Below are positions 1 through 64,000 of a DNA stretch of 64,000 nucleotides, one piece after another. Position numbers and translations under genes: made by a program. The number at the start of each line of letters is the position of its first letter. The stretch's first letter is position 1. The stretch comes from Candidatus Shapirobacteria bacterium (GTDB lineage: Bacteria; Patescibacteriota; Microgenomatia; UBA12405): positions 7,570 through 71,569 of the forward strand of contig JAQVSI010000001.1 in NCBI GenBank assembly GCA_028700625.1. The letters run 5' to 3'. Below the pieces are notes generated by a model. It searched no databases and was not told where the DNA came from. It was given only the letters and a program-made list of their open reading frames with translations.

Positions 1-22
1 AATTTTAATAGTATCATTAATA

Positions 23-670
23 ATGTCACTCTTTCTCGATCTAATCTTCCCTAAAATCTGCTACGGTTGTGGTCAAAAAGGGGATTATTTATGCCCCAAA
101 TGCCAAAAAAATATTCATGTTTTAAACACTAAAGCACCCCAAAACGGTTTCGACGGTGGTCTTAGTCTTTTTAAATACGATTCAGCCATAAAATCGGCCA
201 TAATTGATTTAAAATACCACTTTGTTTCCGATAATATTGATATTCTAGTCAATTTCATTGTTAAAACCCTAAAATCAGACTTTCCCAATCTAATTAAATA
301 TTGGCAGCAAAATAATTTCATTTTAATTCCCATTCCTCTTCATCCTTCTCGTCAAAATTGGCGCGGTTTTAATCAATCCCAACTTTTAGCTCAAAAAATC
401 GCCTCAAAATTGTCTTTAGATTTCTCAGATGAGATTATTATTCGTCATCAAGAGACTATGCCTCAAGCCAGACTAAAAAATACCAAAGATAGAACAAAAA
501 ATGTCGTCAATATCTTCTCTTTAAACCCAAATATAGGAAAAATAAAACATAAAAATTTTATTCTTTTTGACGATGTTTCCACGACTCAATCGACTCTTTC
601 TTCTGCTCAAAACACTCTTAAAACCTTGTCCCCATTACACTGTTGGTATTTGACTCTATCGGCTGGATAA
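23..670 (+). CDS. comFC: ComF-family phosphoribosyltransferase (ComFC-like): N-terminal CxxC..CxxC zinc finger, PIPLHPSRQNWRGFNQ motif, C-terminal PRTase motif ILFDDVSTT
   Basis: Motif match read from the translated ORF; architecture typical of ComFC/amidophosphoribosyltransferase-like competence proteins. Confidence 0.7.
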   Translation: MSLFLDLIFPKICYGCGQKGDYLCPKCQKNIHVLNTKAPQNGFDGGLSLFKYDSAIKSAIIDLKYHFVSDNIDILVNFIVKTLKSDFPNLIKYWQQNNFILIPIPLHPSRQNWRGFNQSQLLAQKIASKLSLDFSDEIIIRHQETMPQARLKNTKDRTKNVVNIFSLNPNIGKIKHKNFILFDDVSTTQSTLSSAQNTLKTLSPLHCWYLTLSAG

Positions 671-1280
671 CTTCTTCTTCAGTCGACGTATTATTTTGAT
701 CCATTTGTTGCATTCCTTCAAATGGGGTCAAAGAGCTTAGATAAAAATTATCGACATGTAATCCATGTTGAGCCAAAGAATCAATCAATTCTTGTTTTAC
801 CTCATCTTCAATAATACTTCTATCAGTCGACAAAGCTTTTATTAAAGTATGATTGGTTAAAACTTTTCTAATTCGGCTTCGAGTTACTGGTCTAACCACT
901 TTTGAAACAAAATTTTCACCAATATTTTGCCAAATTTCAGGCAATTTTTCAGTATCGAGTTTGATTAAAACTGTTGCTTCTACTGCCACAAATTTATTAT
1001 CAGAAGTTACTGCATTAATCACTTCATCACCCATTATCTCTTTATTGTCTTTCAAGATAATATCTTTAGACACAGTATATTCTATTAATTGAGCATTAAA
1101 CAATTTTACTCGGTGAATTAGAGGTACTTTAAAATGCATTCCTGGGTGCCAAACATTTTTCAAAACTCCTCTAAAAATACTATAAATACAGCCAACGTGA
1201 CCTGGTGGAACGGTTACTATAAATCCGCCAACAACTTCGTCAACTAAAAGGGAAACTAAGAGATTATCTATTGATGCCAT
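618..1280 (-). CDS. SPFH/band-7 (prohibitin/HflC-like) domain protein
   Basis: 220 aa ORF; composition and length typical of SPFH domain proteins; convergent ~50 bp overlap with comFC 3' end. Confidence 0.5.
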   Translation of the reverse strand: MASIDNLLVSLLVDEVVGGFIVTVPPGHVGCIYSIFRGVLKNVWHPGMHFKVPLIHRVKLFNAQLIEYTVSKDIILKDNKEIMGDEVINAVTSDNKFVAVEATVLIKLDTEKLPEIWQNIGENFVSKVVRPVTRSRIRKVLTNHTLIKALSTDRSIIEDEVKQELIDSLAQHGLHVDNFYLSSLTPFEGMQQMDQNNTSTEEEVIQPIESNTNSVMGTRF

Positions 1281-1301
1281 ATATGTAGAAGAATTATAGC
1301 A

Positions 1302-1949
1302 TTAAAAGGCCAAAGTTATCTCGTTTAGCTCCTTTTCTGGGTCTTTAGCTTTAATAATAAATGAAGAAATTAATATTCCTTTTGCTCCAAGTTTCAAACT
1401 AACCGACACATCTTCTTTTGAGTGTATTCCAGCTCCCACTAAAACCGGTATTTTGCCATATTTTTCCACTATTTTTTTAATTATTTCTGGTTTTTCACTG
1501 GCTACCGATTTTTCACTATTGCCAATAAATTCTTTTGGTTCGTAAGCAATCATGTCAGGTTTAATATTTTTTGCCCAACCATCAGCTTGCCCAAGGGTAC
1601 TAACGCAAACCACCGATTTAAAACCTTTTGGCCAATTTTTTAATATATTTTTAATTGAACCGGGTTTTATTTTATGCTCAGAATGGTTTATTAATGTCCC
1701 TTCTATTTTTAATTCTTTGGCTTGGAAAGGGGAAATAAATCCTGTTTTAGCTCCATCATTAACACTATCGACTGCTTGCAAATATACATCAATTCCCAGT
1801 TTTTCTTTAATTCTAACAGCATCTAATGCCGAGACTATTGGAATAATTTTAACCCCAGTTTTTTTCATCACTTTTTGGCAAATCTCTGCCATTTTCAAAG
1901 CCCCATCTCCAAACGTTTCTTTATAAATTTTAAAATTAACTAATATCAT
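1302..1949 (-). CDS. tpiA: Triosephosphate isomerase, short archaeal-type (~215 aa)
   Basis: MILVNFKIY start, LINHSEHK (catalytic His region), AYEP (catalytic Glu), VLVGAGI phosphate-binding loop; length and sequence resemble archaeal TIM rather than the ~250 aa bacterial form. Confidence 0.7.
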   Translation of the reverse strand: MILVNFKIYKETFGDGALKMAEICQKVMKKTGVKIIPIVSALDAVRIKEKLGIDVYLQAVDSVNDGAKTGFISPFQAKELKIEGTLINHSEHKIKPGSIKNILKNWPKGFKSVVCVSTLGQADGWAKNIKPDMIAYEPKEFIGNSEKSVASEKPEIIKKIVEKYGKIPVLVGAGIHSKEDVSVSLKLGAKGILISSFIIKAKDPEKELNEITLAF

Positions 1950-1962
1950 TATTAATTTTTAA

Positions 1963-3483
1963 TTATTTAACCAAACCATATTTTTGTTTTAATTGACTAA
2001 TTCCACTAATCAAAGTTTTAACAACATCTTCACTCTTTTCATTTTTTAAATTAATACCATTTATTGCATCACCAAAATATTTTTGCATTTCTGTATTAAC
2101 CCCATCATCACCAGTATTTGAAGCCAAATACCAACTACTGGCATTATTAGCTGTATCTACAAAAGGCTTAATTTTAGTATTACTGCTTATTTTTTCCACC
2201 ATACTTTTTCGAGGATAAATTTGTCCAAAACTTCTAATTAAAGAATCGGCTTGATACATTTTTTCCAATCCTTCAGTTGAAGATAAATATTCCAAAAATT
2301 TCCAAGCTTCTTTCTGATATTTACTTTTGTTATTTATTCCCTCTGTCCAATAAGTCGACCAGTGAATATTTGTTAATTCAGCCTCTGCTCCAATTTTGTC
2401 AGTTGGGGTTGATGCATTTGTTGGTAGTTGAGGTAAACTAGTCACTTGAAAATCTAAATTAGGATTTAAGGTTTGAATATCAAAAATTCTCCATGAAGGC
2501 CCAAAATAAAAACCAAGATTTCCACTAGCAAAATATTGAGTTGAATTAGGCAAACTTTCATCCCAAACCTTGTCACTAGTTTTAAATAAAGTATAAAAAT
2601 CTAATACATCTTTTAATTTTTTTTCATTATCAGCAGATAAAGTGTTTAAATCAACTCCGTTTTGTTTCATCATCAAACCCACAATATCACTCCAATGATC
2701 CACATTTTCCACTGTTCCGATTGCTGCTCCAGCCACTTTAATTTTTCCATCAGCGTCTCTTTCAGTTATTTTAACAGCCGATTTTTTCAAATCCCACCAA
2801 TTATTAGGAACCTTAACTTGAGCTTTCTCTAACAAGGAAGGGTTATAGAACATCACTAATCCGTCATACATCAGTGGCACTGATAAATATTGACCATTTT
2901 CTTTTAAATCGCTTTTATAAACATCAAAAAAGTCATTTTCTAGTCCAATAGCTGTGACCACTTCAGTAGGAACAGCAGCTAAATTGTCCCTAAACATAGG
3001 CAACCAAGTATTATGGATTCTAAAAATATCTGGAACATCTTCAGTTTCTCCGCTTTTAGCTAATCTGCCATTAAGTCTTCCAGCATAACCATTTAATTGG
3101 TTTCTTTTATAATTTATTTTTATGTTTGGATTTTTGCTTTCAAAATCGGCAATTATTCCATTCATCACACTTTCGTCTTCCCACAACCCCCAATAATTCA
3201 AAGTAACAAGTTTACTAGAATCACTTCCTTTAATAAGATTAAAAACAATAATTGCTATTATAAAAAATATTATTCCTGATCCCATCAATATAAATAGTTT
3301 TTTATGACTCTTTTTAACTATTGGAACATTAATAGGTGGAACACTTTGAGAAATATTTGTTGGTGCCTCACTCGTTTGATCATTAACCAAAGGAATACTC
3401 TGTTCAATATTTTCGTTTTCTGTTTCCGTTTTAAAAACCACTTTTCTTGGTGGTAACGGTGATTTTATATCTTCAAGACTCAC
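1963..3483 (-). CDS. Membrane-anchored extracellular solute-binding protein (family 1 sugar SBP-like), orphan (no permease/ATPase adjacent)
   Basis: N-terminal Pro-rich cytoplasmic segment plus single TM, then ~400 aa domain with LNYWGLWEDE..NPNIKINY pattern typical of SBP_bac_1. Confidence 0.45.
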   Translation of the reverse strand: MSLEDIKSPLPPRKVVFKTETENENIEQSIPLVNDQTSEAPTNISQSVPPINVPIVKKSHKKLFILMGSGIIFFIIAIIVFNLIKGSDSSKLVTLNYWGLWEDESVMNGIIADFESKNPNIKINYKRNQLNGYAGRLNGRLAKSGETEDVPDIFRIHNTWLPMFRDNLAAVPTEVVTAIGLENDFFDVYKSDLKENGQYLSVPLMYDGLVMFYNPSLLEKAQVKVPNNWWDLKKSAVKITERDADGKIKVAGAAIGTVENVDHWSDIVGLMMKQNGVDLNTLSADNEKKLKDVLDFYTLFKTSDKVWDESLPNSTQYFASGNLGFYFGPSWRIFDIQTLNPNLDFQVTSLPQLPTNASTPTDKIGAEAELTNIHWSTYWTEGINNKSKYQKEAWKFLEYLSSTEGLEKMYQADSLIRSFGQIYPRKSMVEKISSNTKIKPFVDTANNASSWYLASNTGDDGVNTEMQKYFGDAINGINLKNEKSEDVVKTLISGISQLKQKYGLVK

Positions 3484-3546
3484 ATATATATCATACCCTA
3501 AATATTCATCTCTTGGCTATAATTAATTATTAGAAATTAAAGAAAG

Positions 3547-3587
3547 TCGCCCTGTCAAGGGAGATGCCCGAAGGGCAGAGGGTTTTA
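3547..3587. repeat. Double-hairpin palindromic element, copy 1 (intergenic, upstream of ZIP gene): gtcgCCCTGTCAAGGGAGatgCCCGaagGGCagaGGGTTTT
   Basis: Sequence family recurring about 10 times in the window (see findings). Confidence 0.75.
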
Positions 3588-3596
3588 ATTAAATTC

Positions 3597-4340
3597 ATGC
3601 AATCTTTATATTTATCTCTTCTAGCAGTTTTAATTGTCAGTTTAGTTTCCCTTTCTGGCATTGCTTTATTTTTTTTAAATAAAAAAACTAGTCAAAAAAT
3701 AAATCTTCTTCTTGTTAGTTTTGCCATTGGTGCTCTTTTAGGGGACACTTTTATTCATCTTTTGCCCGAAGCTTTTCAATCACTAAATTCCTTAACTGTT
3801 TCTTTTCTAACTATCGTCGGTTTATTACTTTTTTTTGTTTTGGAAAAAATTCTTCGTTGGCATCATTGTCATGAAATTAATTGTAATGAAAGTAAACATC
3901 TTATTGTTTTAAATACTGTCGGAGACACCATTCATAATCTAATTGATGGTATGCTCATTGCGGCCAGTTTTGCCGTCAATTTTAAATTGGGAATCGTTAC
4001 CAGCATTGCCGTTCTTCTTCATGAAATTCCCCAAGAAATAGGCGATTTTGCTATTTTAATTCATGGTGGATTATCAGCCAAAAAAGCTGTTTTATATAAT
4101 TTATTTACTGCCACTTCAGCTTTTTTAGGTGTCTTTTTATTTTTCTTTTTGGGCTCTAAAATTTCCTCTTTATCTCTATATTTACTTCCAATCACTGCCG
4201 GTGCTTTCATTTATTTGTCAGCCAGCGATCTAATTCCCGAGCTTCATCGCCACGATCAAAAACTTTCCCATTCTCTTTTGCAACTAATCTTTATAATTCT
4301 CGGAGTCGCTCTCATGTCCCTTTTGGCTTTTTTAGAATAA
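3597..4340 (+). CDS. ZIP family metal (Zn/Fe) transporter
   Basis: LLHEIPQEIGDFAIL signature of ZIP/ZupT; multiple TM helices; His-rich HHCHE loop. Start placed at ATG 3597 because the upstream Met lies inside the repeat element. Confidence 0.7.
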   Translation: MQSLYLSLLAVLIVSLVSLSGIALFFLNKKTSQKINLLLVSFAIGALLGDTFIHLLPEAFQSLNSLTVSFLTIVGLLLFFVLEKILRWHHCHEINCNESKHLIVLNTVGDTIHNLIDGMLIAASFAVNFKLGIVTSIAVLLHEIPQEIGDFAILIHGGLSAKKAVLYNLFTATSAFLGVFLFFFLGSKISSLSLYLLPITAGAFIYLSASDLIPELHRHDQKLSHSLLQLIFIILGVALMSLLAFLE

Positions 4341-4401
4341 GATCATTGTTTTTCTATAATTTAGGTGTATCTTACTGATACATTATAATCATTTAAATAA
4401 A

Positions 4402-4794
4402 ATGAAAGAAAGTTTTGATGTTGAAAAAAATAGAAGTAAGGATATTTCTAAAAATGAGAAATTATTAATAGATTCTGGCGTAATCGATCTATTTGAAAAT
4501 AAAATTAAATCCCAAAAGACACTAAATGGAGGGGATCTAGAAATAAAAAGAACTCACGATTTTTCAAGTGTTATTTTTAATTGGAATTTTAAAAGTACTA
4601 GGTGTGTTTTTAATAAAGGAGAAGATTGTATTATTAATACCTGTAAAACTGTAATCGCAAAAATTAAGGAAGAAGGTTTATTTATCGGTTATTTAGGACG
4701 ACATAGTTTAGAAAATTTTGAAAAAGTCGAATCAGGAAATTTAGAAGAATTAACAAATAGGGCTATAAAATTGGCAGAAAGAAATAGTTTTTAG
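4402..4794 (+). CDS. Hypothetical protein (130 aa)
   Basis: ORF only; no recognisable motif. Confidence 0.3.
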   Translation: MKESFDVEKNRSKDISKNEKLLIDSGVIDLFENKIKSQKTLNGGDLEIKRTHDFSSVIFNWNFKSTRCVFNKGEDCIINTCKTVIAKIKEEGLFIGYLGRHSLENFEKVESGNLEELTNRAIKLAERNSF

Positions 4795-4846
4795 CATTTA
4801 TCAAACAAAAAATCAGATTTGATGTCTAATTTGCTATTATTTAAAT

Positions 4847-5263
4847 ATGCAAATCAATGTTTTTACCGATGGTGGGTCTCGTGGTAATCCTGGTCACTCT
4901 GGTTATGGTCTAGTTATTTACGATGATGATAAAAAAATCTTATTTAAAGAATCAAAATATATTGGAATTAAAACCAATAACGAAGCCGAATATGCTGGTC
5001 TAATTGGTGCTCTAAATTGGATAAAAGACAACAAAGATTCTCATAAAATTTCTCAAATCAATTTTTTTGCCGATTCTCAATTGTTGGTTCGCCAAGTCCA
5101 AGGTTTATATAAAGTTAAGGCTGTTCATTTAAAACCACTTTTTACCACTGTTAAAAATTTATTAGACCAAATTAATACAACTTATTCTTTTAAAGATATT
5201 CGTCGCGAATCCAACGAATTAGCCGATGAGTTGGCCAATTGCGCCATGGATCGAAAATGTTAA
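4847..5263 (+). CDS. rnhA: Ribonuclease HI
   Basis: FTDGGSRGNPG..EAEYAGLIGAL..ADSQLLV RNase H catalytic motifs. Confidence 0.8.
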   Translation: MQINVFTDGGSRGNPGHSGYGLVIYDDDKKILFKESKYIGIKTNNEAEYAGLIGALNWIKDNKDSHKISQINFFADSQLLVRQVQGLYKVKAVHLKPLFTTVKNLLDQINTTYSFKDIRRESNELADELANCAMDRKC

Positions 5264-5266
5264 GTT

Positions 5267-6988
5267 ATGAATAAAAAATCCCTTTTTTACTTATTTTTTA
5301 TAATTTTTTTCATTTTCTTAACTCTTCTTTTAGGTCCAATTATTGCCTATTACGACAAAACCGGCAGTAATACTTATCTCTTAGATAAAAACTATTCTCA
5401 TCTTTCTCGTAGTCAAATTTTAGATCAAATCGATAAAGATTTTATTCTTCCAGAAAATATTATTTTAATTTCTCCAAACAAAGAAAAAACCAAATTTTCC
5501 TTGGCTTCCGTTTCCGCCCAAATCAATAAAAATAAAATAGCTAGCTCTATGCTCTATCGTCGCCTTAATCAAGGAATTCCTGCTTATATCAGGTATTTCT
5601 TTAAACCAAAAAAATTTAACTTAGAAATAACTTTTGACACCAACAAGTTAAATGAGCAAGTAAACTATGTGGCCTCTCTTGTCGACAAACCTTTTATTCC
5701 CACTGAAATTAATTATAAAAATAAAGTGGTTTCCATTACTAAAGGTTCCATTGGTGTTCAATTAAATAAAGATTCCTTTATAAACACTTTTACCAGCTCA
5801 CTTATCACGGGCAATTTTAATCAAGAAATTAATCTAGAAACAGAAAATATTGGTTTTATTCCCACCGACGACCAAATCAATGAAGCCAAGCAAAAAGCTC
5901 AAAAATTAACTAAAAAATCTTTAATCCTTAATGAAGGTTTTACTAAAATAACAGTAGATAGTAATACTCTAATTTCTTGGCTTGCCTTCGAAAATAATTA
6001 TCAATCAGATAAAATCAAAGATTATATTAAAAATTTAAGTGTAAGTCTTCAAAGAGAACCTGTCGATGCTGTTTTCAAGTTTGAAAACAATAAAGTTACC
6101 GAATTTAAACCTTCCCAAGACGGAATTAAAATCAAAGAAGACGAATTGTCTAATTTAATAATAAAATCCCTAGAAAAATTAATTAATTCTGATGATGTTT
6201 CTAAGACTATTGATGTTCCCACAATTGCCACTGCTCCAAAAATTACCAACGGTGATGCTAATAATTTGGGTATAAAAGATCTTTTAGGAAGGGGAACTTC
6301 CAGTTTCAGTCATTCCAGTGTTATTCGCAATATGAATGTAGAAAAAGGAGCTTCAATTATCAACCGCATTTTAGTAGCTCCAGGTGAAACTTTTTCTTTT
6401 ATTAAAAATTTAGGTGAAGTTAGTCTAGAAGCTGGTTACAAAAAAGCTTATATCATCCGTCAAGGTAAAACCGAGCTTGATGTTGGTGGGGGAGTTTGTC
6501 AGGTTTCTACCACTCTTTTCCGAGCCATGCTCGATGCTGGTTTAAATATTACTGCTCGTCAAAATCATGCTTATCGTGTCAGTTACTACGAAGAAGATTC
6601 TAAACCTGGTTTTGATGCCACTGTTTTTATTCCCAATCCAGACCTTAAATTTATAAACGACACTCCTAGTTATCTTTTAATTCAAAGCACTTACGATGGC
6701 ACAAATAAAAAATTAGCTTATGAAATTTATGGCACCAACGATGGTCGCAAAACTGAAATTTCCAATTATAAACAATGGGGGTCTCAATCTCCACCTCCAG
6801 ACGTTTGGATCGATGATCCAACCCTTCCTGTTGGTAAAGTTATTCAAGATGAACAAAGAATTCCTGGTTTAAAAACTGCTTTCGATTGGACAGTTAAAAA
6901 AGCCGATGGTTCCATTCTTCATCAAAAAACTTTTACCTCTAATTTCGTTCCCTGGGCTGCTGTTTTCCGCCGCGGCACCAAAATCTAA
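5267..6988 (+). CDS. VanW-domain protein (membrane-anchored, YoaR-like)
   Basis: N-terminal TM; GGGVCQVSTTLFRAMLDAGL is the VanW domain signature. Confidence 0.65.
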   Translation: MNKKSLFYLFFIIFFIFLTLLLGPIIAYYDKTGSNTYLLDKNYSHLSRSQILDQIDKDFILPENIILISPNKEKTKFSLASVSAQINKNKIASSMLYRRLNQGIPAYIRYFFKPKKFNLEITFDTNKLNEQVNYVASLVDKPFIPTEINYKNKVVSITKGSIGVQLNKDSFINTFTSSLITGNFNQEINLETENIGFIPTDDQINEAKQKAQKLTKKSLILNEGFTKITVDSNTLISWLAFENNYQSDKIKDYIKNLSVSLQREPVDAVFKFENNKVTEFKPSQDGIKIKEDELSNLIIKSLEKLINSDDVSKTIDVPTIATAPKITNGDANNLGIKDLLGRGTSSFSHSSVIRNMNVEKGASIINRILVAPGETFSFIKNLGEVSLEAGYKKAYIIRQGKTELDVGGGVCQVSTTLFRAMLDAGLNITARQNHAYRVSYYEEDSKPGFDATVFIPNPDLKFINDTPSYLLIQSTYDGTNKKLAYEIYGTNDGRKTEISNYKQWGSQSPPPDVWIDDPTLPVGKVIQDEQRIPGLKTAFDWTVKKADGSILHQKTFTSNFVPWAAVFRRGTKI

Positions 6989-7126
6989 ATATTATTTAGT
7001 TGTAGATTCTTTAAGTTTCAAAATTTTATCTCTCATAATCACTTCTACTTCATTTTTTGTTACGTTTTTTGGAAAATAAAAAGACTCACCAAAACAAATT
7101 TCTATTTGTTGATTTTTATAAGGTTT

Positions 7127-7746
7127 TCAGCTGTCACAACCATGTACATAAACTGGAATAAGAGGGACCGAAGATAATTCTTGCTTCAATCTTGTTTTAT
7201 AAATATGAAATATTCCAGATTGAAAAGGTAATTCTGGATTGTAATCAATATCTCCGACCACTTGTGGAAATATTAAAATAGATCTTTTATTTAGATCAAG
7301 TATTTCATTTACATCAGAAATAAAATTTCTATTTAATTTTTTCGGATTATTTCTAACTGGAATAAGGTCGTCTCCAATACTTTTATTAAAACCTTCTTTT
7401 ATTGGCAATATTATTTTTTCTTGAACATCATTCAAAATTTTATTTTTAGGATTTTTTTCATAATCAATCTGTCCTACTATTGTAATTTTTCCCCAGTCGT
7501 CTTATAAATTTGATTGAATATAAATAAATGGTCTGGTCTTGTCCCAGAATCATCGCCACCTTCTACTAGACTATTGTGATTTGAAAAAATAATATGTGGC
7601 TTATCGATAATCTCTTTAAGATTTTCAATTCCATAAGTTTTAACATTAAATTTTTCCACATAATCAGTTCTTAAATAACCCAAAATTGGGGCTAATGTTT
7701 TTTTACCAACAAAGTTGCTAACATTTTCTATTTTTTCACTAAACAT
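7127..7746 (-). pseudogene. Possible frameshifted 1-acyl-sn-glycerol-3-phosphate acyltransferase (PlsC-like) split into two ORFs (7477-7746 and 7127-7435)
   Basis: First ORF carries an NHxSxxE block resembling PlsC motif I (Asp replaced by Glu); second carries LIFPQ..LPFQSG..VPLIPVYVHG resembling motifs III/IV; the two ORFs are in different frames. Confidence 0.3.
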
Positions 7747-7753
7747 AATCGAA

Positions 7754-8779
7754 TTATAACCCCAGTCTCGGGTTTCGATCTAATTTTTCTTTATCTTTCA
7801 CAAATTCTTTTCTCAATGCTTTGTAATAAGCCGCAATTCCAATCATAGCTGCATTATCAGTATTAAATTGTTTTTTAACTGGCATAAAAATTGGAGTTTT
7901 AGTTTCTTTTGCTAATTTTCTTAATCTTTTTCTAAGTTCTAAATTTGCCAAAACTCCACCACTGACTAATAATGTTTTTGGCTTATAAAATTCAATCGCT
8001 TTTCTAAATTTTATTAAAAGACTATCAAACACTGCATCTTGGAAAGTTGCCGATAAGTTAGCTAAATTTTGTCCAATTTTTTCTTTTGGCCAATCTTTAA
8101 TTTGATAGTAAAAAGAAGTTTTTAATCCGGAAAACGAATAATCAAAATTCTTTTGATTTGATAATGGACGAGGCAGTTTTAAATAATTTTTATCACCTTT
8201 TTCAGCTAATCTTTCTAAAATTGGTCCACCTGGATATCCAAGCCCCATCATTTTTGCTGCTTTGTCCAAAGCCTCTCCCGCCGCATCATCCAAAGTCTCT
8301 CCAATTACTTTATATTTTCCAATTTTTTCAACTAAAACTAATTTTGTATGACCTCCAGAAACAGTCATCGCTAAAGCCGGAAATTCAATTTTTCTGTCTG
8401 GCTTTCCTTCTTTATTTTTAATTAAATTAACCAAAATATGGCCTTCCACATGGTTTACCCCGATTAATTTTTTATTATATTTAATTGCCATTTCCTTAGC
8501 TTTATTTACCCCAATTCCCAAAGCAATCGCCAATCCCGGCCCCAAAGTCACTGCAATCACATCAATATCTTCCATTTTTAAATGAGCCCTTTTCAAAGAA
8601 GTTTTTATTACTGGTTCAATTCTTTCATTATGTGCTCTCTTTGCAATATCAGGAACCACTCCACCCCATTTGGCATGTAAATCAGTTTGAGATGAAATCA
8701 CATTTGAAAGTAGTTGGTCGTTTTTCAAAACAGCCGCACAAGTATCGTCACAACTAGTTTCTATTGCTAATATTTTCAT
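7754..8779 (-). CDS. tsaD: tRNA N6-adenosine threonylcarbamoyltransferase TsaD (Kae1/Gcp family)
   Basis: MKILAIETSCDDT start, HxxGH metal site (VNHVEGH), 341 aa. Confidence 0.85.
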   Translation of the reverse strand: MKILAIETSCDDTCAAVLKNDQLLSNVISSQTDLHAKWGGVVPDIAKRAHNERIEPVIKTSLKRAHLKMEDIDVIAVTLGPGLAIALGIGVNKAKEMAIKYNKKLIGVNHVEGHILVNLIKNKEGKPDRKIEFPALAMTVSGGHTKLVLVEKIGKYKVIGETLDDAAGEALDKAAKMMGLGYPGGPILERLAEKGDKNYLKLPRPLSNQKNFDYSFSGLKTSFYYQIKDWPKEKIGQNLANLSATFQDAVFDSLLIKFRKAIEFYKPKTLLVSGGVLANLELRKRLRKLAKETKTPIFMPVKKQFNTDNAAMIGIAAYYKALRKEFVKDKEKLDRNPRLGL

Positions 8780-8799
8780 TATTAATGTATTATAAATGT

Positions 8800-9489
8800 A
8801 TGGAATCGAAAAATACTAAATATCTCGTATTAACCATAGTCTTGCTGATTTTATCAGTCTTTGGAATTTTTTTGATATTCAAGATTAATAATTCTCCAGT
8901 TTCTACTCAAAATAAACCTGAAACCCAAGATCTAATATCTAAAATTTCAATTACCCCAACTTCTAAACCTATTGTCACTATAACTCCTATTGCCACAATT
9001 ACTGGCAAGATTGCTTCTCCTTCACCAACCAAAAAACCAACTATTACCAAAACTCCAACCGCGACTCCAACTGCCAAAATAACTCCAACCACAATTATTA
9101 CCCCCAGTCCAATTCCAACAGAATCAGTTTCTGGTCAAATAAATTATAAAAACCAAGAAGACGGTTTTTCTATAGAATATTCATCTACAAGAAAGTTCTA
9201 TCAAGACAAAGAAAGTAGCGGTAATCGCTATACTTTCTATAGCTTGTCAGGTAATTTTGCAGTTCACGTTGCCCTCAGTGGCTCTTGGGCTTGGACTAAT
9301 TCAGACAGAAATTTTAGTTCTAGTTTTATAGTTTCTGGTCAAAACACTTTTCGCTATGAAATCGCCACTCAAACCATTGTTGATCTTCAATCAAGCGATA
9401 AAAATTACACCATCCAATGTGTTCACAATGGCAAAGAATCGCTCAAAACCGAATGCGAAGCCTTCATTAAATCCTTCCAATTATTATAA
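8800..9489 (+). CDS. Hypothetical N-terminally anchored secreted protein with Pro/Thr-rich linker
   Basis: TM helix then PTxTPT repeats then Cys-containing globular domain; start moved to the second Met to avoid overlap with tsaD. Confidence 0.4.
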   Translation: MESKNTKYLVLTIVLLILSVFGIFLIFKINNSPVSTQNKPETQDLISKISITPTSKPIVTITPIATITGKIASPSPTKKPTITKTPTATPTAKITPTTIITPSPIPTESVSGQINYKNQEDGFSIEYSSTRKFYQDKESSGNRYTFYSLSGNFAVHVALSGSWAWTNSDRNFSSSFIVSGQNTFRYEIATQTIVDLQSSDKNYTIQCVHNGKESLKTECEAFIKSFQLL

Positions 9490-9536
9490 AAAATTATATT
9501 TGGTCATTGGAAATTGGACATTAGAAATTAAATATC

Positions 9537-10616
9537 TTAATACCTTATTTCTCTCGTATTTTCATCCAAATATTTAAACTGAATTGTCACCATTTTATTT
9601 TCTTTTTTTAGTTTCTCAAAATTTTTCTCACCCATATTTTCCGGCCACTCAATACAAGCAATATTGTTTTTGAATAATTCAAAAAATTTTATTTCTTCCA
9701 ATTCATAATCGGCACTAATTCTATACAAATCAAAATGCAAAAACTTTTTTTGTCCCCCTTTCGTCAAAGGGGGATGTCCGAAGGACAGGGGGATTTGATA
9801 TTCATTATAAATCACAAAAGTCGGACTCGTGATTTTTTCTTTTACTCCCAATAAATGTCCTATTTTACGGCTAAAAACCGTCTTACCACATCCCAAATCC
9901 CCAGTTAGGGCAAAAATAATTGGTTTATCAATATATTTTTTTAATAAAAATTCAGCAATTTTTCCTGTCTCTTTTTCCGATTTGGAAATCAATGTTTGAC
10001 TATTAGTAGTAATTAAATCACCTCGTCTTAATATTTTTAATTCCGCTTCAGTGGCATCAATTACTGTTGATGGTTTATTTCTTGGCAATTTTCCCGCATC
10101 CACAATCAAATCAATCATCTTCTTTTTCTTATTAGAAAGTGGTCTTAAAAAACTGGCGATTGAATAATTTGGAGTTCGTCCCGATAAATTTGCTGAAGTT
10201 GCTGTTATTGGTTTTTTAAATATTTTTACTAAATCGTGAATATATTTATTGTCTGGAATTCTAATTCCCAAAGTTCCATTTTCTGCTTCTATTCCGAGAG
10301 AGACCTTATGTTTTCCATTACTGACAATTGTAAAAGGGCCGGGTAATAAATTTGTATAAATATTTTGTCCATTTTCATTAAGTTCAACGTATTCCAAGGC
10401 CATTTTTTTATTAAAAACTGCGACCGAAATTGCCTTACCTGTCCATCTATTTTTAAAAGACAATAGTTTTTCTGTCGCTTTTTGGTTAGTTGGATCTACT
10501 GCCAAAATATAAACCGTATCACTTGGAAACACTACCAATCCACCATTTTTTAAAATCCTTGCGGTTTCTGATATAACTTTTTGATAATTATTTTCCTTAA
10601 TCTCCACTATTTTCAT
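9537..10616 (-). CDS. tsaC-tsaE: Fused L-threonylcarbamoyladenylate synthase (TsaC/Sua5/YrdC domain) - TsaE (YjeE P-loop ATPase) bifunctional t6A protein
   Basis: N-terminal half: VFPSDTVYIL, TSANLSGRTP (YrdC signature). C-terminal half: GDLGCGKTVF P-loop, SPTFVIYNEY, HFDLYRI (TsaE signature). Contains an in-frame repeat insertion. Confidence 0.7.
   Translation of the reverse strand: MKIVEIKENNYQKVISETARILKNGGLVVFPSDTVYILAVDPTNQKATEKLLSFKNRWTGKAISVAVFNKKMALEYVELNENGQNIYTNLLPGPFTIVSNGKHKVSLGIEAENGTLGIRIPDNKYIHDLVKIFKKPITATSANLSGRTPNYSIASFLRPLSNKKKKMIDLIVDAGKLPRNKPSTVIDATEAELKILRRGDLITTNSQTLISKSEKETGKIAEFLLKKYIDKPIIFALTGDLGCGKTVFSRKIGHLLGVKEKITSPTFVIYNEYQIPLSFGHPPLTKGGQKKFLHFDLYRISADYELEEIKFFELFKNNIACIEWPENMGEKNFEKLKKENKMVTIQFKYLDENTREIRY
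9753..9796. repeat. Palindromic element, copy 2, located in frame inside the tsaE domain (encodes ..SFGHPPLTKGGQKK.. on the minus strand)
   Basis: tccCCCTTTCGTCAAAGGGGGatgtCCGaaggaCAGGGGGATTT matches the repeat family. Confidence 0.7.
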
Positions 10617-10659
10617 GACACTATTTTATCACCTAAATACAACTTCTCCCTTTTAAAAT

Positions 10660-10708
10660 CCTCCCTGTTAAGGGAGGAAAAAAAGGTTCTTTAGGGAAGG
10701 TAGGTTTT
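10660..10708. repeat. Palindromic element, degenerate copy 3 (intergenic, upstream of valS)
   Basis: CCTCCCTGTTAAGGGAGG hairpin followed by a second hairpin region and GGTTTT. Confidence 0.5.
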
Positions 10709-10733
10709 AACTGTTTTATGCTAAAATACTCGC

Positions 10734-13013
10734 ATGGATAAAGCTTATAATTCCTCACAAGAAAGCGAAATTTATGAACTCTGGCAAAATTCTGGTGCCT
10801 TCACTCCAATAGTTCCCAAAAATCCCAAACAAGCCAAATTAAAAGATAATCCTTATTCAATTATTCTTCCTCTTCCCAATGCCAACGACCCTATGCATAT
10901 GGGCCACGCTCTCTTCACTATCCAAGATATTTTAGTTCGTTATCACCGCATGCTTGGTCAACCAACCCTTTGGCTTCCTGGTGGCGATCATGCAGGCATT
11001 GAAACTCAATTTGTTTTTGAAAAAAGATTAGCCAAAGAAGGAAAAAGTCGTTTTGATTTTGATCGTCAAACTCTCTATAAAATGATTTGGGATTTTGTTG
11101 AAGAAAATCGAAAATTAAATCAATTTCAAATGAAAAAACTTGGCTTTTCTATGGATTGGACTCGTTACCACTATTCTCTAGAAGAGCCAATTGTCGAAAA
11201 TGTTCTCGCTACTTTTAAAAAGCTTTACAGTGACGGACTAGTTTATCGCGATGAAAAAATTGTCAATTATTGTACTTTTTGCGGCACTGCTTTTTCCAAT
11301 CTCGAAGTCGATCATAAAACTGTTGCTTCTCATCTTTGGTATATAAAATATGGTCCTTTAACCGTTGCCACCACTCGTCCCGAAACCATGTTGGGTGACA
11401 CCGCTGTAGCTGTGAACCCTAAAGATAAAAGATATAAAGATTTAATTGGCAAAACCATAACTCTTCCTTTAGTTAACAAAGAAATCCCTGTAATAGGGGA
11501 TGATTCTATTGATATCGAATTTGGTACCGGTGCTGTTAAAGTCACTCCAAGTCATTCTCTTGAAGATTATGACATGGCCAAAAAACACAATCTAGAATTT
11601 GTCCGTATTTTCGATTACGATGGTAAATCAAATAATAATGTTCCCGAAAAATATCGTGGCCTATTTCCAAATCAAGTCCGTCAAATGGTCATCGACGATT
11701 TAACTGCTCTTGGTCTCATGGAAAAAATTGAAGATTATTCGCATGAAGTTGGTCATTGTTATCGTTGTGGTCGCCCTATCGAGCCAATTACTGCTCCTCA
11801 ATGGTATGTCAAAATAGATAAATTAGCCAAACCTGCAATCGAAGCTGCTAAAACTAGTCAAATCAAATTTTTCCCCACTCGTTTCAAAAAAACCTATACC
11901 ACTTGGATGGAAAATATCCGAGATTGGAACATTTCCCGTCAAATTGTCTGGGGTCCACGTATTCCGGCTTGGTATTGTCTCGATTGCAATCCCGACATTA
12001 AATTAAATTTCTTGGATAAAAACAAAGAAGTTGTTTCTGGTTTTTACAAAGATTTAAAAGGTAAATATTCAGTCGAAGAAATTAAAAATGGTTTGCAATC
12101 ATTAGTGGCTCCAGTCGATGCCGATTTTACTGTCGATCATCTCGATCACTGTCCAAAATGTAAATCTACCTCTCTTATCCAAGAAACTGATACTTTTGAT
12201 ACTTGGTTTTTAAGTGGTCAATGGCCATTAAGTACTCTTGGTTTCAATACGGCAAATTCTTCTAAATCATCACCAGACTTTGATTATTTTTATCCAACCA
12301 CTGTTATGGATACTCTTTGGGATATTTTATTTTTTTGGGTGGCCAGAATGACCATGTTTGGCCTCTATCTAACTGGCAATGTTCCTTTCAAGACTGTTCA
12401 TCTTCATTCTAAAGTTACCGATGCTAAAGGTCAAAAAATGAGTAAAAGTAAAGGTAATGTAGTTAATCCTTTGGATGTAACCGAAAAATACGGGACAGAT
12501 GCTCTTCGTATGTCACTTGTCTATGGCATTGCCCCAGCTTCTGATTTTGTCGTTTCTGAAGATAAAATTAGGGCCCAAAGAAATTTTGTCAATAAAATTT
12601 GGAATGCTTCCCGTTTTGTTGAAATGCTCATCGATCGCCTTAATCCTTCAAAAATTTCTCTTGATATAGACAAATCCAAATTAACCGATGCAGATAAAAA
12701 TATTTTAGATAAATTAAATCAAATTATCATTTCTACTACTAAAAATTTAGAAACTTATCATTTTGGCCAAGCCTCTGAAGATTTATATCAATTTTTTTGG
12801 AAAGATTTTTGTGATGTTTATATTGAAAATGCCAAAGATAGGGGAGAAGAAACTATTCCTATTTTATTGACCGTTTTAGAAACTAGTTTAAAACTTCTTC
12901 ATCCTTTTATTCCTTTTATAACTGAAACCGTCTACCAAAATTTGCAGGGAAAATTCAATTTTAAAAAAGAATTGTTAATTTCTTCTTCCTGGCCAAATGA
13001 AATCAAATATTAA
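10734..13013 (+). CDS. valS: Valyl-tRNA synthetase (short form, 759 aa, lacks long C-terminal coiled-coil)
   Basis: HMGHA (HIGH motif), KMSKS, DWNISRQIVWGPRIP (ValRS-type), CP1 editing-domain region. Confidence 0.85.
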   Translation: MDKAYNSSQESEIYELWQNSGAFTPIVPKNPKQAKLKDNPYSIILPLPNANDPMHMGHALFTIQDILVRYHRMLGQPTLWLPGGDHAGIETQFVFEKRLAKEGKSRFDFDRQTLYKMIWDFVEENRKLNQFQMKKLGFSMDWTRYHYSLEEPIVENVLATFKKLYSDGLVYRDEKIVNYCTFCGTAFSNLEVDHKTVASHLWYIKYGPLTVATTRPETMLGDTAVAVNPKDKRYKDLIGKTITLPLVNKEIPVIGDDSIDIEFGTGAVKVTPSHSLEDYDMAKKHNLEFVRIFDYDGKSNNNVPEKYRGLFPNQVRQMVIDDLTALGLMEKIEDYSHEVGHCYRCGRPIEPITAPQWYVKIDKLAKPAIEAAKTSQIKFFPTRFKKTYTTWMENIRDWNISRQIVWGPRIPAWYCLDCNPDIKLNFLDKNKEVVSGFYKDLKGKYSVEEIKNGLQSLVAPVDADFTVDHLDHCPKCKSTSLIQETDTFDTWFLSGQWPLSTLGFNTANSSKSSPDFDYFYPTTVMDTLWDILFFWVARMTMFGLYLTGNVPFKTVHLHSKVTDAKGQKMSKSKGNVVNPLDVTEKYGTDALRMSLVYGIAPASDFVVSEDKIRAQRNFVNKIWNASRFVEMLIDRLNPSKISLDIDKSKLTDADKNILDKLNQIIISTTKNLETYHFGQASEDLYQFFWKDFCDVYIENAKDRGEETIPILLTVLETSLKLLHPFIPFITETVYQNLQGKFNFKKELLISSSWPNEIKY

Positions 13014-13464
13014 AAAGATATTATCAAAGCTTTTTATTTGTTTTTTTTTAATTTTTATTATTTCTGTCAATTTTTTTGTTTTATCTACTCGTTCCGATAT
13101 TTTTACTAAACATAAAAAAGATTTATTTAGCCAAAATTTAGGGGATAGTTATTCTGGTCGTCTCAATTTGTGGCGTCTTTTAGTTCAAAACAACGACTGG
13201 ATAAATGCTGTCAAGCTTGAGCCAAAATTAAATCAAACCGAAATTAGCGACTATAAATTTAATTATCAACCTTCAGAACTTCAAAAAAAAGTTGATTATT
13301 TAAATAATAAAACAGATAAATCAGTTGAAGATTATATCGAATTATCAAGAATACAACTCCTTTTAGGTCAAAAACAAGAAAGTCTACAATCCATCAAAAA
13401 AGCCCGTCAACTCGATCCTGTTAGGGATGATGTTGACAGGCTTTATTACTCTCTGTCTAAATAA
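12997..13464 (+). CDS. Hypothetical membrane-anchored protein (155 aa), overlaps valS 3' end
   Basis: N-terminal TM; no recognisable motif. Confidence 0.3.
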   Translation: MKSNIKKILSKLFICFFLIFIISVNFFVLSTRSDIFTKHKKDLFSQNLGDSYSGRLNLWRLLVQNNDWINAVKLEPKLNQTEISDYKFNYQPSELQKKVDYLNNKTDKSVEDYIELSRIQLLLGQKQESLQSIKKARQLDPVRDDVDRLYYSLSK

Positions 13465-13468
13465 CCCG

Positions 13469-14146
13469 TTATTCGGCTTTTTCTTCCTTGTCGGTTGAAG
13501 ATTCGTCAGAATCGGATTCACTTTTTTGTTCAGTTGCTGGGACATCTTCTGGAACAACTTCTGTCTCTGGAGTTTCAATCACTTCTTCAGCTCTTGGGGC
13601 TTCAATTTTAACAATAACTTGTTCTAAGCTAGTTACCATTTCTACTTTTTCATCAAGTTTAATATCAGCCACAGTGATAGCGTCATCAACTGCATTCAAA
13701 ACTGAAATATCGACTTCAATGCTTTTCGGTAAATCAGTTGGCAAAGCCTCAACTTCAACTTCAGTAGTAACTTCAATTAAAGTATTTCCTTCTTTAACAG
13801 CCACAGATTCACCAATAAATTCAATTGGCACTGAAGCAGTAATCTTTTCTTTTAAATTAACTTTATAACAATCAATATGAATAAGATCACCTAAAATTGC
13901 ACTATATTGAGGATTTCTAAATAATATTGGTAATTTTTCTTCACCAATCAAAAGTTCAACCAAACCGGATTCTCCAACTTCATTAAAAAGTTTTTCCAAT
14001 TCTAAAGTTTTAAATTGGATTGAAAGAGATTCGAATTTATGTCCATAAACAGTTGCTGGTATCAAACCTTCTTTTCTTAATTGTCTAACTTTTCTACCGA
14101 CTACAGTTCTAATATCGGCTATCATCTGATGTTTTTCTTTTGTCAT
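13469..14146 (-). CDS. rplY: 50S ribosomal protein L25 (Ctc form with acidic C-terminal extension)
   Basis: RTVVGRKVRQLRKEGLIPATVYG N-terminus typical of L25/Ctc. Confidence 0.8.
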   Translation of the reverse strand: MTKEKHQMIADIRTVVGRKVRQLRKEGLIPATVYGHKFESLSIQFKTLELEKLFNEVGESGLVELLIGEEKLPILFRNPQYSAILGDLIHIDCYKVNLKEKITASVPIEFIGESVAVKEGNTLIEVTTEVEVEALPTDLPKSIEVDISVLNAVDDAITVADIKLDEKVEMVTSLEQVIVKIEAPRAEEVIETPETEVVPEDVPATEQKSESDSDESSTDKEEKAE

Positions 14147-14264
14147 TTTTTTCTTTTGCCTAATGTTCCTTCAGCTTAATGCTTACCTAACTTCGGCTTT
14201 AATAAACTTCGTCTATTATACCAGTAAAATTATTTTTTCCAAATCAAATAAATTAAATCAATTT

Positions 14265-14735
14265 TTATTTGCTTTTTTGTCGAGGAATCCTAACAGTATA
14301 ATAATAAAGTGGTTCTGTTTTACCAGATGTTTTAAATTCTCTTAAGTTTTCAAACCAATACCTCAATACTGCTCTGGCATCTTCATTCAAAGATTTATCC
14401 GAATTATTGATGAATAACTCTAGTGCATTATCATCCATAGTTATTTTTGTTTCTCTATGTTCAGAAATATCAAGGTTAAATCTTTTAACTTTATAATTTT
14501 CTCCAATCAATTTTGGCCAAATTTCATCTCTAATTTTACTAAATTTATCCTTAGTGTTTGAGTAATTACAAACTTCAATATTTTTACCATTGTCAACAAA
14601 ATCAACGCTCATCCTTCTTAAATTAATATGCCTTGGAACCGGAACATCCAGCATTTCTCTTATTAATTGCTGAGATGGTTTTTCTATTGTTAATAACAGA
14701 TGAAAACCAACACCATTATTTTCTACTTTTGTCAT
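14265..14735 (-). CDS. Hypothetical protein (156 aa)
   Basis: ORF only. Confidence 0.3.
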   Translation of the reverse strand: MTKVENNGVGFHLLLTIEKPSQQLIREMLDVPVPRHINLRRMSVDFVDNGKNIEVCNYSNTKDKFSKIRDEIWPKLIGENYKVKRFNLDISEHRETKITMDDNALELFINNSDKSLNEDARAVLRYWFENLREFKTSGKTEPLYYYTVRIPRQKSK

Positions 14736-14776
14736 ATATTTCCGGGCAGAAAATATTAATTTAAATATTCTAACAC

Positions 14777-15790
14777 ATGGTAAAATTTCATATGTCTAAT
14801 AAACCACGAATTCTTACTGGAGATCGACCTACTGGCCCTCTCCACCTAGGTCATTACATTGGCACTCTTAAAAATAGGGTCAAACTTCAAGATGAATTTG
14901 ATTGTTTTTTTATTATGGCTGACCTCCATACTTTAACGACTGATTTTTCAAAAGATAAAACTTCTACTCTAAAAGATCGAGTTAGGGGATTAGTTCTTGA
15001 TTATCTTTCTGTCGGTATTGATCCAGCCAAAGCTGTTATTTACCAACAAAGTAAAGTCCCCCAAGTTACTTACTTAGAGAGCATTTTTACCAATTTAATT
15101 ACTGTTCCTAGAGCTCAAAGAGTTCCTACCTTAAAAGAAGTCATTCGCGATTTAAATATTAAACAGCCTTCCCTTGGTCTTCTCAATTATCCAGCTCTTA
15201 TGGCTGCCGATATTCTTATGGTCAAGGCCAATTTAGTTCCAGTTGGTAAAGATCAGGAAAGTCATGTTGAAGTTACTCGTGAAATTGCTTCCACTTTCAA
15301 TAAAACTTATGGTGAAGTTTTCCCAATCCCAAAAGCCTTAATTGGTGATGGTGGAACATTAATTGGCACTGATGGTCAAGCCAAAATGAGTAAATCTATT
15401 GGTAATTGTATTTATCTTTCTGATGATACTGAAACTGTTAATAAAAAAGTAAAGGGTATGTACACTGATCCTACTCGTCTTAAACCAACCGATCCAGGCC
15501 ATATCGAAGGTAACCCAGTTTTTATCTATCATGATGCTTTTAATGACAATAAAGCTGAAGTTGATGATTTAAAAGCTCGTTACATAAAAGGACAAGTGGG
15601 GGATGTCGAGGTCAAAGAAAAATTAAGTTTGGCTATCAATAAATTTTTAGACCCAATTCGTGCCAAAAGAGCCGAATTTGAGGGTAAATTAGATTTAATT
15701 GACCAAATTATTGACTCTGGTTCTAAAAAAGCTAGTCTCGAATCTCAAAAAACTCTAGACGAAGTGTTGTCAGCCATGGGAATTAGATAA
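14777..15790 (+). CDS. trpS: Tryptophanyl-tRNA synthetase
   Basis: TGDRPTGPLHLGHY (HIGH), KMSKS motif, 337 aa. Confidence 0.85.
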   Translation: MVKFHMSNKPRILTGDRPTGPLHLGHYIGTLKNRVKLQDEFDCFFIMADLHTLTTDFSKDKTSTLKDRVRGLVLDYLSVGIDPAKAVIYQQSKVPQVTYLESIFTNLITVPRAQRVPTLKEVIRDLNIKQPSLGLLNYPALMAADILMVKANLVPVGKDQESHVEVTREIASTFNKTYGEVFPIPKALIGDGGTLIGTDGQAKMSKSIGNCIYLSDDTETVNKKVKGMYTDPTRLKPTDPGHIEGNPVFIYHDAFNDNKAEVDDLKARYIKGQVGDVEVKEKLSLAINKFLDPIRAKRAEFEGKLDLIDQIIDSGSKKASLESQKTLDEVLSAMGIR

Positions 15791-15797
15791 TTTTAGG

Positions 15798-15871
15798 TGG
15801 GTATGCATGGACTCGAACCATGGACCCCCGACTTATAAGATCGGTGCTCTAACCAACTGAGCTACATACCC
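15798..15871 (-). tRNA. tRNA-Ile (anticodon UAU), cloverleaf folded by hand; CCA not encoded
   Basis: Reverse complement GGGTATGTAGCTCAGTTGGTTAGAGCACCGATCTTATAAGTCGGGGGTCCATGGTTCGAGTCCATGCATACCC: 7-bp acceptor, D-arm, anticodon loop CTTATAA, T-loop TTCGAGT. Confidence 0.7.
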
Positions 15872-15875
15872 TAAG

Positions 15876-15949
15876 TAGCAGGAGTGGGACTCGAACCCAC
15901 GACCTCAGCGTTATGAATGCTGTGCTCTAACCGGCTGAGCTACCCTGCC
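15876..15949 (-). tRNA. tRNA with anticodon CAU (Met elongator or lysidine Ile2)
   Basis: Reverse complement GGCAGGGTAGCTCAGCCGGTTAGAGCACAGCATTCATAACGCTGAGGTCGTGGGTTCGAGTCCCACTCCTGCT; anticodon loop TTCATAA; G-U pairs at the acceptor ends. Confidence 0.65.
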
Positions 15950-15985
15950 AAAGTATATGAATTATACCAAAATTTATAAAGATTT

Positions 15986-16035
15986 CTCCCTTTCATCAAA
16001 GAGAGATGCCCCGCAACAGCGGGGAGAGGGATTTA
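15986..16035. repeat. Palindromic element, copy 4 (between tRNAs): TCTCCCTTTCATCAAAGAGAGATGCCCCGCAACAGCGGGGAGAGGGATTT
   Basis: Repeat family member. Confidence 0.65.
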
Positions 16036-16083
16036 AGACAAAAAACAAAAAAGCCGCCTAATTAAAGACAGCCCCTTTGTTTG

Positions 16084-16153
16084 TTGCGGGGCTAGGAGTT
16101 GAACCTAGCCTGTGAGATTATGAGCCTCACGTGCAGCCGTACACTACCCCGCA
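16084..16153 (-). tRNA. tRNA with anticodon CAU (70 nt, short D-arm, 4-nt variable loop; fMet or Met/Ile2)
   Basis: Reverse complement TGCGGGGTAGTGTACGGCTGCACGTGAGGCTCATAATCTCACAGGCTAGGTTCAACTCCTAGCCCCGCAA; perfect 7-bp acceptor, anticodon loop CTCATAA. Confidence 0.5.
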
Positions 16154-16215
16154 TGTATAGTCTCTACAAAGCTTTACGCATAGAAGACTTTGTTCGCTAT
16201 TCTAGCACAGTCATT

Positions 16216-16563
16216 TTACTGAGTAAACAGCTTAATCCATTGTCTAATTTTAGGTATTTCTTTATTTTCATTTGTTTTAGGAAATAAATCCAGATTTTCT
16301 TCTTTGTTTAGCTTCAACCAAACATCGTTTTCTCTTCCCATCCCAAATTTTTCATGAGCTTGTTGATCAATAAAAGCACTACTGGTAGCGTATTCTATTT
16401 TTTGTTTCAAAATTTGGTTTTTTTGGCTCAAATTATTAATTTCTTTCTCTATCTTTATATTTTGTTTTTTAGCTTCTTTTAGGGTTCCAAACTGGGTCGT
16501 GATATTACTAATTATTGAGCCAGTTATTACCAACCCCAGTAAAATTAAAAAAAATTTCTTCAT
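16216..16563 (-). CDS. ftsB: Septum formation initiator (FtsB/DivIC-like) protein
   Basis: N-terminal TM, coiled-coil, and conserved C-terminal IDQQAHEKFGMGRENDVW block typical of FtsB/DivIC. Confidence 0.5.
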   Translation of the reverse strand: MKKFFLILLGLVITGSIISNITTQFGTLKEAKKQNIKIEKEINNLSQKNQILKQKIEYATSSAFIDQQAHEKFGMGRENDVWLKLNKEENLDLFPKTNENKEIPKIRQWIKLFTQ

Positions 16564-16625
16564 AGCTTGTATTTAATCCTAATTAATGTTATTATAAGCC
16601 ATAATTATTATAAAAAGTTCTCTTT

Positions 16626-17495
16626 ATGGCCGACTTATCAATTGAAAACGCTTTAAGTCTTTTCACTAGCGCGCTTACCAAAAATGGTAAGTCAATTAAT
16701 ACTATTGTAGCTTACAAAGGTGATTTGAACCAATTAATTGTTTTTTTACAAAAACAATTTCAAATTTCTACCGTTGACTTAGTTAATGAAGATTCTATTG
16801 AAGCTTTTAAAAAAAATTTAACTCAAAACGAATATACTGCTAAATCTATTTCTCGTAAACTTAATTCGGTTAAAAACTTTTTTTCTTTCTTAAAAAATGA
16901 ATCTATTATTACTATTGATCCTTCTCTTGAAATTAAACATCCAAAATACGAAAACGATTTACCAAAAATTTTAAAGCCAATTGAATACAGATCCCTTCGT
17001 GACGCCTGTCGAAATGATAGCCGTGCCACTGCCATTGTTGAATTAATGCTTCAATCGGGTTTAAGAATTAAAGAAATCGAAAGTTTAAAACTTGACGATG
17101 TAAAAGACAATGAGCTTTTAATCGAAAGTTATGAGTCTCATTCTTCTCGAGTTGTTCCTTTAAATAACTCAGCCAAAACTGCTCTTAAAAAATATTTAGA
17201 TGATGGTCGCTATCCAGGAAAAGCTAAAAATGTTTTTGTTACCAAAACTGGTCGTAGTTTATTAGCCAGAAACATTAGAAGTCTTTTAAATCGTTACTTT
17301 ATCAAGGCTGACATTAAAGATATTAAAGTTAATGATCTTCGTAACACTTTCATCGTTTTTCAGCTTAAGTCAGGTGTTCCAATTGATATTGTCTCTCAAG
17401 TCGTTGGCCATAAACGCATTTCTACTACTGAAAAATATTTGGAATTAATCGATTCTAAAGAAGAATCCAAAGGCATCAAATTAAAAGAACTCTAA
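16626..17495 (+). CDS. xerD: Tyrosine recombinase, XerC/XerD-like
   Basis: N-terminal SAM-like core-binding domain (TIVAYKGDLNQL), catalytic region LRNTF..VGHKRISTTEKYLEL (R..H..R..Y). Confidence 0.7.
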   Translation: MADLSIENALSLFTSALTKNGKSINTIVAYKGDLNQLIVFLQKQFQISTVDLVNEDSIEAFKKNLTQNEYTAKSISRKLNSVKNFFSFLKNESIITIDPSLEIKHPKYENDLPKILKPIEYRSLRDACRNDSRATAIVELMLQSGLRIKEIESLKLDDVKDNELLIESYESHSSRVVPLNNSAKTALKKYLDDGRYPGKAKNVFVTKTGRSLLARNIRSLLNRYFIKADIKDIKVNDLRNTFIVFQLKSGVPIDIVSQVVGHKRISTTEKYLELIDSKEESKGIKLKEL

Positions 17496-17500
17496 ATAAG

Positions 17501-17545
17501 CCGTCCCTTTTCAAGGGAGGGTGCCCGCAGGGCGGGTGGGTTTTA
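17501..17545. repeat. Palindromic element, copy 5 (canonical): CCGTCCCTTTTCAAGGGAGGGTGCCCGCAGGGCGGGTGGGTTTTA, between convergent xerD and the ATPase gene, abutting the ATPase stop codon
   Basis: Repeat family member; double hairpin plus T-run is terminator-like. Confidence 0.75.
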
Positions 17546-19876
17546 CAATCTCGCCCTTTTTCCTATTTCCGCTTCCACCAATTCTCTTGGTCGGCCATAT
17601 TTCAATGATGATAATTTCTTAATCATCTCGGCTTTTTTAGGATCGCCTGCTTTAAGTCTTTCTGCTGCTGCCACTTTTAATGAAAATGGCTGTTTAGGAA
17701 CTCCATTAATCATAGTTTTCATATATATTTCTCCCGTTCCTAAATTCAATAGATCATGTTCTCCAAATTCTGGTTGAAATTGTTTAGCCAAAAATCCAGC
17801 ATCGGAAATACCAAGTCTAAAACTACTTATAGTACCAACGTTTCCAAACACAGCGTTTTTAACTTCATCGTCCATCTGAGAAATAAATTGATTAGCAACT
17901 GTTAAATTTAAGTGATATTTTCTGGCTTCAGATAAAATAACAGCAAAGTCTTGAGTAGCAAAATTTTGAAACTCATCCACGTATAGATAAAAATCTTTTC
18001 TCAATGCCTCTGGAGTATCTTGTCGGCTCATAGCGGCAATTAAAATCTTAGGAATCAACACTAATCCTAAAAATGCTGAATTTTCTTCTCCAATTGTTCC
18101 TTTAGCTAAATTAATTATCAAAATTTTTCCATCATCCATCGCTTGTCTAAAATTAAAAGAAGAAGTGCTTTGGCCAATAATATTTCTCATCATAGTGTTG
18201 GTAATAAAGCGTCCAAATTTAGACACTATATAATCCAAAACTTCTGATTTGTGGAAATCACTAGTTTGGGCAATTTGATCAGTCCAATAACGTCTCACCA
18301 TTGGATCAGTTAATTTTGGTAATAATTCTTGAACATAATTTTGATCAGTTAAACAACGGACTATTTCAATAAAAGTTGCCCCAGGCTCAATCATAACTGT
18401 TAACATTATATTTCTAATTGCGTGTTCAAATCGAGGTCCCACAATACCAGTTTTATATGGATCATAAAGTTTATACATCAAATTGATAATAGAACTTGTT
18501 ACAAAATCTTTTTGATCTTCTCGGTCACATTCCATCACATTAAAACCCATTGGTCTTTCTGTTTGAGATGGATCAAAATAGATAACATCATCAATTCTCT
18601 CTGGAGGAATTCTTTCCAAAATACTTTCATAAGTATCGTGTGGATCAATAAAACAAACTCCATGACCAGCCTTAATATCTTGAAGTGCCATGTCTGCTAA
18701 AAGCCAAGATTTACCCACACCAGTTTGTCCCACAATATAAAAATGTCGTTGCCTATCATTTGTTGTCATACAAAATTTTTTATTAACTCCGCGATACAGA
18801 TTGTCACCAACATAAAGTCCCTCTTGAGGGGAATCAGTTGGAGCCGGTGCTTTTTTGGCCTTTAACCAATAAATATTTGGAGTTTCAATCGATTTATTTG
18901 GAAAATGGAAGATGCCAGCAATTTCATCTGAAGATAAAACAGTCTTATTTTTAATCCACATTAACACAGGATATTTATAGATGAAATCAGCCATAAACAT
19001 CGATTTGACCATTATTTTTTTGCTAGTAAGCTTATTCCAGGGCGATTCAAATTGGCCAAAACATGCCTTAATATTGGAAATATTCATCTTAGCTATTTCT
19101 TTGCTTGGTGCCACTGCTAGAATTCTTATCACCACTTCAAAACTAGGTTTACTACTTTTTTGTTCAATTGCTTCCAATTGTTTAGCATCGATTTTGTAAG
19201 AAGCCTTTTCGGAATTAGATTCTGATTTTTTAGTACTACTAATAAAACCTCGACCCATTTTTGCCCACTTACCTTCAGTCGGTGATAAAACTAGTTGGAT
19301 TGAAATTGTTTCATTTTCGTTTAATTTAGACAAAGTTGAAGTTACTGCAGCTAAAGGATCAACCGAAATTTCTTTGTAGTTTTTTAAAGGATAATAGGGG
19401 ATTTTTTTTAAAGCCAACCATAAGTATTCTACTTTACCATCGTTAGTATAGATATTTGGTTCTTCAACCACCTTAACATCAGCTCCAGCATAAACACTGT
19501 AAATTTGTTTTTCGATTAAATCTTGATATTTTTCTGGAATTGAAATATAGAACTTAATATCATCATGAGTTCCAATAATTTCCAAAGATACACTTGGTTG
19601 AGAAATTAATGGTTGCAAAAATTTTAATTTTGCCGATTTATGTAGGCTGGAAATTGAATTAATTATTTGTTCACTAGCATCAATTTTTATCTCATTATCT
19701 TGTGGCACTGCTATCAATAAAGTTATCAACTTTAAAGACTTTTCTTCTCTATCTCTCCACTTCCACCACATTAAAACTGCCAAACTTAAAAATCCTAAAA
19801 GCAAGACAATTAATACTATTATTAGTAGTGACATCAAAAACGCAGTTATTTGTTCAACTATCAAACTTTGATTCAT
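17543..19876 (-). CDS. Membrane-anchored FtsK/TraG/VirD4-superfamily P-loop DNA-translocase-like ATPase (777 aa) with ~400 aa non-canonical N-terminal domain
   Basis: Single N-terminal TM; Walker A GQTGVGKS; Walker B LYVDEFQ; LTVANQFISQMDDEVKNAVFGNVGTISSFRLG matches the post-Walker-B Q..SQL..G....FR block of coupling proteins and FtsK. Confidence 0.5.
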   Translation of the reverse strand: MNQSLIVEQITAFLMSLLIIVLIVLLLGFLSLAVLMWWKWRDREEKSLKLITLLIAVPQDNEIKIDASEQIINSISSLHKSAKLKFLQPLISQPSVSLEIIGTHDDIKFYISIPEKYQDLIEKQIYSVYAGADVKVVEEPNIYTNDGKVEYLWLALKKIPYYPLKNYKEISVDPLAAVTSTLSKLNENETISIQLVLSPTEGKWAKMGRGFISSTKKSESNSEKASYKIDAKQLEAIEQKSSKPSFEVVIRILAVAPSKEIAKMNISNIKACFGQFESPWNKLTSKKIMVKSMFMADFIYKYPVLMWIKNKTVLSSDEIAGIFHFPNKSIETPNIYWLKAKKAPAPTDSPQEGLYVGDNLYRGVNKKFCMTTNDRQRHFYIVGQTGVGKSWLLADMALQDIKAGHGVCFIDPHDTYESILERIPPERIDDVIYFDPSQTERPMGFNVMECDREDQKDFVTSSIINLMYKLYDPYKTGIVGPRFEHAIRNIMLTVMIEPGATFIEIVRCLTDQNYVQELLPKLTDPMVRRYWTDQIAQTSDFHKSEVLDYIVSKFGRFITNTMMRNIIGQSTSSFNFRQAMDDGKILIINLAKGTIGEENSAFLGLVLIPKILIAAMSRQDTPEALRKDFYLYVDEFQNFATQDFAVILSEARKYHLNLTVANQFISQMDDEVKNAVFGNVGTISSFRLGISDAGFLAKQFQPEFGEHDLLNLGTGEIYMKTMINGVPKQPFSLKVAAAERLKAGDPKKAEMIKKLSSLKYGRPRELVEAEIGKRARL

Positions 19877-20250
19877 TCCTCATTAAATTTTACATTACCT
19901 TTGTTCTTTTTAATTAATCTAAACACAAACTCAGATAACCATCTTCCTGCATCGCCAACAGTTTTATTGAAACCTTCCGAAAAAACTTTCTTATTTGTTG
20001 GAAGAGATACTTTAACAACTGCTGGGGCAATTGTTTGTAAAACCGAATCATCATCTCCTTTAATTTGGTTTTGGCCACTTATGGCTGGATCTTGTTCCAC
20101 TTTTTCCATCCAACTTTGCACCTCTCTAGGAATAATTACATCTTTTTTTAAATCAATTAAAACCTCTGTTGGTTTTTCATTTTGTCTTCCAAGTTGTTCA
20201 CTATTTTGTTCATTTTGATCGTCTACTAATCTTTCTTTAATTTCAGCCAT
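19873..20250 (-). CDS. Hypothetical acidic protein (125 aa), 4-bp overlap with the downstream ATPase gene (likely co-transcribed)
   Basis: ORF organisation only. Confidence 0.4.
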   Translation of the reverse strand: MAEIKERLVDDQNEQNSEQLGRQNEKPTEVLIDLKKDVIIPREVQSWMEKVEQDPAISGQNQIKGDDDSVLQTIAPAVVKVSLPTNKKVFSEGFNKTVGDAGRWLSEFVFRLIKKNKGNVKFNEE

Positions 20251-20285
20251 GTATACAGTATAAGTTAGAAGGTATAATTAACACA

Positions 20286-21488
20286 ATGGTTGAAAATGAA
20301 TCCAGCTTTTCTAAAATCCGAAAAATAGATAACAGTCGTCAATGGTTGCCTTTTTGGACTACTCTTTTGCTCGTTTTTTTGATTGTGCTTGTTGTTTGGT
20401 TTTTTAAAGGAGGCAGCTTTAAATTATATGCCAGTGTCTTTTTCTTTATTTACTCTTTAACAAACAAGATCTGGATTTCTGTTATTTTAATGGGTGTTCT
20501 TCAAAATGTTTTTTTTATGCCTTTGCGTCTTATTGGTAATTCTTTTGATAAATCTCTAAAAGAGTTTGAAGATGAGTTGGATAAAATAGACAGACAAGAC
20601 AATCAGTCTTTAGTTTTTAGTAAAAAAATTAAAGAGGGAAGTCTTTCTCTTGTTTTTTATATTTTCAATTTCTTTGTTAATGCAATTGCTTTCTTTTCTG
20701 CTGGACGTATATTTTTAATCGATTTTTATTCAGATCCTCTCAAGTTACAAAAGATGAAACTCCTTTACGATTGGGTTCCTTATCCAAAATATCCACTAAA
20801 TGGCATAAATTTCCATGTTCCGCTTTTAAGAGTCACTGAAACTATGGCTCTGGATTGGTCTAGAATTTTTACTTTTGTGGGTATCACTGTTTTATTTTTT
20901 GTTGTTCTCCGTCTTTTATGGAGAATCCTTCGTATTTTTCTTGGTCGAAATAAAAAAGTTCTTTTTGCCCGCATCAAATATAATCGTTTACTTTTTACTA
21001 TTAGTGGTTTTGGTGGTGTTGCTTTAATTTTAATGGTTATCTTTTTGCGTCACATCCCAACAGCATTCCAATCGTTTGTTTTCATTGCGAATCTAAGTCG
21101 TCAAAACACTCCTATGAATTTTGTTACCGCTGTTGGCACTTTTATAGTAACCATGCATGCTGGTTATAAAAACAACATAGAAGCATCTAAAAAAGCCGAA
21201 CTTTCCAATATTCCACCCGAAATTATTAAAAAAGTTTTCAAAAATAAAATGAAACAGAGCCTTAAAAATGCCACTGTGCTTGGTCTTGGAGCCTTCTTTA
21301 TTACCAATCAAATTCCTTCTGCTTTTGAATTGTCAGTTACCACTTTTGAAGTGATGTATCTTATTTATCCCTACACTTTCGGTCTAATTATTAAAAAAAG
21401 TGGTCAATTAACTCCACCCAAATCTACTGAAGATATTCACCCTTCTCCACCTCAAAATGAGTTAATCATTGCTGAAAAAATATCATGA
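20286..21488 (+). CDS. Hypothetical polytopic membrane protein (400 aa), stop overlaps start of polyprenyl synthase gene (ATGA)
   Basis: Multiple hydrophobic segments; no recognisable motif. Confidence 0.4.
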   Translation: MVENESSFSKIRKIDNSRQWLPFWTTLLLVFLIVLVVWFFKGGSFKLYASVFFFIYSLTNKIWISVILMGVLQNVFFMPLRLIGNSFDKSLKEFEDELDKIDRQDNQSLVFSKKIKEGSLSLVFYIFNFFVNAIAFFSAGRIFLIDFYSDPLKLQKMKLLYDWVPYPKYPLNGINFHVPLLRVTETMALDWSRIFTFVGITVLFFVVLRLLWRILRIFLGRNKKVLFARIKYNRLLFTISGFGGVALILMVIFLRHIPTAFQSFVFIANLSRQNTPMNFVTAVGTFIVTMHAGYKNNIEASKKAELSNIPPEIIKKVFKNKMKQSLKNATVLGLGAFFITNQIPSAFELSVTTFEVMYLIYPYTFGLIIKKSGQLTPPKSTEDIHPSPPQNELIIAEKIS

Positions 21489-22555
21489 TAAAAATTGATG
21501 CAGTTGAGGTTTTAGATAGATATAAAAATATTTTATGGCCAGAAATTGAAAAGCACCTAGATCTTATTAAAAATTATCCTACTTTTTGTCAAATAAAGCC
21601 GGGATATCAACCACTTTTAGATTTTCATTTCAAAATGGTTTCCGATTATCCCAAAAGAAAGGGAAAATATCTTCGTCCTACTCTTTTGATGTTAACCGCC
21701 CAATCTCTTGGTGTTGATCTAAAAAATACTCTCCTTACTGCCGAGTCTATGCAAATTTCCGAAGACTGGATTCTTAATCATGATGACATTGAAGATCAAT
21801 CAGAACAGCGTCGTGGCCAGCCGGCTCTTCAAAAAATTTATGGCAATGAATTGGCTCTCAATGCCGGTGATGCTCTTCATCTTTTAATGTGGCAGGTTTT
21901 GGCAAAAAATTATTTGATTTTGGATAAAAATATAGCTCAAAAAATCGAAGACGAATTTTTTACCATGATCAACCGCACTATTCTTGGTCAAACCATTGAA
22001 ATCAAATGGACTCAAGAAAATCGTTTCGATCTAACAGAAGAAGATATTTTGTTAATTTTAGAAAGTAAGACTGGTTATTACACCATTGCCGGTCCAATGA
22101 GATTAGGTGCAATTTTAGCCAGTGCCAACGAATTTCAATTAGAATCAATTTATCGTTTTGGAGTTCTGCTTGGTCGTTCCTTTCAAATAGTCGACGATCT
22201 TTTAGATTTAACTTCCAATTTTGCTGGTCAAAAAAAGCAAAAAGGCAATGATATCTACGAAGGCAAACGAACAATTATGCTAATTCATCTATTAAATAAT
22301 GCCTCACCAGAAGATTTATCAAAATTAAAAGAAATTTTAAATAAAGCCGGGACAAAAAAATCTCCAGAAGAAGTCGCTTGGGTAATTCGAAAAATGGAAG
22401 AATATAAAAGTCTCGATCATGGTCGGGAATTAGTCAAACAGTTTGCCACCGAAGCCAATATTATTTTCGACCAAGAATTAACTTTTTTCAACAAAGAACC
22501 ATTCAATTCTGAATTAAAACTAATTTTTGATTTTATAATAACCAGAGATCACTAA
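21485..22555 (+). CDS. Polyprenyl diphosphate synthase (trans-isoprenyl diphosphate synthase family; GGPPS/octaprenyl-like)
   Basis: First Asp-rich motif LNHDDIEDQSEQRRG and second FQIVDDLLD. Confidence 0.75.
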   Translation: MIKIDAVEVLDRYKNILWPEIEKHLDLIKNYPTFCQIKPGYQPLLDFHFKMVSDYPKRKGKYLRPTLLMLTAQSLGVDLKNTLLTAESMQISEDWILNHDDIEDQSEQRRGQPALQKIYGNELALNAGDALHLLMWQVLAKNYLILDKNIAQKIEDEFFTMINRTILGQTIEIKWTQENRFDLTEEDILLILESKTGYYTIAGPMRLGAILASANEFQLESIYRFGVLLGRSFQIVDDLLDLTSNFAGQKKQKGNDIYEGKRTIMLIHLLNNASPEDLSKLKEILNKAGTKKSPEEVAWVIRKMEEYKSLDHGRELVKQFATEANIIFDQELTFFNKEPFNSELKLIFDFIITRDH

Positions 22556-22558
22556 ATT

Positions 22559-22605
22559 AGCCCTCTTTGTCAAGGGAGGGTGCCCGCAGAGTGGGTGGGT
22601 TTAAG
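22559..22605. repeat. Palindromic element, copy 6 (canonical), immediately upstream of dnaG, overlapping its annotated N-terminus
   Basis: GCCCTCTTTGTCAAGGGAGGGTGCCCGCAGAGTGGGTGGGTTTAAGG. Confidence 0.75.
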
Positions 22606-24412
22606 GTATAATAAGCCAGTGGACAATCAAGTAGACGAAATTAAACAAAAACTCAACATTGTCGATGTAATTAATCGCTATGTTCCTCTAAAAAAGCGAG
22701 GTCGTCATCATGTGGCTTGTTGCCCTTTTCATGGCGAAAAAACTCCCTCATTTACAGTCTCAGAAGAAATGCAGATTTTTAAATGTTTTGGTTGTGGTAA
22801 AGCTGGTGATATTTTTACTTTTTTAGAAGAATATGAAAAAATTGATTTTAGAGAAGCGTTGGAAGAATTAGCCAAATTAGCCGGGGTTACTTTAGTTAAA
22901 AGTAGTTTTATTGATCACCAAGAATCCAAGAAGAAATTATTAATCGAAATTAATACTCAAGTTGCCAAATTTTACAACTACATTCTTTTGTCCCATCCCA
23001 TGGGCAAAGAAGCATTAGAATATACCACCAAAAGGGGAATAACCCTAGAAACCATTAAAACTTTTAACATCGGTTTTTCTCCCGACGATTCAAAATATTT
23101 AAGCAATTTCATTTTAAAAAAAGGCTACAAAATTGATGATTTAATTTCTACAGGTACTTTTGGTAAAAGTAATTATGGACCTGGTCTTTATGATCGTTTT
23201 CAAGGTCGTCTAGTTTTTCCTCTTCCAGATTATCGTGGTCATATTGTTGCTTTTGCTGGTCGTATTTTGCCATCAACCAAAAATCCCAACATGGCTAAAT
23301 ACATTAACTCTCCAGAAACTGAAATCTATCACAAAAGCAGTATGCTTTTCGGTTTAAATTTGGCCAAAGAAGCCATTAGAGCTGAAAATTCAGTTATTGT
23401 GGTTGAAGGTGAATTCGATATGATTTCTCCTTATCAATCTGGTTTCAAAAATATAGTTGCTCTGAAAGGCACTGCTTTTACCCAAGATCAACTTCAACTT
23501 CTCCGTCGTTACACCGACACTATTATTCTTGCTCTCGATTCCGATTTTGCTGGCAATAATGCCGCCAGAAAAAGTATCGAACTTGCCGATTCTATGGAAT
23601 TTGATATTAAAGTTTTAAATTTAGGCGATAAATATAAAGATCCAGACGAAGCCATCAAAGACGATCCAGAATTTTTTAAATCACAACTCCTCAAAACCAC
23701 TGATGTTTGGGATTTCATTATTCAGTCTCAATTAAAAAGTAATGATATTAATACTGTCAAAGGCAAAAGAGAAATTTTGAATGTGACTCTTCCTTTTTTA
23801 GTTAAAATAAAAAGTCCTGTCACTAAATCAGATTATTTCAAAAAATTGGCCAATGAAATTAATTCCAACATTGAATCTGTCTATGAAGAATCCCAAAAAT
23901 TTTTACTTTCACCCGTCCGAAGCTTTAACGTAGGAGGGCCAAAACCAGTTGAGCCAGTCGAAGAATCTGAAAGCAAAACCGAAAAATTAGAAGAACTTTT
24001 ATTATCTTTAATTATTGGTGCCAAAAATCCTTCCAAATTGGCCCTAAAACTAAAAAAATATCTCGACCAGCTTACTGTTCCTCGTTTTAAAACTATCGCT
24101 AATTATCTTCTGGAAAAAGAAAATTTTTCTTTAAAAGAAATAATGGATTCTCTTCCCGCTGAAATCCAACCTCTTTTCCAAGAAATTTATTTTGAATCAG
24201 AAAAAAACCAGATCGATTCCAAAGATCGTCTATCAGAAATCAAAAAAGCTACTTCCAAAATATCTTCAATTTTATTGAAAAAGAGGTTAAATCAGCTTAG
24301 TAATCAAATAAGTAAATTAGAATCAGAAGAAGATGAAGAGCTTCTAAAACAAGTCGAAGTGGAATACAAACAAGTCCTAGAAAAACTCCATCAACTCCAA
24401 ATTAATAAATAA
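22580..24412 (+). CDS. dnaG: DNA primase DnaG
   Basis: CHC2 zinc finger (CPFHGEKTPSF..FKCFGCGKAGD), TOPRIM region (VVEGEFDMIS). True start probably slightly downstream of the repeat (near VDNQVDEIK). Confidence 0.8.
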   Translation: MPAEWVGLRYNKPVDNQVDEIKQKLNIVDVINRYVPLKKRGRHHVACCPFHGEKTPSFTVSEEMQIFKCFGCGKAGDIFTFLEEYEKIDFREALEELAKLAGVTLVKSSFIDHQESKKKLLIEINTQVAKFYNYILLSHPMGKEALEYTTKRGITLETIKTFNIGFSPDDSKYLSNFILKKGYKIDDLISTGTFGKSNYGPGLYDRFQGRLVFPLPDYRGHIVAFAGRILPSTKNPNMAKYINSPETEIYHKSSMLFGLNLAKEAIRAENSVIVVEGEFDMISPYQSGFKNIVALKGTAFTQDQLQLLRRYTDTIILALDSDFAGNNAARKSIELADSMEFDIKVLNLGDKYKDPDEAIKDDPEFFKSQLLKTTDVWDFIIQSQLKSNDINTVKGKREILNVTLPFLVKIKSPVTKSDYFKKLANEINSNIESVYEESQKFLLSPVRSFNVGGPKPVEPVEESESKTEKLEELLLSLIIGAKNPSKLALKLKKYLDQLTVPRFKTIANYLLEKENFSLKEIMDSLPAEIQPLFQEIYFESEKNQIDSKDRLSEIKKATSKISSILLKKRLNQLSNQISKLESEEDEELLKQVEVEYKQVLEKLHQLQINK

Positions 24413-24413
24413 T

Positions 24414-24453
24414 TCCCATCCTTTTGTCAAAGGAGGGGTTAGGGGTAGATTTT
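24414..24453. repeat. Palindromic element, variant copy 7, in dnaG-rpoD spacer
   Basis: CCCATCCTTTTGTCAAAGGAGGGGTTAGGGGTAGATTTTA. Confidence 0.55.
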
Positions 24454-24481
24454 AAAAGAATTTTCCTATACAATATACCGC

Positions 24482-25567
24482 ATGGCAGCCACGTTAAACA
24501 TATCCAAAGTCAAACAAACGTTACTTGCTCAAGCAAAGAAGCTTCATTATCTTACCAATGATGAAATTTTAAGTCAAATTCCCGAACCAGAAAAATATCT
24601 TCAAGAAGTAGACGATGTTTTTGATTATCTTTTTGAACATGGTATTGATGTTTTTGATCGAGTTGAATCTAAAGAAGTCCTAGAAATTGAAAAAGAAAAA
24701 AATAATTCTGCCGATCTTTTAAGTCTTTTGTCTCAAAAAGTAAACATGGATTCGGTCAGAATGTATCTAAAAGAGATTGGTAAAATTAACCTTTTAACTT
24801 TTCCAGAAGAAGTCGACTTAGCTCAACAAATTGAAAAAGGTTCTGCTTCTGCTCGTGAAAAATTAATTAATGCTAATTTAAGATTAGTTGTTTCTATCGC
24901 CAAAAAATATATTGGTCGTGGTCTAACTTTTTTAGATTTAGTTCAAGAAGGAAATCAAGGTCTTATGCGCGCTGTCGAAAAATTCGATTGGCACCGCGGT
25001 TTTAAATTTTCTACTTATGCCACTTGGTGGATTCGCCAAGCCATCACTCGTGCTATTGCCGATCAAGCCAAAACCATTCGTATTCCAGTTCATATGGTTG
25101 AAACTATCAATAAAGTTTATAAAGCCACTCGCGCCTTAACCCAAAGATTAGGCCATGAACCAGAAATTGAACAAATTGCCGAAGAAGTTGGTATAACTAT
25201 TGAAAAAGTTGAAGAAATTTATCGTATTTCTCAAGATACCACCTCTCTTTCCACTCCAGTTGGTGATGATGAAGATTCGTTTTTAGGCGATTTTATAGAA
25301 GACACCACTCAAATGTCTCCTTATGAAGAAACTAGTAAAGATTTATTAAGAGAATCAATCGAAGAAGTTTTAGGATCCTTAGATGAAAGAGAAACCAAAG
25401 TTCTGTCTCTTCGTTTTGGTCTAATGGGGGAGACTCCAAAAACTCTTGAAGAAGTCGGCAAAATTTTTAATGTCACTCGTGAGCGTATTCGCCAAATCGA
25501 AGCCAAAGCATTAAGAAAATTAAGACATCCAAGTCGTCGCAAGAAACTCCAAGATTATTTAGAATAA
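24482..25567 (+). CDS. rpoD: RNA polymerase primary sigma factor (sigma-70 family)
   Basis: Region 2 [39 protein letters not shown]; region 4 [29 protein letters not shown]; classic dnaG-rpoD linkage. Confidence 0.85.
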
Positions 25568-25571
25568 AAAA

Positions 25572-26126
25572 TCAGACTTTTTCTGTTTCTATTTCAAATT
25601 CCATTATTTCGGCATTATTTACTTCAATTTCATCAATACTTTTTCCGGTTAATTTATTTATCATCATTCTTATTGATCCATCATGAGCTATCACTAATAT
25701 TGTTGAATTTTCGTTTTCCAATTTCAAATCCTCCAAAAACAAATCAGTTCTTTTTTTTAGTTCAACCCAACTTTCAACTCCCATTTCGTCATTTATTTTA
25801 TTATCTTGATCCAATTCCTCAAGATCAATTAATTGCATTTCCATTCCCTTATATTCTCCTAAATCTCTTTCTTCTAATAATTTACACATAAATACAGGTC
25901 CTTCAATCGGATATTCAACCAAAATAGATTCTAGGGTCTCCACACATCTTTTTAAAGGTGAGCAAAAAATCATATCGATTTTATATTTTTCTTTCAACTT
26001 TTTTCCAGCTTCTTTTGCTTGTTTAATCCCTTCCTGGGTTAACTTAGTTTCTTCAATTGCCAATTTACGATCACGATTTGCTTCAGACTCACCATGTCTA
26101 ATTAAAATTAATTTCATGTCAAACAT
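25572..26126 (-). CDS. Histidine phosphatase family protein (phosphoglycerate mutase-like)
   Basis: LILIRHGESEANRD N-terminal RHG catalytic motif. Confidence 0.6.
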   Translation of the reverse strand: MFDMKLILIRHGESEANRDRKLAIEETKLTQEGIKQAKEAGKKLKEKYKIDMIFCSPLKRCVETLESILVEYPIEGPVFMCKLLEERDLGEYKGMEMQLIDLEELDQDNKINDEMGVESWVELKKRTDLFLEDLKLENENSTILVIAHDGSIRMMINKLTGKSIDEIEVNNAEIMEFEIETEKV

Positions 26127-26168
26127 TATACTATATGATTTTCTTTATTTTCTAAATCAATCTCAAAT

Positions 26169-26177
26169 GTTATAATG
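26169..26177 (+). promoter_or_regulatory. Candidate extended -10 promoter element (TGtTATAAT) ~70 nt upstream of tRNA-Asn
   Basis: Perfect TGnTATAAT read from sequence; no convincing -35; orientation uncertain. Confidence 0.25.
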
Positions 26178-26247
26178 CCTAGTACATTGATTAATTTTTA
26201 GTTTTTATTTGACATTTGTCATTGGAAATTAGAAATTAATTGTATAT

Positions 26248-26322
26248 TCGCCCTTAGCTCAACGGTAGAGCAATCCGCTGTTAACGGAAAGGTTTTTGGT
26301 TCGAATCCAGAAGGGCGAGCCA
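26248..26322 (+). tRNA. tRNA-Asn (anticodon GUU), CCA encoded
   Basis: TCGCCCTTAGCTCAACGGTAGAGCAATCCGCTGTTAACGGAAAGGTTTTTGGTTCGAATCCAGAAGGGCGAGCCA; anticodon loop CTGTTAA; discriminator G. Confidence 0.8.
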
Positions 26323-26362
26323 GCTTCAAAACGATAAAAAGTTTGTAATTTTAGGTAAATAC

Positions 26363-27031
26363 TTGTATTTTCATAAATTTGATGTATATTACCGTTATAT
26401 GAACAATAAAGAAAGTATTGATAATATTATTGAGCGTAAAAGACAAGAAATTGAATTTAAAAAACAGACAGATATTCGTCAAAAAGAAGAAAAAGATTTA
26501 GCTGAAAAAGAAAGAGCAAAATTATTAGAAATAAAAAGACAACAAGAATTAACAGAAAGAATTAAAAAAACCAGAGAAAATTTCGCAGGTAGTGGAATAA
26601 TTGAAGCTTTTGAAGAAATTATAGATAAAAAAATCCTTATTCTTGCAAAGTTAGAAATGCATGAAGTAAAAAAGGGGATATTTGGTGGTTTACGTCATAA
26701 TTTCTATGAAAAAGTTATTCCCGCAAAAATACAATATTCATTGAACGAAGTTAGTCTACTTTATAATTATTATTATCAAAGTCATCTAGAGAAAGATAAT
26801 GATGAAAGCTGGATGTCGATAAATATTGAAAAAATAGATAATAATAATTTTAACTTAAAAATTTTCAATGAGAGAGAACATCGAAATGAAAGTATTATTG
26901 GAAATTCAGAGAAAACAATAGACAGAATTGCTGATTATATAGCGAGAAACAAAGGCGAACCGTATAACCTATCTCATAGTGGGTATTCAAGTGAAGGTTT
27001 GATTCATGCTATGGAACGTTTAGGTCAATAA
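26363..27031 (+). CDS. Hypothetical protein with N-terminal charged coiled-coil (222 aa); AT-rich, immediately after tRNA-Asn
   Basis: ORF only; KRQEIEFKKQTDIRQKEEKDLAEKERAKLLEIKRQQE heptad-like region. Confidence 0.35.
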   Translation: MYFHKFDVYYRYMNNKESIDNIIERKRQEIEFKKQTDIRQKEEKDLAEKERAKLLEIKRQQELTERIKKTRENFAGSGIIEAFEEIIDKKILILAKLEMHEVKKGIFGGLRHNFYEKVIPAKIQYSLNEVSLLYNYYYQSHLEKDNDESWMSINIEKIDNNNFNLKIFNEREHRNESIIGNSEKTIDRIADYIARNKGEPYNLSHSGYSSEGLIHAMERLGQ

Positions 27032-27189
27032 AAATTTAATTTCAAACCCCTTCCACTCTTCGAGCCAATTAGACGAGAACTTTTTTTAAACCAAAAATCA
27101 GTCAACTTCATTCGATCTGCCGACTATATTTCTACAATCGTTCACCGTGCAAATCCAGAAGACATTGTTGGAGTTTATCTAAATGGAAA

Positions 27190-27786
27190 TTATTTTGAGA
27201 GATGACTTGTATCATTCCAAAATTTTACTTCAGCTTTATCTTCATCTATTTCTAATAATGATAATGCAGCTCCGTTTGTATGCTCTAATTTAAGTCCAAA
27301 AATAGAATTGAATCTACCAATAAAATGGCCATGTGTAATGATCAGAATATTTTCAAACCCTGATTTTTCAATCATTTTTTTAAAATCTAAAGCCCTTTCT
27401 TTTACATCATTTTCGCTTTCTCCACCTTTACATCTAAAATCGTCTGGGTTTAAACCGCTAGTAGTATTTCTAACGGCATAATATTCAGTTGATGGTTGAC
27501 CTTCAAATTCAAGACGATTTATTTCTCTAATTAAATCAGTAATAACTATTTTTTTAGGATCTACTTTAAAACCACCTTTAAAAATTTGATCCATAGTTTG
27601 TAATGTTCGATAAAGACTACTGCAATAAATAGCATCGATTTTTATATTTTCTTTAACCAACCTCTCACCCAATTTCTTAGCATCTTCCAGCCCCTTATCT
27701 GATAATCCGGTATAAGAAAAGGCAATGTAGCCTTCAGCGTTACTTATCGATTCACCATGTCTAGTAATGTAAACTTTCATCATCAA
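27190..27786 (-). CDS. Histidine phosphatase family protein (second paralogue)
   Basis: VYITRHGESISNAEG RHG motif; ITHGHFIG second His. Confidence 0.6.
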   Translation of the reverse strand: MMMKVYITRHGESISNAEGYIAFSYTGLSDKGLEDAKKLGERLVKENIKIDAIYCSSLYRTLQTMDQIFKGGFKVDPKKIVITDLIREINRLEFEGQPSTEYYAVRNTTSGLNPDDFRCKGGESENDVKERALDFKKMIEKSGFENILIITHGHFIGRFNSIFGLKLEHTNGAALSLLEIDEDKAEVKFWNDTSHLSK

Positions 27787-27990
27787 AATTATAGCATTCT
27801 TAGATTAAAACCTAAATTGACTTTTTCATTCTAGTTCTAAATCCGTTCCACCTCTCGAGCACGAATTAATAATCATAACTCCTCCAATTATTCATAATTG
27901 ATGGAGTTCAACTCCACCAATTAGACTTTTGGTGTTAAGAATAAATGTTTTGATGCCAAGAAAGAATATGGTGGTTCTTGTAACGAAAGT

Positions 27991-28233
27991 TTGATTAGTC
28001 TTTTAGAAGATGAAAACAGAGGTTTTAGAGCTAGAAATTCAGCTATTTGGGCTTTAGGTCAATTGGGTAATCCAAATTCTTTACCAACTCTACAAAAATT
28101 TTATACTGGAAATATTCCCGACAGAGAACCATTAGATAAAACTATTAGTCAATATGAATTAAAAAAAGCCATCAACCTTACTAGCGGCGGCAAAAACATT
28201 ACGGCAATTTTTTGGAGATATAATCTAGATTAA
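27991..28233 (+). CDS. Short HEAT/PBS-lyase-repeat-like fragment (possible gene remnant)
   Basis: ARNSAIWALGQLGNPNSLPTLQKF resembles one HEAT-like repeat; too short for a full repeat protein. Confidence 0.2.
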   Translation: MISLLEDENRGFRARNSAIWALGQLGNPNSLPTLQKFYTGNIPDREPLDKTISQYELKKAINLTSGGKNITAIFWRYNLD

Positions 28234-28367
28234 ATTAAAATTAATACCAACTCTATTCTTTTCTTCAAGTAGTATTTTAGTATTCATTCTAGTTTTCAGA
28301 TATTTTTCAGATTGATTTCTTAATATTGATTATTAACAATTAATTAATAACAGGGGGTGAGATTAAA

Positions 28368-28730
28368 ATGAATAAAAAAATAATGTTATTTGGAGGAATG
28401 GCTCTAGTTCTAGGAGGATTAAGCATATTACCTCAAACAATTTTTGCTTATCGAGGAGATACATCCGTCAAAGGTCCTAATTATACCGAAGAAAGACACG
28501 CAATTATGACCGAAGCCTTTAAAAAAAATGATTATAAATCATGGAAAGAACAAATGCAAGGTAAAGGTCGAGTAATTGAAGTTATTAACGAAGGTAATTT
28601 TTCTCGTTTTGCCCAAGCTCATAAATTAGCCGAAGAAGGTAAAATTGATGAAGCTAACAAAATTAGGCAAGAACTTGGACTTGGATTGGGTGGTAGTAAA
28701 GGCAATGGTTTCAACCGAAGAAACCAATAA
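28368..28730 (+). CDS. Small secreted protein (signal peptide, 120 aa) with strong Shine-Dalgarno
   Basis: AGGGGGTGAG 8 nt upstream of ATG; N-terminal hydrophobic signal; followed by a hairpin terminator. Confidence 0.4.
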   Translation: MNKKIMLFGGMALVLGGLSILPQTIFAYRGDTSVKGPNYTEERHAIMTEAFKKNDYKSWKEQMQGKGRVIEVINEGNFSRFAQAHKLAEEGKIDEANKIRQELGLGLGGSKGNGFNRRNQ

Positions 28731-28738
28731 AAGTTAAA

Positions 28739-28782
28739 AACTAACTCTTGTATCTATAGCTACAAGAGTTAGTTTGCTTTTG
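28739..28782 (+). terminator. Rho-independent terminator hairpin (CTAACTCTTGTA / TACAAGAGTTAG stem) followed by TTTGCTTTTGC
   Basis: 12-bp perfect inverted repeat plus T-rich tail read from sequence. Confidence 0.6.
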
Positions 28783-28823
28783 CTATAATTTATTGTAGTC
28801 ATAAAAAAGGGAGGTGATGTAAT

Positions 28824-29036
28824 GTGATAAATGAACTAAATAAAAAGATTAAAAATTTAGATACTTGGGATATGGCTTGTACTAAATTAGCAGTAATGTT
28901 TTTTGTTATGTTCTTATTTTCTGTTTTGCCAGCCTTTAGAGATTTTATTCAGTCAACTAATTATTGGATATTTTTCTTAGGTTGGGTAATTTTTGCCATA
29001 CGACCACTTAAAAGATTTTTTTATAAAAAAGTATAA
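28824..29036 (+). CDS. Small two-TM membrane protein (70 aa) with strong Shine-Dalgarno (AAGGGAGGTGA)
   Basis: ORF plus RBS plus hydrophobicity. Confidence 0.35.
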   Translation: MINELNKKIKNLDTWDMACTKLAVMFFVMFLFSVLPAFRDFIQSTNYWIFFLGWVIFAIRPLKRFFYKKV

Positions 29037-29056
29037 GGATAAAAATCTAATTAGAT

Positions 29057-30443
29057 TTAACTTCCTTTTATTACAAAGTAGCTAAAAAGTCCAAAAAATA
29101 AAATTACTAGTAATAAAATTATTTTTCTCCACCAAGATGGTTTTAGTTCTTTGGCCAGAGTTTTTTGGTTTAACCATAAAACTGCGATGCTATAAATAAA
29201 CATTGTTATTGCATTTAAAAAAGCACTAATTACCACTAATTGTAGAGGTTCTTTAAAACCAACCAATAGAATTATTATTCCTAAAATTATTTGTGTCCAT
29301 AAAAAAGCAAAATAAAAATAAGGTAGTTTATTTGCTTTAAATTTCTTTTGATTTAAAATAATCAAATTTTCAGAGTTAATTCTACTAGTTGCATCCATTA
29401 CTGACAATTGAGTTGAAAACAACATCATGGCTACCAATATTAGAAAAAATGCCCCAATTGTCGGTGCTGTTGATATTGAAATACTTTGTGCTTCTTTAAA
29501 CAAAAAATTAATACCAGACACCCCATCGGTTTTATTGTAAACAGTACTAAAAGCCAATAAACTAAGCAAAATTATTGTTGTTGCTCCAGTAAGCCAAAAG
29601 ACTAATAAATGTTCTAGATTTATTTTTTTCCACCATTCTTTAAATATTTTTAAATTTTCTTTATTAATCGAGAAAGTTTTTCCTTCTAAACTAAATTTTT
29701 ACATTTTTTTTAAGTAAGCTAGTAATTTTTCCTCCATATTTACCCATTCCATATTCTTTTTCTCTTATATAAAAAGATTGAGCTAAGTTTAAATTCCCCC
29801 CGGCTCCAGAATAAGCAAATGCTCCCAGAAAAGTTATTAGAGGTAAAGCTGCTGGTATTAACCAAAAATCATTTCCCTTGCCTATTAATCCTTGAGCTAA
29901 ATTTTGCCAATCATTTCCTTTACTTAGATAAAATGTTAACAAAAATATAAAAGGTACGCCGATAAAAATTAAGAGTTTTTGAATTTTTTCCTGTGTTTTA
30001 TAAGCCACCTTACTTAAACTTAAAATTAGGCCTATGGTTATTAACATTAATATAGCTATTAAGTTAGTGTTTTTAAACCCAAAAATATTAGCTGTTAATA
30101 CTGCTGAAGATAAAATTATTCCTGGCCACATCCAAGGAATAATGGTCGATAAAATAAACCAAATGGGTGAAATAATTTTTAATTTTCTTGCCAAACCAAC
30201 AAACACACTTTCTCCAGTAACAAGAGTATATCTTTCAATTTCCATATTTATAAAAAATTGAAAAGTAATTCCAATTATTGCTGCCCAAACAATTCCTAAT
30301 CCAAAATTAGCCGCTAGATAAGGCCACATTATTAATTCTCCGCTACCCAAACCCATTCCCAATAAGACAAAACTTGGCCCAATCATTTTTTTTAAAATGG
30401 GAGATTTTGGTAATTTAGCTTTACCGATTTCACTAAGTATCAT
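29057..30443 (-). pseudogene. Nramp-related divalent metal transporter-like gene split into two overlapping-frame ORFs (29691-30443 and 29057-29569 plus upstream extension); frameshift near 29690
   Basis: N-terminal ORF resembles Nramp TM1-TM6 (GPSFVLLGMGLGSGELIMWPY.., ..TGESV); C-terminal ORF has ~5 further TMs; the second frame opens exactly where the first stops. Confidence 0.4.
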
Positions 30444-30485
30444 ACAATATTTATATCAAAAAAAAGACATTACATATTTATTGGA

Positions 30486-31085
30486 TTGATTAATCTTTAT
30501 AAAGTAAAATTATTAATAATGACTCCTAATAATAATCATCTTTGGAAGTATAAAAACTTAATAATACTTTTCTTTGGTATTATTTTGGCTATTATTTTAT
30601 CTCAAGTAGAATCTTTTCATTCTTTTTTACTTCACCTAAACAACTTTGGTTATATTGGGGCCTTTATTGCCGGTATACTTTTTGTTTCCACTTTTACTGT
30701 TGCTACTAGTGCTTTAATTTTACTTACTCTTGCCGAAGTTTTATCCCCTATAGAAATTGCTCTAATTGCTGGTCTTGGTGCAGTAGTAGGTGATTTGTTA
30801 ATTTTTAATTTAATCAAAGATAATCTGTTTAATGAAATTAAGGAAATTTATAATAAAATTGACCAAAAAAACCATTTGAAAAAAATATTTTATTCCAAAT
30901 ATTTTAATTGGATGTTACCTGTTATCGGCGCCATTATCATTGCTTCACCACTTCCTGATGAAGTTGGTATTAGCCTAATGGGTTTATCAAAAATAAGTAC
31001 TCCTAAATTTATTTTTATTTCTTACATCTTAAATTCTATTGGCTTGTTTCTAATTATATCGGCATCAGTAGTTATTAAACCTTAA
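30486..31085 (+). CDS. Hypothetical membrane protein (199 aa)
   Basis: Hydrophobic segments only. Confidence 0.35.
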   Translation: MINLYKVKLLIMTPNNNHLWKYKNLIILFFGIILAIILSQVESFHSFLLHLNNFGYIGAFIAGILFVSTFTVATSALILLTLAEVLSPIEIALIAGLGAVVGDLLIFNLIKDNLFNEIKEIYNKIDQKNHLKKIFYSKYFNWMLPVIGAIIIASPLPDEVGISLMGLSKISTPKFIFISYILNSIGLFLIISASVVIKP

Positions 31086-31327
31086 TTTTAGACAAAACAA
31101 TTTCTGGTTTATTCCAAGACTGAAGTTTGTTTTGATATTTATTAATATTACGATTAAAACATTTTAGTAATTTGAATTACTAAGAAAGATAAACCGAAGT
31201 TACTGAATATTGAATCTTAAGGCTAATTCAAAAAAACCAATTATTTTTTAATTGAAGAAGTTTTAAGAGTATAATTAGATAATTATTTAATTAAGTTTAT
31301 TTTTAATATTTTAAAAATAAGGAAAAA

Positions 31328-31561
31328 ATGGTCACTAAAAAGAAAGAAAAAAACAGAGTTAATCCTTTTATTGCTGCCATAACAGGAGCTGTTATTGGAG
31401 CTGGTGTTGCTATTGCTAGTGTTATTTCTTTTAAAGACAAAAAGAATCGCGATAAAGTAAAAAAAGTTTTTATCGATGTTAAAGATAAAACTGAAACTTA
31501 TCTTAAACAAGCTGAAAATAAAGTAAAAAAGAAAAGAAAGGCCAAGAAAATAATTAAATAA
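31328..31561 (+). CDS. YtxH-like small membrane-anchored stress protein
   Basis: AAITGAVIGAGVAIASVISFKDKKNRDKV resembles the YtxH/DUF948 N-terminal motif; Lys-rich tail. Confidence 0.45.
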   Translation: MVTKKKEKNRVNPFIAAITGAVIGAGVAIASVISFKDKKNRDKVKKVFIDVKDKTETYLKQAENKVKKKRKAKKIIK

Positions 31562-31562
31562 T

Positions 31563-33026
31563 CTATCCTATTGCTACTATTTGTCTTAATTTAGGCAAAA
31601 ATATAGATGTATATTCAGCAAAGTCTTCTTTTTGAATTTCTCTTGATCCTGTCTCTCTAGCTGGTTCTCGTCCATGACCTAAAATAAAATTTTCTAATGA
31701 ATTTAAGTTAAATCTTTTGTAAAAATCGATTAATTCATGTCCACTAGCATGGCTACTATTACCATCAGCCCAAATTACTTCTGCAGTTTTTCTTTCTACT
31801 TTTCCATTTTCAATTTCTTTTATCATTTCTGCACCTCTAGTTCCTGGAACTTGAAAACAAGTAAGAATAAATGAATTATTAGGGTTTTGATTAAATTTAC
31901 CGCTTCTATAATTAACCGATCTCCCTCTAGTTACCATTCCACCACTAGCAAATACAATTGCTTTTTCTGAAGAATAAGCTAGATGTTCAACTAATAGTTT
32001 TGACTGTTCATGTGACTCAACTATAGTCAGATTTTTTATATTAAATCGACTCATACTATTTTCCTTAGTTTTATAAAAGCATGGATCATCACCATACCAA
32101 TTACTCATATAATCTGGACCTAAATCTTGATGAACTTTTAATACTTTTCTTGGCAACGGTGCATCCATGTAAAAATGATAATCAAGAAATTGACCCCTAC
32201 ATTCTTGATCATTGTGAAATATTTCCATTGTTGGTGCCAATCTGCCAGCTATAAGTGGCATCACCGAAACTCCACCTCTTTGTGCAGTTTTTGTTACTGC
32301 ATTAAATATATTAATCTCTCTTTCACTAAAAGAAACTGGATCTTTTTCGAAACAAGTTGATTCGGTTAATATCGTGTGAATTCTGCAGTCAGGGTATTTA
32401 CTGGAATATTCATTATAACCACCGCATGTCAATTGATTTGGTCTACCAATATCACCAGTAAATAAGGTATTTTTTTTAGTAACACCATCTTTAATTAATA
32501 CTGACACACTTCCGTTCATGTGGCCGTTTGGTATTAAAATAGCTGTTATTTTACCGTGACGACTTCCAATATCAATTTCTTCAAATGCTTCAATTATTTT
32601 CACTCGTTTTAAAATATCATTAACATCTTTCCTATTATAAAGTGGTTTTTTTTCCTTATCGCTTTCTTGAATTTTTACAGAGTCTTCCAACATTATTTTT
32701 GAAAGTTAAAATGTTTCTCTTGTAGTATAAACATTTGGAGTAAAACCATATTTAGCAATTAATGGAAATAATCCAATGTGATCAATATGGGCGTGAGTCA
32801 TAAAAAAATCTGATGTCCCTCGACAAATTTCACTTATATATTCAAGGTCTCTTAGTCTTCCTTTTTCAGATATTTCTTCAAATTTTCCTTGAAATTTCCC
32901 ATAATCAATTCCGATTTTATTATCTCCACGCTCGTAAATATGGCATGATCCAGTTACTAACCCTCCACTTCCGCCAAAAGATTCAACTGTGACATTATTT
33001 CTTTCGCAAGATTCTATTCTTTTCAT
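31563..33026 (-). pseudogene. Metallo-beta-lactamase-fold beta-CASP nuclease (RNase J/CPSF-like) interrupted by a single in-frame TAA (32706-32708); the two ORFs (32706-33026 and 31563-32693) are in the same frame
   Basis: N-terminal part carries THAHIDHIG (HxHxDH); downstream part carries TESTCF and HASGH beta-CASP motifs; only 4 codons including the stop separate them. Confidence 0.55.
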
Positions 33027-33174
33027 GATATTTTATTCAGTGTATCAATAACCTTATTAAATTATCTATAAGATAAATTTTACTTTTAACAATTTATCCC
33101 TAAAACAACATTTTATTTAAATTATTGTAATTAATTACAATTGGTGTCAAACTTAATTAGTTAAATTTAAAAAT

Positions 33175-33963
33175 ATGAAAAATAAAAATCTTTTTCTAAA
33201 AATCTTTGTTGCTGTTACTTATATAGGAATGGTTGTTGTTAATAGTTTGGCCAATATTATTCCTATTAATGGCGTAAAAACAGGACAAATTTCAGATTCA
33301 TATCAAAATTTATTTGCTCCATCTGGCTTAACTTTTTCTATTTGGAGTCTAATTTATTTTCTTCTTGCCGCCTATACTTTATATCAATTTGGACTTTTTC
33401 AAAAAAACAAAGGAATCAATAAAGATAAATTATTTAAAAAAATTGGAATTTATTTTTCTATCACTTCAATTACAAATATTTTTTGGATTTTTGCTTGGCA
33501 TTATAACTTTATTTTTATCTCAGTCTTGTTGATCGTCAATATTTTATTTTTCTTAATCAAAATTGCTGATATTTTAAACAAAGAAAAATTTTCTTTTAAA
33601 GAAAATTTATTTATAAAAACTCCCTTTAGTGTTTATTTTGGTTGGATAACTGTGGCCGTTATTGCTAATATAACCACTTTTTTAGTCAGTATAAACTGGG
33701 ACGGTTTTGGAATTTCTAATCAAATTTGGACTATTTTAATTCTTCTAATAGGAGCTGTTATTGGTATTTTAAGAATTTTAAAAGACAGAAATATTCCTTA
33801 TGGTCTAGTTTTAATTTGGGCCTACCTAGGCATTTTAATTAAACATAGTTCTCTCGATAAATTTGCCAATCGATATCCCAATATAATTGTTACTTTGATT
33901 ATTTGTATAGTTTTGTTTTCAGTTGCCGAATTCTCGATTTTATTCAACAAAAAAAGACTATAA
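33175..33963 (+). CDS. TspO/MBR-related tryptophan-rich membrane protein (long paralogue, 262 aa)
   Basis: Trp/aromatic-rich TM pattern (FAPSGLTFSIWSLIY.., FWIFAWHYNF, YFGWITVAVIAN) resembling TspO. Confidence 0.4.
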   Translation: MKNKNLFLKIFVAVTYIGMVVVNSLANIIPINGVKTGQISDSYQNLFAPSGLTFSIWSLIYFLLAAYTLYQFGLFQKNKGINKDKLFKKIGIYFSITSITNIFWIFAWHYNFIFISVLLIVNILFFLIKIADILNKEKFSFKENLFIKTPFSVYFGWITVAVIANITTFLVSINWDGFGISNQIWTILILLIGAVIGILRILKDRNIPYGLVLIWAYLGILIKHSSLDKFANRYPNIIVTLIICIVLFSVAEFSILFNKKRL

Positions 33964-33998
33964 TTCTAATTAGTTTAACTTATTAATTACCAGATTGT

Positions 33999-34397
33999 AT
34001 GAATAATACTCAAAGTTGGTATCAAAGTCTAATAAAACCATTCTGGGCCCCTCCAAGTTGGTTATTTGGGCCTACTTGGACAGTTTTATATATATTGATA
34101 TTTATTTCTTTTGGTTACGTTTTTTCTTTATTTTTCAAAGGTAAACTAACTTTTTTAGTTTCATTACCATTTATATTAAATATTTTCTTTAATATTATTT
34201 TTTCCCCCATTCAATTTGGTTTAAAAGACAACTTTTTAGCTTCAATAGATATTATTTTAATTTTATCTACTCTAATTTGGGCCATGTTTTCCATTTTTCC
34301 TCACGCAAAGTGGGTTACTTTTATAAATATTCCTTATTTGCTTTGGGTTTCTTTTGCCACAGTTCTACAAATAACAGTAACTTATTTTAATTGGTAA
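33999..34397 (+). CDS. tspO: TspO/MBR family protein (132 aa)
   Basis: WYQSLIKPFWAPPSWLFGPTWTVLYILI matches the TspO N-terminal signature. Confidence 0.6.
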   Translation: MNNTQSWYQSLIKPFWAPPSWLFGPTWTVLYILIFISFGYVFSLFFKGKLTFLVSLPFILNIFFNIIFSPIQFGLKDNFLASIDIILILSTLIWAMFSIFPHAKWVTFINIPYLLWVSFATVLQITVTYFNW

Positions 34398-34440
34398 TTT
34401 AATTTGAATTTATTGCTCCGATTTGTTAATATAACTGCTC

Positions 34441-34890
34441 ATGATCACAAAATTGGGCAAAGAAAATCTTGAAAAAGAAACAAAAAGCCTTCAAAAAGAA
34501 CTCGAAAGAACCTATAAACAGCGAAACGAAGCTGCTGCCGAAGGGGATTTAAAGGAAAATTCTGCCTATATCTTTATGGGTGAAAGAGCCGGAGTTCTTA
34601 GTTCTCAAATTTCTGAAGCCATGGACGACTTAAGGCAATCAATTGTTCAACCTGTTCCAACTCAATGTGAAACTATTTGTTTTGGCCACCAAGTTTCTGT
34701 TGTTTTTGAATCTGACAAAAAAAATTTAACTCTTACACTCGTTGGTAAAAATGATGCTCGTCTTAAAAAAGATTGGATTTCCATTAAAAGTCCAATAGGG
34801 GAAGCTCTTCTGGGTAAAAAGAAAAATGAGAAAGTTTTAGTCAATGATCAAATAATTACCATTAATGAAATTTCTGTTGGTGAAATTTAA
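34441..34890 (+). CDS. greA: Transcription elongation factor GreA
   Basis: N-terminal coiled-coil, EGDLKENSAY acidic tip motif, C-terminal FKBP-like domain. Confidence 0.8.
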   Translation: MITKLGKENLEKETKSLQKELERTYKQRNEAAAEGDLKENSAYIFMGERAGVLSSQISEAMDDLRQSIVQPVPTQCETICFGHQVSVVFESDKKNLTLTLVGKNDARLKKDWISIKSPIGEALLGKKKNEKVLVNDQIITINEISVGEI

Positions 34891-34899
34891 ATTAAAAAT

Positions 34900-35097
34900 A
34901 TGAGTAAAGAAAATTATAAAAAAGCTCATTATAAAAGAAATTGGATGCCAAACCTAGTCGGTCATCAGCAAAAAAAAACGACTCCCAGAGTTGTGGAAAA
35001 TATTGAAAAAAGAACAATTGAATTTAATCGACTTTTCTTTTCAGAGATTAAACCAGAAATCGAGGCTGCCAAAAGAAAAAATTTAGATCAATTATAA
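34900..35097 (+). CDS. Hypothetical basic small protein (65 aa)
   Basis: ORF followed by a terminator. Confidence 0.3.
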   Translation: MSKENYKKAHYKRNWMPNLVGHQQKKTTPRVVENIEKRTIEFNRLFFSEIKPEIEAAKRKNLDQL

Positions 35098-35117
35098 GAT
35101 TATCCTTTTATAACGCA

Positions 35118-35155
35118 AAAACAGGGTGTTTTTAGCACCCTGTTTTATTGTTTTA
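35118..35155. terminator. Bidirectional rho-independent terminator between convergent genes (CAGGGTG-TTTTTAG-CACCCTG flanked by T/A runs)
   Basis: 7-bp GC-rich stem with T-runs on both strands. Confidence 0.7.
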
Positions 35156-35166
35156 AGAAACGAGAA

Positions 35167-35505
35167 TTAGTATCTGCTTCCGCCACTTCGTCCACCACCA
35201 AAACCACCGTGATCATTACCACCGCGTGAGAAATTATCTCTTCGTGGAGGTCGATCTTCCATTGGTCTGGCTTCGTTAACCTTAACGGCTCGGCCATCCA
35301 ATTCCTTATCATTCCACATTTCGATAGCAGCTTGAGCTTCCTCTTCGCTGTTCATTTCCACAAATCCAAAACCTTTGGATCTACCGGAAAATTTATCTTT
35401 AATAACAATAGCTGAAACAACAGTTCCAGCTTGGGCAAAAGATGCCCCTAAGGTCTCATCGGTAGTATTGAAACTCAATCCTCCGACATACAATTTTTTG
35501 ATCAT
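35167..35505 (-). CDS. RRM-domain RNA-binding protein with Gly/Arg-rich C-terminal tail
   Basis: RNP2 LYVGGL and RNP1 KGFGFVEM motifs. Confidence 0.7.
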   Translation of the reverse strand: MIKKLYVGGLSFNTTDETLGASFAQAGTVVSAIVIKDKFSGRSKGFGFVEMNSEEEAQAAIEMWNDKELDGRAVKVNEARPMEDRPPRRDNFSRGGNDHGGFGGGRSGGSRY

Positions 35506-35639
35506 TGTCTAAAAAATATATAACTGTAGGATCTCTTTTCAAAACTATTCGGCTTGACAGAAACTTCTCTACGTTGATATTGTATCTAATTTGTCAACTA
35601 AAAGCAAATTAATTGACAGTCAACTGTTAAAATACAAAA

Positions 35640-36770
35640 ATGTTTCTAGATCAAAAAAACTATTATTATTCTCTTCCAGATTCTTTAATTGCCAACAAGC
35701 CTGAATCTAGGCGTGATCACTGTCGTCTTTTGTCTTTAAACAAAAAAAATGGCAGTATAAATCACCTTAATTTTTTTGATTTAAAAAAACTTTTAGGCCC
35801 CAATGATGTTTTGGTTTTAAACCAAAGTAAAGTTTTCCCAGCTCGTCTTTTTGGTAAAAAAATAACTGGTGGTAACTTTGAAATCTTGTTACTTCGCCAA
35901 ATCAATGTTTTTTCTTGGTTGGCTATTTCCAAACCCCGTCTAATTGTCGGTCAAAATTTAACTTTTGGTCATAAATTAGAAGCTCAAGTTTTAACAAGCG
36001 ATAAAGATACCGGTCAAATTGAGCTTAAATTTAATCAAAGTCATCAAATTTTTCTTCAAACTTTAGATAAAATTGGATACACTCCACTTCCACCCTATAT
36101 TTCTACCAAGGATTCGGAAAAAGAAATTAGAAAAGAATATCAAACCGTTTATGCTAAAGAATTAGGCTCAGCAGCAGCTCCTACTGCTGGTCTTCACTTC
36201 ACCAAAAAATTAATTTCTGATTTAAAAAAACAGGGAGTTCAAATAGAATATATCACTCTTCATGTTGGTCTTGGAACTTTTCAAAACCTTCGTCCAGAAA
36301 ATATTGCAACTAAAACTCTTCATCAAGAATTTTACGAGATAACTCCAGATACTGCTAATCGCCTTAATCTGGCCAAAAAACAAGGTAAAAGAATTATTGC
36401 TGTCGGCACCACTTCCATCCGCACCCTCGAATCTGCTGCTACATTAATTAATAATAATTTAGAAAATTCTGAATTTACCATTTTTGAAGGCCTTGAACGT
36501 GCGACGCACATTCACCAGCCAAAAAAATGTGTGAAGAGGAATTTTTATAAAATTAACTCTGGCAAAAGTTCAACTCAAATATTTATTTATCCTCCCTACA
36601 AATTCAAATTTGTCGATGCTCTTATTACTAATTTTCACCTTCCAGAATCTAGCCTTTTAATGTTGGTTTCTGCCTTTGCTTCAAAAAAATATGTCTTTAA
36701 GGCTTATCAAGAAGCTATTGAGAAACAATATCGTTTTTTTAGTTTTGGCGACGCCATGTTTATTTTTTAG
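35640..36770 (+). CDS. queA: S-adenosylmethionine:tRNA ribosyltransferase-isomerase
   Basis: YSLPDSLIANKPESRRDHCRLL N-terminus and GTTSIRTLES motif. Confidence 0.8.
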   Translation: MFLDQKNYYYSLPDSLIANKPESRRDHCRLLSLNKKNGSINHLNFFDLKKLLGPNDVLVLNQSKVFPARLFGKKITGGNFEILLLRQINVFSWLAISKPRLIVGQNLTFGHKLEAQVLTSDKDTGQIELKFNQSHQIFLQTLDKIGYTPLPPYISTKDSEKEIRKEYQTVYAKELGSAAAPTAGLHFTKKLISDLKKQGVQIEYITLHVGLGTFQNLRPENIATKTLHQEFYEITPDTANRLNLAKKQGKRIIAVGTTSIRTLESAATLINNNLENSEFTIFEGLERATHIHQPKKCVKRNFYKINSGKSSTQIFIYPPYKFKFVDALITNFHLPESSLLMLVSAFASKKYVFKAYQEAIEKQYRFFSFGDAMFIF

Positions 36771-37100
36771 TTGTATAATAAAAATATGAAAGCGATGAAA
36801 GAATTTGTTGAATTTATTCGTTCTCAAGGTGTTGTTGGTCTAGCTGTCGGTTTTATCATGGGTGGTTCCATCACTAAATTTATTACTTCTTTTGTTAACG
36901 ACATAATCAATCCACTTGTTGGTATTTTAATTAGCAGAGCAGGTGATCTAAGTTCTAATTATTTTGTAATTGGTAATGCCAAAGTTATGTGGGGAAATTT
37001 TATTAGTAATTTTATCGATTTCATTATTATTGCTCTTATCGTTTATTTTGGAGTCAAGATTCTAGGTATTAATAAATTAGATAAAGAAAAGAAAAAATAA
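36771..37100 (+). CDS. mscL: Large-conductance mechanosensitive channel
   Basis: EFVEFIRSQGVVGLAVGFIMGGSITKFITSFVNDIINPLVG matches the MscL TM1 signature. Confidence 0.8.
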   Translation: MYNKNMKAMKEFVEFIRSQGVVGLAVGFIMGGSITKFITSFVNDIINPLVGILISRAGDLSSNYFVIGNAKVMWGNFISNFIDFIIIALIVYFGVKILGINKLDKEKKK

Positions 37101-37119
37101 GTGTTATACTCTGGCTATT

Positions 37120-37383
37120 ATGGGTAAAGAAATTTTAAGTAATATACCATTTATAAAAAAAATTTTAGACGATAGATGTATAAAAAAAATTTCAAAAAAA
37201 ACAGAATTAAGAGATAACAATAACTCTCTTTCTTTAAATGGAGATACTTTTTATAGAGATAATTCTAGATGGTTATGGATGAATAACGGAAACCCTTCAG
37301 GTGAATGTAGTCTAACTTCTAAAGAATTTGGAAAAATGTTAGACCAAATCGTTCAACGAAAAGTAACAAAAAAATCTAATTAG
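37120..37383 (+). CDS. Hypothetical protein (87 aa)
   Basis: ORF only. Confidence 0.25.
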   Translation: MGKEILSNIPFIKKILDDRCIKKISKKTELRDNNNSLSLNGDTFYRDNSRWLWMNNGNPSGECSLTSKEFGKMLDQIVQRKVTKKSN

Positions 37384-38725
37384 AAAAATTTGTGTAACCT
37401 ATTTGCCAATTTTCTAATTTTATTTCTCTAAAATTTTCTTCGCTAGTTTTTTTATAACCTAATTTTTTTAATATTTCTTCCGAATTTATTCCATGAATTG
37501 CTTCTCCATATGGAATCACCCAAATTTGCCTTCCTTCAATCGGAGATCTTATATCTGAAATCTGAATATCTGGTCTATAATACTTAACCGGATCCCCAAA
37601 AGACCCAATCATATAAACCGTTTTATCTAAGATCTGAGATCTGCCATCTGAAATCTTTTTTACCACTCCTTTCCAATCTTCTCTATAATAATTAGGATTT
37701 AAAAGATAAGCCAAACTAAAAATTAAAAAACCGCCAACTACTAATATTTTTTGCCAAAATTTATTAGCATTTATTGCCAAAATTAAAGCCATAATTGGCA
37801 CTAAAAATAAAAATCTAAAATATTGTAAAAGCGGTGATTTTATTGAAAATAAAATGGCTAAAATTATTGGTACTGTTAAAAATATTTTTAACCAATTATT
37901 TTCTTTTTTGTTTTTTAAAATTAATCCAAAGATAATCAAACTCCAACTTCCTCCAACTAAATAATATAAAGTTTTTGGCAAAAAACTTATTTTCCCAATA
38001 CTAAATTTCAATGGAATTAACAACAGATTTTTTAAATTTACCTTACCTAAAACCAACATCCAATTAGTTACTTGAGCCAACATTATTTTTGAATTTTTAA
38101 TTTGAATTAACAAAAGGGGAGTTAAAACTATTATGGCAATTACGACTCCTATGTTAGTCAACCAAAATAATTTAAATTCTTTTTTGATTAATAAATAAAT
38201 AGCAAAAGTGGCAATTAGAAAAATTGATCCATAAAAAGTTCCAAACGCCAAAGCCATCATTAGATTTAAAATTATTAAATCTTTTATTTTATATTCTTTA
38301 TTTTTAATTTTTATAAAGTAATAAAATCCAATTATCAACCACATCGTCGCCATTGAATACATTCTTAATTCCTGTGAGTAATAAACGAACAATGGATTAA
38401 CCGCCAAAATCAAAGCCGTCCAAATTCCAATTTTTTTATTTTTAATTTTTTTACCAATTAAATAAACAAAATAAATTGTAATTAATGAAAACAAAACGGA
38501 ACTTAATCTTAAAACTATTACATTGTTTCCAAAAATATTTGTCCAAAAATTTAAAAATAGATAATAAAGTGGGGGATGAAAATCATTTATTGAAAAATTT
38601 TTAATAATTTCCCAAAATGGCATTTGAGCTACATTTGCCGAAATTGCTTCGTCTAACCATAAAGATTGATTAATTCCTATCAATCTTAAGCCTAAAGATA
38701 AAATTAAAACAACAATTATTTCCAT
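37376..38725 (-). CDS. GT-C fold membrane glycosyltransferase (ArnT/PMT family-like)
   Basis: Polytopic; first loop WLDEAISANVAQ and HPPLYY motifs characteristic of ArnT/PMT_2. Confidence 0.55.
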   Translation of the reverse strand: MEIIVVLILSLGLRLIGINQSLWLDEAISANVAQMPFWEIIKNFSINDFHPPLYYLFLNFWTNIFGNNVIVLRLSSVLFSLITIYFVYLIGKKIKNKKIGIWTALILAVNPLFVYYSQELRMYSMATMWLIIGFYYFIKIKNKEYKIKDLIILNLMMALAFGTFYGSIFLIATFAIYLLIKKEFKLFWLTNIGVVIAIIVLTPLLLIQIKNSKIMLAQVTNWMLVLGKVNLKNLLLIPLKFSIGKISFLPKTLYYLVGGSWSLIIFGLILKNKKENNWLKIFLTVPIILAILFSIKSPLLQYFRFLFLVPIMALILAINANKFWQKILVVGGFLIFSLAYLLNPNYYREDWKGVVKKISDGRSQILDKTVYMIGSFGDPVKYYRPDIQISDIRSPIEGRQIWVIPYGEAIHGINSEEILKKLGYKKTSEENFREIKLENWQIGYTNFSN

Positions 38726-38823
38726 AAAAAATTATAGCCCAAAACTATTCATAGGGCTATTTTAAAAACACCTGACAGTTGTCCTACTTTTAAATAACTT
38801 GTTTTTTATTGTAAACTTAAATA

Positions 38824-39495
38824 ATGAAAAAAGTTATTTGTATTACTGGTGGTGCCAACGGTCTTGGTCGTCAACTAGCTGCTTTTTTTTCTCGTCAAGC
38901 ACAGGTCATAATTTTTGATATTAACGAAAAATTTTTAGAAACTGTTGCTAAAAAATTCGATTGCGATTACCAGGTTTGTGATGTTTCCGATTTCTCTGTA
39001 GTTTCTGCCAGCATTAAAAATGTTATAAAAAAACATCACAAGATTGATTGTTTTATTAATTGTGCTGGTATCTATATTGATGGTGAAATCGAATCCAACG
39101 ACCCTAAATTAATAAAAAAAGTCTACGAAGTTAACAGTCTTGGCCCTGTTTTTACAACTCAAGCTTTGGTTGCTTTTTTTAAAAAACAAAAATCAGGCAC
39201 TATTATTAATATTAATTCAACTGCAGGTCTTCATCCTAAAGCTTTTAATTCGGTTTATCACTCATCAAAATGGGCTTTGAAAGGTTTTTCTGAGTCAATT
39301 CAACCAGAATTAGCCAATTTTGGTATTAAAGTTGTTGATATTTATCCTGGAGTTATGGCTACCAAATTTACCGATGGTACCAATTGTGATTTATCTAAAG
39401 CCATGGATCCACACCAAGTTGTCAAAGCCATCGATTTTGTTTTGTCACTCGACAGTGACACTATAATTTCCGAGTTGACCATCAAACATCTCTAG
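38824..39495 (+). CDS. Short-chain dehydrogenase/reductase (SDR) family oxidoreductase
   Basis: TGGANGLGRQLA Rossmann motif; YHSSK catalytic YxxxK. Confidence 0.7.
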   Translation: MKKVICITGGANGLGRQLAAFFSRQAQVIIFDINEKFLETVAKKFDCDYQVCDVSDFSVVSASIKNVIKKHHKIDCFINCAGIYIDGEIESNDPKLIKKVYEVNSLGPVFTTQALVAFFKKQKSGTIININSTAGLHPKAFNSVYHSSKWALKGFSESIQPELANFGIKVVDIYPGVMATKFTDGTNCDLSKAMDPHQVVKAIDFVLSLDSDTIISELTIKHL

Positions 39496-39528
39496 TCTAT
39501 ACTGGGATATTAACCAAATAAAACCCGA

Positions 39529-40722
39529 ATGATTTCACAACCGTTAGCTTCATTACTTCGTCCTAAAAATTTAGAAGATTTTGTCGGTCAAACTCATCTG
39601 GTTGGTCCTCAAAAACCGCTTCGTTTGGCAATCGAAAACCACCAAGTTTTTTCCATGATTTTTTGGGGTCCTCCTGGAGTTGGTAAAACCACATTAGCTC
39701 GAATTTTAGCCAGTGAAGCCGAGGCTACTATTCACGAGTTATCGGCAGTTTCTGCCAGTAAAGATGATATTAAAAAAATTATTGCCGCTTATCGTCCTAT
39801 GGAAAAGAATATTCTTTTTCTAGATGAAATTCATCGTTTTAATAAAGCTCAACAAGATTTTCTACTTCCCTCAGTTGAATCGGGAAAATTAATTTTAATC
39901 GGTGCCACCACTGAAAATCCCAGCTTTGAGGTCATTTCTCCACTTCTTTCTCGTTGTCGAGTTTTTGTTTTAAAAGAATTATCCGACGATGAAATGAGTC
40001 AAATCATCGATAAGGCAGTTCAAAAATTAGCTCCCCTGTCAAGGGGGGGTGGTCGTAAGACCGGAGGGGTTTTAATCAAAAAAGACGCCAAAGATTGGAT
40101 TATTCAAATGGCCAATGGTGATGCTCGTCAATGTATTACCATCATGGATAACGCTTTTACTCTTTATGGCGATTTAAAACTAGAAAGTTTAAAACAAGCC
40201 CTTCAAAATTCTTTTCTCCGTTTCGACAAAAAAGGTGAGGAGCATTACAATACCATTTCCGCTTTTATTAAATCCATGCGCGCCAGTAATGTCGACGCCT
40301 CTCTTTATTATTTAGCCCGAATGATTACTGCTGGTGAAGATCCAAAATTTATTGCCCGTCGTATGGTTGTTTTTGCTAGTGAAGATATTGGCATTGCCAA
40401 TTCTTCAGCCCTGATGTTGGCCAATAATGTTTTCGATGCAGTTATGAAAATTGGCTATCCAGAATGTCGTGAAAATTTAGCCCATGGCGTGGTTTATTTA
40501 GCAAAATCACCTAAAGATAGGTCAGCTTATGAAGCCTATTTATCTGCTCTTAAAGACGTTGAGATTCATGGTAATTTACCAATACCGCTTAATCTCCGCA
40601 ACCCCGAAACCAAATTAATGGAAGACATTGGCTATGGTAAAGGTTACGAAAAATATACCAAAGAGTCTCTTTTACCAAATAAAATTAAAGATAAAAAATA
40701 TTTTATTGAAAAGAAAAAATAA
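39529..40722 (+). CDS. rarA: Replication-associated recombination protein A (RarA/MgsA AAA+ ATPase), carrying an in-frame repeat insertion
   Basis: FWGPPGVGKTTLARILA Walker A, LFLDEIHRFNKAQQD, NGDARQ sensor region. Confidence 0.8.
   Translation: MISQPLASLLRPKNLEDFVGQTHLVGPQKPLRLAIENHQVFSMIFWGPPGVGKTTLARILASEAEATIHELSAVSASKDDIKKIIAAYRPMEKNILFLDEIHRFNKAQQDFLLPSVESGKLILIGATTENPSFEVISPLLSRCRVFVLKELSDDEMSQIIDKAVQKLAPLSRGGGRKTGGVLIKKDAKDWIIQMANGDARQCITIMDNAFTLYGDLKLESLKQALQNSFLRFDKKGEEHYNTISAFIKSMRASNVDASLYYLARMITAGEDPKFIARRMVVFASEDIGIANSSALMLANNVFDAVMKIGYPECRENLAHGVVYLAKSPKDRSAYEAYLSALKDVEIHGNLPIPLNLRNPETKLMEDIGYGKGYEKYTKESLLPNKIKDKKYFIEKKK
40029..40074. repeat. Palindromic element, copy 8, in frame within rarA (encodes ..APLSRGGGRKTGGVLI..)
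   Basis: AGCTCCCCTGTCAAGGGGGGGTGGTCGTAAGACCGGAGGGGTTTTA. Confidence 0.7.
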
Positions 40723-40724
40723 AA

Positions 40725-40973
40725 ATGTATTTTGTCTACATTATTCAATGTAATGATCAAACTCTTTACACTGGTATTACTACCGATCTAGACAGAAGGA
40801 TTAAAGAACATAATAATTCAAAACTCGGTGCTAAATATACTAAAATTAGACGACCAGTAAAATTAGTTTATTCAAAAGAATTTATTGACAGGTCTGAAGC
40901 TTCAAAAGAAGAATCAAAAATTAAAAAATTATCACGCCAAGAAAAATTAGATTTATTAAAAAATTTTAAATAA
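40725..40973 (+). CDS. GIY-YIG nuclease family small protein (UPF0213/YhbQ-like)
   Basis: FVYIIQCNDQTLYTGITTDLDRRIKEH matches the GIY-YIG motif. Confidence 0.7.
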   Translation: MYFVYIIQCNDQTLYTGITTDLDRRIKEHNNSKLGAKYTKIRRPVKLVYSKEFIDRSEASKEESKIKKLSRQEKLDLLKNFK

Positions 40974-41021
40974 AAACATTTAGTTTACATTATCACAATT
41001 AAATTGTGTATTATGTTATAA

Positions 41022-43139
41022 ATGTTTTCTTTACTAATCACTTTTCTATTATTTTTTATAGTTACAGTTCAACCTGTTAACGCTCAATTATTAGAAGAAT
41101 CCACTTCCAGCGCTCAAATTATCCCCACTGAAATTCCAATAACCGAAATCACACCAATCCCAACCGATATCGCTTCAACCTTAACAGAAAATATTTTAAT
41201 CCCCACCGAAACACCAACATTAACCCCAACTTTAATTCCAACTCCAACTCCAACTCCAACTCCAACTCCAAAAGTTATTGAAAGTGAATCCATAAAATTT
41301 CCCCAAATCACCACCGACAAGGCTGATTATTCTCCAACCGATATTGCTATTATTTCTGGTAATAATTTTTTATCAAATACTCAATACATTTTAAATATCA
41401 CTTCAGACAATTTAAATGTTAATTATCAAATTAATTCCGACGAATCCGGTTCTTTTATTTATAATTATCAACTCGATGGTATTTATCGACCAAATTATAA
41501 AGTTGAAGCCAGAGATTTAAACAACAATATTATTTCCTTCATCACTTTTACCGACAAAAGAAGTGTCCTTTCGGCCACTGTTAATGGACAAAATTCAATC
41601 AATGTTTTTTCCAGAGATTCAATTACTGTCGGAGTAAGTGTTAACACAGATTGGTGGTGGTTTTGGAACAATGATTGGAGATCAACTTCCTGGAGGTTTG
41701 GTAATTCTGGAGAGTGGAATTGTGTTGACACTCCAAACCATCTTAAATCAGGCGATTATTCAGAATTTTTTCAAATAAATGCTCCCATAAATCCCAAAAA
41801 ATATCAATTACAAATCAGAATTCATGGTTTAGAAAATTGTGGAATTTTATTTAAAAGTGATATTTTTACTCTAAAAGATGCTATAACAGTTTCTCTTCCC
41901 GACACCACTCCTCCAATTATTACCATCGATTTATACAACACAAATTTAACCAATCAAGATATTATTGTCTCAGCTTCTACCAATGAAGGCACTTTAAATT
42001 TTACTTCTCACACTTTTGAATCAAATGATTCTTTTACTTTTATTGCCACTGATAGTGTTGGTAACATTGCTACTGAAATTATAACTATCAATAATATCGA
42101 TAAAACCCCACCAACTCTTTTAAACAAAACCGAATTTGGAAACAGTTGGTACAACACCGATCAACTTTCAGTTTTTAATTTTACCGATGAAAATGGCGTT
42201 ATTTCTGGTAATAATCCAACTTGCCAAATTTTCAGCGAAGGTTCTTTTCAAACTTGTTCTGTTGGTTTAAATGTTTGTGATACCGCTGGTAATTGCAATA
42301 CTGATTTAATTTTTTCCAATAGTGCCAACATCGACAAAACTAAACCAATTTTGGGTTTTTCCATAACTCCATCTTCTTCTAATGCCGATAATAATTGGTA
42401 TAGAACTCAGCCAGAAATAAATTTAACTAATATTGAAAATAACCCTTTTATTTTCCAATACAAATGGGATTCTGAAAATAGTTGGACTAATTATAATTTT
42501 TGTTTAAGACCTTCTTTTGAAGGTTCACATACTCTTTATTTCCAATCTCAAGATTTGGCTGGTAATCAGACAAGTTCTCTTATTGAAATTAAATGGGACC
42601 AAACTGAACCATCTATTGCCCCTCAAAACATAAGTGCCAATCCAAACAACACTAGTAATAGTGTTTCTACTATCAAATGGGACCAAGCCATCGACAATAT
42701 TGGCATTGATAAATATGAAATTAAATGGACTTTAAATAACCCTAATAATCCATTTTCTTATTCTAAAACAGTTGGGTTTGATGTTAGAGAAACTGAAATT
42801 GATAAATTAATTGAAGGTCGTTGGACTGTTCAGGTTTTTGCTATCGATCCAAGTGGTTTAAAAAAAGACAATGCTATCGATTTATTTATTATTAAAAATA
42901 GCGAAATTATTTTTAATGATGTTCCTGTAAAAACAGTCTTGGCTCAAAAAAAATTATTAACAGAAATTAAAGATACTGATAATCAAATTATTCCGATTCT
43001 AACTTCATTTCCAACTGTTTTAGGCACTTCAACCACTAAAAAGAAATTTAATTTAAAATGGTTTCTTTTAGTTACAATTATGGTTCTTTTATATATCAGC
43101 ATCCGCAAGTACAACAATAAATCAAAAAAAATAATATAG
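41022..43139 (+). CDS. Large cell-surface protein (705 aa): signal peptide, Pro/Thr-rich linker, beta-rich repeats, C-terminal TM plus basic tail
   Basis: Architecture read from translation; (PT)n linker; C-terminal WFLLVTIMVLLYISIRKYNNKSKKII anchor. Confidence 0.45.
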   Translation: MFSLLITFLLFFIVTVQPVNAQLLEESTSSAQIIPTEIPITEITPIPTDIASTLTENILIPTETPTLTPTLIPTPTPTPTPTPKVIESESIKFPQITTDKADYSPTDIAIISGNNFLSNTQYILNITSDNLNVNYQINSDESGSFIYNYQLDGIYRPNYKVEARDLNNNIISFITFTDKRSVLSATVNGQNSINVFSRDSITVGVSVNTDWWWFWNNDWRSTSWRFGNSGEWNCVDTPNHLKSGDYSEFFQINAPINPKKYQLQIRIHGLENCGILFKSDIFTLKDAITVSLPDTTPPIITIDLYNTNLTNQDIIVSASTNEGTLNFTSHTFESNDSFTFIATDSVGNIATEIITINNIDKTPPTLLNKTEFGNSWYNTDQLSVFNFTDENGVISGNNPTCQIFSEGSFQTCSVGLNVCDTAGNCNTDLIFSNSANIDKTKPILGFSITPSSSNADNNWYRTQPEINLTNIENNPFIFQYKWDSENSWTNYNFCLRPSFEGSHTLYFQSQDLAGNQTSSLIEIKWDQTEPSIAPQNISANPNNTSNSVSTIKWDQAIDNIGIDKYEIKWTLNNPNNPFSYSKTVGFDVRETEIDKLIEGRWTVQVFAIDPSGLKKDNAIDLFIIKNSEIIFNDVPVKTVLAQKKLLTEIKDTDNQIIPILTSFPTVLGTSTTKKKFNLKWFLLVTIMVLLYISIRKYNNKSKKII
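41236..41266 (+). repeat. Hexanucleotide (CCAACT)n microsatellite encoding the PTPTPT linker
   Basis: About 5 perfect tandem hexamers. Confidence 0.6.
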
Positions 43140-43192
43140 CCCTCCTTGTCAAGGGAGGGTGGTCCCGCTGCTGCGGGACCGGGTGGGTTTTA
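43139..43192. repeat. Palindromic element, long copy 9, between convergent genes, ending at the helicase stop codon
   Basis: GCCCTCCTTGTCAAGGGAGGGTGGTCCCGCTGCTGCGGGACCGGGTGGGTTTTA. Confidence 0.75.
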
Positions 43193-44512
43193 ATATTTGC
43201 TTTCCACAAACGTCAACGCAAAACCAGTTTTATCACCTCGACCAGTTCGTCCAATTCGGTGAACATAATCTTCGTAATTGTTTGGTTTATCAAAATTAAT
43301 TACATGAGTAATATCGGCCACATCTAAGCCTCTGGCTGCCACATCAGTAGCAATTAAAATATTGATTTCGTTTTCTTTAAATTTTCTTAAAGTTGTTTGT
43401 CTTTGGTATTGAGCTTTGTCACCATGAAGTGATCCAACCCTAAATCCTTTTTGGCCTAAACCAACAGATATTTTTTCAACCATCGATTTAGTTGCTCCAA
43501 AAACCAACACTTTTTTAAATTCTTCTTGTGCTAATAATCTATGCAAAGTAATTTCTTTTTCTTCTCGTCTTACTCTAACAATGTTTTGTTCCACATTTTT
43601 AGAACTTTCTTGAGTTTTAACCGAAATTTTAGCTGGATTAGTTAAAAATGAATCAATTAAGTGTTCAATTTTTTTATTAACTGTCGCGGAAAAGAATAAT
43701 GTTTGATGAGGGGAGGGAATTTGCTTTACAATTTCTTTAATATCTTCCACAAAACCCATATCCAACATTCGATCAACTTCGTCTAAAACCACAGTATTAA
43801 GTCGAGAAAAATTAATTATTCTTCGTTTGGCTAAATCTTTAATTCTTCCTGGAGTTCCAACAATAATATGTGGATCTCTTTTAATATCCAAAATTTGTTC
43901 TCTAATATAAGCTCCGCCAATTGCTAAAGCCACATAAACTCTAAGTCCAAAAGTGAAAGATCTAATTTCTTGTTTAATTTGTTGGGCCAACTCTCTAGTT
44001 GGTGCCAAAACAATTATTCTTTTGCTTGAGTCCAATAAAATTTGATTAATTAAAGGCAATGCAAAAGCGGCAGTTTTTCCAGTTCCAGTATTGGCAACTC
44101 CTAAAACATCTCGGCCTTCTAAAATACGAGGAATAATTTCATCTTGAATAGAAGTTGGTTTTAAATAACCTTTATTTTTAATGTTGTCCATTAAAACCGG
44201 ACTAAAATCAAAATCGGAAAATTTATTTTTAACAACAACATCTTCGATTTTTATAACTGGTTCAGCTCTTCTAATAAACATTGAGGTGTCAATTCGGCTT
44301 TCAAAACTTCGGTTTTTTCGACCACCAAACCTACTGCCACTATTTCCATTTCTTGGGCTAAAATTACTTCGACCTCCAAATCGGATTTGATTACCATTGG
44401 ATTTTTGTCGACTTCTTGCACCAAAGTTATTGGTGAATTTATTCTGATACATAATATTTGTTGACCCAAACCTGTTTTTCGGCCTTAACCTAGAAACTTG
44501 CGGTGCCCACAA
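43190..44512 (-). CDS. DEAD-box ATP-dependent RNA helicase with Gly/Arg-rich N-terminal extension
   Basis: GTGKTAAF (motif I), DEVD, SAT, HRIGRTGR. Confidence 0.85.
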   Translation of the reverse strand: MWAPQVSRLRPKNRFGSTNIMYQNKFTNNFGARSRQKSNGNQIRFGGRSNFSPRNGNSGSRFGGRKNRSFESRIDTSMFIRRAEPVIKIEDVVVKNKFSDFDFSPVLMDNIKNKGYLKPTSIQDEIIPRILEGRDVLGVANTGTGKTAAFALPLINQILLDSSKRIIVLAPTRELAQQIKQEIRSFTFGLRVYVALAIGGAYIREQILDIKRDPHIIVGTPGRIKDLAKRRIINFSRLNTVVLDEVDRMLDMGFVEDIKEIVKQIPSPHQTLFFSATVNKKIEHLIDSFLTNPAKISVKTQESSKNVEQNIVRVRREEKEITLHRLLAQEEFKKVLVFGATKSMVEKISVGLGQKGFRVGSLHGDKAQYQRQTTLRKFKENEINILIATDVAARGLDVADITHVINFDKPNNYEDYVHRIGRTGRGDKTGFALTFVESKY

Positions 44513-44580
44513 AATATAAATGCACCAATTGCTTAAATCAGTCTGTAGTCTATCACAATCAACTCTAATTGCAAGCTTCT

Positions 44581-45858
44581 TTAAAGTTTACTTGCCACTA
44601 ATTGCCACAACATTACCAACATTGCCATTGTCATAAAAAATAGAGTTACTAAAGCGGCAAATCTATGTTTTTTCTTAGTTTTAAATTTACCAACAACTCT
44701 TTCATCATCAGACACTTTAATAATAATTGCAATCAACGGCACTGACGCTAAACCATTAATTATGGCTGCATAATATAAAGCATTCATCACATTAATCCCT
44801 AATAAATTTATTAAAAAACCAATTCCCGTTGCTACGGCAATAATTATGTAAAATACTTTAGCTTGGCTAAATTTTTTAGATAATCCTTCTTTAAATCCAA
44901 AAGTCTCAGATAAAGCATATGCCAAAGATCCAGCCAAAACTGGGATTGATTGCCATCCAATTCCAATTATTCCGACTGCAAATAGGATATAAGCAAAATT
45001 TCCAACTAATGGTTTTAAAGCCATTGCTGCTTGTTGTGGAGTATCTATTGAAAATATTCCGTTTGCATGTAAAGTTGCTGCTGTTGTTAACATAATTGCC
45101 AAAGCTATTAAATTAGAAAAAGCCATTCCTATTTTAGTGTCAAATTCCATTAATTTAACTTCATGTCTAGTAGTTACTGGATGAGAATTAAAATCTTTAA
45201 TTTCTCCAGTTGCGATTTGCTCTTCAACTTCTTGTGCACTTTGCCAAAAAAACAGATAAGGTGAAATGGTTGTTCCGACTAACCCAATAATAATCATTAA
45301 ATATTCCAAATTTATTTCTACCTGAGGAACAAAAGTATCCCAAACCAAATCGCTAAGATCATGTTTAACTAAAAATGCTGTTATTAAATAAACTATCAAA
45401 ACTAAACCAAGCCATTGTAAATATTTTATATATTTTCGATAAGGAATAGCAATTTGCATCCACACTATAAAAATAGCGGCCACTGCTAGCCAATAATAAT
45501 AATTAAAATCAAAAAGCATTTGCATTGATGCCGCCATTATTCCTAAATCTGCTCCAATATTAATTATATTAGCGATGGCCAAAAGTGAAGTAGCTAAAAC
45601 CAACATTCTTTTTGAATAATATTTTTTAATAATACTTGCCAACCCCTTACCACTTACCATTCCTATTCGACCACACATTTCTTGGATAGAAACCATCGCC
45701 GGCCATAAAAACAACATCATCCAATTCAATTTATATCCAAATTTTGCTCCCACCATCGAATAAGTAGCAATTCCAGAAGGATCATCGTCGGCTGCTCCAG
45801 TCACAAAACCAGGTCCAGTTTTTTTAAAAAAATCTTTAACCTTTTTTAATATCATCAC
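44581..45858 (-). CDS. Nramp family divalent metal transporter
   Basis: GPGFVTGAADDDPSGIATYSMVGAKFGYKLNWMML matches Nramp TM1 signature; ~11 TMs. Confidence 0.65.
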   Translation of the reverse strand: MMILKKVKDFFKKTGPGFVTGAADDDPSGIATYSMVGAKFGYKLNWMMLFLWPAMVSIQEMCGRIGMVSGKGLASIIKKYYSKRMLVLATSLLAIANIINIGADLGIMAASMQMLFDFNYYYWLAVAAIFIVWMQIAIPYRKYIKYLQWLGLVLIVYLITAFLVKHDLSDLVWDTFVPQVEINLEYLMIIIGLVGTTISPYLFFWQSAQEVEEQIATGEIKDFNSHPVTTRHEVKLMEFDTKIGMAFSNLIALAIMLTTAATLHANGIFSIDTPQQAAMALKPLVGNFAYILFAVGIIGIGWQSIPVLAGSLAYALSETFGFKEGLSKKFSQAKVFYIIIAVATGIGFLINLLGINVMNALYYAAIINGLASVPLIAIIIKVSDDERVVGKFKTKKKHRFAALVTLFFMTMAMLVMLWQLVASKL

Positions 45859-45931
45859 ATTAAAGATATCTGTTTTTTTTAATTAAATCTAGCCCTAAGA
45901 AAATTCAATAATTCTGTAGTAAAATGAAGCC

Positions 45932-47662
45932 ATGACGTCAAACTTTTCCACTATAAAAATTGCTGGTCCTGCTGGTTCTGGCATTAAATCTGCCGGTCAA
46001 CTTTTTTCCAAATTTTTAATTGATCATAGTTTTAATTTGGTCGATTATAGTGAATATCCATCTCTGGTTCGTGGTGGTCACAATACTTATCAAATTACTT
46101 TTTCCGACGAAAAAGTTTTTTCCACTCATTTTAATGTGGATCTATTTTTTTCTGTCTATCCAAATCATTGGCAACAACACTTAGAAGAATTTACTAAAGA
46201 TACTTTAATTTTTTCTGATGAGGATTTCTCTAAAGTCAAAACTAAAGCTAAGTTTTTACGTCTGCCTTTAAAAGATATGGCCACTGAAGTTGGTAGTCTT
46301 TTAGTTGTTAATACACTTTGTCTAGGAGTAGCTGCTTATCTTTATGATTTAGATACTACTCTCATTAAAGATCTTATTTGTGAAACTTACGGTAAACACG
46401 GTGACTTAAACTGTAATGCTTTTAATATTGCTTATCAATATGCATTTAAAAACTTTTTTAAGTTTCAAATTAAAATAAAAAAACCAAGCAAAAAGATAAA
46501 AATGGGTTTTTATGACGGTAACGAAGCTTTTGGTTGGGGATTTATCAAGGGTGGTGGCATTTTTTATTCCGCTTATCCAATGACTCCAGCCACCGGTGCT
46601 CTCCATTTTTTGGCTGCCAAACAAACAGAATATAAATTAACAGTAATCCATCCAGAAGATGAAATTTCTTCAGCTAACATGGCTGCTGGTGCTGCTTTCA
46701 CTGGGGCTCGTAGTGCCACAGGCACTTCAGGTGGTGGTTTTGCTCTCATGAATGAAGCTATCAGTTTCTGTGGAATTACTGAAATTGGTATGGTTTATTA
46801 TTTAGTATCAAGACCAGGTCCAGCCACTGGCCTTCCAACGTGGACAAGTCAAGGAGATCTTCTTCATGCTATCTATTCTGGTCATGGTGAATTTCCCAAA
46901 GTTGTTCTTGCTCCAGGAGATCTCGATGAATCTTTTGAATTAAGCCATACTGCTCTTGATCTAGCTGCTCATCTCCAAACTCCAATAATAGTTTTAAGCG
47001 ATAAATTAATCGGTGAATCAAGTGGTAGTACTAATTATTTCCCAGAAATGGAAGTAAAAATTGATAAGGGTGAAATTCTAAATGAAATTGAAGATGAAGA
47101 TTATAAAAGATATGCTTTCACTAAAAACGGCATTTCTCCACTTTCTCTTCCAGGCACTCCAAATGGTGAATTTTTATCCAACAGCTATGAACATGACGAA
47201 TATGGTTTTGCCACAGAAGATGCTAATCTTTCAGAAAAAATGTCTAAAAAGAGAATGTTAAAAAATAAAGTTGCTTTAACTATTTGTCCAAAAGCTAATT
47301 TTTTTGGATCTAAAAAAGCCAAAAAATTAATTATTGCCTGGGGTTCTCCCAAAGGAGCTATTCTTGAAGCCTTAAAATTAATAGAAAATAAAGAAGATTT
47401 TGCTTTTTTACAATTAAAAACTCTCTGGCCAATTAATCCTGAAATTAAAACTATTATTAATGCTTTTAAAGAAATTATTGTTATAGAAAACAATGGTACT
47501 AGCCAACTAGTTACTCTTCTTAAATCTCAATTCGATTTTAATCCAACTAGAATAATCAATAAAAACAATGGCCGTCCTTTCTTTCCAGAAGAAATCATTA
47601 AATTATTAAAAAGTTATCCTGTCAAAGGAAATGCACGCAGGGCAGAGGGTTTAAAACTATGA
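45932..47662 (+). CDS. 2-oxoacid:ferredoxin oxidoreductase alpha subunit (fused gamma-alpha, KorA-like); C-terminal residues encoded by a repeat copy
   Basis: N-terminal gamma-like IKIAGPAGSGIKSAGQLF; alpha domain GNEAFGWGFIKGGGIFYSAYPMTPAT. Confidence 0.7.
   Translation: MTSNFSTIKIAGPAGSGIKSAGQLFSKFLIDHSFNLVDYSEYPSLVRGGHNTYQITFSDEKVFSTHFNVDLFFSVYPNHWQQHLEEFTKDTLIFSDEDFSKVKTKAKFLRLPLKDMATEVGSLLVVNTLCLGVAAYLYDLDTTLIKDLICETYGKHGDLNCNAFNIAYQYAFKNFFKFQIKIKKPSKKIKMGFYDGNEAFGWGFIKGGGIFYSAYPMTPATGALHFLAAKQTEYKLTVIHPEDEISSANMAAGAAFTGARSATGTSGGGFALMNEAISFCGITEIGMVYYLVSRPGPATGLPTWTSQGDLLHAIYSGHGEFPKVVLAPGDLDESFELSHTALDLAAHLQTPIIVLSDKLIGESSGSTNYFPEMEVKIDKGEILNEIEDEDYKRYAFTKNGISPLSLPGTPNGEFLSNSYEHDEYGFATEDANLSEKMSKKRMLKNKVALTICPKANFFGSKKAKKLIIAWGSPKGAILEALKLIENKEDFAFLQLKTLWPINPEIKTIINAFKEIIVIENNGTSQLVTLLKSQFDFNPTRIINKNNGRPFFPEEIIKLLKSYPVKGNARRAEGLKL
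47617..47656. repeat. Palindromic element, copy 10, forming the last ~13 codons of the oxidoreductase alpha subunit (..PVKGNARRAEGLKL*)
   Basis: TCCTGTCAAAGGAAATGCACGCAGGGCAGAGGGTTTAAAA. Confidence 0.65.
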
Positions 47663-48282
47663 ATATTAATTATCGCTCAAAAATTGTTCCCACTTAGTGT
47701 CCAGGTTGTCATAACTTTTTAGTTTTTTCAGCTATTCAAACTGCTTTTAATTCTCTTAATTTAAAATCTTCCGATGTTGTCATGAATTACGATATTGGTT
47801 GTGTTGGTAATATGGCTGATTTCTTTAAAACTTATGGTGTTCATACTCTTCATGGTCGATCTATTGCTGTCGCTATGGGTGAAAAATTAATCAATCCAAA
47901 TCTTATGGTTTGTGTTATTGCTGGTGATGGTGGTGCTTACGGTGAAGGTTTAAACCATTTAATCGCCGCTGCCAGGGCCAACATTGATATTAAAGTTTTT
48001 GTTTCTAATAATTTTCTTTACAGTTTAACCACTGGTCAGACCAGTCCTACCACTCCCAAAGGTGCTCGCACAAAATCAACTCCACTTGGTAATTTAAACG
48101 AACCAATCAATATAATAGAGTTACTCAAAACTATTAACCCTAATATTTTTGCCAAATCAGTCGATGCTAAAAATATTTCTGAAGTTACCAAAAGAATAAA
48201 AGAAGCTCTTGAATTTAAAGGCTTTGCTTTTGTTGAAACCCTCCAGGAATGTGTCGCTTTTGGTAAACAATTAAAAAGCTAA
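47659..48282 (+). pseudogene. 2-oxoacid:ferredoxin oxidoreductase beta (TPP-binding) subunit with an in-frame TAG at 47695-47697 replacing the conserved Trp of the WCPGCG motif
   Basis: ATG at 47659 overlaps the alpha stop (ATGA); reads MNINYRSKIVPT-TAG-CPGCHNF..; downstream GDGGAYGEGLNHLIAAARANIDIKVFVSNNFLYSLTTGQTSPTTPKG is the TPP-binding signature. Internal ATG at 47782 would give a truncated product. Confidence 0.55.
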
Positions 48283-48283
48283 A

Positions 48284-49036
48284 TTAGTTCTTTTTCGCAA
48301 TTATTGTCATAAATAATGGAAATTCTTTTCTAGCTCTGTCTTCAACTTTAGCGTTAGATCCGGTGCTTTTTTTATCACTTATCCATTCTTCTATTTTTTC
48401 AATACAAAATCCGTTGTCAAAAAGCATTTCACTATAAGCTGATAAAGGATAATGATAAGACCAAGTATTTTCACTTTTTATTTTTCCCGGATGAGCTAAA
48501 ATTGGAATTTCTAGAGGTGTAGTATAACTATCAATTCGACGATATTGAATCTTTCCATTACTTATATCTTCACCCCAACTACTATGGCGGGGGATCCTAA
48601 ACACTGGATGATTTAAAACAATTACTAATTTGCCATCTTTTTTCAAGTGTTTTGAAAAATTTTTAATCACTCCAAAAGCTTTTTTAATATTTTGTAATGC
48701 TAAAACAATAGCTCCACTATCAAAATTAGTTTTACTAATTGGTAAATCTTTACTTACGTCGGCAATTAAAAATTTATGTTCTTTATTAATTTTTTTTTCA
48801 TTGGCTTCTCTAATCAAATTGCTGGCCAAATCAATTCCTATATATTCAATTTTTTCATTCATATTTCTTTCCAAAATTCCCTGTCCACAGGCTAAATCCA
48901 AAAGAGATTCATTATCTTTTAAATTTAAAATTCGCCTTAAATTTGGCATTATTATATGTTGGTGGTAATAATGACCTTCGTCTCCAACAGTGTTGTTGTA
49001 CCACTTACTTACTTTTTGCCAAGAGCTGTTTTGCAT
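48284..49036 (-). CDS. Class I SAM-dependent methyltransferase
   Basis: LLDLACGQGIL motif I; acidic motif II region. Confidence 0.65.
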   Translation of the reverse strand: MQNSSWQKVSKWYNNTVGDEGHYYHQHIIMPNLRRILNLKDNESLLDLACGQGILERNMNEKIEYIGIDLASNLIREANEKKINKEHKFLIADVSKDLPISKTNFDSGAIVLALQNIKKAFGVIKNFSKHLKKDGKLVIVLNHPVFRIPRHSSWGEDISNGKIQYRRIDSYTTPLEIPILAHPGKIKSENTWSYHYPLSAYSEMLFDNGFCIEKIEEWISDKKSTGSNAKVEDRARKEFPLFMTIIAKKN

Positions 49037-49064
49037 GTCTGAATTTTAGCATTATAATGAAACC

Positions 49065-49709
49065 ATGAAAACAAAAAAACTTTCAATTATTTTTCCTATT
49101 ATTTTAATTTTATTTTCTTTTGTCGTCGCTATTTATTTTTATCCAATTCTTCCACCTCAAGTTGCCACTCATTGGGGAATAAATAGTCAACCAAATGGTT
49201 ATTCTTCAAAAGCTTTTGGTTTATTTTTTATGCCGATTTTATCAGTTTTCTTGTTTTTTATTTTTATTTTTTTGCCAAAAATAGATCCTTATAAAAAGAA
49301 CTTTAGTCAATTTCAAAACTATTTTCAAATTTTTATTAATCTAATTTTTGCCTTTTTCTTTTATATTTATTTAACTACCATCATTTGGAATTTAGGTATT
49401 AGTTTTAATATGATGCAAGTTCTTTCTCCAGCTTTTGCTATTCTTTTTTATTATGCCGGAGTTTTAATGACTCATGCTAAACAAAATTGGTTTGTTGGAA
49501 TCCGTACTCCTTGGACTATGTCTAATGAAAAAGTTTGGGATAAAACTCATCAGCTCGGTGGTAAATTATTTAAAATAGTCGGGTTTTTAAATCTTTTGAG
49601 CTTACCTTTTCCTCAATTTTCTGTCTTTTTTATTTTAGTTCCAATTTTAATCGTTACGGTTTTCATTTTTGCCTATTCTTATTGGGAATATAGAAAAATC
49701 GTTATATAA
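49065..49709 (+). CDS. SdpI/YhfL-family membrane protein (DUF1648 plus SdpI-like)
   Basis: WFVGIRTPWTMSNEKVWDKTHQLGG resembles the SdpI family motif. Confidence 0.5.
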   Translation: MKTKKLSIIFPIILILFSFVVAIYFYPILPPQVATHWGINSQPNGYSSKAFGLFFMPILSVFLFFIFIFLPKIDPYKKNFSQFQNYFQIFINLIFAFFFYIYLTTIIWNLGISFNMMQVLSPAFAILFYYAGVLMTHAKQNWFVGIRTPWTMSNEKVWDKTHQLGGKLFKIVGFLNLLSLPFPQFSVFFILVPILIVTVFIFAYSYWEYRKIVI

Positions 49710-49716
49710 TACAAGA

Positions 49717-50475
49717 GTGATTATTATTAAAACTCTAGAACAAATTGAAGGCATCCGAAAATCGTCAAAATTGGCAGCCCTTACTTTAGAATATCTTTCT
49801 AAAATTATTAAAGCAGGTGTTTCCACTGAAAAATTAAATGAACTTGGTCATAAGTTCATTGTCGACCATCATTCCATTCCTGCTCCTCTAAATTACAGTG
49901 GTTTTCCTAAAAGTATTTGTACTTCTATTAATAACGTTGTTTGTCATGGTATTCCATCAGTAGATGAAATTTTAAAAGAAGGAGACATTATAAATATTGA
50001 TGTTACGACTATTTTAAATGGCTATTACGGTGATGTTTCTGCTTCTTTTCCTGTTGGAAAAATTAGTAAAGAAGCTCAAAATTTAATTAATATTACTAAA
50101 AAATGTCTCAATGACTCTATAAAATGCCTTAAACCTGGCAAATTATTAAATGATTGTGTTGGTAAAATTATCGAGCCTATCGCTAAAAAAAATAATTATA
50201 GTATTGTTCGCGAACTTGGTGGTCATGGAGTCGGTATCAGTTTTCATGAAGATCCTTTCGTTTACCACTTCGACACTAGTCAGGAAAAAGTAGTGTTAAA
50301 AGAGGGGATGATTTTCACTATTGAACCAATGGTTAATGCTTCTCCAAATTCCAAAATTACTCTCGATCGTAATGACGGCTGGACCATTCGCACTCTTGAT
50401 GGTTCTAATTCCGCCCAATTCGAACATACAGTTTTAATTACTAAAAATGGATCAGAAATATTAACAACTTTATAA
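49717..50475 (+). CDS. map: Methionine aminopeptidase type I
   Basis: Metal-ligand residues (VCHGIPS, NIDVT..GYYGD, HGVG, TIEPM, EHTVLIT). Start proposed at GTG 49717 (MIIIKTLEQIEGIRKS) directly after the upstream stop; the annotated ATG 49669 would overlap the preceding gene by 40 nt. Confidence 0.75.
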   Translation: MIIIKTLEQIEGIRKSSKLAALTLEYLSKIIKAGVSTEKLNELGHKFIVDHHSIPAPLNYSGFPKSICTSINNVVCHGIPSVDEILKEGDIINIDVTTILNGYYGDVSASFPVGKISKEAQNLINITKKCLNDSIKCLKPGKLLNDCVGKIIEPIAKKNNYSIVRELGGHGVGISFHEDPFVYHFDTSQEKVVLKEGMIFTIEPMVNASPNSKITLDRNDGWTIRTLDGSNSAQFEHTVLITKNGSEILTTL

Positions 50476-50483
50476 TTTTGTAC

Positions 50484-50505
50484 GGGCGGACTAATGTGTC
50501 CGCCC
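50484..50505 (+). terminator. GC-rich hairpin (GGGCGGAC-TAATGT-GTCCGCCC) after map; weak T-tail
   Basis: 8-bp perfect stem; only a TT after the stem, so terminator function is uncertain. Confidence 0.4.
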
Positions 50506-50520
50506 TTAATATAATCAATT

Positions 50521-51351
50521 ATGCAAATTTTAGATGGCAAAAAACTTTCAGAAAAAATTCTAAATGACTTGTCGTCAGAAATTAGAAATTTAGATATTAA
50601 ACCAACTCTAGATATTATTATCGTTGGCAACGATCTTTCCAGTCAAAAATATGTGGAAATGAAGCAACAAAAAGCCGAATCTATCGGTATTGGCGGAAAC
50701 ATTCATCAACTAGATCAAAACTCTACCACAGAAGCTGTTTTAGCTCTAATTGATAAATTAAATCAAGACAATTTAGTTACTTCTTTTATGGTTCAGCTTC
50801 CGCTTCCATCGCAAATTGATACCGAAAAAGTTTTATCCCAAATTAATCCTAAAAAAGATGCTGATGGTCTTAGTCCTTTTAATCTGGGTCTTCTTTTCCA
50901 AAAAAAATCAAGTGGAATTGTTTCTGCCACGGCTCTAGGAATTATTAAATTATTAGAAGAGTATCAAATTGATGTCAGCGGTAAAAACGCGGTAATAATT
51001 GGTCGTAGTCCAGAAGTATCAATTCCATTATTTGCCTCACTTATGGCAAAAAATGTAACAGTAACCATCTGTCACACCTCCACTCAAAATTTACCAGAAA
51101 TTTGTAAAAATGCCGATATTTTAATTTCATCTATTGGTAAGGCAAAGTTTGTCAATAAAAACTTTATTAAAGAGGGTGCTGTTATTATTGATGTTGGTTT
51201 TAGTATTGATTCAAATGGTTCTCTTTCTGGTGATTTTGATTTTGATCAAGTTGCTCCGATTTCTAGTTTTATCACTCCAGTTCCTGGCGGTGTCGGCCCT
51301 ATGACCATCGCTTCACTTCTTTCTAATACCGTCCAAATTGCTAAAAAATAA
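50521..51351 (+). CDS. folD: Bifunctional methylenetetrahydrofolate dehydrogenase/cyclohydrolase
   Basis: MQILDGKKLSEKI start; NAD(P)-binding and catalytic-region pattern; 276 aa. Confidence 0.8.
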   Translation: MQILDGKKLSEKILNDLSSEIRNLDIKPTLDIIIVGNDLSSQKYVEMKQQKAESIGIGGNIHQLDQNSTTEAVLALIDKLNQDNLVTSFMVQLPLPSQIDTEKVLSQINPKKDADGLSPFNLGLLFQKKSSGIVSATALGIIKLLEEYQIDVSGKNAVIIGRSPEVSIPLFASLMAKNVTVTICHTSTQNLPEICKNADILISSIGKAKFVNKNFIKEGAVIIDVGFSIDSNGSLSGDFDFDQVAPISSFITPVPGGVGPMTIASLLSNTVQIAKK

Positions 51352-51370
51352 ATTTTGTTATAATTAATTC

Positions 51371-51613
51371 ATGAAAATACAACTTTTTGATCGTGGAACT
51401 CCACAAGGTAAACAGTTATTTTCCAATATCGAAGAAGTTTGTAAACGTCTTCAAATCGATTATGATCCCGAATATGTAAAAGACATGTCACGTGTAATAA
51501 ACATGGGTCTTCAGGGTAAAACTATTCTTTTAATCAATGGGGAAATTGCTTTTATGGACAAATATCCATCAGTCAGAGAATTAGAAACCATTATTTCCGA
51601 TTTTCAAAAATAA
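51371..51613 (+). CDS. Hypothetical small protein (80 aa)
   Basis: ORF only. Confidence 0.3.
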   Translation: MKIQLFDRGTPQGKQLFSNIEEVCKRLQIDYDPEYVKDMSRVINMGLQGKTILLINGEIAFMDKYPSVRELETIISDFQK

Positions 51614-51617
51614 ACCT

Positions 51618-51827
51618 ATGTTCATAAAAAAAATTTTTCGACATATTTCTAAAAACAAACTATTTTTTACTATTTTGGAAGCAGTTACTTTTGTCACAAT
51701 CTGGAGGGGAACTTGGGGTCTTTTAGATAAATATTTATTTCCAAACTCTCCTCAAACTAGCTATTTAACCTCAATTTCTATTGGTATTCTTCTTCTTGTT
51801 ATTTTTAAAGATAAATTAATCGATTGA
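51618..51827 (+). CDS. Hypothetical small membrane protein (69 aa)
   Basis: ORF plus hydrophobic segment. Confidence 0.25.
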   Translation: MFIKKIFRHISKNKLFFTILEAVTFVTIWRGTWGLLDKYLFPNSPQTSYLTSISIGILLLVIFKDKLID

Positions 51828-52535
51828 AAATAGTATTTTAGCATTCGCGTCAATTATTTTTTCTGTTTCTTCAAAACTCATTCCCCAAATTTCTGCTACC
51901 TTTTTATAAACATATTCCACATTTTTTGGACTGTTAATTTCACCTCTAAATGGCACTGGTGTTAAGTAAGGGCAATCAGTCTCTAAAATTAACCTATCTT
52001 TAGGTATATTTTTAACTATTTCCACAAGTCCATCCTCATAAGTCAAATTTCCATCAATTCCAAAATACCAATTTTCTCCCAAATCAATTATTTTTTTAAT
52101 TCTTTTATTTCCTCCGGCATAGCAATGAAAAACTCCCGATAAATTTTTATATTCTTTTAATATTTCTACAGTTTCATCAACCGCTTTTCTTGCATGAATT
52201 ATTAGAGGTAATTTATATTTTTGTGCCAATTCAACTTGTTTCTTAAAAACAATAATTTGTTTTTCTTTATCAAAATCACTAGAAAAGTCTAATCCACATT
52301 CACCAATCGCTACAATTTTTTTATAATTTTCGTCAACTAATTTTTTCAGTTCAGCAGGGGAATCTTGATTTTCCATTGGGTGTATTCCCAAACTAGCTAA
52401 AAGTTTTTCAGGATATTTTTCACCTAAAATAAGGTTATTTTTTGAGTCTTTCATACCAGAAGCAGCTAAAATAATCTTATCTACCCCCCTATCAATGTCG
52501 CACAATGTATCTAAGTGAGCATGTGTATCAATCAT
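51816..52535 (-). CDS. tatD: TatD family metal-dependent hydrolase/DNase
   Basis: MIDTHAHLD start motif, 239 aa; directly downstream of metG as in many bacteria. Confidence 0.8.
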   Translation of the reverse strand: MIDTHAHLDTLCDIDRGVDKIILAASGMKDSKNNLILGEKYPEKLLASLGIHPMENQDSPAELKKLVDENYKKIVAIGECGLDFSSDFDKEKQIIVFKKQVELAQKYKLPLIIHARKAVDETVEILKEYKNLSGVFHCYAGGNKRIKKIIDLGENWYFGIDGNLTYEDGLVEIVKNIPKDRLILETDCPYLTPVPFRGEINSPKNVEYVYKKVAEIWGMSFEETEKIIDANAKILFSID

Positions 52536-52536
52536 C

Positions 52537-53943
52537 TTATTTTATTCTCGGAAATAAAGACTCATTTAATGGTTTTACTTCATTTTTAAAACAATTTTCA
52601 ATTTTTTTGGCCACTTTCGGGCATAAAATTTGCAAGTGGAAGGCAGCCTTTCTTATATTTTTGATACATTCATCTAATACTGCAATTCTCTCTGGATTTT
52701 CCTTTTCTAACTTCCATGGTGTAGTTTGATTCAGTTTTAAATTTGAAGTGTCAATCCATTTATTAAAAATTAAACCGAAAGCTTCGTCCAAATCAAGATT
52801 ATTAATCAAATTTTCAAACTCAATATCAAAAGTAATTTCTTCATCTATTGTTTTTTGACCTTCAGCTAATTTTGCCACTCTAGAAACTAAATTTCCTAAA
52901 TTATTAGCTAAATCAGCATTATATTTTTCCTTAAATCGATTAATTCCAACATCTGAATCATTTTTAGAAGGAAAAGATCTAACAATTAAATATTTAGTTC
53001 CCTCAACTCCAAATAGATCGATTAACTGTTGTGGTGAAATTACATTACCTAAAGATTTAGACATTTTTTGTCCATCAATCATGTAAAAACTATGAGTGTA
53101 TGTTTTTTTAGGCAATTCAATTTTTGCTGAAAGAAGCATTGCTTGCCAAATAACGGTGTGAAACCACAAAATTTCTTTTCCAAGTAAATGTAAATCAGCT
53201 GGCCAGAAATCTTTTTTACCATCCACAAACTGGGTGGCACTAAAATAATTTATTAAAGCGTCAATCCACACATAAACGGTTTGTTTTGCATCCCAAGGGG
53301 TTGAAATTCCCCATTCTACATTTTCTCTTGAAATTGAAACATCTTTAACTCCAGATTTAAGTTTTGTCAATATTTCCGATCTTTTACCTTCTGGAAAAAT
53401 ATAATTACTTTCATTATTTTCAATTAATTTAATAATCTCGGGAATATATTTAGTCAATTTAAAAAACCAATTTTCTTCACTTTTAAAAACAGTTTTTTCT
53501 GGTGGGTGAAGAGGACATTTGTTATCGACTAAATCAGTTTCGGTTAAAAATTTTTCACAGCCAACACAATACAAACCTTCATATTTAGCTTTATAAACAT
53601 CATTATTATTGTAAATTTTTTGCAAAATTTCACCAACCACTTTCTTGTGTCGTTCATCAGTTGTTCTAATGAAAAAATCAAAACTAATGTCTAAATTTTT
53701 CCAAGCTGCTTCAAATCTTGGGGAAATTTTATCGCAGTAAACCTTAACTTCTAGTCCTTCTTTTAAAGCTGTTTCTGCTACTTTTTGGCCATGCTCATCA
53801 GTTCCAGTTAAAAAGAAAACATTTTCTCCTTTTGCTCGATGAAATCTAGCCACTACATCAGCAGCCACTGTTGTACAAGTATGACCAATATGAGGAATAT
53901 CATTTATGTAATAAATTGGGGTTGTTATAAAAAAATTTTTCAT
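52537..53943 (-). CDS. metG: Methionyl-tRNA synthetase (short form)
   Basis: ITTPIYYINDIPHIGH (HIGH), KMSKS, Cys-knuckle CVGCEKF. Confidence 0.85.
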   Translation of the reverse strand: MKNFFITTPIYYINDIPHIGHTCTTVAADVVARFHRAKGENVFFLTGTDEHGQKVAETALKEGLEVKVYCDKISPRFEAAWKNLDISFDFFIRTTDERHKKVVGEILQKIYNNNDVYKAKYEGLYCVGCEKFLTETDLVDNKCPLHPPEKTVFKSEENWFFKLTKYIPEIIKLIENNESNYIFPEGKRSEILTKLKSGVKDVSISRENVEWGISTPWDAKQTVYVWIDALINYFSATQFVDGKKDFWPADLHLLGKEILWFHTVIWQAMLLSAKIELPKKTYTHSFYMIDGQKMSKSLGNVISPQQLIDLFGVEGTKYLIVRSFPSKNDSDVGINRFKEKYNADLANNLGNLVSRVAKLAEGQKTIDEEITFDIEFENLINNLDLDEAFGLIFNKWIDTSNLKLNQTTPWKLEKENPERIAVLDECIKNIRKAAFHLQILCPKVAKKIENCFKNEVKPLNESLFPRIK

Positions 53944-54028
53944 TTTAGTTTAAAAAACAAAAAAGAGTATCTCTTAGATACTCTTCATTTTGCCACATTA
54001 TTTGGATAAATCCAAATCTCTGTGGCTA

Positions 54029-54349
54029 TTACATTTTTTTGTTAGATTTTTTAGTCACTTTTTTGACTATTTTTTTAGTTGGTTTTTTCTTAGCCACAAC
54101 TTTTTTTACAACTTCAATCCCAACTTTTTTTGAGTAGTTAGATTTAAGTCTGTCAGATTTATTTTTATGAAATAAATTCTTTTTAACAGCTTTATCTAAA
54201 ATAGAATAAACTTCTTTTAAACCATCATTAGTTGGTTTAGCTAAAAACTTTTTAATAATAGTTTTTAACTGATTTTTAAAAGAAACATTATCCTTATTAT
54301 TTTTTAAGGATTTTCTTAATGATTTTTTTGCAGATAAACTAATTGGCAT
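54029..54349 (-). CDS. rpsT: 30S ribosomal protein S20 with Lys-rich C-terminal extension
   Basis: MPISLSAKKSLRKS N-terminus and LFHKNKSDRLKS motif resemble S20. Confidence 0.6.
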   Translation of the reverse strand: MPISLSAKKSLRKSLKNNKDNVSFKNQLKTIIKKFLAKPTNDGLKEVYSILDKAVKKNLFHKNKSDRLKSNYSKKVGIEVVKKVVAKKKPTKKIVKKVTKKSNKKM

Positions 54350-54424
54350 GAGCAGTATTTTATCTTATCTTTTTCCTATTTACAACCATATATAACTAGT
54401 TAATAATCAGATATAATTCAAATC

Positions 54425-56038
54425 ATGACCTTTAAAGAAAGAATTCAGCTTATAAGTCAAAAAAAACAAAGTACTATTTTGTCAGCTTCTTTGGTTTTAG
54501 CCATAACTTTCAGTATTTCTTCTATTCTTGGTCTTTTAAGAAACCGTTTTCTTTATGCTAAGTTCTTTTCTTGTTGTGTTGCTCAACTTGATGTTTATAA
54601 TGCTGCTTTTCGTCTCCCTGATTTAATTTTTAAACTTTTAGTTACTGGTGTTTTATCAGCTTCATTTATTCCAGTTTTTTCTAGTTATCTACATAAAAAC
54701 AAAAAAGTTGCCGACGAAATCGCTTCAACTGTTATCAATCTTCTCCTTATTACTTTTATTTTCATTTCTCTTATTGCTTTCATTTTCATTAAACCAATTT
54801 CAGCTTTAATTGCTGCTGGTTTTTCCCCAGAGCAGTTAACTCTTATGGTTGGTATTAGTCGGATACTTCTTATTGCTCAAATTTTCTTTCTCCTTAGTAA
54901 TTTTGTTACCGCCATTCTTCAAGTCAATCAGATTTTTATTATTCCAGCTATCTCCCCTATTGTCTACAACCTCTTCATTATTATTAGTATTTTTACCCTA
55001 GCTCCAATTTTTGGAATTTATGGAGTGGCCGTTGGAGCTGTTGTTGGTGCTTTTTTTCATTTAGCTATTCAAATACCAGTTCTTCGTCGTCAAGGTTTTG
55101 TTTACTATCCCATAATTAGAACAAAATTAAGTGGTGTCAGAGAGATTTTTAGACTTATGGTACCAAGAATTTTATCGTTAGGTTTGGGTGAAATTGAAAA
55201 TACTGTTACTTTGTTTTTTGCCAGTTCTCTTGCTTCTGGCTCCATTTCTCTTTTAAATTTAGCCCTTCAATTTATGTATTGGCCTAGCCGTATTTTTGGA
55301 ACTACTGTTGGTCAAGCATCTCTTCCTGTTCTTTCAAAAAATATTGCTAAAAACGAGTTAAATACTTTTAGAAATACCGTTAATCGAATTATTGTTCAAA
55401 GTTTGTTTATTGCCGTTCCCATTAGTGCTTTAATTTTGGTCGAAAGAGTTTCCCTTATTAGACTTCTCTATGGATCTCGTGAATTTCCTTGGACAGCCAC
55501 TATTTTAACTTCTAGAATTTTGGCTTTTTTAACACCAGGGATAATTTGTCAGGCAGTAATTCAGATATTGGTTAGAGCTTTTTATGCTCTTCACAACACC
55601 AAAATTCCTTTCATTGTTTCAACAATTTCCTTAATTGTAAATATTTTAACCAGTTTCTACTTTGTTAGGTTTACAAATCTTGGAGTGATTGGTTTAGCAA
55701 TTAGTGCTTCGGTTGGCAATTTAATTCAACTCTTTGGTCTATTAATTATGTTTATCAGAGTTGTCGATGGTTTCAATTGGTCTCTAATGCTCACTAAATT
55801 CTATAAAATTTTTGTTTCTGCTCTTTTGATGGGTATTAGTAGTTGGTTTTCAATAAAATTTTTAGATCTTTTCATTTTAGACACTACACATGTCATTCCA
55901 GTCTTGACATTAATGATAATTTCTTCAATTGTTGGCCTACTTACCTACATATTTTCTGTTCGTTTTTTAAAACTTGATGAAGCAAATGATTATCAAAAAT
56001 ATTTTATAAAATTTAAAGATTTTATTTTCCACAAATAG
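54425..56038 (+). CDS. murJ: Lipid II flippase MurJ/MviN
   Basis: 537 aa, ~14 TM; N-terminal SILGLLRNRFLYAKF..DVYNAAFRLPDLIFKLL pattern typical of MurJ. Confidence 0.7.
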   Translation: MTFKERIQLISQKKQSTILSASLVLAITFSISSILGLLRNRFLYAKFFSCCVAQLDVYNAAFRLPDLIFKLLVTGVLSASFIPVFSSYLHKNKKVADEIASTVINLLLITFIFISLIAFIFIKPISALIAAGFSPEQLTLMVGISRILLIAQIFFLLSNFVTAILQVNQIFIIPAISPIVYNLFIIISIFTLAPIFGIYGVAVGAVVGAFFHLAIQIPVLRRQGFVYYPIIRTKLSGVREIFRLMVPRILSLGLGEIENTVTLFFASSLASGSISLLNLALQFMYWPSRIFGTTVGQASLPVLSKNIAKNELNTFRNTVNRIIVQSLFIAVPISALILVERVSLIRLLYGSREFPWTATILTSRILAFLTPGIICQAVIQILVRAFYALHNTKIPFIVSTISLIVNILTSFYFVRFTNLGVIGLAISASVGNLIQLFGLLIMFIRVVDGFNWSLMLTKFYKIFVSALLMGISSWFSIKFLDLFILDTTHVIPVLTLMIISSIVGLLTYIFSVRFLKLDEANDYQKYFIKFKDFIFHK

Positions 56039-56055
56039 TCGTATATACTGGATAT

Positions 56056-56634
56056 ATGGCTGCCAAGAAAGAAATTTCTCTATTACCAGAATCCAAAAAT
56101 CCAAGATCTTTTGGAGCACGTTTTCTTAAATGGATTACCACTACTGGTAGAGTTACTATTATCCTTACCGAGCTAATTGTTATTTCTGTTTTTATTTCTC
56201 GCTTTTGGTTAGACCGTAAAAATTCAGATCTTTCAGAGATTTTACGTCAAAAGCAGGCTATTTTAGAAAGTGTTATTCCTTTTGAGCAAGAGTTTATTGG
56301 TCTACAGCAAAGATTAACCTACATAAAAGACTTTTATTCAAATCAACCAGAATATAATAAACAGATAGATTCTCTAATTTCTAGCACTCCTCAAAATCTT
56401 TTTTACGAAAGCCTTTCAATCTTAAAAGATGAAAAATCGAAATCGACTACAATTAATACATCTCTAATTGCCTACAAAGAAGAAGATATCGTTTCTTTTA
56501 TTACCAATCTTATGTTGAATCCAGACATTGATCAAGTTGACGTAAATAGAATCGAGAAAAAAGAAAAAGAGAATCAATATTCAATTTCACTTACCTTATT
56601 TTTTAAAACAGTCAAAACTAATCCTAAAACATGA
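56056..56634 (+). CDS. PilN-like type IV pilus assembly protein (bitopic)
   Basis: N-terminal ISLLP motif (cf. PilN INLLP), single TM, periplasmic domain. Confidence 0.45.
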   Translation: MAAKKEISLLPESKNPRSFGARFLKWITTTGRVTIILTELIVISVFISRFWLDRKNSDLSEILRQKQAILESVIPFEQEFIGLQQRLTYIKDFYSNQPEYNKQIDSLISSTPQNLFYESLSILKDEKSKSTTINTSLIAYKEEDIVSFITNLMLNPDIDQVDVNRIEKKEKENQYSISLTLFFKTVKTNPKT

Positions 56635-57266
56635 TAATAACTAAATCTTGGTCCCAACTTAGACCAATGTATGATTATATTAAAAAACAGACAGAAAATG
56701 AAAAGTTTTTTAAAAACTTAGAAATTGGTGGCACTTTCACCTTAATTGCCATCTTTCTATTTTTCGCTATTATGCCAACCATAATTACTATTTCTTCATT
56801 GATTGGAGATATTAAGTCTAAAGAAGCTTTTATAAAAAAAGTGGATTTAAAGGTTGCTAATATTATTAAAGCTCAAGAATCCTACAGTCAAGTTCAAGAA
56901 AAATACTATTTAATTGAAGAGACCTTTCCTTCTCTGGCTAATTACTACAGTGGAACTTCTAATATTGCTACCATATTTAGAGATTCTTCTTTGAGTATTG
57001 ATCAAATTAGTTTAAACTTGAATGAAAATAAAAATGAAGAAAAAAAATTCTTTAGTTCTTATCAACTCAATCTTAATGGTGAAGGTAACTATTCTTCAAT
57101 TATAGAAATGGTTAAAAAAATGTTAAACAATCGCCGTCTAGTTGACACTACTAGTATCCAGATTAGTCAAGTAAAATCGGATGCTAATCAAGCATCTACT
57201 GAGAATGTTAGGGTCAATTTTTCTAGTAATTTATATTTTTTACCAGATAATAATGAAAAAAAATAA
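56631..57266 (+). CDS. PilO-like bitopic membrane protein
   Basis: TM at ~residue 30-60 followed by a coiled-coil and C-terminal domain; 4-bp overlap with the previous gene. Confidence 0.4.
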   Translation: MIITKSWSQLRPMYDYIKKQTENEKFFKNLEIGGTFTLIAIFLFFAIMPTIITISSLIGDIKSKEAFIKKVDLKVANIIKAQESYSQVQEKYYLIEETFPSLANYYSGTSNIATIFRDSSLSIDQISLNLNENKNEEKKFFSSYQLNLNGEGNYSSIIEMVKKMLNNRRLVDTTSIQISQVKSDANQASTENVRVNFSSNLYFLPDNNEKK

Positions 57267-57564
57267 ATTATCTTCTTATTTTATATTTATATCTTTTATC
57301 ACCTTTTTAACTATATTTTTATCGATAGTTCAAAAAAGTTATTTTAGCTTAAAAAAGCCTCAGAATATAGTTGAAAAAAATGCATTATTAAAAGAAATTA
57401 GCCCAAATCTAGATCTTTTTGTTATTTCTATTATTGAATCAAAAGGAAAAAATACAGACGATAATTTTGATTTTTCAATCATAAGATCAAGCAAAAACTT
57501 GAATACAAACACAATGATTACTCCAATTGCCAGCCAGGCAGCTGAAGCATTAACAACACCATAA
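57253..57564 (+). CDS. Small N-terminally anchored protein (about 103 aa); start chosen at MKKNKLSS
   Basis: Overlaps the previous stop by 14 nt; TM then soluble region. Confidence 0.3.
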   Translation: MKKNKLSSYFIFISFITFLTIFLSIVQKSYFSLKKPQNIVEKNALLKEISPNLDLFVISIIESKGKNTDDNFDFSIIRSSKNLNTNTMITPIASQAAEALTTP

Positions 57565-58859
57565 TGATTAAAGAAAAAAAAATTCCCACAATATTGGGAC
57601 TATTTATTTTAATAGGGGGACTTTTTGTTGGTGTTTTATTAAACAACAAAAATACTAATTTTATTTCTAAAGCGAGTAGTGATTGCGTTCCCCAAAACCC
57701 ACAAATAACCAATATAACAGACAATTCCGTTGCTTTATCTTTTGTTACTGAATCTTCTTGTCTTTCAACCTTGTTGATTAATAATCAAATTATTAATAAT
57801 TCTGCTGTTTTAGCTAATAGTCAGAAAAGTAAAATTCATTATTTTGATGTCACTAATTTATCAGACAACACTCAATACGAGTATTCTTTTGTTAACGACG
57901 GTAAATCTTATCCTCAATCTCCAAAAATTAAGACGGCTGAAAAACCAAACGGATCAATTCCTTCTTCAAATTTGGCTTGGGGTAGAGTTTTTACTCCAGA
58001 GTTAAAATCAGCAAGTAAGGTTATGCTTTTTATTAATATTCCTGGAGCTGCACCTTTATCTGCTTTAGTGACCACTTCTGGTAATTGGAATATTTCTCTA
58101 GTTAATAGTTTTAATGAATCAAAAACCAACAGATTTAATCCACCTCAAGATACAGTTGAAGAGATTATTGTCATTGATCAGGAAAAACAAACCACTCAAA
58201 TTAGTGCCAATACTTCACAAAACAATCCAGTTCCAGATATTATCTTAGGTCAAAATCAATTTTCCTTACTACCTGTCACTTTTAATGCAGAAACAAACAC
58301 TGGTTTTTTGCCTTCAATTTCTCCAGTTCAAAGTTCTAAAGAATTAGATATTTTAAATCCAAAAGATAACGAACCTCTTTCTACAAAAAAGCCAGATTTT
58401 TTTGGAACTGGGCCAATTAATTCTAAAATAAAAATAGAAGTGCACTCACCCACTGTCTACAAAGGGGAAGTAACTACTCAAAGTGATGGTTCCTGGAATT
58501 GGTCTCCACCATCAGATTTAACTCCAGGAGAACATACTATTACTGCTACTGTTATCGAAAATGGTGTTGAAAAAATTATTTCTCGAAAATTTATCGTTCT
58601 TGCTGCTGACAATTCTCTTGCTTATTCAGCCTCTTCTTCCGCAATTACCTCGACTCCAACTCCAACTACAACCCCAACCCTAACTCCAACCAAAATAATC
58701 ACTCCCACTGTCATTCCAACCATTCGTACTAGTAAACCAAGTACAAGCTCTGGTGTTCCTACAACGGGAAATTCATTTCCTACTTTTATTTTAATTTTAA
58801 CAGCCATTTCTTTTATTAGCCTTTCTCTTTTCTCTCTTAGAAAAGTAATAAAAAACTAA
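57564..58859 (+). CDS. Surface protein (431 aa): N-terminal TM/signal, beta-rich domains, Pro/Thr linker, C-terminal VPTTG plus hydrophobic plus basic tail
   Basis: Read from translation; the C-terminus resembles a sortase-type sorting signal (VPTTG..FILILTAISFISLSLFSLRKVIKN). Confidence 0.4.
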   Translation: MIKEKKIPTILGLFILIGGLFVGVLLNNKNTNFISKASSDCVPQNPQITNITDNSVALSFVTESSCLSTLLINNQIINNSAVLANSQKSKIHYFDVTNLSDNTQYEYSFVNDGKSYPQSPKIKTAEKPNGSIPSSNLAWGRVFTPELKSASKVMLFINIPGAAPLSALVTTSGNWNISLVNSFNESKTNRFNPPQDTVEEIIVIDQEKQTTQISANTSQNNPVPDIILGQNQFSLLPVTFNAETNTGFLPSISPVQSSKELDILNPKDNEPLSTKKPDFFGTGPINSKIKIEVHSPTVYKGEVTTQSDGSWNWSPPSDLTPGEHTITATVIENGVEKIISRKFIVLAADNSLAYSASSSAITSTPTPTTTPTLTPTKIITPTVIPTIRTSKPSTSSGVPTTGNSFPTFILILTAISFISLSLFSLRKVIKN

Positions 58860-58897
58860 AATATAAAGCTAAACAATCGTAATGGTATTATATTATA

Positions 58898-59833
58898 TTG
58901 ATGATATCTCAAATTAAACTTTTCAAGTCTATTTTAGAAGAACTTCGTCCTATTCAATGGATAAAAAATTTAGCTATTTTTGCTGCTGTAATTTTGAATG
59001 GTCAATTGTTCGATAAAAATTTGTTTATTAAAAGTTTTTTTGCTTTTGTAACTTTTTGCTTACTCTCTTCTTCTTCTTACATAATTAATGATCTTATTGA
59101 TATTGAAAAAGATCGTCTTCATCCAACCAAAAAAAATAGACCAATTGCTAGAGGTGATATTCCAGAATATCTAGGTGTCTTTATTGCTATTATCCTTCTG
59201 TTTTTTGGTTTAGCCATTGCTCTTTTTACCAGTTATCCATTTTTTATTATTTCTCTGATTTTTATCTTACTCCAATATTCTTATTCCTTATTTTTAAAAA
59301 AGAAAGCTATCATAGATATTGTTGGAATTGCTTTGTTTTTCATAATTCGTGCTTACGCCGGTGAATTGGTTACTGGATATCATCTTCCAATTTGGATTAT
59401 GTTAACTGTTATTTTCTTATCACTCTTTATCGCTAGTGGAAAACGTCGCAGCGAACTAGTAAACAGTGGAATCAAAACACGCTCTGCCTTGGCTGGTTAC
59501 GGTAAAACCTTATTGAATTTCTATACCACCATGTTTGCTGTTTGCACTTTAATTACCTACGCTATGTTTACTTTTTTTGAAGAATCAGTAACTTTTTCTG
59601 GATCTGGTATCTTACATAGCTTCCTTTTAGATAATTTTCCAAACGCTTTGAATCGAAAATGGTATATGATCACTCTTTTACCAGTTATATTCGGAATGAT
59701 GCGTCATGGTCAGATTATTTTTGAAATGCAAGAAGGTGAGAGACCTGAAAGAGTTATTGCTACAGACATACCACTTTTACTTTCAGTTCTAACTTGGGGA
59801 TTGATGATGATTGGTATTATCTATGCAATTTAA
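58898..59833 (+). CDS. UbiA-family prenyltransferase resembling decaprenyl-phosphate phosphoribosyltransferase (DPPR synthase)
   Basis: NDLIDIEKDRLHPTKKNRPIARGDI Asp-rich motif characteristic of the DPPR-synthase-like UbiA subfamily; ~8 TMs. Confidence 0.65.
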   Translation: MMISQIKLFKSILEELRPIQWIKNLAIFAAVILNGQLFDKNLFIKSFFAFVTFCLLSSSSYIINDLIDIEKDRLHPTKKNRPIARGDIPEYLGVFIAIILLFFGLAIALFTSYPFFIISLIFILLQYSYSLFLKKKAIIDIVGIALFFIIRAYAGELVTGYHLPIWIMLTVIFLSLFIASGKRRSELVNSGIKTRSALAGYGKTLLNFYTTMFAVCTLITYAMFTFFEESVTFSGSGILHSFLLDNFPNALNRKWYMITLLPVIFGMMRHGQIIFEMQEGERPERVIATDIPLLLSVLTWGLMMIGIIYAI

Positions 59834-61319
59834 TAAAATTAAGAATTTTTTAATTCCACTGTCTTTATTAGTTTTGATGCTAGCTACTCGTTTTTGTTTT
59901 CTAAATTGGGGTAATGGTTTTTTCTTCAATCCAGACGAAAATAATATGGCCGCTTCAATAGCTCAAATGAGTTATTCCAATCTTAATCCTGATTTTTTTG
60001 CTTATGGTCAGTTTCCTCTTTTTCTAACTTTTTTTACTACTCCAAATTATAATTTTTCGACCATTATTTTAACTCTTCGTTTTTGGTCAGCCATTTTTTC
60101 TTGTCTTTCTCTTTTTTTCTTTTATTTAATTTCTAAAAATATTTTTAAATCTCCCAAAGTTAGTTTTATTTTTGTTTTACTGTTAATTTTTACCCCAGGT
60201 CTAATTCAATTAGCTCATTTTGGTACTACCGAATCTCTTTTGATTTTTGTTTTTTCCGCTAACATTTTTTTGTCTTTAAAATATTATCAAAATCAACAAA
60301 AAAAATATTTTCTTTTTTCTGTTTTAATTAGTGCCATAGGTCTTTCTTCAAAAATAACTGCCATCTTTTTTATACTTCCTTTTTACTTTTCTCTTTTTTT
60401 TATTTTTTTAGAAAATAAAAAAATATTAAATTTTATTTCCACCACCTTAATTTTTACTTTTTTCTTTTTATCTTTATCTATTCTTTTTTCACCATTTAAT
60501 ATTATTGATTTTTCCAATTTTAAATCAACCATGATTCATGAAACTTCAATTGCCACTGGTCAACTTAAAATTTTTTATACTCATCAATTTGAAAATTCCT
60601 ATGCCTATTTATTTCAATTTAAAAATATTTTTCCTTATACAAATGGCATTTTTATATTTACTTTATCTTTTTTTGGTTTTTTTATTTTTTTAAAAAATAA
60701 AATTAGAAAAGAATTACTTTTAGTTTTTCTTCCATCAATAATTTATTTTCTCTATGTTGGTCAACTTTTTGTTAAATGGACACGTTTTGTTTCTCCTCTC
60801 TTTTTTATTGGACCATTTTTTTGTCTTTTTATTTTTAAAAAATTTAAAAATGTTTTTCTGACTTTTATTTTAATTATTTTAATGATTAGTCCAGGAATTT
60901 ATTTTTTTCAAAAATATTTTTTACCAGACAATAGAATAACAGCCTCTAATTGGATTAATTCCAATATTCCTCTAAATTCTTATATTTTATCTGAATCCGG
61001 TAATGTTATTAATTTACCTTTATTTTCTTCAAAATTTACTGTAAATAATTTTGATTTTTATAATCCAGAAAATCTAAGCAATTTATCAGCAGAAATAAAC
61101 AAAAGTGATTATATTATTGTTCCGTCTCGACGTGTTTTTAAAAACAATTTTTCATTGACACAAAATTATTATCAACAATTATTTTCAGGAGAAATTGGTT
61201 TTAACGAAATTAAAAAATTTAATAATCAAAAAAGTTTATTTTTAAATTCCGAAAATGCTGAAGAAACATGGTCAGTTTTTGATCATCCAACCATCAGAAT
61301 ATATCAACATGTCAAATAA
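59811..61319 (+). CDS. GT-C fold polytopic membrane glycosyltransferase
   Basis: 502 aa, many TMs, NPDENN motif in first extracytoplasmic loop. Confidence 0.45.
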   Translation: MVLSMQFNKIKNFLIPLSLLVLMLATRFCFLNWGNGFFFNPDENNMAASIAQMSYSNLNPDFFAYGQFPLFLTFFTTPNYNFSTIILTLRFWSAIFSCLSLFFFYLISKNIFKSPKVSFIFVLLLIFTPGLIQLAHFGTTESLLIFVFSANIFLSLKYYQNQQKKYFLFSVLISAIGLSSKITAIFFILPFYFSLFFIFLENKKILNFISTTLIFTFFFLSLSILFSPFNIIDFSNFKSTMIHETSIATGQLKIFYTHQFENSYAYLFQFKNIFPYTNGIFIFTLSFFGFFIFLKNKIRKELLLVFLPSIIYFLYVGQLFVKWTRFVSPLFFIGPFFCLFIFKKFKNVFLTFILIILMISPGIYFFQKYFLPDNRITASNWINSNIPLNSYILSESGNVINLPLFSSKFTVNNFDFYNPENLSNLSAEINKSDYIIVPSRRVFKNNFSLTQNYYQQLFSGEIGFNEIKKFNNQKSLFLNSENAEETWSVFDHPTIRIYQHVK

Positions 61320-61941
61320 ATATTTAACAAAAAAAACTATTAATTTATTTCCTCTTTTTTGGCCAAGATTTTATGTCTATTTAAGATCAATAGTATTGCC
61401 TCTTTTTCAAATTGAATCTCTTTTACCCCCAAAAGGATCAATTTTAGATGTTGGCTGCGGTTATGGATTTACTTCAATTTTTTTTGCTCTTAAAAATAAA
61501 AAGCGTCAAATTTTTGGCTCAGAAATTGAATCAAAAAGAGTTTTATTGGCGAAAAAAGTTTCAAAATCTATTTCAAATATCTCGTTTGAAACTTCAGATT
61601 TGATCAATAAAAATAAATCAAAATTCGATGTTGTTTTGGCAATCGATCTTCTTCACCATATAAATTTTTCTCAAAAAAAGACTTTTTTAAAAGATGCTTC
61701 TTTAAAACTAAAGCCAAAAGGACTTTTAATTATTAAAGATATCGATACTACACCTATACATAAATATTTTTGGAATTATATTCATGATTCAATCATGACC
61801 AAATTTTCCAAACTTTATTTTTTATCTTCTAATCAAATAGAAAATCTTTTAATTAAAAATAATTTTAAAATTATTAAAAAAGGAAAATATAAAAACCTTT
61901 TTTACCCACATATTTTTTATGTTTGTCAAAAAAACTTTTAA
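61255..61941 (+). CDS. Class I SAM-dependent methyltransferase
   Basis: ILDVGCGYGFTSIFFAL motif I; LAIDLLHH motif. Confidence 0.6.
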   Translation: MLKKHGQFLIIQPSEYINMSNKYLTKKTINLFPLFWPRFYVYLRSIVLPLFQIESLLPPKGSILDVGCGYGFTSIFFALKNKKRQIFGSEIESKRVLLAKKVSKSISNISFETSDLINKNKSKFDVVLAIDLLHHINFSQKKTFLKDASLKLKPKGLLIIKDIDTTPIHKYFWNYIHDSIMTKFSKLYFLSSNQIENLLIKNNFKIIKKGKYKNLFYPHIFYVCQKNF

Positions 61942-63646
61942 TTATCAAATATTTTTCATTTTTTCAATTTTTTGTTTATCCTTAATAATCAGGCTTTTTA
62001 ATATTAATTGGGATCAAGGCCAACATCTTCATCCAGACGAAAGATTTTTGACGATGGTAGAAAGCACCATTAAATTGCCAAACTCACTTTCCCAGTATTT
62101 AAATACTGGTGATTCTCCTTTAAATCCATACAACTATAAAGAATTTCAATTTTTCGTTTACGGTACTTTTCCTATTTTTTTAATTAAATACATATCAAAT
62201 TTTATTAATATGGGTGAATATCATCAGGTTTATTTAGTTGGTCGATTTTTTTCTGCCTTTTTTGATTCATTAAACATAATCGGTATTTATTTATTTATGA
62301 AATTTTTAATTAAAGAAAAGAAAAATAAATTTATAGTTTTATTGCCAAGTTTCTTATATGCTTTTTGCGTTTTACCAATTCAGTTATCTCATTTTTTTGC
62401 TGTCGATACTTTTTTAACACCAATTTTATTATTTACTTTTATTTTTCTTGTTTATTGGATTTCCAAAAGAAAAATTATTTTTCTTTTAATCGCTGCCGTT
62501 TTATTTGGGTTAGGCCTTTCAACTAAAATTTCTGCTTATTTATTTTCACCAGTAATTTTACTTTTTTTTATTTATCATTTTTTCACCACTAAAAACAAAA
62601 TACAAACTTTATACTTATCAATTATTTTTTCTCTGATAAGTCTTACTATTTTTAGATTTTTTCAGCCATATGCTTTTGTTGGTTTATTTAAAATAAATCC
62701 AATTTTTGTTGAAAACATGGTTTATTTAAAATCAATGTTAACTAACAAAAATGTTTTTTATCCACCAGAAATTCAATGGTTAAGTAAAACACCTCTAATT
62801 TATCCTCTCTATAACATTTTAGTTTGGGGTCTCGGTTTACCCCTCAGTTTAATTCTTTTTTTAAAAATAAAAAAAACCACCAATCCATTTGTTGTGTTTT
62901 GCATTATTTTTTGGATTCTTTTTCTTTTTATTCAACAAGGTCTTCAATTTACTCACACTATGCGTTATTTTCTACCAATTTATCCATTTATATTTGTTTT
63001 AGTTGGTTTAATTTTTCAAAATCATTTTTCTAAAAAAATTCTTTTTATTTTACTTTCACTGCATGTTATTTATTGTTTGTTCTTTATTTCAATTTACACT
63101 CGGCCACATTCTCGAATTCAAGCCTCAAATTGGATTTATAAAAATATTCCTTCAGAATCAAAAATCGCCAATGAATATTGGGATGATCCGCTTCCTCTTT
63201 ATTTAGACTCTTCTAATTTTTATTCAAACCAAACACTTGATCTTTATTCCCCAGACACTCAAGAAAAATGGCAGAAAATTAACTCCATTTTAGAAGACAC
63301 AGATTATCTTTTTCTTAGCTCAAATCGTCTATGGTCTTCTATTCCGTCAGTTCCCAAAAAATATCCTTTAGCTACTAAATATTACCAAGATCTTTTTGAT
63401 GGTAATTCAAATTTTAAGAAAATAATAGAATTTAATTCTTATCCAGGCATTTCACTCCCTTTTTTAAACAAGTGTTTTTATTTTGGTCCAACTAATTTTC
63501 CTTATTCACAAAATGAAAATAAATGGTTTGAGGTCAACAAAAGTTGTCTTTATCCAGGGATTTATCTTAGAGATGATGTTGCTGAAGAAGCTTTTTCAGT
63601 CTACGATCATCCAAAAGTAATTATCTTTAAAAAAATGATAAACTAA
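61919..63646 (+). CDS. GT-C fold polytopic membrane glycosyltransferase (second paralogue)
   Basis: 575 aa, HLHPDERF motif after TM1; many TMs. Confidence 0.45.
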   Translation: MFVKKTFNYQIFFIFSIFCLSLIIRLFNINWDQGQHLHPDERFLTMVESTIKLPNSLSQYLNTGDSPLNPYNYKEFQFFVYGTFPIFLIKYISNFINMGEYHQVYLVGRFFSAFFDSLNIIGIYLFMKFLIKEKKNKFIVLLPSFLYAFCVLPIQLSHFFAVDTFLTPILLFTFIFLVYWISKRKIIFLLIAAVLFGLGLSTKISAYLFSPVILLFFIYHFFTTKNKIQTLYLSIIFSLISLTIFRFFQPYAFVGLFKINPIFVENMVYLKSMLTNKNVFYPPEIQWLSKTPLIYPLYNILVWGLGLPLSLILFLKIKKTTNPFVVFCIIFWILFLFIQQGLQFTHTMRYFLPIYPFIFVLVGLIFQNHFSKKILFILLSLHVIYCLFFISIYTRPHSRIQASNWIYKNIPSESKIANEYWDDPLPLYLDSSNFYSNQTLDLYSPDTQEKWQKINSILEDTDYLFLSSNRLWSSIPSVPKKYPLATKYYQDLFDGNSNFKKIIEFNSYPGISLPFLNKCFYFGPTNFPYSQNENKWFEVNKSCLYPGIYLRDDVAEEAFSVYDHPKVIIFKKMIN

Positions 63647-63650
63647 AGCT

Positions 63651-64000
63651 GTGAATTTAAACCTAAAAAAAATTCTATTTTGGCAATCAAAAAAAGATTT
63701 TCTTGTTGTTTTTGATCACGATTTTTGGGGAGAAATTTCTTTAATTTTTTTAAATTATTCAATTTGGATTTTTTTCTTTTTTCTTTCTTATCAATTAATT
63801 TCTTTTGATATTAATTTTTTTGGCCGTCTTCTTATTGCCACCATTATTGCCGAATTAATTGAAAGAGGTCTTAAAAAGAAATGTTTTTGGATTAGACCTA
63901 TGTTTAATCGTCGAAAAGTTTCGCCAAAAGGTTTAGTTAATAATTGGTATCACAGTGGTTCTTTTCCGTCGGGCCACACCATGAAAGCCACTTTTTTCTT
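63651..64000 (+). CDS. PAP2-family phosphatase (3'-truncated by window edge; GTG start)
   Basis: KKKCFWIRP (KxxxxxxRP) and SFPSGH PAP2 motifs. Confidence 0.6.
   Translation, partial: MNLNLKKILFWQSKKDFLVVFDHDFWGEISLIFLNYSIWIFFFFLSYQLISFDINFFGRLLIATIIAELIERGLKKKCFWIRPMFNRRKVSPKGLVNNWYHSGSFPSGHTMKATFF

Follow-up and report, generated by a model that had tools for sequence, protein, structure and literature searches.

Beside a cluster of tRNA genes on a low-GC chromosome of the Patescibacteria type (Shapirobacteria-like), a gene for a small soluble protein and a gene for a membrane-anchored P-loop ATPase together form a chromosomal operon whose origin is ancestral to Patescibacteria. The ATPase gene is a core gene of the chromosome, neither the remnant of a mobile element nor an ftsK, and its motor, with Walker A and Walker B intact, belongs to the VirB4/VirD4/HerA branch of the FtsK-HerA superfamily. 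The account that best explains these data as a whole, to which we give somewhat better than even credence, is that of a Patescibacteria-wide core operon for a VirB4/VirD4-like ATPase, derived from the ATPases of T4SS and working by a ring-motor mechanism that we propose below. The window, that is, the whole stretch of 64,000 nucleotides that was analysed, contains every open reading frame of the preliminary description where it had been placed, and the features needed here are the following (positions, strand, nature):

15796-16153, minus strand: three context genes, tRNA-Ile(TAT), tRNA-Met(CAT) and tRNA-Met(CAT)
16216-16563, minus strand: DivIC/FtsB/FtsL-like septation protein (DivIC 1.5e-10), context gene
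16626-17495, plus strand: Xer-like tyrosine recombinase, 289 aa (Phage_integrase 6.9e-26), convergent context gene
17500-17545, plus strand: GC-rich double-hairpin intergenic element, copy 1
17543-19876, minus strand: membrane-anchored P-loop ATPase, 777 aa, probable DUF8128 plus DUF87-like family member
17642-18829, minus strand: RecA-like motor domain of the ATPase (aa ~350-745), with a helical insertion at aa ~454-581
17972-17989, minus strand: Walker B YLYVDE (aa 630-635), then ARKYHLNLTVANQFISQMDD...SSFR
18707-18730, minus strand: Walker A GQTGVGKS (aa 383-390) of the motor domain
18833-19747, minus strand: N-terminal domain of the ATPase (aa 44-348), assigned to Pfam DUF8128 and folded like the N-terminal domain of VirB4
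19766-19849, minus strand: N-terminal transmembrane helix (~aa 10-37), from hydropathy and a modelled helix
19873-20250, minus strand: soluble partner open reading frame, 125 aa, translationally coupled to the ATPase
20286-21488, plus strand: polytopic membrane protein, 400 aa, divergently transcribed, with at least five hydrophobic segments
22560-22605 and 43140-43192: further copies of the double-hairpin element

The only strongly hydrophobic segment of the ATPase, aa 10-28 (hydropathy 3.03), lies within a modelled helix of aa 3-48. WKWRDREEK follows the transmembrane helix, and by the positive-inside rule this predicts a cytoplasmic location for the remainder of the protein. The AlphaFold model (pLDDT 89.8) has a single transmembrane helix and ends in two short helices (aa 746-776). 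Anchor and NBD are separated by a VirB4-type domain of ~300 aa, the fold of which matches VirB4 and not HerA; what had been described as an unknown N-terminal domain of ~400 aa is now recognised as this fold. The 777-aa protein consequently has the plan of VirB4, an N-terminal VirB4-type domain followed by a C-terminal ATPase domain. Foldseek aligns it at full length with TrwK/VirB4 (E 1e-15), its top matches spanning the whole protein, while the structural alignment with TrwB comprises 361 of 420 residues, the ATPase having the anchor, the NBD and the helical insertion (aa 454-581). Several points of the preliminary description are borne out by this architecture: the two Walker motifs with a block of coupling-protein type after Walker B, the single transmembrane segment and the missing gamma domain (PF09397 gives no match).

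A DUF87 match (33 bits) is confined to the P-loop region, aa 376-461; TraG-D_C reaches 17.6 bits (cut-off 22) and TrwB_AAD_bind 13.3 bits (cut-off 20.5). The Pfam scan finds no T4SS-DNA_transf match in the protein, and the CagE_TrbE_VirB, TraC and VirB4 models of Pfam or NCBIfam do not match it either. Compared with the sequences of the PDB, the family profile retrieves TrwB (5e-8) and DotL (6.6e-6), with no VirB4 among the matches. Membership of the Pfam family DUF8128 (PF26449) is very likely, judging from precomputed matches in homologues: those of Shapirobacteria, 75-92% identical, carry PF26449 together with PF01935, and Saccharibacteria orthologues carry PF26449 as well.

The ATPase shares features with two kinds of T4SS motors. 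It resembles the T4CPs (VirD4, TrwB, DotL, Cag-beta) in its N-terminal membrane anchor and in its RecA-like motor with a helical insertion; its post-Walker-B block aligns with that of TrwB (RK..L....Q..SQ.DD), the best sequence-profile matches of its family are TrwB and DotL, and its gene, in common with many t4cp genes, lies apart from virB4. It differs from them by the VirB4-type N-terminal domain, which T4CPs lack, by scores below the Pfam thresholds for T4CPs, by the lack of nearby relaxase or T4SS genes, and by being chromosomal and, in its Southlakia orthologue, essential. T4CPs usually have two transmembrane helices, whereas the ATPase of the window has one. With VirB4, TrwK and TraC it shares the succession of N-domain and C-terminal ATPase as well as a total length of ~800 aa, yet no VirB4 model or PDB sequence of VirB4 is matched at the level of sequence, its own transmembrane helix stands in for a separate VirB3, and its gene does not neighbour genes for VirB3, VirB6 or VirB8.

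The partner gene stands immediately upstream, its TGA stop overlapping the ATG of the ATPase (ATGA), with GAGGA just before. The preliminary description had proposed an acidic, translationally coupled partner: the coupling stands, and so does the pairing, which is conserved, while the acidity is only mild (pI 5.17, net charge -3). In 53 of 77 loci a small open reading frame of the same strand, devoid of transmembrane segments, abuts the start of the ATPase gene, as against 64 of 339 other genes (p 7.5e-17). The N-terminal half of the protein is variable; a P-x-EV motif and a C-terminal helix, RWL...R..K, are conserved. An iterated HMM reached 21 of 80 partner sequences, then stalled; hhalign detected no homology among three partner families from different lineages, and the partner families have no Pfam matches.

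At E<=1e-30 the ATPase family comprises 5432 clusters (at 50% identity). It is represented by loci of Microgenomates, Dojkabacteria, WWE3, Saccharibacteria, Berkelbacteria, Parcubacteria and Peribacteria, and its members are named in records as 'TraM recognition domain-containing' or 'DUF87 domain-containing' proteins of Patescibacteria. A literature search found no paper mentioning DUF8128 or discussing SEML1_0142, the orthologue by synteny in Southlakia. That gene was scored ES/ES/ES by published Tn-seq, with 11 insertions tolerated that we would expect to fall in its C-terminal extension, and is listed there as core family (1) and Patescibacteria-enriched (1); SEML1_0141, the positional equivalent of the small partner, is also essential (PMC10633639 Table S1). 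Orthology of SEML1_0142 is based on synteny and Pfam content rather than on direct alignment: the gene order matches that of a DUF8128-bearing locus of Saccharibacteria (L083), both having IF3, YifB, small open reading frames, the ATPase, opposite-strand genes of 190 aa and ~600 aa, GyrB and GyrA. With the ATPase of the window SEML1_0142 has in common its domain content, a small upstream partner and the status of core gene. Saccharibacterial members differ by a C-terminal extension of 200-250 aa and by GyrB/GyrA neighbours instead of Xer/DivIC; the C-terminal extensions of the long family members contain no Pfam domains. Essentiality is known from Southlakia alone, the sole species of Patescibacteria with Tn-seq data.

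How would such a pair work? By analogy with TrwB, VirB4 and HerA, the ATPase would probably assemble as a ring at the membrane, and ATP hydrolysis by this ring would probably drive a step of macromolecule handling or of assembly. The small, fast-evolving soluble partner would probably bind the ATPase as an adaptor or regulator, much as CagZ does on Cag-beta or the adaptors do on DotL. Points that speak against this overall account include the Pfam models of T4CPs, which stay below threshold, the lack of detectable homology between partners from different lineages, and the orthology of SEML1_0142, drawn as it is from synteny and Pfam content.

As to function, we favour, tentatively and short of an even chance, the missing coupling ATPase, or a second energising one, of the distantly encoded chromosomal T4SS of Patescibacteria. 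In Southlakia no coupling protein can be recognised in the T4SS cluster, which is essential, and SEML1_0293, a classical T4CP paralogue, is non-essential. A published survey (PMC12102498) reports VirD4-like homologues in 2,918 of 3,035 genomes of Patescibacteria, for the most part at a distance from virB4. On the other side, no T4SS, relaxase or pilin gene was found beside the family in the 64-kb window, nor any of these among the neighbour families that recur in 80 related loci. A bona fide VirB4, distinct from the ATPase, is encoded elsewhere in Patescibacteria genomes (SEML1_0008 in Southlakia), and we know of no need, in a T4SS already endowed with VirB4, for a second protein with an N-domain of this type.

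The pair might also act outside any T4SS, as a translocase of the membrane specific to Patescibacteria, in which ring ATPase and adaptor were exapted from VirB4/VirD4 ancestors, for example to handle DNA or protein there while the cell grows or divides, or to import host-derived macromolecules. We give this slightly less credence than the T4SS role. The lack of T4SS genes among the recurrent neighbours of the 80 loci fits this view, as do the families that do recur there, which are housekeeping genes, of DNA metabolism or division (Xer, DivIC, GyrB, DnaX, RNR, YifB, primase); since small genomes are dense in such genes, however, neighbours of this kind are expected by chance. SEML1_0142 is ES from the first time point onwards, as are primase, sigma70 and GyrB, and exaptation of t4cp homologues has been left possible (Quinonero-Coronel et al.). 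Published counts give T4CP-like proteins in 96% of genomes and VirB4 in 80%, a hint that the DUF8128 family may occur without T4SS, if the T4CP-like counts include it. Distant full-length relatives also exist in Bacillus phages, which have no T4SS: SPO1 gp27.4 and phage G gp156 (phrog_5156, E 7.7e-85) are homologous over both ATPase domains, the gp156 match spanning aa 87-723 (E 4e-36). Being phage-encoded, uncharacterised and 20-24% identical, they differ from the protein of the window. Weighing against independence from T4SS is the derivation of both domains of the ATPase from T4SS ATPases, and there is no evident substrate or channel partner, the sole adjacent membrane protein being lineage-specific. 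In a bolder form, which we hold to be rather unlikely, the DUF8128 ATPase and its partner would be a self-contained essential membrane motor specific to Patescibacteria; next to VirB4 and VirD4 it would form a third lineage, which retained the N-domain of VirB4 and lost the role in T4SS. Its job might be peculiar to life as an ultra-small epibiont, such as moving host-derived nucleic acid or protein across the one membrane of the cell, or DNA segregation when the cell divides.

Considerably less credit is due to the idea that the ATPase is an unusual analogue of FtsK acting with the adjacent Xer in the resolution of chromosome dimers, a pairing suggested by the preliminary description; we consider it very improbable and largely refuted. 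The likeness to FtsK/SpoIIIE is that of a membrane-anchored, ring-type member of the FtsK-HerA superfamily lying, in some lineages, beside a Xer-like recombinase: the latter is encoded at most 3.1 kb downstream of the ATPase gene in 21 of 82 loci, in company with the DivIC-like division gene, which is present in 18 loci and co-travels with Xer. Those 21 loci all belong to Microgenomates or Dojkabacteria, however, and the adjacency is missing in loci of Saccharibacteria and Parcubacteria. The Xer and ATPase genes, which abut without spacer in a Shapirobacteria relative (L001), are convergent and therefore not co-transcribed. Scans with Pfam and NCBIfam found none of the FtsK_SpoIIIE (PF01580), alpha, gamma or 4TM domains in the ATPase, which has a single transmembrane helix in place of the 4TM domain, and a tblastn search with an approximate query for the E. 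coli FtsK motor returned no match in the 1.37 Mb of window and loci. Moreover, an essential FtsK of canonical type, gamma domain included, coexists in Southlakia with the orthologue SEML1_0142. The recombinase itself, previously called XerD-like, is indeed of the tyrosine-recombinase fold family, but it falls well short of the equivalog cut-offs (XerD 157.9 bits for a cut-off of 329.6, XerC 152.1 for 335; XerD, XerC and XerA all range within 146-158) and its catalytic residues are not canonical, the histidine of HxxR being replaced by asparagine (VNDLR) in 22 of 22 aligned members of its clade.

A remnant of an integrated conjugative element had likewise been suggested; it would lie beside the tRNA cluster and have used Xer for integration. 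The probability of such a remnant is now minimal, and synteny already refutes it. It did account for the proximity of tRNA cluster, tyrosine recombinase and T4SS-type ATPase, and for a direct repeat of 36 nt (17508-17543 and 22567-22602, 5,059 nt apart), the only pair found in a search for att repeats from 13.0 to 26.5 kb. We rejected this pair as att. It brackets the genes from the ATPase through a polyprenyl synthase, leaving out Xer and the tRNAs; it has a third relative 20 kb away (43151-43189), and it folds as the double hairpin, three copies of which lie just 3' of plus-strand genes and none of which was found in 84 related loci. The element looks like a terminator or a REP-type sequence, not an att site. 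Other Shapirobacteria keep the gene order of the window from sigma70 to ValRS: L001, where the ATPase is 79% identical, has one gene extra, and the order of the shared genes is also kept in L003, L004 and L043. Between the DivIC-like gene and TrpRS, L001 has two called open reading frames (52 aa and 344 aa) that the window lacks. The position of the tRNA cluster is conserved in relatives, L001 being compared by called open reading frames only; in the window, an Rfam scan gave tRNAs only. With conserved synteny, GC uniform at 0.32-0.34 and no att repeats, the ATPase locus is therefore not an island. Neither relaxase nor other T4SS genes accompany it, the family tree tracks the taxonomy of Patescibacteria, and 2.9 million viral contigs hold no close relatives; the relatives in IMG/VR are at most 47% identical and mostly ATPase-only. 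A phage origin of the ATPase was rejected on this ground and on the low identity of the Bacillus phage homologues.

The polytopic membrane protein that flanks the operon is present as first described. It is a Shapirobacteria-specific neighbour, outside the conserved module: it has no Pfam or NCBIfam match, all named members among its 396 homologues are from Shapirobacteria, and it was seen in 4 loci, while L043 lacks it at that position. VirB6 and YidC were considered for it and rejected, given the lack of family matches and the confinement of its homologues.

Finally, a HerA-type ATPase of an anti-phage defence system has next to no probability, because PADLOC matches are confined to the common P-loop core, the HAS-barrel N-domain of HerA is lacking, the neighbourhood contains no gene for an effector (Sir2, nuclease, NurA, other mad or dnd genes) and the gene, unlike those of defence, is universal, single-locus, vertically inherited and essential.

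Patescibacteria represent a large share of bacterial diversity, and for most of the essential genes specific to their lineages no function has been assigned. Here is an operon found throughout the phylum and strongly conserved, made of T4SS-ATPase modules and set apart from a T4SS cluster that has no recognisable coupling protein. A false lead is removed, as the locus is neither a conjugative island nor the site of an aberrant FtsK. Recognising DUF8128 as an N-domain of the VirB4 type, with a conserved small partner, leads to testable hypotheses, the missing motor of the T4SS or an independent translocase, and either of them bears on the way epibionts acquire material from their hosts.

The observation made in the preliminary description, a candidate DNA-translocation or conjugation-like module beside a tRNA cluster, is confirmed, with its ORFs at the positions it had given; its interpretation is supported in part. 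The region reads as follows:

15796-16153: three tRNA genes
16626-17495, + strand: ORF of a Xer-like recombinase
17543-19876, - strand: ORF of the ATPase (777 aa)
19873-20250, - strand: partner ORF (125 aa)
20286-21488, + strand: ORF of a membrane protein (400 aa)

The window, with about 31% GC and no local shift, is made of housekeeping genes (ValRS, L25, TrpRS, polyprenyl synthase, primase, sigma70, TsaD, MetRS, MurJ and others), few of its ORFs lacking a family match. In most bacteria AUA is read by a CAU tRNA modified by TilS. Here, the gene at 15796-15871 (-) specifies a tRNA-Ile with anticodon TAT (UAU), adjoined by two more tRNAs, both CAT; this tRNA-Ile(UAU) may be the sign of a TilS-independent strategy.

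The ATPase carries a Walker A motif (GQTGVGKS, aa 383-390), a Walker B motif (YLYVDE, aa 630-635) and one strongly hydrophobic segment, at its N-terminus; the single transmembrane helix, the two motifs and the absence of a gamma domain stand as first described. The N-terminal domain, then called unknown, has the fold of the VirB4 N-domain. The AlphaFold model, built from an alignment of 47 sequences, is confident (pLDDT 89.8, pTM 0.80), and Foldseek matched TrwK/VirB4 over its full length (E about 1e-15). At the sequence level the family profile reaches TrwB (5e-8) and DotL (6.6e-6), and neither VirB4 nor FtsK; the post-Walker-B block aligns with RK...Q..SQLDD of TrwB, and the T4CP models of Pfam and NCBIfam score below their thresholds. 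The ATPase is therefore a hybrid in the VirB4/VirD4 lineage, combining a VirB4-like N-domain with a motor of T4CP type, behind one transmembrane helix and without gamma domain: it is akin to VirB4 in fold though not in profile, and to TrwB in profile and post-Walker-B block though not in its N-domain. It belongs to the VirB4/VirD4/HerA branch and, by analogy with TrwB, VirB4 and HerA, it would work as a ring at the membrane. In some cellular relatives, TPR repeats are fused to a motor about 50% identical to that of the ATPase.

The ATPase begins where the 125-aa ORF ends, start and stop codons overlapping as ATGA shortly after a GAGGA, which bears out the proposed translational coupling; the partner, described as acidic, is only mildly so (pI 5.17). 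Counting as partner a non-membrane protein of 60-260 aa encoded directly upstream, on the same strand and within 160 nt, we find one in 53 of 77 loci; among the other genes of these loci that reach 300 aa, 64 of 339 have one (Fisher p 7.5e-17). Iterated HMM searches extend the window partner family to 21 loci; its members vary in their N-terminal half and have in common a P-x-EV motif and a C-terminal helix (RWL...R..K), while the partners of Saccharibacteria and Parcubacteria have no detectable homology to it and form separate families: the position is conserved, the sequence evolves fast. The partner is probably an adaptor or a regulator. In 13 Parcubacteria-type loci (for example L055 12589-13230 and L077 12308-13081) the ATPase gene is followed, on its own strand, by that of a conserved protein of about 200 aa without Pfam match, perhaps a third operon component peculiar to this lineage.

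The nearest homologues of the ATPase (75-92% identical; those with names are Candidatus Shapirobacteria) bear precomputed Pfam matches to PF26449 (DUF8128) and PF01935 (DUF87); we found no mention of DUF8128 in the literature. When cluster representatives (50% identity) were searched exhaustively with HMMER, 5,432 clusters matched at E<=1e-30, a number that rose to 21,190 at E<=1e-3. With one genome scanned for each species there were at least 600 matches, the best 80 of which come from Shapiro-, Levy-, Woese-, Roizman-, Curtiss- and Daviesbacteria, Dojkabacteria, WWE3, Saccharibacteria, Berkelbacteria, Staskawicz- and Magasanikbacteria, and Peribacteria. A few contigs with other titles, for example "uncultured Gammaproteobacteria" and "Bathyarchaeia", are regarded as mislabelled bins because they show Patescibacteria synteny. 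The neighbour-joining tree, in which tandem second copies from three loci form an outgroup, agrees with the taxonomy of Patescibacteria groups, so that the gene appears to be ancestral and to have been inherited vertically. The operon is a conserved chromosomal core feature of Patescibacteria, and the window genes are ordinary members of a catalogued yet uncharacterised family, a variant of T4SS ATPases with a conserved partner, for which the domain assignment is new here. Paralogues lie in tandem or near-tandem at three related loci (L045 1128-6163; L049 9917-18545; L051 9741-17193). Outside cells, phrog_5156 (PHROG) matches aa 216-774 (E 7.7e-85), and large Bacillus phages encode distant, uncharacterised homologues (20-24% identity): gp156 of phage G (JN638751.1 90982-93066), matching N-domain and motor across aa 87-723, and SPO1 gp27.4 (L115 3209-5929), where the match begins at aa 236. 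IMG/VR relatives are at most 47% identical and mostly ATPase-only (400-430 aa).

Published data on Southlakia epibionticum bear on function. SEML1_0142, a "TraM recognition domain-containing protein" (3,060 nt, core family, Patescibacteria-enriched), is essential at all three time points, as is SEML1_0141, a 139-aa hypothetical protein directly upstream (Wang et al., 2023; PMC10633639, Tables S1/S2); the main text does not discuss SEML1_0142. It is flanked on one side by IF-3, YifB and a 117-aa ORF and, after the ATPase, by 193-aa and 535-aa genes on the opposite strand, then GyrB and GyrA (PMC10633639). Counterparts of each flanking gene, in the same order and orientation, occur at a DUF8128-bearing locus in a complete Saccharibacteria genome (L083), and at other Saccharibacteria loci too; on this synteny and domain content the two genes are therefore taken as the orthologous pair. 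A classical T4CP of the same genome, SEML1_0293 (TrwB_AAD_bind), is non-essential, and the essential T4SS cluster has no recognisable coupling or relaxase proteins (PMC10633639). In L051 the second ATPase copy follows a sigma-factor gene, as with SEML1_0293.

We tentatively favour, as yet unproven, a coupling or second motor function of the pair for a distantly encoded T4SS-like apparatus. Nearly as likely, the pair would act independently of T4SS: in 80 loci no member of the family clusters with T4SS genes, and T4CP-like genes, among which this family may be counted, seem to be more widely distributed than VirB4. In a published survey, 5,713 VirD4-like T4CP homologues were counted in 2,918 of 3,035 Patescibacteria genomes, only 148 of them near virB4, with VirB4 in 2,417 genomes, and the authors hold exaptation possible (Quinonero-Coronel et al., 2025; PMC12102498).

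A dimer-resolution pair, the ATPase being an FtsK analogue working with Xer, is highly improbable. In 21 of 82 loci Xer does lie downstream and convergent, at a distance of up to about 3 kb and usually beside a DivIC-like gene (18 loci), but all of these loci are Microgenomates or Dojkabacteria: the adjacency is a matter of synteny at the level of lineages and does not extend to the family as a whole. GyrB, DnaX, ribonucleotide reductase, YifB and primase also recur as neighbours. Furthermore, a canonical essential FtsK with alpha, motor and gamma domains (SEML1_0096) coexists with SEML1_0142 (PMC10633639). Lacking gamma domain and FtsK profile match, the ATPase is not FtsK. The Xer-like clade (window 16626-17495 and 21 related loci) has VNDLR in place of the HxLR of canonical Xer and integrase enzymes; the first catalytic His is Asn in 22 of 22 aligned sequences, which is therefore a lineage feature rather than decay. 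The membrane protein is a Shapirobacteria-only neighbour and does not belong to the module: it has no Pfam domain and only 396 detectable homologues, all named ones from Shapirobacteria, and it is absent from the corresponding position in the related locus L043.

That the locus is the remnant of an integrated conjugative element has scarcely any chance of being right. Gene order in the Shapirobacteria locus L001 (GCA_030698565.1; ATPase 79% identical) is sigma70, primase, polyprenyl synthase, membrane protein, small ORF, ATPase, Xer, DivIC-like, TrpRS, L25, ValRS, as in the window and three more relatives, save for a 361-aa gene between primase and polyprenyl synthase and ORFs of 52 and 344 aa between the DivIC-like gene and TrpRS. 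No spacer separates the Xer gene from the ATPase gene there. A Cas12-like gene (REC1, RuvC_1 and NUC domains; 1-3277, -) lies beside sigma70 in L001, at the place of a histidine phosphatase and tRNA-Asn in the window. As for att repeats that might flank the module, the sole long direct repeat is a 36-nt pair at 17508 and 22567, with a third copy at 43151; it encloses the ATPase through polyprenyl synthase, leaving Xer and the tRNAs outside. It belongs to an element of two GC-rich hairpins (AAGGGAGGGTG...GGGTGGGTT) with copies at 17500-17545, 22560-22605 and 43140-43192 (+), each directly 3' of a + strand gene, absent from 84 of 84 related loci and without Rfam match, which is dispersed, intergenic and genome-specific and looks like a terminator or a REP-type sequence, not an att site. 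The third copy directly follows a 705-aa ORF (41022-43139, +) without Pfam match at E<=1e-5. With order kept, GC flat and no att site, the operon is not an ICE remnant. Finally, a role of the ATPase as a defence-system component deserves next to no credence.

Returning to T4SS coupling by the pair, this role, if true, would account for its essentiality beside an essential T4SS that lacks a T4CP.

Follow-up and report, generated by a model that had tools for sequence, protein, structure and literature searches.

A private in-frame TAA in a beta-CASP nuclease gene of a Candidatus Shapirobacteria assembly

The question raised by this locus is why a gene for a beta-CASP metallo-beta-lactamase (MBL) nuclease, apparently complete in every other respect, is cut by one in-frame TAA in a metagenome-assembled genome (MAG) of a landfill Candidatus Shapirobacteria bacterium. 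A stop of this kind may reflect recoding or readthrough, an enzyme made as two chains, a recently broken allele or an error in the assembly. We address these possibilities using the 64,000-nucleotide stretch of DNA that holds the gene (hereafter the window), its homologs, and independent assemblies of the same species.

One colinear gene with a single internal stop

The span 31563-33026 on the minus strand translates as one colinear beta-CASP metallo-beta-lactamase gene of 487 codons, internal stop included and without a frameshift, in which the TAA at 32706-32708 (minus strand), codon 107, is the sole internal stop. Translation of this span thus bears out the preliminary description, which had reported a beta-CASP gene cut at this position by one in-frame TAA, with the halves in the same frame and no frameshift. 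Two details need adjustment: the description holds with the gene placed on the minus strand, and the two open reading frames (ORFs), given as four codons apart with TAA being one of the four, are indeed separated by a tiny gap, but one of five codons, since F106 is followed by TAA and L-S-K-I before M112.

The N-terminal ORF (32706-33026, of which the 106 codons occupy 32709-33026, minus strand) contains motif 1 as IDYG, with D41, and motif 2 as HAHIDH (32778-32795). After the TAA and the four sense codons, an ATG at 32693 opens the 376-aa C-terminal ORF (31563-32693, minus strand), which starts at Met112 (MLEDSV) and holds motif 3 (NGHMNGS), motif 4 (TGDIG) and motifs A (TESTCF), B (SSHASGH) and C (LGHG). 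The motifs previously assigned to the two ORFs, HxHxDH in the shorter and TESTCF and HASGH in the longer, are accordingly in place, and all catalytic motifs are intact across both halves: the four MBL motifs (D; HxHxDH; H; D), and a beta-CASP domain ahead of motif C with motifs A (D/E), B (H) and C (H). In the window copy the TAA parts motifs 1 and 2 from the remaining ones, so that the full set does not stand on a single polypeptide. The best promoter-like site, TTGACA-18-AATAAT at 33121-33150 (minus strand), which is a consensus match only (11/12), lies 5' of the gene's own ATG.

The two halves belong to one gene because the Pfam matches to Lactamase_B (residues 77-198) and Lactamase_B_6 (residues 60-180) both cross the stop, and because PDB and homolog alignments are gapless there. 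The gapless PDB sequence matches include Cas14 (E 9e-30), the archaeal CPSF PH1404 and Thermus TTHA0252 (E 4e-23), with E values of about 1e-23 to 1e-30 for TTHA0252, aCPSF1 and Cas14. Pfam Beta-Casp is matched at 2.7e-13 (50.9 bits, cut-off 27.7) and Lactamase_B scores over its cut-off, while RMMBL is matched weakly.

At NCBI the 376-aa ORF has an identical counterpart, protein P0001 of a Candidatus Shapirobacteria MAG, which is known from one contig only, of 72 kb. About 25 relatives, mostly from Shapirobacteria, share at least 38% identity with the gene, and every complete one among them is a single chain of 478-508 aa, colinear with the window gene; about 20 other relatives carry the gene intact. 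A protein-profile scan of GTDB representatives found relatives at 43% identity or less only, an exact DNA pattern from the window had no match among these representatives, and the gene neighbourhood varies among relatives. In a 24-sequence alignment D41, H78, H80, D82, H83, H169 and D192 are invariant, all of them being present in the window gene, and E222, H426 and H451 reach 90% conservation or more. In the AlphaFold model of a 78%-identical homolog (P0002; pLDDT 92), whose fold matches TTHA0252, Cas14, aCPSF1 and CPSF73, the residue aligned to codon 107 is residue 99, within helix 95-114 of the MBL domain; the stop thus falls inside a helix and not at a domain boundary.

Comparisons to characterized enzymes indicate that the gene encodes a standard single-chain beta-CASP RNase of the TTHA0252/CPSF73 type. 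With the stand-alone beta-CASP RNase TTHA0252 from the bacterium Thermus thermophilus (PDB 2DKF, 3IEK family) it shares the two-domain fold (Foldseek E 1e-31 and TMt 0.88 for the P0002 homolog), a sequence match over residues 18-437 at the E value given above, all seven motifs, a similar size and the lack of extra domains. It differs in that identity is only about 23%, the window copy is interrupted and RMMBL is weakly matched, and the Shapirobacteria clade is set off from TTHA0252 as a distinct subfamily (at least 38% identity inside, at most 29% outside). Cas14, the beta-CASP nuclease of type VII CRISPR-Cas (PDB 8YHD, 9J9E), is the best PDB sequence match and a top structural match, and the catalytic core is common to Cas14, archaeal aCPSF1/FttA, eukaryotic CPSF73/IntS11 and the window gene. 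In contrast to these proteins, the window gene comes without a CRISPR array, cas gene, KH domain or C-terminal extension, and its context is unconserved. A CRISPR link, considered on account of the Cas14 match, was rejected as no repeats or cas context occur near the gene; the resemblance is that of the general family and not of a type VII system.

Codon 107 and a second stop in other assemblies

The position aligned to codon 107 is Glu in the five closest homologs (TRETF-E-LSKIML), and at the DNA level the codon is GAA in the two closest species. The window TAA differs from GAA, the codon for Glu107, by one substitution, which is G to T in the coding direction and C to A at plus-strand position 32708. 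Searching with a degenerate DNA pattern around the site identified JGI contig Ga0172381_10057409, which matches window 31218-34258 at 99.9% identity and reads GAA at codon 107, and exact-product look-ups of neighbouring genes yielded further contigs. Same-species sequence comes from JGI 3300014204 (landfill leachate well LW1, 2016, Illumina HiSeq; PMC9723747), JGI 3300035208 (well LW1, 2017; bioRxiv 10.1101/2024.05.30.596742), the Logan per-run assemblies SRR22315503 and SRR18595299, and the ENA metagenome assembly ERZ27247350. All four samples that span the site, JGI 3300014204, JGI 3300035208, SRR22315503 and ERZ27247350, have GAA (C at plus-strand 32708), on same-species contigs that are 98.9-100% identical to the window, and a contig of the species spanning the site (L093) encodes an uninterrupted single polypeptide. 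Searches for the exact 376-aa and 106-aa products gave no second assembly with the TAA allele, and no other contig on record with the 106-aa product.

The most informative comparison is to SRR22315503, whose contigs are 100% identical to the window over 30248-34479 (4.2 kb) save for the stop, and which shares the strain markers of the window, namely the 752-bp segment at 30466-31217 and the alleles at 30445 and 31222. This comparison is the closest substitute for read-level verification, and it gives a sense codon. The preliminary description had named raw reads with a sense codon at this position as the observation that would speak against its reading, and GAA in independent assemblies of four other samples essentially amounts to it. 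The stop is present in the window and private to this assembly, and the ancestral codon is GAA.

The preliminary description had further pointed to an amber codon in an oxidoreductase beta subunit, which would make two interrupted genes in 64 kb, and this second case was recovered. The gamma and alpha subunits of a 2-oxoacid:ferredoxin oxidoreductase (OFOR) are fused in one gene (45932-47662, 576 aa), which is followed by the beta subunit (47659-48282, plus strand, 207 codons), in which a TAG at 47695-47697 (plus strand), codon 13, aligns with the Trp of DWCPGCGNF in the Sulfolobus enzyme. Two other same-species assemblies (L090 and L095) have TGG, the Trp codon of the WCPGC motif, at the amber site and an intact 207-aa gene, the TAG thus being a private G-to-A change (TGG to TAG). 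We note that at 207 aa the beta subunit is short compared to the 273-305 aa of solved enzymes, with the C-terminal region missing, and that this short form is the intact one in other assemblies too.

The other same-species assemblies cover 25.0 kb of the window, and the two stops are the only differences in gene structure found there. Defining a private site as one that differs from all of at least two other samples, we obtained eight candidates: two nonsense, three missense, two synonymous and one intergenic. At seven of these eight the window has A/T and the others G/C, a direction that fits the bias expected of a 30% GC genome; both stops are such GC-to-AT point changes. No private indels were detected against the Illumina contigs over 25 kb of homopolymer-rich sequence, and the window assembly therefore looks accurate rather than noisy. 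Stops arise from 5.1% of the possible single-base changes in the coding sequence of the window, and from 8.6% of those in the GC-to-AT direction, and the probability that at least two of eight private changes are nonsense is 0.06-0.15. An enrichment of nonsense changes among the private differences was accordingly rejected as not significant, the sampling having moreover been centred on the beta-CASP gene. Two stops in 64 kb are about what unselected private variation, or errors, of this density would give, and a special mechanism is therefore not required.

Purifying selection has acted on both halves of the gene. Pairwise omega is 0.16-0.18 among the window gene and its counterparts in two contigs of related species (L001 and L004; Nei-Gojobori), and calculated by branch it reaches 0.195 for the window, against 0.16 for both L001 and L004; an omega near 1 or multiple lesions, as relaxed selection would leave, are thus absent from the window gene, which has a single lesion. 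As omega is low and decay has not accumulated, the lesion is either very recent or not real.

Explanations for the stops

We propose that a single G-to-T change private to this assembly turned Glu107 into TAA, whereupon translation would end once 106 residues have been made, within the MBL domain's first long helix. A product re-initiated at Met112 would, judging from its sequence, be inactive: the MLEDSV product, singled out earlier as one that might retain the catalytic motifs, keeps motifs 3, 4, A, B and C and lacks motifs 1 and 2 (D41, H78, H80, D82, H83). In this family motifs 1 and 2 supply most zinc ligands, so the metal site could not form and no active enzyme would be expected from the downstream product alone. 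Relative to the intact orthologs the lesion is a disabling one, and TAA107 presumably abolishes function. The same account, a private point change, would apply to TGG-to-TAG in the OFOR beta subunit. We therefore lean towards a freshly broken loss-of-function allele, and away from recoding, readthrough or a designed split. Young nonsense pseudogenes and segregating loss-of-function alleles of bacteria are alike in having one disabling private point mutation with orthologs intact, and likewise in the absence of further decay marks and in the GC-to-AT direction. Deleterious changes are over-represented among very close strains. A private nonsense substitution is, in this sense, an ordinary event.

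Readings in which the stop is compatible with a working enzyme fare poorly. Reassignment, or an ochre suppressor tRNA reading both UAA and UAG, would keep both genes full length, and the two in-frame stops in otherwise intact genes would suit it, as would the C that follows the stop, a weak termination context in E. coli. We consider it extremely unlikely, given that TAA ends 41 of the 52 long ORFs in the window (TAG seven, TGA four), that only two in-frame stops occur in about 54 kb of coding sequence, TAA being in frame once in the window, and that neither is conserved even within the species; for TAA107, GAA stands in all four other samples as well as in the two closest species. TAA reassignment was rejected on terminator usage together with this lack of conservation. 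The window encodes four tRNAs, tRNA-Ile(UAU), two tRNA-Met and tRNA-Asn, with no suppressor among them, and at the stop the RNA folds no better than shuffles (z = -0.5), shows no stimulatory structure and matches no Rfam element. Known stop-codon reassignment and programmed readthrough (codes 4 and 25, TAG-recoded phages, Sec/Pyl) resemble this locus only in having an in-frame stop in a conserved gene, whereas here UAA is the main terminator, the stop is unconserved and does not recur across genes, and no decoding machinery was seen. The systematic readthrough envisaged earlier is not borne out, TAA being the dominant terminator, the stop private and the window devoid of a suppressor tRNA; a survey of in-frame stops, run on the 64-kb window, returned only the two known interrupted genes, with no third nonsense-split gene among same-frame ORF pairs in which neither part is shorter than 35 aa. 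The remaining same-frame pairs (1302, 5261, 22553, 25565, 36768, 8755 and others) were set aside as distinct neighbouring genes by Pfam. Somewhat less remote, though still very unlikely, is a functional split in which termination at the TAA is followed by re-initiation 12 nt downstream at the ATG at 32693 and the 106-aa and 376-aa chains assemble. The ATG sits four codons past the stop, the rest of the gene is intact, and the genes of this genome almost lack Shine-Dalgarno sequences, with A/T-rich leaders that resemble the sequence ahead of ATG 32693, where the lack of a Shine-Dalgarno sequence is accordingly uninformative. Against this, Met112 was already an internal residue of the ancestral protein and is shared by the closest intact homologs, the break lies within a helix of the MBL core and parts motifs 1 and 2 from 3, 4 and C, and there has been no time for adaptation. 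The suggestion that two-polypeptide enzymes might be normal in this lineage finds no counterpart either: no relative is cut at this site, nor is the split found elsewhere in the same species, the complete relatives at 38% identity or more are single ORFs, and the one split gene of a sister species (L004) is broken elsewhere, by a frameshift.

More serious is a consensus, assembly or polishing error, with the organism having GAA here and TGG in the OFOR beta subunit, which we regard as possible, if less probable than the broken allele. Both stops are unique to this assembly, the TAA is the sole difference from same-strain SRR22315503 contigs in 4.2 kb, and the private spectrum is like that of random GC-to-AT changes, at whose 8.6% stop yield two or more nonsense changes among eight have P = 0.15. 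Private changes that look unselected are what errors would produce too, and one stop strikes the OFOR beta subunit, a core component of fermentative metabolism where genomes are this small. Two knockouts in 64 kb of a streamlined genome, that of the OFOR beta subunit among them, exceed what purifying selection normally tolerates. Speaking for a real variant are the absence of private indels in 25 kb of AT-rich, homopolymer-rich sequence, the A/T direction of seven of the eight private changes, and the finding that the assembly of JGI 3300014204 bears its own nonsense codon in the same gene, i.e. such alleles do occur in assemblies of this species. Substitution errors are, in addition, rare in the consensus of short-read assemblies. 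On this evidence the variant is rather more probably real in the sampled population than a consensus error. Recurrent, selected inactivation, by which loss of the nuclease is advantageous or neutral in the clade and independent knockouts keep arising, is in our view unlikely. It draws on three different lesions in three assemblies (TAA107, TAA392 and a 1-nt deletion at about codon 357), and it is opposed by an omega of 0.16-0.20 on all three branches, indicating that the gene is maintained, by the roughly 20 other relatives with an intact gene, each lesion being seen in one assembly only, and by ascertainment bias, as the beta-CASP gene was sampled far deeper than any other. A still lower probability attaches to the more specific proposals that the nuclease is repeatedly knocked out in the clade because its loss is advantageous, e.g. 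in host/phage conflict, or that the strain tolerates UAA and UAG via a weak ochre suppressor.

The result is thus mainly a negative one: the two in-frame stops are private point changes in one MAG, and they give no pointer to a new genetic code, a readthrough signal or a split nuclease in Candidate Phyla Radiation bacteria. In practical terms, the 376-aa "MBL fold metallo-hydrolase" of this MAG at NCBI is a truncated product, the true protein of the species having 487 aa with Glu107, and comparing a MAG with assemblies obtained independently from the same population can take the place of verification on reads. The residual interest, which is small, concerns whether the nuclease undergoes repeated loss in the clade.

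Further lesions and strain variation at the locus

The JGI contig Ga0172381_10057409 (L086, 909-2084; 3300014204, LW1 2016) has a TAA at codon 392 of the gene, equivalent to window position 31853, where four other samples have CAA; this change and the window stop both convert TTT(G/C)AA to TTTTAA. In the closest sister species, represented by L004 (ENA ERZ27297473 k141_1735325; 81% aa identity), the gene, at 3030-4471 of the contig, is split into 358 and 123 aa by a 1-nt deletion that changes GGTGGAATG to GGT-GAATG and was seen on one contig only. Taken together with the window stop, these three independent lesions hint that the gene may be dispensable or repeatedly lost, which is taken as a lead only.

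A different kind of variation is found in JGI 3300035208, whose contigs (L091, L087, L092 and L094) switch at the motif-4 stretch (window 32436-32466) between the window type and P0008, a co-occurring relative whose aa identity is 53%. In L091 the N-terminal 193 aa are 100% identical to this relative and the C-terminus is identical to the window, and Logan contigs stop exactly at 32460. A recombinant allele was considered for L091 and rejected, since the reciprocal contig L087 in the same assembly and the Logan breaks at 32460 point to an assembly crossover; the conserved motif-4 stretch is probably where the assembly crossed over from one to the other of two coexisting Shapirobacteria, real recombination being less likely.

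The 752-bp segment (30466-31217), which includes a 199-aa membrane-protein ORF (30486-31085), is kept in SRR22315503 and swapped for about 190 bp of unrelated sequence in JGI 3300014204 and ERZ27247350, a strain-level indel or replacement polymorphism.

Window-wide, a Shine-Dalgarno-like motif is almost absent from gene starts, the leaders being just A/T-rich. The tRNA-Ile(UAU) and the two tRNA-Met(CAU) form a cluster at 15796-16153 (minus strand), a tRNA-Ile with a UAU anticodon being uncommon in bacteria. Finally, a 581-bp low-coding gap at 27787-28367, whose sole content is an 80-aa, TTG-initiated HEAT-repeat-like ORF (27991-28233), may represent a gene remnant.

Follow-up and report, generated by a model that had tools for sequence, protein, structure and literature searches.

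The 64-kb stretch of DNA analysed here (hereafter the window) belongs to a Candidatus Shapirobacteria genome (CPR, Microgenomates group) and has a GC content of 31%. Its ORF at 39529..40722 was assigned to RarA/MgsA based on the presence of RuvB_N/AAA, AAA_assoc_2 and MgsA_C domains, the nearest solved structure being that of E. coli MgsA (PDB 3PVS, E 1e-88). A 45-nt segment of this gene on the plus strand, 40030-40074, has the sequence GCTCCCCTGTCAAGGGGGGGTGGTCGTAAGACCGGAGGGGTTTTA and reads in the rarA frame as the 15 residues APLSRGGGRKTGGVL. An earlier note on this DNA had taken the segment for an in-frame copy of an element found elsewhere in the window, which is borne out: the ORF is open and the segment matches a covariance model of the element family (52 bits, E 1e-16). 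The features of the locus are as follows.

39529..40722, plus strand: rarA (mgsA) ORF, 397 aa, host of the insert (Pfam MgsA_C 2.9e-48, AAA_assoc_2, AAA; PDB 3PVS 1e-88)
40030..40074, plus strand: rarA copy of the element, in frame as APLSRGGGRKTGGVL (covariance model)
40031-40037 pairing with 40042-40048, plus strand: hairpin 1 of the rarA copy, loop GTCA
40051-40054 pairing with 40059-40062, plus strand: hairpin 2 of the rarA copy, loop GTAA
40063-40069, plus strand: G-rich tail of the rarA copy
40070-40073, plus strand: T-run of the rarA copy

A dispersed GC-rich repeat with two hairpins

A repeat search of the window recovered seven related copies, and a covariance model built from these and run with filters off identified 10 copies in total (E-values 1e-18 to 3e-4), all on the plus strand. 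The match in rarA begins at 40028 in this model; the other nine are listed below.

3544..3590, plus strand: intergenic copy, flanked by divergently oriented solute-binding protein (minus) and ZIP transporter (plus) genes
9753..9800, plus strand: copy within the sua5-tsaE gene (minus-strand ORF 9537..10616), antisense to it and in frame as PLSFGHPPLTKG
10657..10712, plus strand: degenerate intergenic copy with an AT-rich hairpin 2, in a divergent promoter region
15985..16038, plus strand: intergenic copy with a minus-strand tRNA gene on either side
17500..17547, plus strand: copy between convergent genes, starting 5 nt past the stop codon of a xerC-like gene; minus-strand gene 17543..19876 takes its stop codon (TAA) from the 3' TTA of the copy
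22559..22606, plus strand: intergenic copy immediately upstream of dnaG
24416..24456, plus strand: short form without hairpin 2, starting 4 nt past the dnaG stop codon
43138..43194, plus strand: copy with a long hairpin 2 between convergent genes (-33.8 kcal/mol, z -4.1); ORF 41022..43139 draws the AG of its TAG stop from the 5' end of the copy, and minus-strand gene 43190..44512 ends on the 3' TTA
47611..47657, plus strand: decayed copy encoding the last 16 residues of the pyruvate:ferredoxin oxidoreductase (POR) subunit ORF 45932..47662

No credible covariance-model match was obtained on the minus strand of the window. Apparent reversed copies, that is, minus-strand matches overlapping plus-strand ones (e.g. 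at 10485 in L102 and 10030 in L165), were rejected as echoes of the palindromic hairpin 1.

The unit is GC-rich and measures 40-57 nt. From a (T/A)AG at its 5' edge it enters hairpin 1, which is conserved in sequence and made up of a C/T-rich arm, a near-invariant GTCA loop and an A/G-rich arm (CCCTCC-GTCA-GGAGGG), with the conserved motif YTGTCAAGG at the loop. A TG separates this from hairpin 2 (11-26 nt), whose sequence is wholly different from copy to copy while its pairing is always kept; TTA or TA stands in its place in a short form of the element. The 3' part comprises a G-rich tail repeating the 3' arm of hairpin 1 and then a T-run, TTT(T)A(A), and the flanks of copies are loosely conserved as WAG on one side and TTTA(A) on the other. 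Compensatory substitutions are evident in both hairpins across 34 copies, with 30 two-sided cells against 9.0 expected and none of 500 shuffles as high, a count that drops when partner columns are slid and that comes from an alignment itself fitted to the model. Read on the G-rich strand, the hairpins contain 20 U-G wobble pairs versus at most two mismatches of the opposite kind.

Copies occur about once per 6 kb, most of those in the window being intergenic, and each stands alone or in direct tandem with another, always on one strand; inverted doublets were not seen. Rfam returned only tRNAs for the window at the gathering threshold and a single chance match in a relaxed search (18.5 bits vs 37), while a pattern scan of a phage collection and IMG/VR gave chance matches or nothing. 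We found no description of such a repeat in the literature on palindromic, MITE, RAYT and REPIN elements of CPR bacteria. The rarA segment is one copy of a small dispersed GC-rich repeat of Shapirobacteria-like CPR genomes.

Insertion into the AAA+ lid of RarA

Two checks proposed in the earlier note, a multiple alignment of RarA/MgsA proteins and a comparison of the segment with its flanks, both set the segment apart from its host gene. The core of the insert has a GC content of 62% vs 36% for the remainder of rarA, and it uses codons that are rare elsewhere in the gene (GGG, AGG and CTG with 0, 1 and 2 occurrences, respectively). The comparison comprised an alignment of 29 homologues and a survey of 120. 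Among the 120 RarA homologues, all of at least 74% identity, 88 lack the insert and have a baseline 48-residue stretch from SRCR to NGDAR (..KL-ETK-ISKDAK..), and the other 32 (27%) carry 6-22 extra residues at exactly the insert point. The empty protein P0018 is 97.9% identical to P0001, which has the same insert as the window, whereas RarA of the window shares only 86% identity with P0001. At the DNA level, the empty site reads GAAAAATT / AGAAATTAAA / ATTTCT in L162 and the filled site AAAAAAAT / AGCTCCCC...GGGGTTTTG / ATTAAA in L161. In this 98%-identical pair, 46 nt take the place of 10 nt (+36 nt net), and the filled site also differs in the adjacent codon. These comparisons support the segment as a lineage-specific, in-frame insertion of the repeated element.

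In an AlphaFold model of RarA (mean pLDDT 74), the insert is coil (residues 171-184, with pLDDT below 50 at 173-179). The first two helices of the AAA+ lid, 153-170 and 185-195, are well predicted on either side of it, and the insert occupies the surface loop that joins them, itself predicted with low confidence. It had been noted as lying between the AAA+ module and the C-terminal domain; it does fall between Pfam AAA and AAA_assoc_2, but in a lid-helix loop and not in a domain linker proper. E. coli MgsA has its own 10-residue loop (KTRGYGGQDIV) at this position, to which HMMER aligns the insert, indicating that the position is a variable loop and not conserved sequence. The segment thus does not correspond to conserved RarA residues; such a correspondence is what the earlier note said would refute an insertion. 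The nearest orthologues are without the segment. Unrelated GC-rich palindromes are present in the same RarA loop in other CPR lineages, suggesting that the loop is also simply permissive. Since the ORF is intact, the insert is presumably translated, most simply as a Gly/Arg/Pro-rich loop that RarA tolerates. Nothing calls for translational bypass or splicing of the insert, as every intragenic copy leaves the frame open. The GIY-YIG gene that follows rarA (40725-40973) was considered as a homing nuclease and rejected, because it is syntenic in carriers and non-carriers alike.

Other coding copies and mobility of the family

The sua5-tsaE gene offers a second coding site. Its reading of the element, PLSFGHPPLTKG, falls exactly at a 12-residue gap relative to H. 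influenzae YjeE (PDB 1HTW). Baseline length is retained by 14 of 73 TsaE homologues, and the remaining 59 (~80%) bear inserts of 9-39 extra residues. These include antisense readings of the element family in frames -0, -1 and -2 (PLSFGHPPLTKG, NPPALRAPSLxKG and LCPxGISLDRA), and three reading frames at one site indicate independent insertions. A single sua5-tsaE gene in L165 holds three copies of the element. The decayed copy at the POR C-terminus (47611) is orthologous to nearly intact copies at 20864 in L003 and 16056 in L013.

Gene order around rarA is conserved among the relatives, which makes orthologous sites comparable. Between the helicase-like and Nramp-like genes, L003 carries a copy (17785), whereas the site is empty in the window and L002. 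At the junction of the convergent fn3 and helicase-like genes, a copy is present in the window, L003 (two in tandem), L001 (short form) and L083; in L002 and L013 the junction is empty and the two stop codons overlap there as TTAG. Copies at unrelated sites can be identical, as are 16297 and 17785 of L003 over 42 nt, and window copy 3544 is the same as the POR-end copy of L003. Four filled/empty comparisons revealed neither a target-site duplication nor a conserved target, and in the cleanest pairs 6-10 nt are replaced, with no clean insertion. Filled and empty orthologous sites, identical copies at unrelated sites and the three frames in tsaE together indicate mobility and, as judged from these sequence comparisons, the family evidently behaves as selfish mobile DNA.

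The earlier note further held that both orientations of the element are free of stops in at least one frame, as in-frame spread through coding regions would require. The rarA copy does have one open frame on the plus and two on the minus strand, but this is unremarkable for GC-rich DNA and, given that most copies are intergenic, open frames are a filter on the survivors and not a design feature.

Probable spread of the filled rarA allele

Filled RarA alleles are scattered over the RarA tree beside empty sisters. In four such sister pairs, identity is 70-79% over the 33 residues next to the insert, compared to 94-96% over the rest of the protein. The inserts of the window and L161 differ at 2 of 45 nt (43/45 identical), whereas the proteins differ at 14% of residues, and hairpin 2 of the rarA copy was not found in any other copy of either genome. 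Near-identical inserts sharing a hairpin 2 unique to them argue for an old recombining allele in place of a recent jump within the window genome. We consider it rather likely that the filled allele arose long ago and passes from lineage to lineage through homologous recombination, a short flank being converted along with it.

Strand polarity of the repeat

Across approximately 50 copies at about 19 loci of the window and its relatives, most of them at non-orthologous sites, the G-rich reading of the element always lies on the C-rich chromosome strand, whatever the direction of the genes. The earlier note described the rarA copy as being of opposite orientation, its partner being the copy at 9753-9800; this applies to the orientation relative to the host genes, but on the DNA all copies lie on one strand. 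All strong element matches agree with the sign of the GC skew in their locus. Third-position skew (GC3) has the same sign for plus- and minus-strand genes, at -0.35 and -0.28 respectively in the window and +0.34 and +0.27 in L098, indicating that the asymmetry goes with the chromosome strand irrespective of coding direction. In L098, L096, L106 and L091 the local gene order of the window is kept, but skew and element strand are both opposite.

Such polarity points to a DNA-level, replication-linked process. The known precedent for elements that are strand-polar, carry hairpins and leave no target duplication is single-strand transposition by Y1/HUH enzymes, and elements of the IS200/IS605 family insert into the lagging-strand template (PMC6006769). 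In related Microgenomates, a one-sided G/C disparity reportedly runs the full length of the chromosome and has prompted the proposal of unidirectional replication (PMC7143001). In view of this atypical skew (PMC7143001) we state polarity relative to skew, from which leading and lagging strands are inferred. Tentatively, the polarity may stem from insertion into single-stranded DNA at the replication fork, by analogy with Y1/HUH elements of the IS200/IS605 and RAYT type, which we take as the likeliest of the causes considered, though at less than even odds. Strand-specific DNA folding is a weak candidate cause, the G-rich and C-rich strands folding nearly equally as single strands (-10.9 vs -10.2 kcal/mol). 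The window was found to encode no transposase, based on a scan of ten small ORFs and a tblastn search with the Y1 protein of relatives.

Alternative explanations

A ready candidate for a mobilising enzyme exists in relatives, where a gene for a RAYT-like Y1 tyrosine transposase sits between rarA and the GIY-YIG gene (L003, L008, L009, L015, L082, L090, L106 and L161-163). If the elements were REP sequences mobilised or maintained by this protein, the hot spot at rarA would correspond to the REP-rich flank of its gene. The gene scores 32-35 bits against Pfam Y1_Tnp (cut-off 23), its best NCBIfam model is REP_Tyr_transpos (52-69 bits, under the 80-bit cut-off), the HUH and Y motifs of its product align to E. 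coli TnpA-REP (PDB 4ER8), and the strand polarity of the copies fits single-strand HUH chemistry (PMC6006769). However, the palindrome within and beside the gene, GTAGAGACG(N)CGTCTCTAC, is a different element, and the rarA-type element has no 5' GTAG and forms no inverted doublets. Both palindrome and gene are missing from the 64 kb of the window despite its 10 copies of the repeat. Nor does the gene track filled sites: rarA is empty next to it in L003, L009, L015, L090 and L106, and filled without it in the window, L013 and L081. Its own different palindrome, the absence of both from the window and this lack of tracking make the Y1 gene an improbable mobiliser. Polarity might alternatively be no insertion footprint at all, either because only one orientation is tolerated (hairpins or G-quadruplexes being harmful on one template) or because the repeat is a polar chromosome signal, as KOPS is for FtsK. 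Strict polarity at the observed density would suit this, as would the GGGNGGG tracts, the full G4 motifs in 14 of 41 copies, the slightly better folding of the G-rich strand in 32 of 41 (p 1.5e-5) and the bias of wobble pairs to that strand. Most copies, including that in rarA, nevertheless lack a G4 motif, which also disqualifies the quadruplex as the defining feature of the family, and the folding gap between strands is just 0.7 kcal/mol. A chromosome signal needs neither a 50-nt double hairpin nor an intragenic position, copies are seen to decay (47611, 10657), and the 21-kb locus of L002 has none where its syntenic counterpart in L003 has four. We regard tolerance or signalling as an unlikely source of the polarity.

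The T-run after the hairpin structure and the A-rich flank before it raise the question of whether the copies are ordinary intrinsic (bidirectional) terminators that resemble each other by convergence, the rarA copy being an internal attenuator. Five of the 10 window copies start 0-6 nt past a plus-strand stop codon, two lie between convergent genes, and a terminator scan flags several. A purely transcriptional role is, however, very hard to reconcile with their orientation: copies are found antisense in tsaE, flanked by minus-strand tRNA genes and in the promoter regions of divergent genes, and none of the ~20 minus-strand genes is served by a copy in minus orientation. Orientation instead follows strand skew and not gene direction, the T-run is 6-8 nt away from hairpin 2 across a G-rich spacer, terminator-like sites are not enriched (10 vs 9.7 expected), and identical copies recur at unrelated sites. 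Some intergenic copies between stop codons may have been taken over as bidirectional terminators. For rarA alone, the segment could be imagined as a native, selected loop that merely resembles the repeat, given that the E. coli MgsA loop at the same place contains RG/GG and that the window and L161 agree more closely in the insert (43/45 nt) than in the proteins (86%). Against this, a 98%-identical orthologue and 73% of close homologues lack the insert, which matches the intergenic family with an E-value of 1e-16, is foreign to rarA in GC content and codon use, and has unrelated palindromes as counterparts at the same spot in other lineages; a native loop can hardly account for these observations. 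Taken together, a copy of a mobile, strand-polar, dispersed GC-rich repeat is probably the best explanation of the rarA segment.

Implications for CPR genomes

The present analysis extends the earlier note in three respects: strand polarity is strict, in-frame insertion into housekeeping genes is extensive in this clade, and filled alleles probably spread by recombination. To our knowledge, in-frame selfish palindromes have so far been treated as near-unique to Rickettsia. That an unrelated, ultra-small CPR genome behaves likewise suggests that such insertion may generally arise where a genome is compact, AT-rich and short of intergenic space. The inserts make conserved proteins longer and more diverse, and alignments, phylogenies and gene callers applied to CPR genomes can be led astray by them. 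Strict polarity in turn offers an easy way of reading replication direction from the sequence of uncultivable organisms, and a handle on how the element moves. A more speculative joint reading, doubtful as a whole, is that these are undescribed tiny 'coding palindromes' of Shapirobacteria and relatives, which would spread by a replication-coupled single-strand route, have repeatedly lengthened loops of RarA, TsaE/Sua5 and POR and, through their polarity, mark the one-sided strand asymmetry, and possibly unidirectional replication, of Microgenomates.

Comparison with known systems

Rickettsia palindromic elements (RPEs; Ogata et al., 2000, 2002) are ~100-150 bp long and fall into families RPE-1 to RPE-10, going by the summary in PMC10969869. 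They are likewise palindromic repeats of a small AT-rich reduced genome, found in frame in unrelated housekeeping genes as well as between genes. They are translated, at positions where the fold of the protein has room for an additional loop, as would be the case, by analogy, for the present repeat. Their hallmark, in-frame palindromic insertion into conserved genes, is seen here in rarA, tsaE and the POR C-terminus, and in many homologues. RPEs encode a conserved peptide and have alphaproteobacterial hosts, whereas the present repeat has 40-57-nt units, a variable hairpin 2, a G-rich tail, a T-run and a CPR host and is strictly polar. The two are set apart by size and by host as described, sequences having been compared only via Rfam (no match). 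We know of no report of strand polarity in RPEs.

Among hairpin elements, REP, BIME and REPIN sequences with their RAYTs (PMC3333891, PMC6006769) are similar in being multicopy imperfect palindromes, short and GC-rich, that lie for the most part immediately outside genes, and a RAYT-like gene is present in related genomes. Unlike REP sequences, our repeat lacks the 5' GTAG and the inverted doublets of BIMEs and REPINs, occupies a single strand and is frequently intragenic and in frame; unlike in a REPtron, its copies flank no RAYT gene, and the RAYT-like gene of relatives has GTAGAGACG..CGTCTCTAC instead. With IS200/IS605 elements and their miniature derivatives, which move by single-strand 'peel and paste' transposition, it appears to share hairpins in place of terminal inverted repeats, no detected target duplication and an orientation tied to the replication strand (the direction being inferred). 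Those elements use a fixed target of 4-5 nt adjoining the left end, whereas the flanks of the present copies are only loosely alike. The repeat is, however, far smaller than the known ends-only forms, its hairpin 2 is not conserved in sequence, and neither a conserved target tetranucleotide nor, within the 64-kb window, a TnpA was found. Intrinsic terminators differ by the 6-8 nt G-rich spacer before the T-run and by the intragenic, antisense and promoter-region copies of the repeat.

Mobile GC clusters of yeast mitochondria are GC-rich hairpin islands in an AT-rich genome that can occur in coding regions. SPRITE of Streptococcus pneumoniae is a terminator-like MITE (PMC10969869), which our repeat resembles in its hairpin-plus-T-run mimicry of terminators; both SPRITE and the yeast clusters have other hosts and other sequences. 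The present repeat is, moreover, strictly polar, and no strict strand polarity is known to us for either of them. Overall, the repeat is closest functionally to RPEs and structurally and mechanistically to REP and IS200/IS605-type hairpin elements, and is a member of neither the RPEs nor the REP family.

Palindromes at the RarA loop

Unrelated GC-rich palindromes were found in other CPR lineages at the same variable loop of RarA (residues 171-184, between the first two helices of the AAA+ lid) that holds the element in the window. They occur at loci L039, L094, L100, L117, L110, L131, L143, L114, L006, L008 and L021, and their kinds include a 15-bp perfect palindrome, a GTCATTGCGAG type and a GTCATCCTCGCGAAAGCGGGGATC type. 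The RarA loop is a general sink for GC-rich palindromic elements.

Immediately downstream of rarA lies a gene that is syntenic among relatives with filled and empty rarA alike:
40725-40973, GIY-YIG nuclease-domain protein of 82 aa, starting 2 nt past the rarA stop

In many relatives rarA and the GIY-YIG gene are separated by a gene for a RAYT-like Y1 transposase that the window lacks:
L161, 3170-3856
L003, 11928-12524
L008, L009, L015, L082, L090 and L106
L162/L163, frameshifted

The Y1 ORF itself holds, in frame, one to three perfect palindromes of the form GTAGAGACG(N6-10)CGTCTCTAC, encoding the peptides ETPRGASL, VETHHDASL and CRDVARYVST. One such palindrome is located upstream of the Y1 gene in L003 (at 11850), and in L007 rarA is followed by a solitary remnant.

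The Sua5-TsaE protein of the window has 100% matches in the protein collection to a Shapirobacteria MAG protein on a 72-kb contig and to JGI Ga0172381_10090025. No match above 88% was found there for the window RarA, a shortfall possibly due to the filled rarA having been called differently in the record that holds the 100% Sua5-TsaE match.

Element copies in and between genes

Further intragenic copies were identified in relatives, including three in a single sua5-tsaE gene:
L165, 10014-10052, 10693-10741 and 10869-10916, within sua5-tsaE
L096, 5183-5220, antisense, close to the end of an ORF of 908 aa
L009, 20926-20983, within a minus-strand ORF

The insert position in tsaE is occupied in other lineages (proteins P0126, P0129, P0136 and others) by AT-rich, apparently palindromic inserts reading SSSSLSSYKV, NFQFPISNFQ and RCQISDFR, so there may be a second kind of coding repeat.

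Element ends form stop codons in the window (43137-43139, 43190-43192 and 17543-17545), the 5' TAG terminating the plus-strand gene that lies upstream and the 3' TTA supplying the TAA stop of the minus-strand gene that converges on it. Relatives with an empty site have these two stops overlapping in the sequence TTAG. In the complement of the loop of hairpin 1, the conserved hairpin, the -35 consensus TTGACA precedes a Shine-Dalgarno-like AAGGAGG (for example 43140-43159, minus strand); the element copies inspected showed no matching -10 box. Copies also flank dnaG (22559-22606 and 24416-24456) and the divIC and xerC-like gene pair (15985-16038 and 17500-17547).

Other repeats and strand composition

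Three large secreted or surface-type proteins contain Thr/Pro-rich linker repeats:
9024-9118, (ACTCCA)n
41201-41283, (ACTCCA)n
58643-58720, (ACTCCA)n

The interval 60001-62000 is very AT-rich (22% GC), with several long T-rich direct repeats. GC skew is negative over the entire window (1-64000), and GC3 skew is approximately -0.3 in genes of either strand, despite the C-rich strand carrying most genes. Some Microgenomates are reported to have a one-sided strand disparity (PMC7143001), with which this pattern is consistent.

Follow-up and report, generated by a model that had tools for sequence, protein, structure and literature searches.

The beta-subunit gene of a 2-oxoacid:ferredoxin oxidoreductase (OFOR) carries an in-frame TAG at codon 13, directly before a CPGC motif, in the 64,000-nucleotide stretch of a Candidatus Shapirobacteria contig analysed here (the window). 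Does the organism read through this codon, has it just lost the gene, or is the base an error of the assembly? An earlier reading made from the letters of the window alone (the sequence-only reading) had listed four explanations without ranking them: a recent nonsense mutation, a sequencing or assembly error, suppression, and programmed readthrough. Mutation and error, each a single G>A away from the TGG of sibling genomes, withstood the comparisons described below, while suppression and programmed readthrough did not, as no relative has a stop at this codon and TAG ends other genes of the window.

The window has a GC content of 31%, and its layout of open reading frames fits the standard bacterial code, with a high coding density under table 11. 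The alpha gene matches the Pfam families POR (E=7.5e-20), POR_N (E=9.8e-46) and PFOR_II. Its TGA stop (47660-47662) overlaps the ATG of the co-oriented, adjacent beta gene (47659-47661) as ATGA. From this ATG, 12 sense codons (MNINYRSKIVPT) lead to the TAG, and directly 3' of it TGT CCA GGT TGT CAT AAC TTT encodes CPGCHNF. Direct reading hence confirmed the amber codon before CPGC in a frame whose start overlaps the alpha stop. The earlier statement that the TPP-binding domain downstream is intact and free of stops also held: the frame stays open as far as its TAA, and with Trp put in at codon 13 the 207-aa protein matches Pfam TPP_enzyme_C (PF02775; E=4.8e-26) with residues 46-193, covering profile positions 2-150 of 151. 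From WCPGC on, the protein aligns with the OFOR beta structures 5b48_B, 5b46_B, 8ys5_C and 6n2n_B (E=1e-34 to 1e-43; 5b48_B, for example, at E=7.6e-43). In StOFOR, the enzyme of Sulfolobus tokodaii, the CXGC loop Cys12b-Cys15b ligates the proximal [4Fe-4S] cluster (PMC5020499). The read-through frame has C14, C17, C48 and C198 where 5b48_B has Cys12, Cys15, Cys46 and Cys197. The latter two, Cys46 and Cys197, are presumably the remaining two cluster ligands. Homology identifies the locus as an OFOR beta gene, present in the window's assembly as a disrupted allele, its reading frame broken by TAG at codon 13. The positions of all features are given in Table 1.

Table 1. Positions in the window of the OFOR and beta-CASP features and of the alleles found in the window only
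Feature	Position	Strand	Remarks
OFOR alpha subunit	45932..47662	+	576 aa, intact; fusion of domains III, I, II
OFOR beta frame	47659..48282	+	207 codons + TAA (48280-48282); interrupted at codon 13
Premature TAG, codon 13	47695..47697	+	middle base 47696: A here, G in every covering sibling
CPGC (Cys14-Pro-Gly-Cys17), CXGC loop	47698..47709	+	aligns to Cys12b-Cys15b of StOFOR
ORF from Met42	47782..48282	+	166 aa; NCBI product MDD4026621.1
MBL-fold/beta-CASP nuclease gene	31563..33026	-	487 codons if intact; TAA 32706-32708 at codon 107
Window-only allele	32708		E107* in beta-CASP
Window-only allele	47635		synonymous
Window-only allele	47696		W13* in OFOR beta
Window-only allele	56508		synonymous
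Window-only allele	57134		synonymous

A search for homologues of the beta subunit gave 1,277 matches, with P0001 (NCBI MFA7676405.1) as the best match, which is 100% identical across the 207 aa and has W at position 13. Residues were tallied in the 119 relatives listed beside it. All 119 are 205-227 aa long, and ...AFGKQLKS, or a sequence close to it, forms the C-terminus of nearly all of them. Directly before C-P/S-G-C, 98 of these listed relatives have W and 21 have F. At the DNA level, the equivalent of codon 13 was read in 86 related loci, taken from genomes of GTDB and metagenomes of JGI, and is TGG in 71 and TTT in 15. In the close family the residue before CPGC is thus aromatic (W or F) and not invariant; the sequence-only reading had called the Trp invariant, which describes the majority but leaves out the Phe forms, and its motif WCPGCG has to be corrected to WCPGCH/N for this locus. 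A stop at codon 13, or anywhere inside the beta frame, occurs in 0 of the 86 related loci; in ten relatives TAG is the terminal stop of the beta gene. Translation in the relatives starts 11-13 codons 5' of the aromatic codon. The sequence-only reading had named, as the observation that would speak against an interruption, orthologues that start at the internal Met and have no CPGC motif. The relatives have the opposite arrangement, and as all of them start upstream and carry CPGC, the gene in the window is really interrupted.

Assemblies of the same species, ~99.9% identical to the window, were available from five samples: ENA ERZ27247350, JGI 3300014204, JGI 3300035208, JGI 3300037067 and Logan SRR22315503. 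The comparison with sibling genomes, which had been proposed as a check, showed that the three of the five samples that cover codon 13 (contigs L001, L002/L038 and L101) all have TGG. The change had been described as a single transition, and relative to these three independent siblings it is indeed one G>A. Contig L001 (ERZ27247350) differs from the window by 12 SNPs and 0 indels over 15,493 bp, L002 (JGI 3300014204) by 4 SNPs over 3,885 bp, and L101 (JGI 3300035208) by 4 SNPs over 3,318 bp. L101, which was found by a look-up of the alpha protein, is the nearest haplotype; its alpha protein is identical to that of the window, including the variants I210 and I484, which are absent from L001 and L002, and within the operon only the synonymous site 47635 and the TGG versus TAG at 47696 differ. 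With respect to P0001, L001, L002 and L101, TGG>TAG is the sole difference in the beta gene. As L101 shares the alpha haplotype of the window but reads TGG, the G>A is a derived change that postdates the nearest shared haplotype. Look-ups with the SdpI-like gene and the methyltransferase as handles returned the known contigs plus one more (L100), which ends in beta before codon 13. The best explanation of the interrupted codon is a single G>A at 47696 that turned TGG (Trp13) into TAG, that is, an ordinary, unprogrammed premature stop.

As 6 of the 12 differences of L001 cluster in the kor operon, relaxed selection after inactivation was considered as well. This idea was rejected because two of these SNPs occur in L001 only and two are shared with L101, whose beta is intact; the region is polymorphic among strains.

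Public annotation describes the gene by its 3' part only. Met42 is the first in-frame ATG, GTG or TTG 3' of the TAG, and the 166-aa protein predicted from there is the form that was called (P0052, MDD4026621.1; a single member from Candidatus Shapirobacteria, on one 72,064-bp contig). In a collection of 15 billion proteins this product occurs in the window's own NCBI record only, and an exact look-up of it and of the protein at 16626-17495 gave no match. That the strain uses this protein as a real, functional, shortened beta subunit is extremely improbable. The annotated start and the fact that beta is already unusually short throughout the lineage would fit such a protein, but the N-terminal segment with CPGC is kept in all 119 listed relatives and all 86 loci. 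The fragment retains Cys48 and Cys198, while it would drop Cys14 and Cys17, two of the four ligands of the sole [4Fe-4S] cluster. Moreover, the window still agrees with the intact siblings in all 12 codons 5' of the TAG and in the 28 codons 3' of it, and the ATGA coupling to alpha belongs to the upstream start and not to Met42. A Shine-Dalgarno-like GAGGG before the ATG at 47659, with none before Met42, was dropped as an argument, as such motifs precede only 3 of 33 genes.

A scan of the whole window for same-frame split ORFs returned one in-frame TAG, that at codon 13, and one in-frame TAA, with no further broken genes. The TAA lies in an MBL-fold/beta-CASP nuclease gene, which the ORF finder splits into 106 + 376 aa and whose repaired protein matches Pfam Lactamase_B, Beta-Casp and RMMBL. 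Here too a single base makes the difference, as 32708 is A in the window and C in four sibling samples, changing GAA (Glu107) to TAA. One of the sibling contigs (L093, SRR22315503) equals the window across 2,044 bp except for this base. In another (L091, JGI 3300014204) the beta-CASP gene is independently interrupted by a different nonsense codon, Q392*, so nonsense alleles recur in assemblies of the species. Four other gene pairs were considered as split genes, namely TIM/Band-7, RNase H/VanW, polyprenyl synthase/DnaG and QueA/MscL, and each turned out to consist of separate genes. An apparent N-terminal truncation of DnaG was an artefact of allowing ATG starts only; the ORF from GTG 22580 has the whole zinc ribbon.

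A stop that is decoded, by a suppressor tRNA (amber CUA or ochre-type UUA), by near-cognate readthrough or through reassignment of TAG, is very unlikely. Downstream of the TAG the frame is undamaged, with each of the four Cys ligands kept, as if the gene were still expressed, but a mutation too young for further decay explains this equally well. TAG and TAA are normal terminators here, as the 62 long ORFs of the window end with TAA (49), TAG (8) or TGA (5). The five TGA ends and the high coding density under table 11 are consistent with the earlier statement that TGA is a genuine stop in this genome. For TAG, termination could be verified at QueA (35640-36770), which reaches its TAG after Pfam profile positions 2-322 of 322 and is followed in frame by a separate, complete MscL, while the remaining seven TAG-ended ORFs meet another stop within 2-45 codons. 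The eight TAG-ended ORFs, the full-length QueA and the siblings with TGG led to the rejection of a reassignment of TAG. Programmed readthrough was rejected because the stop and its context are not conserved: the orthologues have TGG or TTT, and siblings with identical flanking sequence have TGG. None of the 4 tRNAs of the window, or of the 6 tRNAs in all fetched DNA, has a CUA, UUA or UCA anticodon, which is a weak test as the ~100 loci fetched represent partial genomes. In addition, where UAG is read through by near-cognate tRNAs, the residue inserted is mostly Gln, Tyr or Lys rather than Trp.

The presence of two in-frame stops in one window could point to a UUA tRNA, which would decode the TAG of OFOR beta as well as the TAA of the beta-CASP gene. 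The stop is conserved at neither position in relatives or siblings, however, and nothing suggests an evolved signal. It is hardly conceivable that a weak ochre-type suppressor tRNA (UUA) or leaky termination lets W13* and E107* persist with low-level protein. Overall, reassignment, pyrrolysine-type decoding and programmed readthrough are all without support, and the use of TAG as a terminator, the single occurrence of an in-frame TAG and the lack of conservation of the stop speak against them. Known cases of recoding, such as UGA>Gly in CPR/Gracilibacteria, TAG>Gln in phages and pyrrolysine at UAG, share with this locus only the in-frame stop at a conserved sense position; unlike in those systems, TAG terminates genes here, only one in-frame TAG is present and the siblings read TGG. 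A single in-frame stop at a conserved residue is no evidence for recoding once sibling genomes are at hand. The interrupted codon itself is of the most commonplace kind: either a nonsense allele one step from the intact gene or a miscall.

The choice between these two depends on whether the A at 47696 is a real allele or a consensus error. After addition of L101 and L102, five alleles were counted that occur in the window only (Table 1). Two of them are nonsense, three synonymous and none missense, whereas 74-76% missense, 5-9% nonsense and 15-21% synonymous changes are expected for random single-base changes in the window's genes. As there is no missense change among them, the consensus is not generally error-prone, and the synonymous changes have the look of real variation that selection has filtered. 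At 0.44/kb, the density of private SNPs in the window is similar to the 0.41/kb of the sibling 3300035208. The nonsense share among private SNPs (2 of 7, P=0.05-0.12) carries little weight, because the site was chosen for being a stop; the excess is not statistically meaningful, and only the second stop is an unbiased observation. In a genome with 31% GC, new mutations are expected to run in the direction G>A, as here. A priori, if errors are rare, a nonsense allele that is real and private to the strain would be several times likelier than a stop-creating error. As is typical of a young pseudogene, the window's gene differs by one step from the intact allele in near-identical genomes and shows no further decay. 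On these grounds the TAG is probably a real, very young loss-of-function allele, and we infer that the base is truly in the organism's DNA.

An artefact of consensus, sequencing or assembly is less likely. In that case the organism would have TGG, and a low-coverage or damaged-base miscall, or the promotion of a rare read variant, would have produced the TAG. The allele is known from a single assembly, and the nearest haplotypes have neither of the two window stops (L101 has TGG, L093 is without the beta-CASP stop), which fits an artefact as well as a very recent mutation. Furthermore, library damage by deamination and oxidation typically produces artefacts of just these two types, G>A and C>A, and some related public MAG contigs have a very low coverage (e.g. 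L003 with cov 2.5), although this is only a hint. The comparison of the window with its siblings, on the other hand, shows 0 indels across ~25 kb, and the window-only changes other than the stops are all synonymous, which is a signature of selection-filtered variation and not of noise. Two random errors that both make stops have a probability of ~0.003-0.008, or of 0.05-0.09 if the first is discounted as stop-selected. The independent nonsense allele of the beta-CASP gene in a different assembly also argues against an artefact.

If the TAG is a real allele, the following course of events can be proposed. A G>A at 47696 would have converted Trp13 into TAG in the beta gene of a two-subunit OFOR of Candidatus Shapirobacteria (Microgenomates/CPR), a bacterium with the standard code. 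Translation from the ATG that is coupled to the alpha stop would then end after 12 residues, and the sole possible in-frame restart, at Met42, would lead to the 166-aa fragment without the CXGC loop (Cys14, Cys17). As the [4Fe-4S]-ligating loop is missing from this fragment, cells with the TAG allele are expected to have no active enzyme. The allele may be private to the strain or a variant within its population, and the species would then have several segregating nonsense alleles, of which this is one.

With a real allele, the one 2-oxoacid:ferredoxin oxidoreductase recognisable in this Shapirobacteria strain would just have been lost. Taken with the beta-CASP alleles, if these are real as well, the TAG would mean that nonsense polymorphisms segregate in populations of small-genome CPR bacteria, an already known phenomenon which would fit weak purifying selection or a continuing loss of genes. 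The locus shows no qualitative difference from the young pseudogenes and segregating nonsense polymorphisms of bacterial populations, with which it shares the one-base step from intact, near-identical strains, the lack of further decay, an unconserved stop and other private nonsense alleles nearby. For the databases, the annotation of MDD4026621.1 as a 166-aa 'thiamine pyrophosphate-dependent enzyme' describes a fragment, and a pseudogene flag or a re-check is warranted.

Apart from the interruption at codon 13 in the window's assembly, the enzyme resembles StOFOR1/2 (PDB 5B46, 5B48). Both are of the two-subunit (alpha-beta)2 type, with domains III, I and II in alpha and, in beta, the TPP-binding domain VI with the CXGC loop and two further Cys, one [4Fe-4S] cluster and the GDG...NN TPP motif, and both are without the ferredoxin-like domain V. 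In contrast to the ~305 aa of the StOFOR beta subunit, beta has 207 aa here, and the C-terminal ~100 residues, including the dimer-contacting extension, are missing. A short beta subunit (~206 aa) is found across the Shapirobacteria/Microgenomates relatives, and more distant relatives, from DPANN archaea and a Wenzhouxiangella MAG, have 68-81 extra C-terminal residues.

A second premature stop codon private to the window assembly was found in the gene for an MBL-fold/beta-CASP nuclease, where a GAA to TAA change at codon 107 cuts the reading frame into ORFs of 106 and 376 aa. In four sibling samples this codon encodes Glu. The sibling contig L091 (JGI 3300014204) carries a separate nonsense codon in the same gene, Q392* (window position 31853), which arose independently of the stop at codon 107.

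The FolD gene of the window carries a P39L substitution within the conserved VGxDPxS motif. Among relatives, this position is occupied by P (n=38), S (n=6) or Q (n=1), and never by L. As the same allele is present on L102, an independent Logan contig from SRR22315503 that is 100% identical to the window over 1,994 bp, we take P39L to be genuine variation between strains, not a fault of the assembly.

In the kor operon, inter-strain SNPs are concentrated in the 3' portion of alpha and at the beginning of beta (46560-47696). Two haplotypes were recovered from the single sample JGI 3300035208, on contigs L100 and L101, which overlap at 47997-48047 and both end within the OFOR beta gene; these broken contigs are a sign that co-existing strains fragmented the assembly. 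Divergence between siblings was also observed at 62780-63967, where the identity of the ERZ27247350 contig (L095) to the window falls sharply from 99.9% to about 79%, with indels, in the C-terminal part of the PMT_2-family glycosyltransferase, while sibling 3300035208 is near-identical to the window across this stretch. The region has the appearance of a block that has recombined or is hypervariable. At 32244-32466, contig L092 shows a second, smaller block of this kind, with about 29 SNPs in 220 bp.

In this Shapirobacteria/Microgenomates clade, represented by window positions 47659-48282 and by loci L003-L089, OFOR beta subunits are uniformly short at 205-207 aa, with the C-terminus directly past the fourth Cys ligand (QEC-x-AFGKQLKS). 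Compared to canonical beta subunits such as that of StOFOR, with 305 aa, they lack a C-terminal part of ~100 residues, whereas relatives at ≤43% identity (DPANN archaea, Wenzhouxiangella) retain a tail of 68-81 aa.

Upstream of about 33 window genes, Shine-Dalgarno-like motifs are nearly missing (3/33), and in many genes a TAnAAT (-10-like) box lies merely about 5-10 nt before the ATG. Together, the scarcity of the former and the proximity of the latter suggest that the mRNAs may be leaderless or have very short leaders. A tRNA-Ile gene with the anticodon TAT, as called by ARAGORN, adjoins two tRNA genes with CAT anticodons (15796-16153, minus strand). Such UAU-anticodon tRNAs are uncommon in bacteria, where AUA is usually read by a lysidine-modified CAU tRNA.

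Features of the window and their coordinates
Feature	Position	Strand	Remark
MBL-fold/beta-CASP nuclease gene, 487 codons	31563-33026	minus	stop at 32706-32708
FolD gene	50521-51351		codon 39 variant at 50636
PMT_2-family glycosyltransferase gene	61919-63646		divergence from L095 in C-terminal part
Upstream regions, examples	20286, 36786, 49065, 50521, 54425, 58901		scarce SD-like motifs / TAnAAT boxes near ATG
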